Source: Nocardia brasiliensis NBRC 14402 (GTDB lineage Bacteria > Actinomycetota > Actinomycetes > Mycobacteriales > Mycobacteriaceae). From it: a stretch of 32,000 nucleotides of DNA. Numbering within the stretch: the stretch's first letter is position 1; each line of letters begins with the position of its first letter. Both the position numbers and the translations under genes were made by a program. The stretch spans positions 67,873 to 99,872 of the forward strand of contig NZ_BAFT02000104.1 in assembly GCF_000308475.2 (NCBI RefSeq). The letters are read 5' to 3'. The notes beneath the pieces were generated by a model. The model searched no databases and was not told the DNA's origin. It worked only from the letters and a program-made list of their open reading frames with translations. This document shows positions 1 to 32,000 of the stretch, piece by piece.

Positions 1-1
1 C

Positions 2-1096
2 GTGCACGGGCCCACCACGGGGACACCGCCGTTCCCGCCGCCGCTCGGCTACAACCCGACCAACGATCCGCAGGTGGTACCGCTGTGGGACCACATGTTC
101 TACGCGTACCTGGTCGAAAGCACCGGCGCCGTAGAGATTTTCGCGGAGGTGGTGCGGCGCTACGTGGTCGGCGAGACGCTGCCCGCGCCCTCGGTCGAAA
201 CCATGGCCTGGGTACGCGCCACCGAGGAACTGTTCTTCCGCGACCCGCCGCTGTTCCGGGTGGGCGGGTTGACCAGCCAGCTGCGCCCCGATGCCCGGGT
301 GAACCGGCGCAACGCCTACTGGCGCATGTTCGGACTCGATCTCCCGCATCCGGCGCCCGGCGCGGACAGCCAGGCCTGGAAGCGCGACGCGGGCGCCGCG
401 AGCAACATCCGTTTCATCGAGATGTGGAACGAACTGCTGCGCCAGGTCTGGCTCGGGATCGAGAACGAGCGCAACACCTCCGGCTCGAACCCCACCGACG
501 CCAGCTACATCGGATACCTGTGCCAGACCCTGGCCGAGATGCTGCGGCTGCGCCGGCTCGGCGGGATGCTCTCGCGCGAAGAGTTCAGCTACGTCTGCCT
601 GCTGAACTGGTTCCACCTCACGGTCGACTACGAGAGCGCCGTGGTCCGGGACCTCAGCGCCAACGCGGGTATCAGCGGCGGTAACCCGGCCGATCGGCTC
701 GCGACGATCGGCAGGCGGGTCGGCGTGGCGCCCTCGCGGCAGGCGCGCGAACTCTTCGAACTCGCCACGCTGGTCTCCCCGCTGCTGTGGGCGATCGAGC
801 TCGGGGTGTTCGACGAACAGTCGCAGGCCGAGCTGCTGTATCGCTCCACCGGCGTACCGGGGCCCGGCCCCGCCCAGACGATGAACCGGATCATCGATCT
901 GTGGCAGTCGGCGACCGGCGAGCGGGTCAAGGATCTGGCGGTCACCATGCGCCGCAGCACGAATCAGGTCCGATCGGCACAACCGACGAAACTGCTGCCC
1001 GCCGGCGTGCTGTCCGGCACCACCGCACCCTCGGCACCGGCGGCGCCGGCGGCGGCCGCGACGAACGGACATCGACGAGTTGCCCCACGGCTCTGA
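2..1096 (+). CDS. hypothetical protein, 5' end outside window
   Basis: Frame is open from the window edge to TGA at 1094-1096. Third positions are G/C-rich. Same strand as the next CDS and 53 nt upstream of it. Pro/Ala-rich C-terminal tail. No family motif recognised. Confidence 0.55.
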   Translation: MHGPTTGTPPFPPPLGYNPTNDPQVVPLWDHMFYAYLVESTGAVEIFAEVVRRYVVGETLPAPSVETMAWVRATEELFFRDPPLFRVGGLTSQLRPDARVNRRNAYWRMFGLDLPHPAPGADSQAWKRDAGAASNIRFIEMWNELLRQVWLGIENERNTSGSNPTDASYIGYLCQTLAEMLRLRRLGGMLSREEFSYVCLLNWFHLTVDYESAVVRDLSANAGISGGNPADRLATIGRRVGVAPSRQARELFELATLVSPLLWAIELGVFDEQSQAELLYRSTGVPGPGPAQTMNRIIDLWQSATGERVKDLAVTMRRSTNQVRSAQPTKLLPAGVLSGTTAPSAPAAPAAAATNGHRRVAPRL

Positions 1097-1149
1097 GCCG
1101 TTGGGACGTCGAGTCGTTCGCCATCGCGCGATACCGATTGGAGCCTGAT

Positions 1150-3291
1150 ATGAGTACCGTTGCCGAATCATCGATCTTCGCTTCGCCCGAGGCGACGCCG
1201 GAGACCGGCGTGTGGCCCACGCGCGAAGACGTCTTCGCCGAGGACGTGGGGGATCTGGCGTACGACGGCGAGACCGGCTGGCAGAACGAGGGTTCCGACA
1301 CCGAGTTCGACGAGGCCGGGGATACCGAGGCGGACTACGCCTACGGTGCCGAGTACGACAGCGAGGACGCCGTCTTCGAAGTGGACAGCGAGGTAGCGCC
1401 TTTCGAGGCCGCGGGCTATGCCGAAGCGGACTCCGAGAACGCCGCCTACGCAGGCGCAGCCTACGAAGACAGCGACTACGAGGAAGCCGACTACGAGGAA
1501 GCCGACTACGAGGACGTCCACTATGAGGATGCCGACTATGAGGATGCCGACAACGGGGAAGTCGATTACGAGGACGCGGACTACGAAGACGCGGACTACG
1601 AGAACGCGGACTACGAGGACGCGGACTACGAAGACGCGGACTACGAAGACGCCCAGCCCGTCGCGGTGACACCCGGCCGGTTGCTCGTGCACCGGCATCC
1701 CCAATTGCGTTCGCACGCGGGCACGCCACCGGATCTGCTGATCGAGTGGAACGGCATGGTCGAGCCCTCCGTGGTCGACGTGGTCGTCCATGTGCACGGC
1801 TACTCGGGTCACGGCGCGGCCATGCAGATCGTCAAGCACAAGAAGCCGATCAGCGGACTGGATTTCACCGATCCGGCCAAGCCGGGAGCCGCCGGACGGA
1901 CCGTCCCGACGTTGCTGATTCTGCCCCGCGGCCACCATCAGCCGAAGGGCAATCCTGCGCGCTACACGTTCCCGGCGCTCACGAAACCCGGTGCACTGCA
2001 GGCGCTGATCGATGACGCGCTGGTCCGTTTCGGCGCGGCGACCGGCACCACCGTGCGGCGCAATCGGCTGATCCTGACCGCGCACTCCGGCGGTGGCGCG
2101 GCGCTGATGGCGATCCTGGGTCACACCGATCCGGATGAGGTGCACACCTTCGACGCGCTGTACAACGACCCGAAAACGTTGATCGACTGGGCGCGCAAGC
2201 GCATGGCGGCGGGCACCGGCGCGCTGCGGGTGCTGTACCGCCCTGGTGAGGGCACCGCGCGGGCCAGCGAGCGGGTTGCGGCGGCGGTCCGGGCGGCCGG
2301 TTCGCCGAACTTCCGGGTGGAGCGGACACGGGTGCCGCACAACGAGATTCCCCGTCGATTCGGCTGGCAGCTGCTCGCCGACGCGTCGGCGAACCTGAGC
2401 GGCGGGGTCGTCAGCCGGGAAGTGGCCGACGAGAGCGCCGACGAGCTGTGGACGCCGCAGGAGGGCGACGGGGAGTACTGGGGCGAGACCGGTTGGGAGT
2501 CCGAGGATTACGCGGTGGAGTCGATCGCGCAGGAGTGCGGGTGCCGGGGCAGGGACAGCGAATCGCCGGAGGGAGAAGCGCCGCCCGCGCGCCCTCGCCG
2601 GATGCTCGGCACCTGCAAGCCGGTGCAGGACGATCTGAAGCCGGAGGCGCCCTGGAGTGTGATGCAGCAGCGATTCCGCAAACGCTGCAGCCTGACCAGT
2701 CATCGTCTCGACGCCAAGGCGGCCATCGATTGTGCGTGCGCGTTCGGCGATCCGCGCGATGTGGCGATCTTCTCGATGGCCCGCGTGATCGCGGCAGGCC
2801 CGCTGGCGGCCCGGCTGTTCGCGCATTTCCTCGGCGCCAGCGGTGCCGAGGTCACCATCGACGTGGCCGACATGATCAAGCGGTCGGCGGGCGTGCGGGA
2901 GAAGATCCGCAAGTCGATCGCGCGCGGCGGCGATATCGGGTTCACCCGGATCGAGCAGAGCGAATACCGCAACAGCGACCTGCAATTCGCTTACGGCGCG
3001 ATCGACTGCGTGCAGTGGCGGGTGCTGCCGCCGGCGCCCAAGGACTGGCGGAACAAGCCCGCCACCCGGATCGAGATCTCGATGCTGGACTACTACGAAT
3101 TCCATCCCGCCCGTCCCGGCGTCAGCCAGTGCGCGCACGCCGCGTGCGTCGAGCTCGTCGCGCGGGGACAGGCGAAGAATTTCTGGACCAGCGGGAGCAC
3201 CGTGGTCACCCTCGCCGACCTCGGGGCGCGTCCCGCGGTGCCTGCGCGGCCGCCGCGGGAGCGCCGCCCCATCCACCAGAGCACCTACTGA
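1150..3291 (+). CDS. acidic-repeat protein with alpha/beta-hydrolase-like core and unknown Cys-containing C-terminal domain
   Basis: ATG 1150 is the first ATG after the upstream gene's stop; the track start at 787 would overlap that gene. The N-terminal ~170 aa are D/E/Y-rich and include 14 x A-D-Y-E-D. The core has HVHGYSGHG (oxyanion-hole-like) and LILTAHSGGGAAL (GxSxG-type nucleophile elbow), with FDALY and VPHNEIP as candidate Asp and His. No signal peptide or TM segment seen. Confidence 0.7.
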   Translation: MSTVAESSIFASPEATPETGVWPTREDVFAEDVGDLAYDGETGWQNEGSDTEFDEAGDTEADYAYGAEYDSEDAVFEVDSEVAPFEAAGYAEADSENAAYAGAAYEDSDYEEADYEEADYEDVHYEDADYEDADNGEVDYEDADYEDADYENADYEDADYEDADYEDAQPVAVTPGRLLVHRHPQLRSHAGTPPDLLIEWNGMVEPSVVDVVVHVHGYSGHGAAMQIVKHKKPISGLDFTDPAKPGAAGRTVPTLLILPRGHHQPKGNPARYTFPALTKPGALQALIDDALVRFGAATGTTVRRNRLILTAHSGGGAALMAILGHTDPDEVHTFDALYNDPKTLIDWARKRMAAGTGALRVLYRPGEGTARASERVAAAVRAAGSPNFRVERTRVPHNEIPRRFGWQLLADASANLSGGVVSREVADESADELWTPQEGDGEYWGETGWESEDYAVESIAQECGCRGRDSESPEGEAPPARPRRMLGTCKPVQDDLKPEAPWSVMQQRFRKRCSLTSHRLDAKAAIDCACAFGDPRDVAIFSMARVIAAGPLAARLFAHFLGASGAEVTIDVADMIKRSAGVREKIRKSIARGGDIGFTRIEQSEYRNSDLQFAYGAIDCVQWRVLPPAPKDWRNKPATRIEISMLDYYEFHPARPGVSQCAHAACVELVARGQAKNFWTSGSTVVTLADLGARPAVPARPPRERRPIHQSTY
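1441..1650 (+). repeat. 14 tandem, codon-aligned 15-bp units (consensus GCGGACTACGAGGAC) encoding (A-D-Y-E-D)n inside CDS 1150-3291
   Basis: Read directly: gccgcctacgcaggc, gcagcctacgaagac, agcgactacgaggaa, gccgactacgaggaa, gccgactacgaggac, gtccactatgaggat, gccgactatgaggat, gccgacaacggggaa, gtcgattacgaggac, gcggactacgaagac, gcggactacgagaac, gcggactacgaggac, gcggactacgaagac, gcggactacgaagac. The last five units are near-identical. Confidence 0.95.
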
Positions 3292-3309
3292 GACGCGGGG
3301 AGGCAAGTG

Positions 3310-5013
3310 ATGAGTGTCGTCGCCGAGTGGCCCGGCCACAGCGCCGCCGAAGAATCCGGCGCCGTCGAGCAGCACGAGTTCGACGAGAGCGTCGCCGGTG
3401 CCGAGGCGGCCTTCGAGGCCGAAAGTTTCCCGTCGGGGCTGGTGCTCACCGCCCGGCCCGGCCCATCGGCGGCCGGGCAAGAGCATTGGGATCCGAACAG
3501 TACCGGTCTGCCGCTCTACGACACCGGGCCGCAGGTCCGCACGAAGAAGCTGGCGCCGAACTTCACCGTCGGTGAACTCGTCAGCAGCGGTGGACGTCCC
3601 GCCGACCGCGCCCGCATCTCGCCGGCTCTGGTCCGCTGTCTGCAGGCGATCCGCGATCGGGTGGGAAAGCCGGTGAAGATCACCTCTGGCTATCGGTCCT
3701 GGGCGAGCAATGTCGCCGTCTACCGGGCGCGCGGGCAAAAGCCCACGCTCAGTAGGCATTGCAGCGGACAAGCCGCCGACATCACCATCGCCGGTCTCAC
3801 CGGGTTACAGATCGCGGAACTGGCGATCGACGCCTGCGGCAACGATATCGCGCTCGGCGTCGGCGGCAATTTCGCGCACATCGACGTGCGCGGACGACCC
3901 GACACCTGGACCTATCTGACCGGTGCGGCCAATACTGCCGCACTCGCCCAGGTGCGGCAGTATCGACGAAACCGTTCGGCGCCGAAGCCCACGCCCGCCC
4001 CGACCCGTACGCCAGATCGTGCCGCGGGCATCGTGCGGCGCGGTTCGTTCACCAAGTGCGCGACAGGGGAGCAGCCCGGCGCCCGCGCCATGGCGAATCA
4101 GTGGAAGCGGCTGACCGGCCGTCAGGCGGGCACCTTCAACTGCCGGGCAACCACTTTCGGCACCCCGTCGCTGCACGGGGAAGGGCGTTCGATCGACCTC
4201 TACGCGAACGCGGCGGACCCGGCGCATCGGGCTCAGGTCGACGCCTACATCGCCTGGCTGCAATCCAATGCGGTGGAATTGCAAGTGGCGTACATCATTT
4301 GGAACCGGCGGCAATGGGGCTGGCAGTTCCGGGCGCAGGGTTGGCGGCCCTACGGCGGCAGCAACCCGCACACCGATCACATCCACGTCGACCTCAGCTG
4401 GGAAGGCGCGCGGTCGCCGAGTCCGCTGTTCGCCGGCCCGGTTCCCGGCCTGGGCGGTGGTAGCGCACCCGCGCCGACGCCGAAACCGGGGCCGCGACCC
4501 AGCGGCCGGGTGCCCGCGCACGTCGTCGATTTCGTGCACAAGTACCGTCCGCACGCGCAGGCGAACGAAACCCGCAGTCGCATACCGTGGCTGGTCACCC
4601 TCGGCCAGGCCGCGCTCGAAACCGGTTGGGGCGCGAAAGCTTGCGGCAACAACTTCTTCGGCATCAAAGCAGACGCGAAAGTGCCGGAGGCGCAACGCAA
4701 GCTGTGCACGACCACGGAAGTGCACAGCACACCGAACGTACGCGGCTACCCCGAGATCATTTCGGTGACACCACGGCCCGACGGCCGGTACAACTACGTC
4801 GTGCGCGCGTGGTTCCGGGCCTACGCCTCCCCGGACGCGTCGTTCGACGGCCACGCGCAGGTGCTGTTGCAGCCCCGATACGCGAAAGCGTTCGCGCACA
4901 CCGCCGATCCCTACGCGTTCGCCCGCGAAGTGGCGGCCGCGGGCTACGCCACCGAACCGAGCTATGCTGCGACATTGACAGGTGTGATGAAGTTGATCGA
5001 AAAAGTGCCGTAG
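3310..5013 (+). CDS. three-module peptidoglycan hydrolase: M15A/YcbK-type zinc peptidase, a second LAS-type metallopeptidase-like domain, and a GH73 (FlgJ-like) N-acetylglucosaminidase
   Basis: GGGGAGG at 3297-3303 lies 6 nt before ATG 3310. Module 1: KITSGYRSWASN, SRHCSGQAADI, FAHIDVRG (H..D...H zinc site). Module 2: SLHGEGRSIDL and HTDHIHVDLSW. Module 3: VTLGQAALETGWGAKACGNNFFGIKA (GH73 catalytic Glu context). The N-terminus is acidic with no signal peptide. Confidence 0.8.
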   Translation: MSVVAEWPGHSAAEESGAVEQHEFDESVAGAEAAFEAESFPSGLVLTARPGPSAAGQEHWDPNSTGLPLYDTGPQVRTKKLAPNFTVGELVSSGGRPADRARISPALVRCLQAIRDRVGKPVKITSGYRSWASNVAVYRARGQKPTLSRHCSGQAADITIAGLTGLQIAELAIDACGNDIALGVGGNFAHIDVRGRPDTWTYLTGAANTAALAQVRQYRRNRSAPKPTPAPTRTPDRAAGIVRRGSFTKCATGEQPGARAMANQWKRLTGRQAGTFNCRATTFGTPSLHGEGRSIDLYANAADPAHRAQVDAYIAWLQSNAVELQVAYIIWNRRQWGWQFRAQGWRPYGGSNPHTDHIHVDLSWEGARSPSPLFAGPVPGLGGGSAPAPTPKPGPRPSGRVPAHVVDFVHKYRPHAQANETRSRIPWLVTLGQAALETGWGAKACGNNFFGIKADAKVPEAQRKLCTTTEVHSTPNVRGYPEIISVTPRPDGRYNYVVRAWFRAYASPDASFDGHAQVLLQPRYAKAFAHTADPYAFAREVAAAGYATEPSYAATLTGVMKLIEKVP

Positions 5014-5022
5014 GGGTGGCGG

Positions 5023-5493
5023 ATGACCAAGGCGCACGAGTACGCACTGGACGTGACCTGGACCGGTAACACCGGCACGGGCACCAGCGGGTACCGGGAC
5101 TTCGAGCGATCGCATATCGTCAGCGCCGAGGGCAAACCGCCGATTCCCGGCACGGCTGATCCGGCGTTCCGTGGCGCACCCGAACACTGGAATCCGGAAG
5201 AGCTGCTGGTGGCCTCCCTGTCGCAGTGCCACATGCTCTGGTATCTCGTGCTCTGCGCCCGCGCGGGGATCGTGGTCACCGAATACACCGATCACCCGAC
5301 GGGCACCATGGTCGAAGACCTCGCGGGCGGCGGCCGGTTCGCCGAAGTAGTACTGCGCCCGCAGGCGCGGATCGCTGATGTACAGCACCGGGATCGCGCG
5401 CTCGCGCTGCACGAGCGCGCCCACGACCTGTGCTTCATCGCGAACTCCGTCAATTTCGACGTGCGCTGCGAACCGCAGGTCGCCGGCGCCTGA
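5023..5493 (+). CDS. OsmC/Ohr-family peroxiredoxin-like protein
   Basis: 156 aa. Carries the paired Cys contexts typical of OsmC (LSQCHMLWYL and AHDLCFIANSV). The N-terminal WTGNTGTGTSGY-type segment is common in the OsmC subfamily. Confidence 0.8.
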   Translation: MTKAHEYALDVTWTGNTGTGTSGYRDFERSHIVSAEGKPPIPGTADPAFRGAPEHWNPEELLVASLSQCHMLWYLVLCARAGIVVTEYTDHPTGTMVEDLAGGGRFAEVVLRPQARIADVQHRDRALALHERAHDLCFIANSVNFDVRCEPQVAGA

Positions 5494-5682
5494 GCCTCCG
5501 GTAAACCGAAGCGGCAGTAGATATTCGACGGTATGCGGACTATCACCCTGCCCGTGACGTAAAGTATAGTAGTCGGTATCGTTCGTTTTACTAAACGCTC
5601 GCCTATCGCATCACACCTGCCGGGATGTGCTGTGCCTGGAGGTTGTGCTCGCGTTGGTCTTCGTCGACTCAGAAAGGTTCGC

Positions 5683-6198
5683 ATGACCCAGAGTGATCCC
5701 TACCAGCGCCTCATCGAGTTCCTCGACGCAGGTTCCGCGCAGTATCGATTGATCGATCACGAACCGGAGGGCCGCACCGATGTGGTCAGTCCGATGCGCG
5801 GCAACGACTTGCACGATGCGGCGAAGTGCATGGTGGTGATGGTGAAGATCGGCAAGAAGACCAAGCGGTACGTCTTGGCGGTGGTGCCGGGTGACGCGAA
5901 GGTCGACCTCACCGCGGTGCGCGCGCTCTTCGAGGGCACCTATGTTTCCTTTGCCACCCCCGAAATCGCCGAGAATCTCGCCGGTTCGGTGGCGGGCACG
6001 ATTCTGCCCTTCTCGTTTCATCCCGATCTCGAACTCATCGTCGACCCGGGTGTTCTCGACATCCCCGAGCTGTATTTCAACGCGGCCCGGCTCGATCGGT
6101 CGATGGCGTTGCGTACCGGCGACTACGTGCGCTTGGCCCATCCGCGCACCGAGAAGATCGCGCAATACGAGGCGGCCATGGGCGAGGCGATGACGTAA
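5683..6198 (+). CDS. free-standing YbaK/ProX-type aminoacyl-tRNA deacylase (candidate fluorothreonyl-tRNA deacylase, FthB-like)
   Basis: AGAAAGG at 5671-5677 precedes ATG 5683. The 171-aa protein has the YbaK/tRNA_edit-like pattern (AAKCMVVMVKIGKK..YVLAVVPGDAKVDL...GTILPFSF). The FthB-like reading rests on location in the fluorinase locus. Confidence 0.75.
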   Translation: MTQSDPYQRLIEFLDAGSAQYRLIDHEPEGRTDVVSPMRGNDLHDAAKCMVVMVKIGKKTKRYVLAVVPGDAKVDLTAVRALFEGTYVSFATPEIAENLAGSVAGTILPFSFHPDLELIVDPGVLDIPELYFNAARLDRSMALRTGDYVRLAHPRTEKIAQYEAAMGEAMT

Positions 6199-6238
6199 TC
6201 CGATTGCCGACAGAACGTACATTCTCGGAGGTCTGCAG

Positions 6239-6466
6239 ATGACTACCAAAGAAGCCGACAGCGGCCACCTGGCGGGCTCGACGAATTTCGTCGACCGTGA
6301 CGCCGAGCGTGTCTGCGCCGAATTGCATGCGATGCGCGCGGTCGGGGACGACACCGGCGCGCTACCGGCAGGCCACGGCTTGGCCGATGTCCGCCGCGTC
6401 GCGCTGGTCGGTACGAACCGTCTCCGAGATGTGTTGTTCCACAAGGCCAGACACGGCCGGGTGTAG
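6239..6466 (+). CDS. small hypothetical protein (75 aa)
   Basis: GGAGG at 6227-6231 lies 7 nt before ATG 6239. Third codon positions are mostly G/C when read by eye. The stop codon sits in the loop of a perfect hairpin. No family recognised. Confidence 0.45.
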   Translation: MTTKEADSGHLAGSTNFVDRDAERVCAELHAMRAVGDDTGALPAGHGLADVRRVALVGTNRLRDVLFHKARHGRV

Positions 6467-6478
6467 TCCGGCCGTGTC
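6450..6478. terminator. hairpin between convergent genes (11-bp perfect stem GACACGGCCGG / CCGGCCGTGTC, 7-nt loop)
   Basis: Arms at 6450-6460 and 6468-6478 are exact reverse complements. The hairpin lies between the small ORF stop (6464-6466) and the USP stop (6503). No U-tract follows, as is common in high-GC actinomycetes. Confidence 0.5.
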
Positions 6479-6502
6479 CGGCGTTGCGGTCCGAGAGCGC
6501 AC

Positions 6503-6946
6503 TCAGGGCGGATTATGGTCGGCGACAAGGAGGATCGGGTATTCGTGCTGGCGCAGCAGCGCACGCGACACGGAACCACCGTAGTGATAACCGAGAAATG
6601 AATGCGGATGCGAGCCGATGACGATCATCCTGGCGCCCACCGAGTGCGCGACGGCGAGCAGGACTCGCTCCGGTGTACCTCGTCGGGCATGGTAGGTCCA
6701 CTCGATCGAGCGATGATCGTAGAGCGCGGCCGCGGCGCACGCCCGAACGGTGGCCTGTTTCGCGTCTGCCTGCCTTTCCCAATCATCGATATCGGGATCT
6801 ACCGGATAGTCGCCCAGATCGAAGGCGTGCACCACATGTAATTCGTCCGTGAGATCTCGGGCCAGGCCGGCGGCGGCAACGAGAGCGGCTAAGGCAGCGG
6901 GTCTTTCGGCTATGCCGACGACGATCGCGGTGGCTCGGCGTGGCAT
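6503..6946 (-). CDS. universal stress protein (UspA family)
   Basis: 147 aa. Typical Usp layout: IVVGI... N-terminus and C-terminal MIVIGSHPHSFLGYHYGGSVSRALLRQHEYPILLV (ATP-binding G-x2-G-x9-G(S/T)-like segment). The start codon abuts the upstream regulator's stop (TGAATG). Confidence 0.85.
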   Translation of the reverse strand: MPRRATAIVVGIAERPAALAALVAAAGLARDLTDELHVVHAFDLGDYPVDPDIDDWERQADAKQATVRACAAAALYDHRSIEWTYHARRGTPERVLLAVAHSVGARMIVIGSHPHSFLGYHYGGSVSRALLRQHEYPILLVADHNPP

Positions 6947-7621
6947 TCATCGCTGCCTGGACGCATCGGGCTCGAGTATCGCCTCGACCGAAAGCAGGTC
7001 GAGGGCGATTGCCTGTTTTATCGCTTCGACGCGTGAGGAGGCCGAGAGTTTGGCGTAAATATTCGTCAGATGCCGTTTGACGGTGCCTTCCGCCAGATAC
7101 AGCCGGTCGGCGATCTGCGAGTTCTTCAGGCCCGCGGCAACGAGCGTCAGCACCTCTCGCTCCCGGGTCGAGAGTATGGCTCCGTCCCCGCTGCCCAGAC
7201 CTTGCAGCATGCCTCGGGTGACCGATAGAACCACCTGCTCGGGGTTCTCGAAGATCTTGCGTACCGCGCTGATCAACTCCTCCCGGGTCGAGTTCTTCCA
7301 TACGTATCCCCCCGCGCCCGCCGCGATCAGATCGCCGATGCCGCGCGGCGTGTCCCGGTCGCCCAAGATGATCACCGCCACAGCGCTGGGCGTGCTCAGC
7401 AGGACGCTGCGTATCCACCGTTCCGGTCGCCGCTCGTATTGGCTGATACTGATGATCGCGATATCCGGCCGGTACCGCTCGAGCGTCGCCTCGACATCGC
7501 GCTCACCGCATTGCCCGACAACTTCCATATCGTGTTCGTGGGAAAGGATTTCCACTATTCCGTGCCGATACAACACATGTTCATCGACGACTACCAGTCG
7601 TATTCCTGCCGGTGCAACCAT
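6947..7621 (-). CDS. LuxR/NarL-family response-regulator-like transcription factor with degenerate receiver domain
   Basis: C-terminal HTH: LSTREREVLTLVAAGLKNSQIADRLYLAEGTVKRHLTNIYAKL. N-terminal REC-like fold: RLVVVDEH...PDIAIISIS...GYVWK. ATG 7621 is preferred over TTG 7654. Confidence 0.85.
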   Translation of the reverse strand: MVAPAGIRLVVVDEHVLYRHGIVEILSHEHDMEVVGQCGERDVEATLERYRPDIAIISISQYERRPERWIRSVLLSTPSAVAVIILGDRDTPRGIGDLIAAGAGGYVWKNSTREELISAVRKIFENPEQVVLSVTRGMLQGLGSGDGAILSTREREVLTLVAAGLKNSQIADRLYLAEGTVKRHLTNIYAKLSASSRVEAIKQAIALDLLSVEAILEPDASRQR

Positions 7622-7656
7622 CAAATCTGCCCCCGCTTTCGTGCTGTGTATCAAAA

Positions 7657-7863
7657 CTAGGGAGGCTGGTGCGCGCCCCTAGGTCGAACGTGCGCGCCCG
7701 TGCGGTGAACGCCGGCCCGGCACTCGGGCATCAAATGCTCGAGTGTGGACTGCGAGTCGGCGTGGGAATGGGACCGCTCGATGGCCGCACGCGGGCCGAC
7801 GTGCTGCCGGATGGCCTCGGCTGACCGCCGAGCATTCATCTGGCAAACCACGATGACCCCCAT
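7657..7863 (-). pseudogene. N-terminal fragment of an LMW-PTP/ArsC-type phosphatase or arsenate reductase (68 codons, truncated)
   Basis: From ATG 7863 the translation reads MGVIVVCQMNARRSAEAIRQHV, which matches the C-x5-R-S P-loop context (V-x-F-V-C-T-G-N-x-C-R-S-x-M-A-E). The frame stops after ~68 aa, immediately before the LuxR-type gene, whereas the family is ~130-160 aa. Confidence 0.35.
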
Positions 7864-8040
7864 GGTGATCTGGTCCGCCGACGAGCGATGATCGCAGCGG
7901 CCCGAGTGACCCGAACATTCCGCGCTGCATGTCCGATAGCCAGTGTGACCTATGGGACTGGACAGTCGCAAGGGTGCACGAGGTCGCAGCAGGCGCTACA
8001 ACTTACCGCTGACACCGGAATTGGGGGCAGAGCGTCGAGC

Positions 8041-8069
8041 GTAACAAACTGTACGATTCTGCCTAATAT
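8041..8069 (+). promoter_or_regulatory. candidate sigma70-like promoter for the EamA transporter gene
   Basis: GTAACA (8041-8046), a 17-nt spacer, then TAATAT (8064-8069), in a locally A/T-richer stretch. Sequence match only. Confidence 0.25.
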
Positions 8070-8126
8070 GCTGTACGGCAGCTGAAGGTGGCAAACCTTT
8101 GGCGATCGAGGGGACGGTGTACCACG

Positions 8127-9110
8127 ATGCGGGGTGGGGACGCGTCACAACCAGGGTCGATGGTGGCTCTGACGGATCTTTCCATCTTGCTGGTGGCGAT
8201 CACCTGGGGTTCCAGCTACGTCGTCATGCAGACGGTCGGCAGCGCGGTGTCCGCGGCCGGTTTTCTCGCGCTGCGTTTCGCGGCGGCAATACCGGTCATC
8301 GCGCTGCTCGCATTGCGCACGCTGCCCCAGCTCACCTCGTCCGAGGTGCGCAACGGCATCGCTTTCGGGTTCATGCTGTACGGCATCCTGATCTTGGAAA
8401 CAATTGGGGTACTGCATACGTCGGCCGCCAACTCCGGATTTCTGATCACCGTTTCCGTGGTGCTCGTGCCGGTCCTCGAACGCGTACTCAGTCGTCGGGC
8501 ACAGCCGCTACCGGTCTATCTCGCTACGGTCACCGCGCTCGTCGGCTGCGGTCTGCTGCTGTTGTCGAGGGGCGGATTCCATCCGCAGAGCGGAGACTTG
8601 ATCATCCTGGCCGCGGCGATGATCAGGGCCACCCAGATCACCCTGTTCGGCCGCAGTTCCGAAGGGCAGAACCAGTCGCTGGTGAATATCACCCTGATCG
8701 AGTTCGTCGTGGTGCTGCTGCTGGCGACGGCGACCTCGGTGCTGACAGGTGCGCCGATGTGGCGACTGGCCGGCGCGGTGAGTGGATCGAACTGGCTGCT
8801 GATCGCCTATCTCGGCGTGATCGGCACGTCGTTCGCGTTCTTCGCTCAGCTACGTGGCGCACGCCGGACGAGCTCGACCCGGGTCGGCTTGATTCTCTGT
8901 ACGGAGCCGGTCTTTTCGACCCTTTTCGCGGTGCTGGTGGCCGGTGAGCAGCTCACCGTAGTGCAGATGTTAGGCGGCGCGCTGGTGGTCGGGTCCGCGA
9001 TCGTCGGCCGCAGTCTCGAAGGGGCACGGAAAGTGCCGGCCCGTGTCGTCGCCGAACCGAGTCGTCATCCGTTGCGGACCGGACCCGACACCACCGGATC
9101 CGGACCGTAA
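8127..9110 (+). CDS. EamA/DMT-family transporter (candidate 4-fluorothreonine exporter, FthC-like)
   Basis: About 10 hydrophobic segments in two EamA-type halves (LLVAITWGSSYVVM..., ...IAYLGVIGTSFAFFAQ...). The start is uncertain: ATG 8127, ATG 8160 or GTG 8088. The exporter role is inferred from context. Confidence 0.8.
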   Translation: MRGGDASQPGSMVALTDLSILLVAITWGSSYVVMQTVGSAVSAAGFLALRFAAAIPVIALLALRTLPQLTSSEVRNGIAFGFMLYGILILETIGVLHTSAANSGFLITVSVVLVPVLERVLSRRAQPLPVYLATVTALVGCGLLLLSRGGFHPQSGDLIILAAAMIRATQITLFGRSSEGQNQSLVNITLIEFVVVLLLATATSVLTGAPMWRLAGAVSGSNWLLIAYLGVIGTSFAFFAQLRGARRTSSTRVGLILCTEPVFSTLFAVLVAGEQLTVVQMLGGALVVGSAIVGRSLEGARKVPARVVAEPSRHPLRTGPDTTGSGP

Positions 9111-9128
9111 TCGCCGAGCCCGGTGCGT

Positions 9129-9154
9129 TAGATTGGGCCTAGCGGCACAATCTA
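9129..9154. promoter_or_regulatory. inverted repeat TAGATTG-N12-CAATCTA upstream of the XRE-cupin regulator (candidate operator or -10 region)
   Basis: Arms at 9129-9135 and 9148-9154 are exact reverse complements. The repeat lies in the 58-nt gap before ATG 9169. TAGATT also fits the -10 pattern TAnnnT. CTAGCG is repeated at 9139 and 9152. Confidence 0.3.
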
Positions 9155-9168
9155 GCGAACGGTGGTCG

Positions 9169-9744
9169 ATGTCCGATCTAGCAGACAGCACGAAGCTGGA
9201 CAGTGCCGCCGCGGCCATCGGCGCACAGATCCGCAGGATGCGGGAGGCTCGGGGCATGTCGGCGGCGGAGCTCGCCCGGCAGGCCGGGATCAGCAAGGCC
9301 ACCTTGTCCACGTTGGAATCGGGGGCGGGTAATCCGCGTATCGACACGTTGTCTGCGATCGCCGTGGCGCTGCGGCTGCCGCTCGGCGACCTCATCGTCG
9401 CGACGGCACCGACCAGGGCCACGCTCCGGCCGGGCACGTCCGAGCCGGACTACAGCAAACAGGAACTCCTGCAGCGCGTCGGCGCCGGCGTGTACGTCGA
9501 GGTGTGGCGGATCCGAATCCGCAAGGCGGGCAACCGGATCGACAGCCCGGCGCACACGGTCGGCACGGTGGAGCATCTGCACGTGGCCAAGGGCGGCTTG
9601 CGGGTCGGCGCCATCGACACGCCCTGTGACGCCAGCGCAGGCGATTTCGTGGTGTTCGGTGCCGACGTGCCGCACTTCTACGAGGCGAGGACCGACAACG
9701 TCGAGGCCGTGCTGGTCATGACCTATCCGGTCTCCGGCTGGTAG
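9169..9744 (+). CDS. XRE-family HTH transcriptional regulator with C-terminal cupin domain
   Basis: HTH: IGAQIRRMREARGMSAAELARQAGISKATLSTLESGAGNPRIDTLSAIAVAL. The C-terminal beta-rich part (HTVGTVEHLHVAKGGLRV...GDFVVFGADVPHFYE) is typical of cupin_2. Confidence 0.85.
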   Translation: MSDLADSTKLDSAAAAIGAQIRRMREARGMSAAELARQAGISKATLSTLESGAGNPRIDTLSAIAVALRLPLGDLIVATAPTRATLRPGTSEPDYSKQELLQRVGAGVYVEVWRIRIRKAGNRIDSPAHTVGTVEHLHVAKGGLRVGAIDTPCDASAGDFVVFGADVPHFYEARTDNVEAVLVMTYPVSGW

Positions 9745-9750
9745 GGCGGC

Positions 9751-11598
9751 TCAGATCCGCCGGCTCGCCACCTTGGCCATCAGGGCGGTGCATTCCTCGA
9801 GCGTATCGCTCCAGAACACCAGTCCGTGGCGCCGGATGTAGATGATGTGGCTGCGTGGCGCCGCCTTCGCGACCGCCTCCGCGAGCTGCACACTGCCGTA
9901 CTCCTTGGGCGGGATGACGAGCACATCCAGGTCGGCGATCTCGTCACCCGGGATGTAGTGGTTGTGCACGATATAGCGGGCGTCGACCGATGTTCGCACC
10001 AGATAGTGCATGTAGCTCTCCGCCGACGGCGGCCCGGCGCCCTCGCAGCGCAGCGTCCAGTCCGAGAAGCCGAGCAGTTCGACGAAATCGTGCGGCGCCA
10101 GATCTTTGAGGTAAGAACCGCTCGCCGAAACGAAGGTGTGACCGTTTGTCCGGACGCTGATGTTGCCTGCCGAATCGGTCTGGTGCTCGAACACCGCGGC
10201 GGCCTCGCCGAGCGTGCGGACGGCCTCGACCGTCTCTGGGGCGCAACGATTGTCGGCTTTCGTCAGGCTGATATTGACCCAGCGCGGCCGAGCCGGGGTC
10301 GTAGGTGACGACTTGCCGCGAGGGGCGCGGCGCGGACCGGCGCTCTTACCGCAGTATCGGATGTTCTGCCTGCCGACAACGAATGTCGCGACATCACGCG
10401 CGACCGATTCCGGGTTCGCGTCCCGGAGCAGCAGGCGTTCGATCCAGCCGGCGATCCGTTCGAGATCGGCGCCGCTGTATCCCCGCCGTGTGATCTCCTG
10501 GACGCCGAGCCGCAGCGTATCGATGTGTTCGAACGCGATCGAGCGATTCACCGAGATGTTCGCGTCGAGCAGCTTCTTGGCCAACATCGGGCCGGCGCCG
10601 AGCGGCCGGGTGTCGATGAAAAACATGTGGTTCTGCGTGAATCCGCGATCCGCGGCGAGCACGGGGATCCCGCGCTCGTTGAGCAAACCCGCCAGATGTC
10701 TGGCGTTTTCGATCACTCGCGCCGCGTATTCGCGCCCGTCCTCGTACATCTCGTGCAGGGCGATGAACAGCGCGAGCGTCGAGGCGGTGTGCTGACTGCT
10801 CACCATGCCGTTCGACAGGGTATAGGTGATCCGTTCCATCAGGCTGCGGCTCTTGCCGAGGATGAGCCCCTTCTGCGGGCCGAAGAAGGTCTTGTGCGTG
10901 TTGGCCTGCAGAATGTCGGCGCCTTCGGCCAGCGGATCCTGGAACTGCCCGCCCGCGATCAACCCGAGGGTGTGCGAGGCGTCGAAGATCAGCGGGACGT
11001 CGCCGCAGATCTGCTTCAGTTCCCGGAGCGGGAACGGGAAGAGATAATTCATGGCGTCGATGTACAGCAGCGACGGCCGTTCGCGCTCGAATATTTCCCG
11101 GGTCCGCTCGAGGTCGATGGTGCACAGGTCGCGGAACGCATAGGTGGTACTCCGCCTGCCGAAGGACCGGCACATGAGCTCGGTCAGGAAGTGTCCGCCG
11201 TCTTTCGTGGAAATGCGCATGATCTTGTCGCCGGGCTGGGACAGTGCGGCGAAGGTTGTCTGCATCGCGTGCAAGCCGGACAGACAACGGAATTCGGTGT
11301 ATTCGGCGCCGAAGAGTTCGCGGCACACCTGGGTCGCGGATTGCTCGATGGCATTCACCCGGTTGAGCCCGCGATAGAGGAAGTTGTTGAGGCGCGACGG
11401 AGAGTCGAGCCGCATATCGAGATGCTCGAGCAGATAACGGTTCGCCAATTTGGTGGACAGCACGTTCTGGGCGAACGGGGACAGCACCGTTTCGTTCGCG
11501 GTCAGATGCAGCACCTGCTCGTTGTCCACCTCCTCGCGGGTCACCAGGTCCCGAATTGCGGTAAGCGACAAGGGCGTATCGTTACTGAGCTCGGTCAT
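9751..11598 (-). CDS. SHMT-like PLP domain fused to class II aldolase/AraD-like domain: 4-fluorothreonine transaldolase type
   Basis: GGAG lies 5-8 nt before ATG 11598. The N-terminal part has SHMT hallmarks (HLTANETVLSP, PLP-lysine context ANTHKTFFGPQKG). The C-terminal ~190 aa has class II aldolase motifs (AGNISVR, SASGSY, PSAESYMH, VHNHY, RRHGLVFW). This fusion architecture is the one described for the S. cattleya fluorothreonine transaldolase. Confidence 0.8.
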   Translation of the reverse strand: MTELSNDTPLSLTAIRDLVTREEVDNEQVLHLTANETVLSPFAQNVLSTKLANRYLLEHLDMRLDSPSRLNNFLYRGLNRVNAIEQSATQVCRELFGAEYTEFRCLSGLHAMQTTFAALSQPGDKIMRISTKDGGHFLTELMCRSFGRRSTTYAFRDLCTIDLERTREIFERERPSLLYIDAMNYLFPFPLRELKQICGDVPLIFDASHTLGLIAGGQFQDPLAEGADILQANTHKTFFGPQKGLILGKSRSLMERITYTLSNGMVSSQHTASTLALFIALHEMYEDGREYAARVIENARHLAGLLNERGIPVLAADRGFTQNHMFFIDTRPLGAGPMLAKKLLDANISVNRSIAFEHIDTLRLGVQEITRRGYSGADLERIAGWIERLLLRDANPESVARDVATFVVGRQNIRYCGKSAGPRRAPRGKSSPTTPARPRWVNISLTKADNRCAPETVEAVRTLGEAAAVFEHQTDSAGNISVRTNGHTFVSASGSYLKDLAPHDFVELLGFSDWTLRCEGAGPPSAESYMHYLVRTSVDARYIVHNHYIPGDEIADLDVLVIPPKEYGSVQLAEAVAKAAPRSHIIYIRRHGLVFWSDTLEECTALMAKVASRRI

Positions 11599-11795
11599 TT
11601 CACTCCGATCGGCGGGAGACCCTGCCCCTGCGTTTCGGCAGTTTCTCAAGATAGACATTAGTAATGCCCACTGCGGCACAACAATACGACGAATGTTCCA
11701 TTTTTGTGTCCTGAAAGGCGTCTGGCACATGGCCGTTCGGCTATGGCCGCGGTCTCGTCGTTGACGGAATGCGGCAGTGGCCGGAGAGTGATCCT

Positions 11796-12797
11796 ATGCG
11801 GACAATCGACTGGGTCGACGGAAAAGTAGTCATTCTCGATCAAACGTTGCTACCACACCGGGAAGTCGTCGTTACGGTGACCACCGCCGCCCAGCTCGCG
11901 GGCGAGATCGCCCGGCTCGCGGTGCGCGGCGCGATGGCGCTCGGTGTGGCGGGTGCGTTCGGTATGGCGCTCGCCGCGCTGCGGGCAGCCGAACGCGGCG
12001 AATCGATCGAACTCGCGCTCGATGCGGCCGCCGCGACCATGACCGAGGCACGCCCCACGGCGGTCAATCTCGCGTGGGGCGTGCAACAGGTGCGCACGGT
12101 CGCCGACGGTGGTCTCGACGCGGTCGTCGCCGCGGCCTTGGCGGTGCGAGACGCCGACATCGCCGCCAATCGAACGATCGGCGCGCGCGGCGCCGACCTG
12201 CTCGCGGGCGCCCGGCGCATTCTGACGCACTGCAACGCGGGTGCGCTGGCCGGTGTCGAATGCGGTACCGCGCTGTCGGTCATCGGCGCGCTGGACGCGG
12301 CGAACCAGCTGGAGCTGGTGTACGCCTGTGAAACTCGGCCGCTGTTGCAGGGCAGCCGGCTCACCGCGTGGGAGCTCGGCCGGGCCGGGATCGCGCACAC
12401 CGTCATCGTGGACGGCGCGGCCGCGGGGATGATCGTGCACGGCCGGGTCGACGCGGTGGTCGTCGGTGCGGATCGGATCGCGGCCAACGGCGACGTGGTC
12501 AACAAGGTCGGCACGCTGAGCCACGCATTGGCCGCGCAGCGCGCGGGGATCCCGTTCGTCGTCGCCGCGCCGGAAGCGACCCTCGATCCGACCTGCCCGG
12601 CCGGAGCCCAGGTGCCGATCGAGGAGCGGGCAGCGACGGAGGTGCTCGAATTGGGCGGTGTGCGAATCGCTCCCGTGACGAGCACCGCCTGCAATCCAGC
12701 GTTCGATGTGACACCCGCTGATCTCGTCACCGCGATCGTCACCGAGGATCGGGTGATCAGACCGTCGGGTCAGTCGATCGGCAAGGTCAGCGTGTGA
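11796..12797 (+). CDS. mtnA: MtnA/eIF-2B-family ribose-1-phosphate isomerase (candidate 5-fluoro-5-deoxyribose-1-phosphate isomerase)
   Basis: GGAGAG lies 8 nt before ATG 11796. Starts MRTIDWVDGKVVILDQTLLPH. Also has THCNAGALA, ETRPLLQGSRLTAWEL and VVGADRIAANGDVVNKVGT, all typical of methylthioribose-1-phosphate isomerase. Confidence 0.85.
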   Translation: MRTIDWVDGKVVILDQTLLPHREVVVTVTTAAQLAGEIARLAVRGAMALGVAGAFGMALAALRAAERGESIELALDAAAATMTEARPTAVNLAWGVQQVRTVADGGLDAVVAAALAVRDADIAANRTIGARGADLLAGARRILTHCNAGALAGVECGTALSVIGALDAANQLELVYACETRPLLQGSRLTAWELGRAGIAHTVIVDGAAAGMIVHGRVDAVVVGADRIAANGDVVNKVGTLSHALAAQRAGIPFVVAAPEATLDPTCPAGAQVPIEERAATEVLELGGVRIAPVTSTACNPAFDVTPADLVTAIVTEDRVIRPSGQSIGKVSV

Positions 12798-13354
12798 TAG
12801 CCCCGGTAGCGCCCGAGCCGGGCGGGCCCGCCGAGCTCGGTGAGCGTGGCGACCACCGCGTACCCCGCCACCGTACCGTGCGCGAGTTCCACCAATTCCG
12901 CTGCGGCGGAGAGCGTTCCGCCGGTGGCCAGCACATCGTCGACGAGCAGGACGCGTGCGGACGGGGGCAGGACATCGCATTGCAACTCGAGTGACGCCCG
13001 GCCGTACTCGAGGTCGTAGCCGACGCTGTACACCCGCCCCGGCAGCTTCCCCGATTTGCGGGCGAGCACCAGCGGGCTGCCCGATTCCTGGGCCACCGCG
13101 GTGCCGAAGACGAAGCCGCGCGCTTCCACCGCCAAGACGATGTCGAAAGCGCCGGCGAAATGGCGGATCGCCGCCTTGGCAATCCGGGTGGTCATAGTGG
13201 GGGTCGCGATGACCGGACAGAGGTCTTGGAAAAGCACACCGGGCGAAGGGAAATCGGGATACGCCCGGATGAGCTCGGCGACGTCGGCGGCGAGCCGGTC
13301 GTCGATGCGGTCCGGGGCGGTCGGGGCGGTCGAGTAGTCGACGGTATCGGACAT
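12770..13354 (-). CDS. apt: adenine phosphoribosyltransferase
   Basis: Motifs: YPDFPSPGVLFQDL, VEARGFVFG, and the PRPP-binding motif VLLVDDVLATGGT. ATG 13354 lies 35 nt downstream of the flB stop on the same strand. The 3' end overlaps the isomerase gene by 28 nt (convergent). Confidence 0.9.
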   Translation of the reverse strand: MSDTVDYSTAPTAPDRIDDRLAADVAELIRAYPDFPSPGVLFQDLCPVIATPTMTTRIAKAAIRHFAGAFDIVLAVEARGFVFGTAVAQESGSPLVLARKSGKLPGRVYSVGYDLEYGRASLELQCDVLPPSARVLLVDDVLATGGTLSAAAELVELAHGTVAGYAVVATLTELGGPARLGRYRGYHTLTLPID

Positions 13355-13389
13355 GGCGAATCCTGTGGTCTCGAGAGTCGGGAAAGGGA

Positions 13390-14268
13390 TCAACGCAGCT
13401 GGTTTCCGGCGATGAGCGCGAGCCGGTCCGCGGTGTCGCCGGGTACGCCCGCGGGGTCCGACATGACGGCGTGCCGCATCGCGTCGGCGCACTCGCAGTC
13501 GCGCGCCGTGCCGTCCGAGGACGCGGCGAACTTGCGGATGATGTCCTTGGCCGTCGCGATGTTGGCCCGCATCACCGACGCGACCATGTCTGCGGTGACG
13601 GATGGCCCTCCGGTGCGCCAGCAGTCGTAGTCGGTCACCAATGCCAGTGTGGCGAAACAGATTCCGGCCTCCCGCGCGAGTTTGACCTCGGTGGCCGCGG
13701 TCATGCCGATGATGTCGGCGCCCCAGGCTCGGTAGAGCTCCGATTCGGCTCTGGTGGAGAACTGCGGCCCCTCGATGCAGACGTAGGTGCCCGCGCGATG
13801 CACGGTCGCACCAGCCGACGCGGCGACGTCGGTCAGCCCGGCGCGCAGCACCGGGCAGAAGGGGTCGCCCAGCGGTACGTGCGCGACCAGGCCGGCCCCG
13901 AAGAAGGTGGACCGGCGGTGCCGGGTCAGGTCGACGAGCTGGTCGGGCACCACCAGATGGCTCGGCTCGATCTCGTTGCGGAGACTGCCGACGGCGCTGA
14001 TGCTGAGGATGCGCTGGACCCCGAGTTGCTTGAGCGCGTGGATGTTCGCCGCGGCGGGCACTTCGGTCGGCAGGTAGCGGTGGCCGCGGCCGTGCCGGGC
14101 GAGGAAGGCGATGGGGCGCCCGTCGAGTACGCCGACGCCGACCTGGTCGCTCGGGTCGCCGTAGGGCGTGGTGAGGGCGACTTCGCGGCGGTCGGCGAGC
14201 GTTTCCAGGTCGTACAGCCCGCTGCCGCCGATGATGCCGAGTTCGATTTCTGCCGTAGGTGCAACCAT
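13390..14268 (-). CDS. flB: MTAP/PNP-family nucleoside phosphorylase (5'-fluoro-5'-deoxyadenosine phosphorylase type)
   Basis: Motifs: LGIIGGSGLYDL, FLARHGRGHRY, NI.ALK.LGV, GPQFSTRAES..YR.WGADIIGMT, all typical of 5'-methylthioadenosine phosphorylase. The FlB-specific role is inferred from position next to the fluorinase. Confidence 0.85.
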   Translation of the reverse strand: MVAPTAEIELGIIGGSGLYDLETLADRREVALTTPYGDPSDQVGVGVLDGRPIAFLARHGRGHRYLPTEVPAAANIHALKQLGVQRILSISAVGSLRNEIEPSHLVVPDQLVDLTRHRRSTFFGAGLVAHVPLGDPFCPVLRAGLTDVAASAGATVHRAGTYVCIEGPQFSTRAESELYRAWGADIIGMTAATEVKLAREAGICFATLALVTDYDCWRTGGPSVTADMVASVMRANIATAKDIIRKFAASSDGTARDCECADAMRHAVMSDPAGVPGDTADRLALIAGNQLR

Positions 14269-14287
14269 GGTATCCGTCCCGGAGTTT

Positions 14288-14300
14288 GCCGAATTTCGGC
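14288..14300. promoter_or_regulatory. 6-1-6 palindrome GCCGAA-T-TTCGGC in the flB/SAH-hydrolase divergent intergenic region
   Basis: Read directly. It lies 20 nt upstream of the flB start codon (minus strand), so it could be an operator or a 5'-UTR hairpin. Confidence 0.25.
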
Positions 14301-14498
14301 GCGACTGAACTGTCTGCCGACGATCTTCAGGATATCGGCGGTCCGATCCGTGCCGCGATGTGCCGATCGGCGCAAATTGCTACACATTACGGCGTGTCAC
14401 CAATTGCTTGCCGTCGTATCTTCTGCTTACCCCGCTGATCTGCGTTGTATTGGACGGTACGTCGCCCTATCGTCAGTACGGACAGTGGTCGAGCATTT

Positions 14499-15953
14499 AT
14501 GGAGTTGACCGTGACAACTGAATTCTATTATCGGGTCGCCGATCTATCACTTGCCCATTTCGGGCGCCAGGAAATCGAACTCGCCGAGCACGAGATGCCG
14601 GGCCTCATGGCGCTGCGCGAACAGTATGCGACCAGCAAACCGCTGACCGGTGCCCGTATTTCCGGTTCGTTGCACATGACCGTGCAGACCGCCGTGCTGA
14701 TCGAAACGCTGACGGCGCTCGGCGCCCAGGTGCGCTGGGCGAGTTGCAATATTCTCTCGACGCAGGATCACGCGGCCGCCGCCGCGGTCGTCGGGCCGTC
14801 CGGCACGGTCGAGGACCCGCGGGGTGTTCCCGTGTTCGCCTGGAAAGGCGAAACACTCGACGAGTACTGGTGGGCCACCGGGCAGATGCTCGACTGGCCC
14901 GACGGCGCGGGGCCGAACATGCTGCTCGACGACGGCGGTGACGCCACGATGCTGGTGCATCGGGCGGTCGAGGCCGAAAAGCTCGGCGCCGTAGCGGATC
15001 CCGGTGCCGAGCAATCGGCCGACGACGAGGTGATCGACGCGCTGCTACGGGCCTCGCTGGCCGCCCACCCGCGCAAGTGGACCGACCTCGCCGCAGGCAT
15101 CCGTGGTGTCACCGAGGAGACCACCACCGGTGTCCACCGGCTCTATCAGATGGCGAACAGCGGTGCGTTGCTGTTCCCGGCGGTCAACGTCAACGATTCC
15201 GTCACCAAGTCGAAGTTCGACAACCGGTACGGCATCCGGCACTCGCTGATCGACGGCATCAATCGCGGCACGGACGTGCTGATCGGCGGAAAGGTCGCGG
15301 TCGTCTGCGGTTACGGGGACGTGGGCAAGGGATGTGCGGAGGCGCTGCACGGACAGGGGGCCCGCGTCGTGGTGGTGGAGATCGACCCGATCTGCGCCCT
15401 GCAGGCCGTGATGGACGGCTTCCAGGTGGCCACGCTCGACGACGTGGTCGGCTTCGCGGACATCTTCGTCACCGCCACCGGGAACGTGGACGTCATCACC
15501 GCCGATCATCTCGCGGCCATGAAGCATCAGGCGATCGTGGGCAATATCGGCCACTTCGACAATGAGATAGACATGGCGGGCCTGGCTCGGATCGCGGACG
15601 TCCGCAAGGAGAACATCAAGCCGCAGGTCGACAAGTGGGTCTTCCCGGACGGCCATGCCGTGCTCGTCCTCTCGGAGGGCAGGCTGCTCAATCTCGGCAA
15701 CGCCACCGGCCATCCGTCGTTCGTCATGAGCAACAGTTTCGCGAATCAGGTGCTCGCCCAAATCGAACTGTTCACCAAGTCGGCGCAATACCCGGTAGGT
15801 GTGTACACGCTGCCGAAGCGACTGGACGAAATGGTCGCGCGTTTGCATCTGCCCGCTCTCGGTGCCCGGCTCTCGACCTTGACGCCGCGGCAGTCGGACT
15901 ATCTCGATATTCCGATCGAAGGTCCGTACAAGCCGGAGCAGTACCGCTACTGA
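14499..15953 (+). CDS. ahcY: S-adenosyl-L-homocysteine hydrolase (FlI-type)
   Basis: Motifs: [63 protein letters not shown], the NAD motif [10 protein letters not shown], and GHFDNEID. Classical SAHH along its full length. Confidence 0.95.
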
Positions 15954-16023
15954 CGCCCGCCCGGGCGGCTACCGGGCATCGAGATTTCCGCCCGTGGAGG
16001 TGGCGGAATTCACCGCACAGTAA

Positions 16024-16944
<921 letters not shown>

Positions 16945-17014
16945 TCCAGCACTGTCGGCGGCCGGTCGGGCCAGTTCGGGCCGGCCGTCGGCATCGGCCT
17001 GCAAGGAGGGTCAA

Positions 17015-18445
17015 ATGTCGCTGTCCCGTGGCGATTTCGCCAGTCTGTTCGTCGCGCTGATCGTCATCCTGGTCGCCGCTCATCTCGGGGCGCAGATCTG
17101 TGCGAAACTGCGCCAGCCGCCGGTGATCGGCGAGATCCTCGGTGGACTGTTCTTGGGGCCCACGGTGTTCGGGCAGGTGGCGCCGGGCGTGGCGAGCCAA
17201 TTGTTCCCCGCCGGCGGTGTCGTCCACGCCGGAATCCAGATGCTCAACGAGTTCGGACTGCTGCTGCTGATGTTCCTGGCCGGGCGGGAGGTCATGACCT
17301 ATCGCAATCCCGGCAAGCAGCGCACCGTGGCGGCGTTGGCCGCGGCCGGGCTGGTGATTCCGATGGTGCTCGGGGTCGGGGTGGCCCTCGCGCTCGACCA
17401 CGCCGACTACTCCGGCCCGCACGGGACCGATGCCACCTTCGCCCTCATCTTCGGAATCGCCTTCGCGGTCACCAGCATTCCGGTGATTTCGCGGATAATG
17501 CTCGACCTCGGGTTGCTCAACACCAGCTTCGCCCGGACCGTCCTCGCGGTCGCGCTGCTCGAGGACGTCGTGCTGTATGTGGCGCTCGCCGTGACGTTCA
17601 GCCTGGTCCAGAGCGACCAGAAGACATTCGGGCTCGGTTCACTGCTGCAACTGCACGGTACGGGCGCGATGGCGTACCAGGTGATCGTCAGCCTGGTTTT
17701 CATCACGGCGCTGCTGCTGGCCGGCAAGTGGTTGTTCAACCGGCTGGCCACGAGCAAGGTGAATCTGATGGAGAAGGCGAGTCCGATCGCGTTCCGGCTG
17801 GTATTCGCACTCGCGCTGGTCCTTTCGTGTGTGTTCCTCGGGATCAACGCCATCTTCGGCGCGCTCTTGGCCGGGATCGCCTCCTCCGATATCAGTGCGC
17901 CGCAAGGCAATCGGCATAGCAAGCCCGTGGCGGGCGCGGCCGCATGGGATACGATCAAGGACTTCTCGCTGGCGTTCTTCATCCCGATCTACTTCGCCGG
18001 GGTGGGCATGCAACTCGATCTGGCCCGCAACTTCGACCTCGTGTTCTTCGCCGCCTTCTTGCTGACCGCGACCGCGGTCAAGGGGCTCAGCATCTGGGCC
18101 GCCGCGCGCGCGGTGGGCGAATCGACCCGGTACGCGAAGAATTTCGCCGTCGCGCTGAACGCGCGTGGTGGCCCGGGAATCGTGCTGGCCACCGTCACGT
18201 TGTCCGCGGGCCTGATCAACGAGGAATTCTTCACCAGCATCGTGCTGCTCTCCATCGTGACGTCCTCGTTGGCCGGCATGTGGTTGGACTATGCGTTCCC
18301 GAGAACGCTACGTCCGTCGCTGCTCGCCACAGCCTCGAATCATGATGCGAGGACGCCGGACAACGGCGCCGCGGGAACTCGCGGCGGTGGCGCTGCGGCC
18401 GATCATGTGGTGGGGGCCGACGAAGCGCCCGGGCCCAAGTCGTAG
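17015..18445 (+). CDS. cation/H+ antiporter (CPA-type, FlH-like)
   Basis: AAGGAGGG precedes ATG 17015. The 476-aa polytopic membrane protein has a Na_H_Exchanger-like pattern (IGEILGGLFLGPTVFG, LLLLMFLAGRE). It is 70 nt downstream of flA on the same strand. Confidence 0.85.
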   Translation: MSLSRGDFASLFVALIVILVAAHLGAQICAKLRQPPVIGEILGGLFLGPTVFGQVAPGVASQLFPAGGVVHAGIQMLNEFGLLLLMFLAGREVMTYRNPGKQRTVAALAAAGLVIPMVLGVGVALALDHADYSGPHGTDATFALIFGIAFAVTSIPVISRIMLDLGLLNTSFARTVLAVALLEDVVLYVALAVTFSLVQSDQKTFGLGSLLQLHGTGAMAYQVIVSLVFITALLLAGKWLFNRLATSKVNLMEKASPIAFRLVFALALVLSCVFLGINAIFGALLAGIASSDISAPQGNRHSKPVAGAAAWDTIKDFSLAFFIPIYFAGVGMQLDLARNFDLVFFAAFLLTATAVKGLSIWAAARAVGESTRYAKNFAVALNARGGPGIVLATVTLSAGLINEEFFTSIVLLSIVTSSLAGMWLDYAFPRTLRPSLLATASNHDARTPDNGAAGTRGGGAAADHVVGADEAPGPKS

Positions 18446-19410
18446 TCGAACGGTGCGCAATGGGTGACTTCGACGGCGAAACCGTCGGGCTGCGACCGAT
18501 CGATCTGTCGCTCGCCCTTGTTCTGCGCGACGACGTGCGCGAAGGTCGGGGCGAGGACGGGATCGTCGGCCGCGGGCGCGGGCCGGAAGAAGCGAACCAG
18601 TTCGGCGAGCGCCGTGCGGGCACTCGCGGTGTTGAGCTCGTGCGTGGCATCGGACAGCACGACGATGGCGGCCGACGCGTGGTCGCGGAAGGCATACTCC
18701 ACCGCGTGCAGATCGACCCAGGAGTCGCGGCTGCCCTGGACCGCCAGAATCGGCACGGATTCGATCGACCGGACATCGGCGTGGGTGGATTCGGTGGTGT
18801 GCCAGCCCAATTCGACCAGCCGCTGCACGAACCGCCATTTCACCTCGTGGTCGAGCACGAGCGCGGTGCGGTCGGGGTCGGTCTGCTCGCCGCGCAGCCA
18901 CTGCCCGATGAAGTCCTGGTCGTTGGCCGCCGCGATGGTGGCCTGCATGTCGACCACGGCGGAGATGGCGCCGATCGCGACCGGACGCCGACCCGACCGG
19001 GCGGCCGCCGCGAACGCTATGCGCGAGGCGATACTCGCGGTGAACAGGGCGGCGGGTCCGCTGCGCGGGCCACAGCTCGCGACCCAGTCGTGCACCAGCG
19101 CGAGATCCGCGGCGAGCGCATCGGGGGTCAATTCCAGTATGGTTCCGTCGCTTTCGCCTACATGATTGGTGGGGTCGTAGCGAATGACGTCGAACCCGTT
19201 GAGGAGAAAGTAGAGGGCGACGGCACGGCCGCGGCGCATCACCGTGCCGAACGGCGGTGCCACGATGACCCGGCCGACCGGGTCGTGGTTACCGGGCTGG
19301 AATTGGCGTAGGCCACGCAACATGCCGCGGGGCGTGGGCAGTTCGAACCGCTCCGACCGCACGGTCACCGGAGTGGTCGAACGGCGATGTCCTACTGGTG
19401 CTGTCGTCAT
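18403..19410 (-). CDS. luxD: LuxD-family acyl transferase/thioesterase (alpha/beta hydrolase)
   Basis: Aligns by eye to Vibrio LuxD. Compare VIVAPPFGTVMRRGRAVALYFLLNGFDVIRYDPTNHVGESDGTILELT with ILIASGFARRMDHFAGLAEYLSENGFHVFRYDSLHHVGLSSGSIDEFT. The nucleophile region FTASIASRIAF matches IAASLSARVAY. The start overlaps the luxE-like stop (ATGA at 19407-19410). Confidence 0.75.
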   Translation of the reverse strand: MTTAPVGHRRSTTPVTVRSERFELPTPRGMLRGLRQFQPGNHDPVGRVIVAPPFGTVMRRGRAVALYFLLNGFDVIRYDPTNHVGESDGTILELTPDALAADLALVHDWVASCGPRSGPAALFTASIASRIAFAAAARSGRRPVAIGAISAVVDMQATIAAANDQDFIGQWLRGEQTDPDRTALVLDHEVKWRFVQRLVELGWHTTESTHADVRSIESVPILAVQGSRDSWVDLHAVEYAFRDHASAAIVVLSDATHELNTASARTALAELVRFFRPAPAADDPVLAPTFAHVVAQNKGERQIDRSQPDGFAVEVTHCAPFDYDLGPGASSAPTT

Positions 19411-20540
19411 CGGATGACCTCGGCGTCGAGTCGTAGGGCGCAGCCGCGAGTTTCGGCCGTCGTGATGCGGCGCACGACGGTGAGCACCGCGGAGTCGTTG
19501 CCGCACGGGCAGCTGCCCTCGCGCGACACCGAGCCCAGATCGTCGGTCGCCACGAAGCCCGGATAGCTGGTGGGGGAGGCGTCGCAGAACGCGAGCACGC
19601 CGACCTCGCCGGGCGGCAGCGCCCGCATCGTCGCCGGGTCACGCGCACTCGTGTGCAACCATGCGGGCACATGTTTGGCGCGGAACCGGCATTCGAACAA
19701 CACCGTGTTCAGCTCGACCGCGTTGTAGCAGTCGCGGATCGGCGCGTCACCGGCCAAACCGAAAGCAGCCGTGACGAATTCCTCGAAGTCCCGCCGGGAC
19801 ATGGCCGTCGCGTCCGCGCGCTTCCAGCCGCCGGCGGTGATGACGAGGCCATTGCGCGCACCGAGGCCGGGATCGATGCCGCGTTCGCGCAGCGCTGCCG
19901 CGAGATCCCGGACCAGGGCGGGTGGTCCGATGATCACCGGCCGGTCGATTGACTGGTCGAGCAACGCCGCGATCACCTCATCGATCCGGAAAATGTTTGC
20001 GCTGACGAAGAATCGGGTGGGATGCAGCAGATCGACGATGCTGAGCACGTAGGAAAACCAGAGATCGCCGGCCTCGGTGGTGTCCGGCCCGAGCACGAAC
20101 AGCTGCCGTTCGATATCGGGATTCGGTAGGGCGAGCCGGCTGCCCTGATCGATGCTGCCGACAAAACGCTCCAGAGTGGTCCCGTCGCGATATATCCGGC
20201 TTTTCGTACCCCGGGTACCGCTGCTGGTGCAGACCTGCACCACTTTTTCGGGCGCACAACTCGAAACAGTTCGGCGCTTGAACACCGAGGCCGGTATCAG
20301 CGGCAACGACTCGATGAAACCGGGCCGGTCCAGCCGGGACAGCGACCATTCGTTGGCTTCGGCATAACGCCGGTAGGCTGCGCAGCGCTGCCAATGGTGC
20401 TGCACGGCAGCGCGCATCAATTCGTCGCGGAGTTCACGGAGCTCGGCCCCGGCCAGCGTGAATGCATCGTCGCGCTGGTGGATCAGATCATCGATCGCCC
20501 GAATGGCGTCGATGACCGTGACCTTGGCGTGCGTGGTCAT
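19407..20540 (-). CDS. luxE: LuxE-family acyl-protein synthetase (adenylate-forming)
   Basis: 377 aa, the size of LuxE. Motifs: IP.SVFK, CTSSGTRGTKSRIY (LuxE has TSSGTSG..S), ITAGGWK (LuxE has GGGWK), and the C-terminal CPCG...RGCA, as in LuxE. Confidence 0.8.
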   Translation of the reverse strand: MTTHAKVTVIDAIRAIDDLIHQRDDAFTLAGAELRELRDELMRAAVQHHWQRCAAYRRYAEANEWSLSRLDRPGFIESLPLIPASVFKRRTVSSCAPEKVVQVCTSSGTRGTKSRIYRDGTTLERFVGSIDQGSRLALPNPDIERQLFVLGPDTTEAGDLWFSYVLSIVDLLHPTRFFVSANIFRIDEVIAALLDQSIDRPVIIGPPALVRDLAAALRERGIDPGLGARNGLVITAGGWKRADATAMSRRDFEEFVTAAFGLAGDAPIRDCYNAVELNTVLFECRFRAKHVPAWLHTSARDPATMRALPPGEVGVLAFCDASPTSYPGFVATDDLGSVSREGSCPCGNDSAVLTVVRRITTAETRGCALRLDAEVIR

Positions 20541-20564
20541 GCTCTTCCCTCGATCGGCGCCCGG

Positions 20565-20786
20565 TCAGTCGATGATGTTGATGCAGCGTGACGGGCATTC
20601 GGCCGCCGCGCGGTGCACCTGCTCCTCGTGTTCGCCGGGCACGAGCAGCGCCTTGGGCGCGCAGTCGGCGCCGACGTCGGCCTTCACGTACGCCACATAT
20701 TCGTCGTCCGTCGCGAACATCGCCGCAGCGTGTTCACAGCACAGCTCCGCACCTTGGCAGAGCGTGCGTTCGATCCACACCCGCAT
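20565..20786 (-). CDS. small single-cluster ferredoxin (3Fe-4S/4Fe-4S type)
   Basis: From ATG 20786: MRVWIERTLCQGAELCCEHAAAMF...ECPSRCINI, which fits C-x2-A-x2-C...C-P as in actinomycete Fdx partners. GAGGAG lies upstream. It sits 25 nt upstream of the luxE-like gene. Confidence 0.75.
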   Translation of the reverse strand: MRVWIERTLCQGAELCCEHAAAMFATDDEYVAYVKADVGADCAPKALLVPGEHEEQVHRAAAECPSRCINIID

Positions 20787-20853
20787 TGTTTCCAGGGCTC
20801 CTCGTGCCAGAATTTCTCGGCCAGTTCGTGCTCCCTGTCCACCAAACGGTAAT

Positions 20854-20863
20854 TGCCATGGCA
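20854..20863. promoter_or_regulatory. perfect 10-bp palindrome TGCCATGGCA in the divergent promoter region of the lux-like cluster
   Basis: Read directly. It lies in the 295-bp, less G/C-rich gap between the ferredoxin operon (-) and the 432-aa/luxC operon (+). Nearby direct repeats: CGGTATTCG at 20899 and 20945, ATTCGGT at 20896 and 21008. Confidence 0.25.
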
Positions 20864-21081
20864 CTGTCAATACGTCGTTCAGCACACTTGTCGCGATTCG
20901 GTATTCGAAAATCCTCGCAAGGTAACGTGATTCGTACGACGGCGCGGTATTCGGCGGGCCATCGGTCACATACGCTCTGTCACTTTCGGGTTATCGCGTC
21001 AGCGAAAATTCGGTGATAGTTTCGGCGCAGTGCTCCCCAGCAATTCCAGTACGTACCGCGTACCTCTGATTGGAGCCGATC

Positions 21082-22380
21082 GTGTCGATCGAAACCATTC
21101 CGACGAGCATGTCGACGCTCGATGACGTCGCCGGACTGTTGTCCTGTTGTGCCGCAGAAGATTTCGCGGATTCGGCGCGGGATCTGATCCGGGCGGCGGG
21201 TGCCACGTTGATCTTCAGCAGGCATCACTGGCTGCGCTTCGGCGGGACCTGGCACGGCCGCAAAGAGTTCCGTGACGCGCTGACCGCGGTCGAGGCACGT
21301 CCGTACGAGACCTGGACCGAGGACGACGCGGAACTCGTCCTCGGGCTGGCCGCGCTGCGGCGCGCCGGGATCGGCCTCGAACAACTCGACGGTGAACTCT
21401 CGCTCCGGTCGGTGCGTGCGGTGCTGGCGCAACGGCTGGACGGCTACCTGTTGTCGATCGGCCAGCCGCGGACGCTGGATCACCTGACCCTGCTGGAGCT
21501 CGCCGACCGCATCCGTAGGGTCAGGGAATACGTCGAGCGGGACTACTTCAGGTATTCGGTGATCGATGGCGCGAAGTGGCATCGCACGGAGGGGCTGCTC
21601 GCCCGCGCCCAGGTGAGTTGGACCGAATTGCCCGGCCGGGTGGTCGAGGAGTTGACCGCCATCGCACCGGGCCTGCCCGACACCCGCCTCGCGGCGCGCT
21701 GGCTTCCTGCGGCCACCAGGCAATGCCTCAGCGCCCGTGGGCAATCCAAGGATCTCGTCGAGGCGCTGATGCGGTGCGCAGTGCGTGATCGCGTCCTCTC
21801 GGTCGACCATGTGACGGTCACCTGCGTGCGCGGGGTACTGCTCGACCGCCCCGGCGAGCTGGACGCGTCCGACCAGTTCTTCACGCATACGGTGCTCGAC
21901 GACGGCCTGGCCCTGGCCGGCTTCGCCGAGCAACTGGGGCACGAGTCGGAACAGCGCCTGCGCGCGACCTTGCGGGCCCGGATGATCAAACTGAAGCGCA
22001 AAGCGGTGGTGAACTATTTCGGCGACGGTTGCCTGCGCGGCGAATGGGTCGAGAAGGCCGCCGACAACATGATCTTCTTCAACGAGGACACCCACTACCG
22101 CGGTCATCAAACCGTCGGGTGCTCGACCGGTGGCCGTTCGGCGTTCGAGGTGAGCTACCACCGTGACCGAGCCGAACACACACTGCCGGCGATGATGGGC
22201 GACTTCCGGGTGGTCCGGTTGTCGCATGATCCCTCTCGCCGCTTCGCGGTGGACAACCTACGCCACGTGATTCGATACGCACAGTGGGTGCGACTGGTCG
22301 TGCAGGAGACCTTCCGTGCGGGCGGTGTGCTGGAGCTGCTGCCGAGCGAACGGTCCGGGGGTGCCGGATGCACGAGGTAG
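21082..22380 (+). CDS. hypothetical protein, no recognisable family (first gene of the luxC-like operon)
   Basis: GGAG at 21072-21075 lies 6 nt before GTG 21082; ATG 21109 is an alternative start. Coding-type G/C third positions. The 3' end overlaps the luxC-like start by 13 nt. I recognise no motifs. Confidence 0.65.
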   Translation: MSIETIPTSMSTLDDVAGLLSCCAAEDFADSARDLIRAAGATLIFSRHHWLRFGGTWHGRKEFRDALTAVEARPYETWTEDDAELVLGLAALRRAGIGLEQLDGELSLRSVRAVLAQRLDGYLLSIGQPRTLDHLTLLELADRIRRVREYVERDYFRYSVIDGAKWHRTEGLLARAQVSWTELPGRVVEELTAIAPGLPDTRLAARWLPAATRQCLSARGQSKDLVEALMRCAVRDRVLSVDHVTVTCVRGVLLDRPGELDASDQFFTHTVLDDGLALAGFAEQLGHESEQRLRATLRARMIKLKRKAVVNYFGDGCLRGEWVEKAADNMIFFNEDTHYRGHQTVGCSTGGRSAFEVSYHRDRAEHTLPAMMGDFRVVRLSHDPSRRFAVDNLRHVIRYAQWVRLVVQETFRAGGVLELLPSERSGGAGCTR

Positions 22381-23813
22381 CGCTGCCTATCGTCGTGAAC
22401 GGCGAGACGGTGGCCGACAGCGGGGTCGAACCGCTGGTCGTCACCTACGAATCGGGCTGGCGGATCACGATTCCCCGGCCGACCGCCGAACTGGTCGGGG
22501 ACGTGCTGAAGACGCGACGAGACGCGCTCGCGGAGCTGCACCTGGACGAGATCACGGTGTTCCTCGAGCGGGTCGGCCGATTGTGGGGCGATCCCGGCTA
22601 TCCGGGCCGCCGCGACGCTGTCGCGCTGGCGGCGCGGATCACCGGCTACCACGAGGCGATGATCGAGGACGACTACACGCGGGTAGCGCGCGCCTGTGCA
22701 CGGGCCAAACTCTACGACATCGTCGAGACGGACCTGGACAATCCACTGCTGCTCGATGATTGGCTGCCCAAGCAGTCGATCTTCTTGCGCGCGTTGCCCA
22801 AAGGGCGCGTACTGCATTTGATGGTCGGCAATGTTGCGCTGGCCGGGCTGTTCACAGTGATCCGCGGGTTGCTCACGAAGAACGTGACCGTCGCGAAACT
22901 GCCGCGCCGCGATCTGGTCTCGACGCTGGCCTTCGCCCGCACCTTCGCCGACGTCGATCCCTGGCATCCGCTCACCCGCGCGCTTTCCGTACTCTATTGG
23001 CCCGGCGGGGATCCGATCGAGCAGGTTTTCATCGACGCTGCGGATGTGGTGTGCGCGTGGGGAAAACACTCCTCGATCGCGGCGATCAAGCCGCGGATCC
23101 CGGTCGGGACCGAGCTGGTGGAGTTCGGCCCGAAAGAGAGCATCATCCTGATCGGCGCCGACGACGGCGGCTGGGCCGACGTCGCGGTGCGTGCGGCGTA
23201 CGACCTGAGCGTCTACGAGCAGGAGGCCTGCTTCAGCCCACAGCGGATCTTCGTCGAAGGCGACGGCGACGCCTTCGCCGCCTCGCTCGTGCGCGGGCTC
23301 GAACATGTGGCGCAACGGCTTCCGTGCGGTTTCCGGACTGTCGACGCCCAGGCGCACATCACCCGGGCGCGGCAGGAGGCCCGGTTCGACGGGTACCGGG
23401 TCCGGCAGAGCGCCGGGTCGGAGTGGACGGTGGTGACCGTCCCGCCGGGGGAGACGCCGGTCCTGGAACACCCGCTGGGCCGGACCGCCTACGTCTATTC
23501 CGTCGCGCGGCTGGCGGACGCCGTGGCGGCGGTGCACCGGGACACGCAGACCGTCGCCGTGTATCCGTGGCACCGCGGCAAGGAGTTCGGACGCGAACTC
23601 ACGTTGGCCGGGGCCTCGCGCATCACCGAGGTGGGCATGATGAGCAGGCCCCGCCCCGGGTTCGTGCACGACGAGATGCGTCCGCTGCACTCGCTGGTGC
23701 GCTGGGTTTCGGTGGAGCGCGGTCTGGACTACCGAGGTCGCTTCCGGGCTGCGGATCGAGCCGAATTCGAGCAGCGGATCTACGGTCTGCCGGTTCGCGA
23801 TGCGGGCGAATGA
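22368..23813 (+). CDS. luxC: LuxC-family acyl-CoA/acyl-protein reductase
   Basis: 481 aa, the size of LuxC. LuxC-like blocks: VLHLMVGNVALAGLFTVIRGLLTKNVTVAKL, HPLTRALSVLYWPGGD, VVCAWGKHSSIAAI and EQEACFSPQRIFVEG (Cys in the position of the acylated active-site Cys context). Confidence 0.8.
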   Translation: MHEVALPIVVNGETVADSGVEPLVVTYESGWRITIPRPTAELVGDVLKTRRDALAELHLDEITVFLERVGRLWGDPGYPGRRDAVALAARITGYHEAMIEDDYTRVARACARAKLYDIVETDLDNPLLLDDWLPKQSIFLRALPKGRVLHLMVGNVALAGLFTVIRGLLTKNVTVAKLPRRDLVSTLAFARTFADVDPWHPLTRALSVLYWPGGDPIEQVFIDAADVVCAWGKHSSIAAIKPRIPVGTELVEFGPKESIILIGADDGGWADVAVRAAYDLSVYEQEACFSPQRIFVEGDGDAFAASLVRGLEHVAQRLPCGFRTVDAQAHITRARQEARFDGYRVRQSAGSEWTVVTVPPGETPVLEHPLGRTAYVYSVARLADAVAAVHRDTQTVAVYPWHRGKEFGRELTLAGASRITEVGMMSRPRPGFVHDEMRPLHSLVRWVSVERGLDYRGRFRAADRAEFEQRIYGLPVRDAGE

Positions 23814-24931
23814 CGATGGGGGACAGGCCGATCAAGACGGCGGTACTCGGCGCGGGCGATGCGGGCCGGGCGTTGGCGGCAGTGGTGGCGCGGGCCGGAT
23901 GCGAGGTCCGGCTCTGGAATCGGACCGCCGCGCATCTCGCGGATATCGAGGACGCGACACTGACCCTGCGCGACCCGGACACGCATACGGTCCACCTCGC
24001 GGCGGTGTCGACGGATCTCGACGCGGTGTGCTCGGGCGCGGATCTCGTGCTGGTTGCGGTGTCCGCCGCCGCACAGCGTGACCTGGTCACGGCATCCTGG
24101 CCGGCACTGCGGCGGGCCGAGGCGGTCGTGCTCGTGCCCGGGCACACCGGCGGCGTCCTGGAGGTCACCACTGCGTTGCGCGACCGGGTGGACTGGTGTG
24201 AGACCGCGCCCGGCCCGGCCGTCGCCGAGATGATCCTGCCTTTCGTCTGCCGCGGCGAGGGACCGTCGATCGTCCGAATCTTCCAGTACAAGAGGGATGT
24301 TCCGCTCGGGGCGCGACAGCGGCGGCACGCGGACCGCGCCCGCGACCTGCTGGTGCGAAGTGTTCCCGCCGTTCGCAGCGCGGCCTCGATCTGGGAGACG
24401 AGTCTGGCCAATGTCACGGCCGTGATCCAACCCGTTGTGGCCCTGGCCAATCTGGCGCGGCTCGACCGCGGTGACCGGCATCGTTTCTACGCCGAGGGGG
24501 TATCGTCCGCGGTTGCGCGAATCATCGAGGCCGCCGACCGGGAGCGGGTGCTGCTCGGGCGCGAAGTGGGGGTGCGATTGCCGACCGCGTTGGGCTGGTT
24601 CGGGCAGACCTACGATGGCACCGCAACCAGTTTGGCCGACGCGCTGAGTGCGGCCCCTGGATATCGGTCCATCCTCGCCCCGTGCGGCACCGACCATCGC
24701 TTCCTCGACGAGCACGTGCGGACCGGTACGGTGCCGTTGGCCGCGCTCGCCATGCTGGTCGGCACGCCGCACCGGCAATTGGACGCCATCGTCACGATGG
24801 CCTCGGCCGCGACCGGCCGCGAGCTGTACCGGAACGGTCGAACGCTCGCTCGGCTGGGCATCGGATCACGGGCGGACATCATGACTCTCATGGGTCCGCC
24901 GGCCTACGCGACCGAAGGTACGGCGAGATGA
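23810..24931 (+). CDS. NAD(P)-dependent opine (octopine/nopaline) dehydrogenase-family protein
   Basis: The ATGA overlap with the luxC stop sets the start. N-terminal Rossmann motif: KTAVLGAGDAGRALA. The C-terminal helical domain fits the Octopine_DH family (FYAEGVS..VARIIEAADRERV.LGREVGV...YRSILAP...HRFLDEHV.TGTVPLA...GRTLARLGI). Confidence 0.7.
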   Translation: MTMGDRPIKTAVLGAGDAGRALAAVVARAGCEVRLWNRTAAHLADIEDATLTLRDPDTHTVHLAAVSTDLDAVCSGADLVLVAVSAAAQRDLVTASWPALRRAEAVVLVPGHTGGVLEVTTALRDRVDWCETAPGPAVAEMILPFVCRGEGPSIVRIFQYKRDVPLGARQRRHADRARDLLVRSVPAVRSAASIWETSLANVTAVIQPVVALANLARLDRGDRHRFYAEGVSSAVARIIEAADRERVLLGREVGVRLPTALGWFGQTYDGTATSLADALSAAPGYRSILAPCGTDHRFLDEHVRTGTVPLAALAMLVGTPHRQLDAIVTMASAATGRELYRNGRTLARLGIGSRADIMTLMGPPAYATEGTAR

Positions 24932-26118
24932 TCGAGACATCGACCACGCCGGAATTGCGCAAGCAGGTCGTATTGGAGTGTCGTGCCTGCGGTTACCACG
25001 TCACGGCCGCCTTCGTGCCGCGGTGCCCCTGCTGCGGGGGCGCCACCGACGTGTTCTACGACCTGACCCGCGCGCAAATCCGCGACGACGGCAATCCGCT
25101 GGTGCGCTGGTTCGACCTGTTGCCGCTGACCGACTTTCAGCACACCGTGTGGCTCGGTGAGGGCAATACCCCGCTGCTGTGGGCACGTGAACTCGGGCGC
25201 TGGGCGGGCCTGGACTTCCTGTACCTGAAAGCGGAGAACGCCAATCCGAGCGGGACCGCCAAGGACCGGATGGCGGGTGTGGCCATGCCGTTCCTGGTCC
25301 AGCAGGGCGTGACCGAGTTCGTCATCTCGTCCACCGGCAACAGTTCGACCTCGATGGGCCGGTGCGCCGCGCGCATGCCGGAGGTGACGCTGCACATCTT
25401 CGGCGCCCGGGACTTCCTGGACCGGATCGATGTGCCCGACGCGCCCAATGTGCGGGTGTACTGCGTAGACGCCGACTACGTCGGTGCGGGCGCGGCGGCC
25501 GCGCGGTTCGCCGCCGAGCGCGGTCTGCCGTTCGAGAGCGGCTTCTTCAATCCGGCGCGGCGCGAAGGTCTGAAACTCGCTTATCTGGAGGCCTTCGACC
25601 AACTGGCGCCGCGCGCACCCGACGTCGTCGTGCAGGCGGTGAGCAGCGGGATGGGCATCTACGGTGCGTTCAAAGGCGCCACCGAATACGTGGCGCTCGG
25701 CAGGCTGGCGCGGGTGCCGCGCATCGTCTGCGCACAGCAATCACGATGTGCGCCGATGTACGAGGCCTTCCGGGACAACTCGGCGACGATCCGCCCCGAG
25801 CACATCAAACGGCGTCCGAGCGGTATCGCCAAGGCCATCCTGCGGGGGAACCCGGCGGATTCCTACCCGTTCGTCCACCGGATCGTGCAAGCGACGGGTG
25901 GCGCCTTCGAGGCCGTGTCGGACCAGGAGATTCTCGCGGCCAGACGACTCGCCTGGGATCTGGAAGAGGTGGACGCGTGTCTCACCTCGTCGGTGGCCCT
26001 GGCCTGCGCGATGAAGCTGGCGCGGGCCGGCTGGCTGAGTCGAGACACCGTGACGCTCGTGAATGTCACCGGGAGGGAACGGCCGCCGGCCGCACCGGCC
26101 TATGTGAACTACGTCTAG
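24928..26118 (+). CDS. threonine-synthase-like fold-type-II PLP enzyme with N-terminal zinc ribbon
   Basis: The ATGA overlap with the upstream stop sets the start. Zinc ribbon: CRACG-x12-CPCCG. PLP-lysine context ENANPSGTAKDRM (canonical N-P-T-G-S-F-K-D-R). STGNSS and SSGMG glycine-rich phosphate-binding segments. Confidence 0.75.
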   Translation: MIETSTTPELRKQVVLECRACGYHVTAAFVPRCPCCGGATDVFYDLTRAQIRDDGNPLVRWFDLLPLTDFQHTVWLGEGNTPLLWARELGRWAGLDFLYLKAENANPSGTAKDRMAGVAMPFLVQQGVTEFVISSTGNSSTSMGRCAARMPEVTLHIFGARDFLDRIDVPDAPNVRVYCVDADYVGAGAAAARFAAERGLPFESGFFNPARREGLKLAYLEAFDQLAPRAPDVVVQAVSSGMGIYGAFKGATEYVALGRLARVPRIVCAQQSRCAPMYEAFRDNSATIRPEHIKRRPSGIAKAILRGNPADSYPFVHRIVQATGGAFEAVSDQEILAARRLAWDLEEVDACLTSSVALACAMKLARAGWLSRDTVTLVNVTGRERPPAAPAYVNYV

Positions 26119-26133
26119 GGAGGAAAGCCGCAG

Positions 26134-27219
26134 ATGAGATTCGACATCGTACTGAGCGTCGCGCAGCGGCCCGGTATCGGTCAGCAGGAAACGTTCGCGG
26201 CCGCGATACGGTCGGCGCAGTGGGCCGAGGAACTCGGCTATTCCGGAATATGGCTGCTGGAACACCATTTCACCAACTACAGCCTGTGCACCAACGCCCT
26301 CAACATGGCATCGTTCCTGCTGGGCGGAACCGAGCGGATCCGAGTCGGCTCCGCGATCACCATCGTTCCGCTGGAACATCCGATCAAGCTCGCCGAACGA
26401 GTCGCGATGCTCGATCATCTCAGCGGTGGGCGTTTCGATTTCGGCATCGGCCGTGGCACCTACGCCCGGGACTTCGAAGCCTTCGAGGTCGATATGACGG
26501 TGAACCACCAGGCATTGGTCGAGACCATGGAGCAGGTGGCGCGGGCGTGGGGCGAAGAGCCGTACGTGATCTCGTCGATGGACGGCAGCCCGGACGCGGT
26601 GCCGGTGCAGCCGAAACCGCTGACGCGACCGCATCCGCCGGTCTACGTCGCCTCCGGCTCGCCGGACACCGTCGGATGGGCGGCGGCACACGGATACCCG
26701 CTGCTGATCCGAGAAGCCATGCCGGACAACGAGAAACGGGCACTGCTGGCGCGATACCGCGAAGCGGCCGGACCGCACGGACAGTTCGACGCGGCCGCGC
26801 GGCACGCGCTGACCTGCATTGCCGTACTGGACGACACGGACGACCGTGCCGCGGACACCGTACGCGAGCACGTGGGGTGGTGGGTCGCCGAGGGCGCGAC
26901 CTCGAACGGGTTGCTGGCGCGCCGGCACCTGCTGCCGAACTATCGCACCTATTTCGAGGCGGTCGACGCGGGCCGCAAGGCCGGGGGCCGGGACGCGTCC
27001 GGCGTGGTCGAAAAGATGATTCCGCTCAATCTGGTCGGCACGCCGCAGCGCTGCCGGGAACGCCTCACCCAGCTGCACGAGTCGACCGGGCTCGGGCACT
27101 ACATACTCGCCTTCGACGCGAATCCGCCAGGGGAGCCCACCTATCGGGTGATGCGACGCTGCATGGACGAGGTGCTGCGACCCGTCGCCGCCGCGTGCGA
27201 AGGGACGCTCGTACCGTGA
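26134..27219 (+). CDS. bacterial-luciferase-family (LLM) flavin-dependent monooxygenase, LuxA-like
   Basis: GGGAGGAAAG precedes ATG 26134. WLLEHHFTNYSL..N......LLGGTE.I.VG.A....P..HP...AE....LD..S.GRFDFGIGRG.Y..DF..F..DM is collinear with LuxA WLLEHHFTEFGL...[23 protein letters not shown]. 361 aa. Confidence 0.8.
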   Translation: MRFDIVLSVAQRPGIGQQETFAAAIRSAQWAEELGYSGIWLLEHHFTNYSLCTNALNMASFLLGGTERIRVGSAITIVPLEHPIKLAERVAMLDHLSGGRFDFGIGRGTYARDFEAFEVDMTVNHQALVETMEQVARAWGEEPYVISSMDGSPDAVPVQPKPLTRPHPPVYVASGSPDTVGWAAAHGYPLLIREAMPDNEKRALLARYREAAGPHGQFDAAARHALTCIAVLDDTDDRAADTVREHVGWWVAEGATSNGLLARRHLLPNYRTYFEAVDAGRKAGGRDASGVVEKMIPLNLVGTPQRCRERLTQLHESTGLGHYILAFDANPPGEPTYRVMRRCMDEVLRPVAAACEGTLVP

Positions 27220-28943
27220 TCACCGACCGTTCGGACTATGACGTCGTCGTGCTGGGTGGTGGGCTGGCCGGGCTCAGTGTCGCCCGGCAGATGCTCTTGC
27301 GCAGACCGGAAACCACCGTCCTCGTCGTGGAGCGGGTGCCGCATCCGGTCCGCGCGGCCGCGCACAAGGTGGGCGAATCCACGGTCGTGATCAGCGGCAC
27401 CTACTTCGCGGAAACGCTGCAGCTGCGCGAACATCTGGAGCAGGCTCAGATTCGTAAGACGGGCCTGCGGTTCCTGCCGTCCGTTTCGGTACCGCCGCCG
27501 CCGCTGTCGCAGCGCGCGGAATCGGGGCCGAGCGGGTTCTTCTACGCGTCGGCGACCTTTCAGCTCGATCGCGGCGTCTTCGAGAACGCGTTGGGTGAGA
27601 TCGTCGCAGCGGGCGGTGCGGAGTTCCGGCACGGGTATCGGGTCGTCGACGTACGCCTGAAATCGGGTGCGCCGCACGAGGTCGTGATCGCGCGGGCGGG
27701 CGCTGGACAGACCGTGCGGGCGCGGTGGGTGATCGACGCCACCGGACGGCGCGGCCTGCTCAAGAGCAAACTCGGCCTGCGCAAGGACAGCCCGCACAAC
27801 TGCGACGCCGTGTGGTTCCGGCTGAGCGAGATGATCTGGATGGACGAACTCGCCGAGGAGGAGGTGGGCACCTCTGCGGCCGCCAAATCGGCCTGGCGAG
27901 AAAGGGTTCCGGAGGGATTGCGCTGGCGGTCCACCAATCATCTGATGGGCAAGGGCTATTGGGTCTGGCTCATCCCCTTGGTGTCGGGGTCGATCAGTGT
28001 CGGTATCGTGTCCGATCCGCGGTATGTGCCGTTCGAGGAGATCGGCACGTTCGAGGCCGCGCTCGACTGGCTGACCCGGCACGAGCCCGAGGTCGCGCGC
28101 GCCGTCACCCGGCACCAGGAGTCGTTGCAGGACTTCAAGCGGCTGCGGCACTTCGCCCACAGTTGTGCGCAAGTGTATTCCGGCGATCGGTGGGCGTTGA
28201 CCGGCGAAGCGGGTGTTTTCAACGATCCGCTGTACTCGCCCGGCAGCGATTTCATCGCGATGTCGAATACCTTGGTGACCGATATGGTCGTTCGGGACCT
28301 GGGCGGGGCGGCGATCGACGACCTCGCGGCGCGACTGAACGACTTCTACCTCGAGGTGTACGACACCCTGCTGCCGGTGTGGACCGATCAGTACCGGCTG
28401 ATGGGCAATCCGCAGGTGTGGTTCGCGAAGCTGATCTTCGACCGGTATCTGCACCATGCGTTCTTGGGCCTGCTGATCCGCAGCAACACCACCGACGCCT
28501 ACGCACCCGCGGTCATCGGCGCCGAGCTGGCCGGCTTCCGGCTGCTGAACGAGCGCATGCAGGCCTTCTTCCGGGAATGGGACGAACGAGAACCGGGACG
28601 CGATCACTGCCACTTCTTCGATCACACCGGCACGCCGGCCCTGAAGTCGTCCTTCGGCACGTCCGGCGACCACGGTCCGCTCGGTTCGGCGGAGATTCGT
28701 CGCCGGCTCGGCGCCAACCGCCGCGTCCTCGAGGCCATGATGCAGGTGATCATGGCTCGCGCGGCGACCCGCATCGGCTACCCGACAGCCGCGTGTGACA
28801 TCGATCCGCGCACGTTCACGTTGGGCGATCTTCCGCTGGCAGGCAAACGCGCCAACCGGGACCAGGACGCGCTGATCGAGTTCATATCCGAGCTGTTGCA
28901 AGACAATTGGCTGCCCGTGAGCCCGGTCGAGGTCGCCGGGTAG
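27216..28943 (+). CDS. flavin-dependent halogenase (tryptophan-halogenase family, non-Trp type)
   Basis: The GTGA overlap with the LLM stop sets the start. FAD motif DVVVLGGGLAGLS. KVGES lysine context. The diagnostic W-x-W-x-I-P motif appears as GYWVWLIPL. FNDPLYSPGSDF fits F-x-D-P-x-x-S-x-G. Confidence 0.8.
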   Translation: MITDRSDYDVVVLGGGLAGLSVARQMLLRRPETTVLVVERVPHPVRAAAHKVGESTVVISGTYFAETLQLREHLEQAQIRKTGLRFLPSVSVPPPPLSQRAESGPSGFFYASATFQLDRGVFENALGEIVAAGGAEFRHGYRVVDVRLKSGAPHEVVIARAGAGQTVRARWVIDATGRRGLLKSKLGLRKDSPHNCDAVWFRLSEMIWMDELAEEEVGTSAAAKSAWRERVPEGLRWRSTNHLMGKGYWVWLIPLVSGSISVGIVSDPRYVPFEEIGTFEAALDWLTRHEPEVARAVTRHQESLQDFKRLRHFAHSCAQVYSGDRWALTGEAGVFNDPLYSPGSDFIAMSNTLVTDMVVRDLGGAAIDDLAARLNDFYLEVYDTLLPVWTDQYRLMGNPQVWFAKLIFDRYLHHAFLGLLIRSNTTDAYAPAVIGAELAGFRLLNERMQAFFREWDEREPGRDHCHFFDHTGTPALKSSFGTSGDHGPLGSAEIRRRLGANRRVLEAMMQVIMARAATRIGYPTAACDIDPRTFTLGDLPLAGKRANRDQDALIEFISELLQDNWLPVSPVEVAG

Positions 28944-29074
28944 CCCAACCCGAGGACCGCTTCTCGTCCTGCCTGTTGCGGCCGGGCGGTCGAAACACGT
29001 CGGCCCGGTGTTTGCCGACGGCGTAGTGCGGTAGTCGGCGACTACGTGGCAGTGGTGCAACGAGAGGAGTGGTC

Positions 29075-29914
29075 ATGGGATTTCCTGAACAGCAGCAGCC
29101 GGTTCCCGGCGTGCAGGCGCGGATGGATCCGGTGCCGGACTGCGGGGAAGACAGCTACCAGGGGTCGGGGAAGCTGACCGGCAAGGCGGCCGTGATCACC
29201 GGCGCCGACAGCGGTATCGGGCGCGCGGTCGCGATCGCCTTCGCGCGCGAAGGCGCCGATGTGGTGCTCTCCTATTTGAGCGAGGACGAAGACGCCAAAG
29301 AAGTGGCCGAACTGGTCGAGCAGGCCGGGCGCAAGGCGGTGCTGGTGCCCGGCGATCTGGCCGAGCCGGGGCAGTGCCGGACCGTCATCGATCGGGCCGT
29401 GCGGGAGTTCGGGAAGATCGACGTGCTGGTGAGCAACGCGGCCTACCAGATGACGCACGAGACGTTGGAGGAGATCAGTGACGAGGAGTTCGATCACACC
29501 TTCCAGGTGAACGTCAGTGCGTACTTCCGCTTGGTCAAGGCCGCGCTGCCGCATATGCAGCCGGGCGCGTCGATCATCGGCAGTTCGTCGGTCAACTCCG
29601 ATATGCCCTCACCGACCCTCGCGCCCTATGCGGCGACGAAGGCGGCGATCGCGAACTTCTCCGCGAGCCTGGCCCAGCTGCTCGGCGAGCGTGGAATCCG
29701 GGTGAACAGCGTTGCGCCGGGGCCGATCTGGACTCCGCTGATCCCGTCCACGATGCCGCCGAAGAAGGTGGCGAATTTCGGCGACGACGTGCCGCTCGGG
29801 CGCGCGGGCCAACCCGCCGAACTCGCCCCGGCCTACGTGCTGCTGGCCTCCGACGACGGCAGCTACATCTCCGGCGCGCGGATCGCCGTGACCGGTGGCA
29901 GGCCGATCCTTTGA
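29075..29914 (+). CDS. SDR-family oxidoreductase (YhdF/general-stress-protein-39 type)
   Basis: GAGAGGAG lies 5 nt before ATG 29075. Cofactor motif VITGADSGIGRA, NAA, the catalytic Y-x3-K in PYAATKAA, and VNSVAPGPIWTPL. Confidence 0.9.
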   Translation: MGFPEQQQPVPGVQARMDPVPDCGEDSYQGSGKLTGKAAVITGADSGIGRAVAIAFAREGADVVLSYLSEDEDAKEVAELVEQAGRKAVLVPGDLAEPGQCRTVIDRAVREFGKIDVLVSNAAYQMTHETLEEISDEEFDHTFQVNVSAYFRLVKAALPHMQPGASIIGSSSVNSDMPSPTLAPYAATKAAIANFSASLAQLLGERGIRVNSVAPGPIWTPLIPSTMPPKKVANFGDDVPLGRAGQPAELAPAYVLLASDDGSYISGARIAVTGGRPIL

Positions 29915-29991
29915 CCGCGATGGATTGAGTCGCGCGACTCCGGGTAAGCGCCGAAGGTCAGCCGCAGTCGCAGCTCGAAAGGTGAATAACT

Positions 29992-30234
29992 GTGTCAGAA
30001 CATGGAAGTGGCCCCCGCGAGGGCGTCGAAGGTGTCGTCGAAGACGTGAAAGGCAAGGCCAAGGAGGCCGCCGGTGTCGTCACCGGTGACGAGAACCTCA
30101 AAGGTGAGGGCAAAGCACAGCAGGACAAGGCCGAATCCGAGCGCGAGGCAGCGCAGAAGGAAGCGGCGGCCGAGAAGGCTCGCGCGGAGGCAGATGTGAA
30201 CGAGGCGCGCCAAGCCGGACATCAGCACAACTAG
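29992..30234 (+). CDS. CsbD-family stress protein
   Basis: 80 aa. The pattern VEDVKGKAKEAAGVVTGDENLKGEGKAQQDKAE is the CsbD signature. GTG start with GAAAGG upstream. Confidence 0.8.
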   Translation: MSEHGSGPREGVEGVVEDVKGKAKEAAGVVTGDENLKGEGKAQQDKAESEREAAQKEAAAEKARAEADVNEARQAGHQHN

Positions 30235-30253
30235 TCGTCGCACCGCCGGTGCC

Positions 30254-30290
30254 GCGTTGCCGGTCAGCGAATCTCGCTGACCGGCAACGC
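30254..30290. terminator. bidirectional terminator hairpin (perfect 17-bp stem, 3-nt loop) between convergent genes
   Basis: GCGTTGCCGGTCAGCGA (30254-30270), loop atc, TCGCTGACCGGCAACGC (30274-30290). It sits between the csbD stop (30234) and the ybdK-like stop (30301). Confidence 0.7.
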
Positions 30291-30300
30291 TGTTCGTGTG

Positions 30301-31398
30301 TCAGGACCAGCTGGTCAGGCGGAAGGTGTCGACGAGGTGGCGCAAGCCGGGCTGTGCGGCTCGACGCTGCCGGGCAGCGCCGGTGCCGTGGCGTTCCACG
30401 TTGCGCAACAGTCGCTTTGCCAGGGCGGTGTCGTCGGCGGCGGTGAGCGCGTCGGCGATCCAGGTGACGAGTGAACGCAGCATCAAGATCGCGGGCACCC
30501 GGATCTCTTCGATCGGATCGACGGCAGGGCCGGCCAAACCATAGCGCGCGGCGGCCCAAATCGCCGCGGCGCCGACCTGATCGTCGATGCGCGGGCCTTC
30601 CACGCCCTCGTCCAGCTGGTTCAGGGCCGTCTGCACCAGACCCCGGGTGAGCACCGCCTGCAGGATCGCGTCGTCCACGGTGGCGGCGGTGTCGGCGGCG
30701 CGCACCTCCACGGTGGGGTACACCTTCGACGGCCGCGCCAGCCAGAACGACATGTGATCGTCGACGAGCGCGCCGCACTCGATGAGGGTGGCGATCCGCG
30801 CGTCGTAATCGTCGGCCGAACGCGCGTACGGCGGCAGTCCGGCGCCGGGAAAGCGGGCCTGTTCGGCGATCCGCCAGGAGCTGTAACCGGAGTCACGGCC
30901 GCGGTGGAACGGTGAATTCACCCCCACCGCAAGCAATGTCGGCAACCACGGCCGCAGATGATTCACGACGGCCACGGCACGATCCGGATCGGCGACGCCG
31001 ATGTGCACGTGCGCCCCGCACGCGGTGTAGTCGCGGAGCGTGCCGCGGTACCGGTCGTGGATCCGGGCATAGCGGCCCGAGTCCGGTAGGGGAGTGTCGT
31101 CGGCGATCGGTTGCGGCGCGGTGCCGACGGGCAGCACCGTCACGGCGCACGCGTCCCCTGCGGCGGCGAGCGTGGCTCTGGCGCTGCGTAATTCGCTCGC
31201 CAGCGCGGTCATGCTGGTATGGATGCCGCTGATCGTCTCGATCTGCGTCAGTTGCAGTTCCGGCTTGAACCGGGCGCTGTCGGCCGTCTCGAGTTTGTCC
31301 GTCAGCCAGCCGCAGACCGCGTCGAATTCGGGTACCGGACGGCCTTCCGCGTCGACCAGAAGAAATTCCTCTTCGAAACCTACCGTGAGTGCCTGCAT
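30301..31398 (-). CDS. ybdK: glutamate-cysteine ligase family 2 (YbdK-type carboxylate-amine ligase)
   Basis: From ATG 31398: MQALTVGFEEEFLLVD, then the L.QIE and CGAHVHIG motifs, and ...NSPF..G.DSGY.S.R, typical of GCS2/YbdK. Confidence 0.85.
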   Translation of the reverse strand: MQALTVGFEEEFLLVDAEGRPVPEFDAVCGWLTDKLETADSARFKPELQLTQIETISGIHTSMTALASELRSARATLAAAGDACAVTVLPVGTAPQPIADDTPLPDSGRYARIHDRYRGTLRDYTACGAHVHIGVADPDRAVAVVNHLRPWLPTLLAVGVNSPFHRGRDSGYSSWRIAEQARFPGAGLPPYARSADDYDARIATLIECGALVDDHMSFWLARPSKVYPTVEVRAADTAATVDDAILQAVLTRGLVQTALNQLDEGVEGPRIDDQVGAAAIWAAARYGLAGPAVDPIEEIRVPAILMLRSLVTWIADALTAADDTALAKRLLRNVERHGTGAARQRRAAQPGLRHLVDTFRLTSWS

Positions 31399-31682
31399 TC
31401 GATCGAACTCCTCGCCGATCCGGACAGGTGCACGCCGTCCGGCGAGACCACCTCCGGTGACCGCTGTTGGCCGTGCTTTACCCGGACCGGCGCAAAAGAT
31501 GCGCGAATCGGCGAAACCTGTTGTGCGACACCTTACGGAGTGCTGCGAGTGTGCCGCCACCCGGCGTCGTTCCCCACTCGCCGACTGGGGTTTCTCCGCG
31601 CCGACGCACCGGCTTAATCTCCGCACAGAAGAACGACATGGCTCGCGGTGGCCGTGGTCGCCGCCCAAGACTAGGAAAGTCC

Positions 31683-32000
31683 ATGAGCAGTTTTCGCAAT
31701 ATTCTTGCGTCTATCACCGTGGCGGCGGTCGGTGGATTCTCGACGCTATTCTTCTGTCCGGTGACGGCGAACGCCGCCGATGATTCCCCCTACTACTGGG
31801 ATGTGCCGGTGCCGTCGCGGGCGCAGGTGGAGATCATCGAGAACGCCGGGATCGAAATGGTTCCCGCCGGACCGGGCAAGGTGACCATCGCGGTCGACGA
31901 GGCCGGTGCCCAGGCGCTGCGCGCGAAGGGGTTGACCCTGACCAAGAAGGCGCCGGTCTACAAATCGGACCCTTCGGAGCGGCGGACTCCTGACGCCACC
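31683..32000 (+). CDS. secreted protein, 3' end outside window (Sec signal peptide; possibly a peptidase pro-region)
   Basis: Not in the ORF track. I translated from ATG 31683 (AGGAAAG upstream) and the frame stays open to the window end. The translation is MSSFRNILASITVAAVGGFSTLFFCPVTANA/ADD..., i.e. n-h-c regions with an A-x-A cleavage site. Confidence 0.5.
   Translation, partial: MSSFRNILASITVAAVGGFSTLFFCPVTANAADDSPYYWDVPVPSRAQVEIIENAGIEMVPAGPGKVTIAVDEAGAQALRAKGLTLTKKAPVYKSDPSERRTPDAT

Follow-up and report, generated by a model that had tools for sequence, protein, structure and literature searches.

A Nocardia brasiliensis gene cluster combining LuxC, LuxD and LuxE homologues with a predicted KinJ-like haem protein

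The window analysed here is a stretch of 32,000 nucleotides from Nocardia brasiliensis. By open reading frame and GC3 analysis and by profile searches nine genes were confirmed at positions 18403-28943, forming two tightly packed divergent operons with three genes on the minus strand and six on the plus strand. Genes, coordinates, operons and the 295 bp gap agree exactly with those given in an earlier sequence-only reading, whose family assignments were all upheld by the profile searches with E-values far beyond chance. The genes and features are as follows.

16042-16944, fluorinase of the adjoining nob cluster
17015-18445, Na+/H+ antiporter (flH) of the nob cluster, convergent to the LuxD-like gene
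18403..19413, minus strand, LuxD-like protein, 336 aa, last gene of the minus operon
19407..20540, minus strand, LuxE-like protein, 377 aa
20565..20786, minus strand, ferredoxin, 73 aa, first gene of the minus operon
20787..21081, divergent intergenic (control) region, 295 bp
21082..22380, plus strand, putative KinJ/FzmP/NegJ-superfamily protein, 432 aa
22368..23813, plus strand, LuxC-like acyl-thioester reductase, 481 aa
23807..24931, plus strand, opine-dehydrogenase-fold NAD(P) oxidoreductase, 374 aa
24928..26118, plus strand, ThrC/cysteate-synthase-like PLP enzyme, 396 aa
26134..27219, plus strand, LuxA-like FMNH2-dependent monooxygenase, 361 aa
27216..28943, plus strand, flavin-dependent halogenase, 575 aa

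Start and stop codons overlap at five gene junctions (LuxE/LuxD, KinJ-like/LuxC, LuxC/opine dehydrogenase, opine dehydrogenase/ThrC-like with ATGA, and LuxA-like/halogenase with GTGA), which is consistent with two operons; because of such an overlap the LuxA-like and halogenase genes are counted as part of the plus operon. The gene of the 432 aa protein starts with GTG at 21082, and GGAG is found 6 nt upstream. Neither a sigma-70-type consensus promoter nor a match to an Rfam family was detected in the intergenic region 20787-21081. The part 20972-21048 is near-identical to N. brasiliensis IFM 10847, whereas the remainder of the 295 bp has diverged.

The three proteins placed in the LuxC, LuxD and LuxE families by the sequence-only reading match the respective profiles. 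The LuxC-like protein scores 274 bits with PF05893 (E 2e-81) and 261 bits with the LuxC structure 7XC6_A, and its catalytic cysteine is present (YEQEAC288FSPQ). For the LuxE-like protein PF04443 gave 210 bits (E 5e-62) and LuxE 7XC6_E 211 bits over the full length, with the C-terminal acylation cysteine in place (ETRGC367AL). The LuxD-like protein matches PF02273 with 59 bits (E 5.5e-16) and has V. harveyi LuxD (1THT, 53 bits) as its sole PDB match; counterparts of Ser114 (TAS127), Asp211 (SRD230) and His241 (ATH258) were found. From these matches the LuxD-like protein is predicted to be an acyl-ACP acyltransferase or thioesterase and the LuxE-like protein an acyl-protein synthetase. The scores with the NCBIfam models are 302 bits for LuxC (cut-off 750), 262 bits for LuxE (cut-off 550) and 61 for LuxD (cut-off 420).

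The 432 aa protein, which has no match in Pfam or NCBIfam and had been called unassignable, can be assigned to the KinJ/FzmP/NegJ superfamily. A profile search started from it reaches proteins carrying RMQYNSWH and TDFFCCVVP, peptides of KinJ that are encoded by the mutagenic primers of the KinJ paper. Its family aligns with these KinJ-motif proteins over 322 columns with about 21% identity (hhalign probability 99.6%, E 2e-23). When the functional residues of the published KinJ work are taken as reference, H342/H346 correspond to H537/H541 (axial ligand and HxxxH motif), and the arginine trio and the R-M pair are also kept (R304-M305 as R497-M498, R356 as R551, R380 as R570). In contrast, N501, H504 and C468 of KinJ are absent, a threonine (Thr272) taking the position of C468, and the protein is about 170 N-terminal residues shorter than KinJ (about 600 aa); the KinJ study excluded sequences under 450 aa. 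In the AF2 model (pLDDT 90) Foldseek found weak GAF/PAS-like matches for the C-terminal part, in agreement with the published GAF similarity. On this evidence the protein is placed in the KinJ/FzmP/NegJ haem-enzyme superfamily, as a divergent form with a short N-terminal domain, and we propose it as a predicted haem b enzyme and candidate nitrite-dependent hydrazine (N-N bond) synthase.

The newly described KinJ/FzmP/NegJ family reduces nitrite and places a hydrazine on an amino acid, and it requires a ferredoxin partner; the biochemistry has been published for KinJ, FzmP, NegJ and FsnU2 with ferredoxin. Its pathways lead to kinamycin (KinJ/KinI), fosfazinomycin (FzmP), negamycin (NegJ) and fluostatin (FsnU2/FsnV). 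The present locus shares the dedicated ferredoxin gene with them, and of 23 related loci 20 also have a homologous ferredoxin gene next to their KinJ-like gene or a short distance away. The ferredoxin (Fer4_15, E 2.9e-10; cysteines at 10, 16, 17, 42, 64 and 68) is of the small single-cluster type, and its motif CxxAxxC...CP suggests a 3Fe-4S cluster rather than the 2[4Fe-4S] type of KinI. We propose it as electron donor to the KinJ-like enzyme. No nitrite-generating creD/creE or NOS gene was found in the window; like most family members, the protein belongs to a cryptic actinomycete cluster devoid of creD/creE. The downstream hydrazino cassette FzmQ/R/N/O of the fosfazinomycin type is absent here. 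Fig. S15 in the SI of the KinJ study gives N. brasiliensis two KinJ-type clusters, one of them with a 4Fe-4S ferredoxin.

The earlier assignment of an opine dehydrogenase holds for the family (PF02317, 113 bits, E 1.9e-32; CENDH 1BG6, 153 bits, full length) and fails for the canonical catalytic pair. Compared with CENDH, His202 is replaced by Gln and Asp297 by His, whereas Arg292 is conserved, and all three features are common to the corresponding enzymes of all related loci. The reaction is therefore uncertain. It seems to descend from imine reductases and to have had its active site remodelled. The ThrC-like protein (PALP, 151 bits, E 5.6e-44) has an N-terminal Cys4 zinc ribbon and the conserved PLP lysine (GTAK112DR). 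It matches M. tuberculosis ThrC (2D1F) with 101 bits and cysteate synthase (9K3C) with 65 bits and stays under all NCBIfam thresholds; homologues with 45-50% identity occur in other secondary-metabolite clusters.

The LuxA-like protein (PF00296, 201 bits, E 4.3e-59) has luciferase alpha as its top NCBIfam model (168 bits, full length). Among PDB entries the E. salina LuxA 8CBB (EsLuxA) is nearest with 200 bits, ahead of V. harveyi LuxA with 168, the next luciferase-like monooxygenase with 96 and LuxB with 80. E43-H44-H45, R107, Y110 and D113 are conserved, and C106 is replaced by Gly, as it is in EsLuxA. It is placed in the luxB-less 'protoluciferase' clade. The halogenase, identical (100%) to a 575 aa protein of N. 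brasiliensis, contains the motifs GGGLAG at 14, HK51VGES, WVWLIP at 249 and FNDPLYSPG at 335; its best PDB matches are PltA (59 bits) and CtcP (49 bits), and NCBIfam gave CmlS (65 bits). Homologues with 55% identity belong to unrelated clusters.

The cluster had been described as an orphan. This does not hold, as a core of seven genes (ferredoxin, LuxE, LuxD, KinJ-like, LuxC, opine-dehydrogenase-like and ThrC-like) was found again in at least nine other loci of Actinomycetota, mostly as one co-directional operon in just this order. Core synteny was observed in Streptomyces sp. NPDC059517, an Actinophytocola MAG, Microbispora hainanensis, Solirubrobacterales MAGs and metagenome contigs. The core occurs patchily: within Nocardia, only the N. 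brasiliensis group has it among the species-representative genomes. Related loci also carry HamA_HO-like genes of the N-oxygenase type (HamA takes part in diazeniumdiolate formation), methyltransferases, ABC exporters, a glycosyltransferase and NRPS parts. In a second setting the KinJ-like gene lies with a ferredoxin and a haem-oxygenase-like oxidase inside NRPS clusters. The halogenase is part of the locus only in N. brasiliensis and the LuxA-like gene is restricted to two lineages; both are regarded as accessory. We take the locus to be the form in which a recurrent cluster family of actinobacteria is present in N. brasiliensis.

Since aldehyde enzymes of light organs and a haem family for N-N bonds are united in one cluster, a fatty N-N-bonded metabolite, possibly chlorinated, is the most likely product, and neither light nor a fluorinated compound. 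We give somewhat better than even chances to a cryptic secondary-metabolite cluster whose product would be an N-N-bonded amino-acid metabolite derived from a fatty aldehyde and tailored by the flavin monooxygenase and the halogenase. The sequence-only reading had suggested a fatty-aldehyde-derived amino-acid product, which is compatible with the evidence; leaving the 432 aa protein unassigned, it had missed the central chemistry, the formation of an N-N bond from nitrite.

The gene content, the tight packing of the operons, the protein families, their conserved catalytic residues and the conservation across genomes were observed; from these we infer the following chemical steps, all graded by rough estimate. 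First, and with good probability, the LuxD-like protein would take an acyl chain from acyl-ACP, the LuxE-like protein would activate it with ATP and hold the acyl group on its C-terminal cysteine, and the LuxC-like protein would use NADPH to reduce the thioester, yielding a fatty aldehyde. Second, the KinJ-like protein with its ferredoxin would reduce nitrite and couple it to an amino acid at the amine, giving a hydrazino acid; this step is moderately probable. Third, the ThrC-like enzyme might make the amino-acid moiety or attach it, with a phospho-ester amino acid undergoing beta/gamma-replacement, a generic role to which we give slightly less than even chances. Fourth, hydrazine and aldehyde could form a hydrazone, the C=N bond of which would be reduced by the opine-dehydrogenase-fold enzyme to an N-alkyl hydrazino acid, or this enzyme could work in reverse and release an alkylhydrazine from the amino-acid carrier; we consider this step doubtful. 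Finally, in N. brasiliensis oxidation by the LuxA-like protein might turn the hydrazine of the product into an azo or azoxy group, or leftover aldehyde into acid, and Cl or Br might be introduced by the halogenase, which is more speculative still. The hydrazone and azoxy steps are purely chemical reasoning. Against this reading it counts that genes for a flavin reductase, a regulator and an exporter are all absent from the cluster.

No characterised cluster of like composition was found in the literature, as the sequence-only reading had supposed. The pairs SbnA/SbnB and AlaA/AlaB, a PLP enzyme with an NAD-dependent dehydrogenase, make diamino acids via an opine-like intermediate. The present pair may resemble them in fold-type-II PLP beta-replacement, a phospho-ester amino acid and an NAD(P) partner acting on a secondary-amine C-N bond, but it appears ThrC/cysteate-synthase-like instead of CysK-like and to have the opine dehydrogenase instead of the ornithine cyclodeaminase fold. 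The family has in common with the ham/pvf/mgo diazeniumdiolate and the aliphatic azoxy clusters (valanimycin, azodyrecin) that an aldehyde-releasing module is joined to N-N/N-O chemistry; five related loci contain HamA_HO-like genes, and several contain methyltransferases. In contrast to these, an oxidase of the HamA or VlmB type is lacking from the N. brasiliensis locus, and LuxCDE, not a reductase domain of an NRPS, would supply its aldehyde. The characterised azodyrecin azoxy cluster proceeds without the enzymes proposed here; the text of its paper does not mention LuxC, LuxE, ferredoxin, threonine synthase or opine.

An alternative, which we consider improbable, is a luxB-less lux-like operon. 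The aldehyde from LuxCDE would then mainly be oxidised by the LuxA-like 'protoluciferase', the result being dim light, an alternative oxidase or detoxification of ROS or aldehyde, roles of the kind suggested for EsLuxA and mel2. The locus is already in a catalogue of the luciferase literature as 'D<E<xxCxxA', which neither identified the 'x' genes nor proposed a biosynthetic role. The luxC/D/E/A-like genes share one divergon with their catalytic residues intact, the expected chemistry (acyl-ACP to acid to aldehyde) is that of luxCDABE, and EsLuxA, the nearest relative, is a proven dim luciferase. The sequence-only reading had called this gene set classically a feature of luminous Gammaproteobacteria; the content stands, but luxB-less lux-like operons outside this class are already published (E. 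salina EsLuxA CEDA type; Yudenko et al., Vannier et al.), and the mel2 locus of mycobacteria has likewise been cited as an example of the lux-like type. Unlike luxCDABE, the locus consists of divergent operons in another gene order with four non-lux genes interleaved, the scores are far under the equivalog thresholds, and LuxA Cys106 is lost. No luxB or second luciferase-like monooxygenase gene was found in the window, nor does the nine-gene divergon encode a flavin reductase (luxG-like). The 'x' genes, unrelated passengers on the lux-like reading, are translationally coupled to luxC. Moreover, LuxCDE co-vary with the KinJ-like, ferredoxin, opine-dehydrogenase-like and ThrC-like genes and not with LuxA, which was found in one (L001) of the at least nine other core loci and is missing from L004, L018, L021, L022, L023 and L027, scored over 8-10 kb of flank or the entire contig; L006, which ends directly after the ThrC-like gene, was left out of this scoring.

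The sequence-only reading had also considered a use of fluoroacetyl starters or 4-fluorothreonine from the fluorinase locus, for example via the ThrC-like enzyme; the product would then be a fluorinated amino acid or lipid. The two loci are indeed adjacent as claimed, the 3' ends of the LuxD-like and flH genes overlap by 43 nt, and both N. brasiliensis lineages keep this arrangement (collinear, 93.7% identity over 16.9 kb). However, no fluorinase was found within 10 kb of the other core loci, so each core enzyme, including the ThrC-like one, functions without fluorometabolites. Halogenase and fluorinase neighbour the core only in N. brasiliensis and hence lend no support to the link. From established chemistry we know of no flavin-dependent halogenase able to oxidise fluoride. 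The nob cluster as published (PMC3999930), with which the ORF lengths found here agree, ends at the antiporter. A fluorometabolite pathway is thus very unlikely.

Two independent housekeeping lipid or amino-acid operons lying back to back, as the divergent orientation and annotated names such as threonine synthase and acyl-CoA reductase might indicate, are hardly credible given that all proteins lie far under the NCBIfam equivalog cut-offs, that the genes are patchily distributed and that relatives hold them in a single co-directional operon.

The best-supported reading of the divergon at 18403-28943 is that of a cryptic cluster joining a fatty aldehyde to a nitrite-derived hydrazine. Every gene named in the sequence-only reading was recovered, in the position it had been given, by gene calling guided by GC3 and by profile searches, and the spacer shared by the two divergent operons has exactly the length claimed for it. 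The divergon is composed as follows.

18403-19413, minus strand, LuxD-like, minus operon
19407-20540, minus strand, LuxE-like, minus operon
20565-20786, minus strand, ferredoxin, minus operon
20787-21081, divergent spacer, exactly 295 bp
21082-22380, plus strand, 432-aa protein, GTG start with GGAG 6 nt upstream
22368-23813, plus strand, LuxC-like, plus operon
23807-24931, plus strand, octopine dehydrogenase family (Octopine_DH), plus operon
24928-26118, plus strand, ThrC-like PALP-family enzyme, plus operon
26134-27219, plus strand, LuxA-like luciferase-like monooxygenase (LLM), plus operon
27216-28943, plus strand, flavin-dependent halogenase of 575 aa, plus operon

Overlaps were found at five gene junctions, ATGA and GTGA among them, and therefore the LuxA-like gene and the halogenase gene are part of the plus operon. 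In the spacer neither a consensus promoter nor an Rfam family was found, the RNA fold had a z-score of -1.2, and the repeats in the control region are short and at chance level only. A 77-nt stretch immediately upstream of the gene for the 432-aa protein (20972-21048) shows 1 mismatch to N. brasiliensis IFM 10847, and the adjoining 110 nt about 20. The stretch may be a promoter or operator; it has no Rfam match and no significant RNA fold.

The assignment of three of the proteins to the LuxC, LuxD and LuxE families held in the profile searches, all scores being above the Pfam thresholds: 274 bits for the LuxC-like protein (cut-off 21), 210 for the LuxE-like protein (24.9) and 59 for the Acyl_transf_2/LuxD-like protein (20.3). 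Their sole relatives in the PDB are the Photobacterium LuxC-LuxE complex 7XC6 and the V. harveyi LuxD 1THT. The catalytic residues of the Lux proteins are LuxC Cys286, the LuxE C-terminal Cys and LuxD Ser114/Asp211/His241. When aligned to 7XC6_A, 7XC6_E and 1THT, the three proteins show the active-site Cys of LuxC, the C-terminal acylation Cys of LuxE and the Ser/Asp/His of LuxD, the LuxD-like His being assigned by motif (ATHEL) outside the aligned block. The NCBIfam equivalog cut-offs were not reached (LuxC 302 vs 750, LuxE 262 vs 550, LuxD 61 vs 420).

The LuxA-like LLM scored 200 bits with E. salina LuxA (EsLuxA, 8CBB), 168 with V. harveyi LuxA, 80 with LuxB and 96 with the next-best other LLM. 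It aligns over its full length to V. harveyi LuxA, ungapped across residues 208-311 (the mobile-loop region) and with EHHF conserved. E43-H44-H45, comprising the catalytic His44/His45, as well as R107, Y110 and D113 are retained, and position 106 has Gly in place of Cys, as in EsLuxA, a LuxA-like homologue reported to give dim light. Against the NCBIfam model for luciferase alpha the protein reached 168 (cut-off 600). A luxB gene was not found, there being no second LLM gene anywhere in the window, and a metagenome scan with the LuxA-like protein retrieved relatives at 28-37% identity only.

The 432-aa protein encoded by the first gene of the plus operon had been called unassignable. Its family is small and has no Pfam model; a Pfam search with all 29 family members gave weak HemN_C matches alone (6 members, E 0.004), and a profile search of the family against PDB sequences gave no match. 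By exhaustive profile search 81 relatives were collected, including proteins of 560-670 aa. The family profile retrieves proteins of 560-610 aa with the peptides RMQYNSWH and TDFFCCVVP, and one relative, P0100, carries both, followed by HHxGH-x9-R. These are peptides of KinJ, as the mutagenic primers in a 2025 preprint encode PRM498QYNSWH504 and TDFFC468CVVP (Kenney et al. 2025). KinJ, FzmP, NegJ and FsnU2 constitute a family of haem b enzymes without recognisable domains, which together with a partner ferredoxin carry out a four-electron reduction of nitrite to form a hydrazine on L-Asp or Gly (Kenney et al. 2025; independently Shi et al.). With hhalign the profile of the 432-aa family (A1) matched that of 18 long KinJ-motif proteins (A3), whose KinJ identity rests on the primer-encoded peptides and not on the full KinJ sequence, with 99.6% probability and an E value of 2e-23 over 322 columns. 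The following residues were paired.

R304-M305 of the 432-aa protein with KinJ R497-M498
H342 and H346 with KinJ H537 and H541 (proposed axial ligand)
R356 with KinJ R551
R380 with KinJ R570
FFT272 with KinJ FFC468

In KinJ, His541 has been published as the proposed axial haem ligand with His537 nearby, and R497, R551 and R570 as a conserved Arg trio for anionic substrates. H342 and H346 are invariant in the 29 family members and pair with the HHxGH motif of the KinJ-like proteins; R304-M305, R356 and R380 are likewise invariant within the family, and His and Arg are spaced by 10 in the 432-aa protein as in KinJ. The haem-pocket residues C468, N501 and H504 are not kept in the alignment, C468 being replaced by Thr272 and QYNSWH by IKLKRK. 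Compared with KinJ, about 170 residues are missing from the N-terminal domain. An AF2 model (pLDDT 90) gave weak Foldseek matches to PAS/GAF-like ligand-binding domains and bacteriophytochromes, and a GAF similarity has been published for KinJ. A Fer4_15 ferredoxin gene lies 295 bp from the KinJ-like gene, divergently transcribed, and 20 of 23 related loci have such a gene next to or close to the KinJ-like one. This ferredoxin is of the single-cluster type, whereas the partner KinI of the KinJ system is a 2[4Fe-4S] protein; the partner ferredoxins of the family are diverse in type according to the KinJ paper.

With the axial His and the Arg trio kept, the 432-aa protein can be assigned after all: by homology it is a member of the KinJ/FzmP/NegJ haem-enzyme family, and haem binding and hydrazine formation are predicted for it. 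It would belong to a short-form subfamily that the published KinJ survey, which left out sequences below 450 aa, would have missed. SI Fig. S15 of the KinJ paper lists two KinJ-type clusters in N. brasiliensis, one with a 4Fe-4S ferredoxin, which may or may not include this locus. A metallo-oxygenase (ADO-like) or diiron identity, considered because of invariant His, Glu and Asp residues, was superseded by the KinJ homology.

By reading the DNA around the relatives of the 432-aa protein two contexts were found. The first, type I, is a core of seven genes, mostly in one co-directional operon, for ferredoxin, LuxE, LuxD, the 432-aa protein, LuxC, an opine-dehydrogenase-like (opine-DH-like) protein and a ThrC-like protein. 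It occurs in Streptomyces sp. NPDC059517, an Actinophytocola MAG, Microbispora hainanensis, MAGs of Solirubrobacterales and other Actinomycetota, and metagenome contigs. Consequently, the locus is not the orphan for which it had been taken, and its divergent layout in N. brasiliensis looks like an inverted ferredoxin-LuxE-LuxD block. The accessory genes of type I loci vary and comprise HamA_HO-like oxidases (five loci), methyltransferases, ABC exporters, a glycosyltransferase, a P450 and NRPS parts. A LuxA-like gene is limited to N. brasiliensis and Streptomyces sp. NPDC059517 (63% identity) and is absent from six loci, for which 8-10 kb of flank or the whole contig was read. A lux-like light or aldehyde-oxidase system is weakened as an explanation, because LuxCDE co-vary across genomes not with LuxA but with the KinJ-like, opine-DH-like and ThrC-like genes, and because the divergon contains neither luxB nor a luxG-like gene.

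Among the type I loci the halogenase and the fluorinase genes were found in the two N. brasiliensis lineages only, between which 16.9 kb are collinear (93.7% identity). This bears on the second alternative, a pathway linked to fluorometabolites, for which adjacency to the fluorinase cluster speaks and nothing else. ORFs of 292, 502, 300 and 476 aa in the window match nobB, nobI, nobA and nobH of the published fluorinase cluster. The adjacency thus stood, but co-occurrence across genomes did not follow: the fluorinase gene flA accompanies the KinJ-like gene in the window and in N. brasiliensis IFM 10847 only, in none of the 22 other related loci and in no other type I locus. Moreover, to our knowledge flavin-dependent halogenases cannot use fluoride. 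The link is unsupported, and an attractive tie to biological fluorination is thereby removed. A set of housekeeping lipid genes, finally, is excluded, since the distribution is patchy and the family scores stay below threshold.

In the second context, type II, a homologue of the 432-aa protein is grouped with a ferredoxin and a Haem_oxygenas_2 oxidase in a conserved cassette, which lies within NRPS/ABC clusters of Actinospica, Kitasatospora, Actinomadura, Micromonospora and Streptomyces. The cassette (in L002, L009-L010, L012-L017 and L020, at about 10000-12400 each, in L010 at about 3600-6000) is 66-69% identical between genera, and in Actinomadura litoris the locus additionally encodes a siderophore-type binding protein of the Peripla_BP_2 family. 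Peptides or metallophores with building blocks derived from hydrazine are suggested by this context.

The opine-DH-like protein matched PF02317 with 113 bits and the dehydrogenase CENDH (1BG6) with 153 bits over residues 12-354. CENDH has a catalytic His202-Asp297 pair accompanied by Arg292. The canonical pair is absent here, His202 being Gln and Asp297 His. Among ten aligned type I proteins (23807-24931 of the window, L001, L004-L008, L018, L021 and L023) position 202 is Gln or hydrophobic, Asp297 is His in nine and Asn in L018, Thr291 is His in most, and Arg292 is kept in all ten. This swap throughout the subfamily implies that substrate or mechanism is not the classical one. Two type I loci show an overlap of the opine-DH-like gene with the beginning of the KinJ-like gene, and some remote KinJ-like homologues (P0037, P0039 and P0050) carry a fused N-terminal domain of the UDP-glucose/GDP-mannose-dehydrogenase family; both hint at a functional pairing of dehydrogenase and KinJ-like protein.

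The ThrC-like protein (PALP, 151 bits) has an N-terminal Cys4 ribbon, and its PLP lysine in GTAK112DR pairs with GSFKDR of 2D1F. It stays under every threonine- or cysteate-synthase threshold (PRK08197 151 vs 303, TIGR00260 76 vs 167, cysteate synthase 108 vs 325). A ThrC-derived beta-replacement with a nucleophile other than water has a precedent in cysteate synthase. Homologues of 48-52% identity are found in other secondary-metabolite clusters, in L029 (Actinoplanes teichomyceticus, 9001-12414) and L028 (Streptomyces sp. WM6372, 7822-9009), in one with Hpg-pathway genes and an NRPS, in the other with transketolase/TPP enzymes and a carbamoyltransferase. From this the paralogue class looks like a general tool for non-proteinogenic amino acids.

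Flavin-dependent halogenases are recognised by GxGxxG, a catalytic Lys, WxWxIP and Fx.Px.Sx.G. The halogenase of the divergon, 100% identical to an N. brasiliensis protein, contains GGGLAG at 14, HK51VGES, WVWLIP at 249 and FNDPLYSPG at 335, and is remote from solved structures (nearest PltA, CtcP and CmlS, 48-59 bits). As homologues of 55% identity are situated in differing clusters, its substrate is not inferable from context. Near the closest homologues outside Nocardia (55-56% identity; L025, 12599-13906, and L026, 12194-13462) a Na_H_Exchanger protein is encoded, of the same family as the flH/nobH antiporter bordering the divergon. This proximity may be coincidence or a link in halide or ion handling.

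In the proposed route from aldehyde and hydrazine, LuxD, LuxE and LuxC would provide the fatty aldehyde, and the KinJ-like enzyme with its ferredoxin would form the hydrazine on an amino acid, whose amino-acid moiety the ThrC-like enzyme could supply or install by beta/gamma-replacement. Aldehyde and hydrazine would condense to a hydrazone. The ancestral chemistry of opine dehydrogenases is the reduction of a Schiff base between amino acid and carbonyl compound; the opine-DH-fold enzyme could reduce the hydrazone or, in reverse, cleave off the carrier amino acid. Tailoring would fall to the halogenase and to oxidases, namely the LuxA-like flavoenzyme in N. brasiliensis and HamA-like enzymes in relatives. 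We infer every step of this chemistry from gene content, residue conservation and co-occurrence across genomes, and our confidence declines from aldehyde formation over hydrazine formation to the coupling and tailoring steps. That the core is a new route to N-N lipids from a short KinJ-type hydrazine and a LuxCDE aldehyde, with a LuxA-like "protoluciferase" in tailoring and a halogenated product in N. brasiliensis, we put forward tentatively, as a proposal with the odds against it. If true, the LuxA-LuxCDE partnership of bacterial bioluminescence may stem from a secondary-metabolite pathway, and N. brasiliensis would make an alkyl-hydrazine, azo or azoxy amino acid that carries halogen and belongs to a class so far undescribed.

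As had been supposed, no characterised cluster of this composition was found: literature searches on LuxC/LuxE with halogenase, opine dehydrogenase, ThrC or N-N chemistry gave nothing relevant. An azodyrecin/valanimycin-type azoxy cluster was rejected, since the azd cluster paper contains no LuxC, LuxE, ferredoxin, threonine synthase or opine. The lux-like layout of the locus has already been catalogued in the luciferase literature as "D<E<xxCxxA", a lux-like operon that lacks luxB and whose "x" genes are left unexplained; lux-like loci of actinomycetes, mycobacterial mel2 included, have been published, and the KinJ family was described in 2025. Two unconnected literatures, on luciferase and on N-N-bond enzymology, may have touched this locus, the latter through the cryptic KinJ-type clusters noted in N. 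brasiliensis. New are the conserved seven-gene core, the identification by homology of two of the "x" genes as those of a short-form KinJ-type enzyme and its ferredoxin, and the probable role of LuxA-like protein and halogenase as accessory tailoring enzymes. The locus, from a human pathogen, offers a concrete and testable starting point towards a new class of N-N natural products derived from nitrite, and a natural setting for asking about a "protoluciferase" role before light emission.

The neighbouring nob/fl fluorometabolite cluster is complete (5632-18445). It encodes an FthB-like aminoacyl-tRNA editing protein, a LuxR-type response regulator, an FthC-like EamA exporter, an HTH-cupin regulator, an SHMT-aldolase fusion (4-fluorothreonine transaldolase), an IF-2B-type isomerase, a PNP phosphorylase, an SAH hydrolase, the fluorinase and the Na+/H+ antiporter. 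The antiporter gene (plus strand) and the LuxD-like gene (minus strand) converge with a 43-nt overlap of their 3' ends (18403-18445), the nob/fl cluster and the divergon being packed without spacer or terminator in between. Upstream of the fluorinase cluster (787-5013) lie, one after the other, the genes of an 834-aa protein without Pfam match and of a 568-aa protein whose Peptidase_M15 and glucosaminidase domains are of the cell-wall hydrolase kind.
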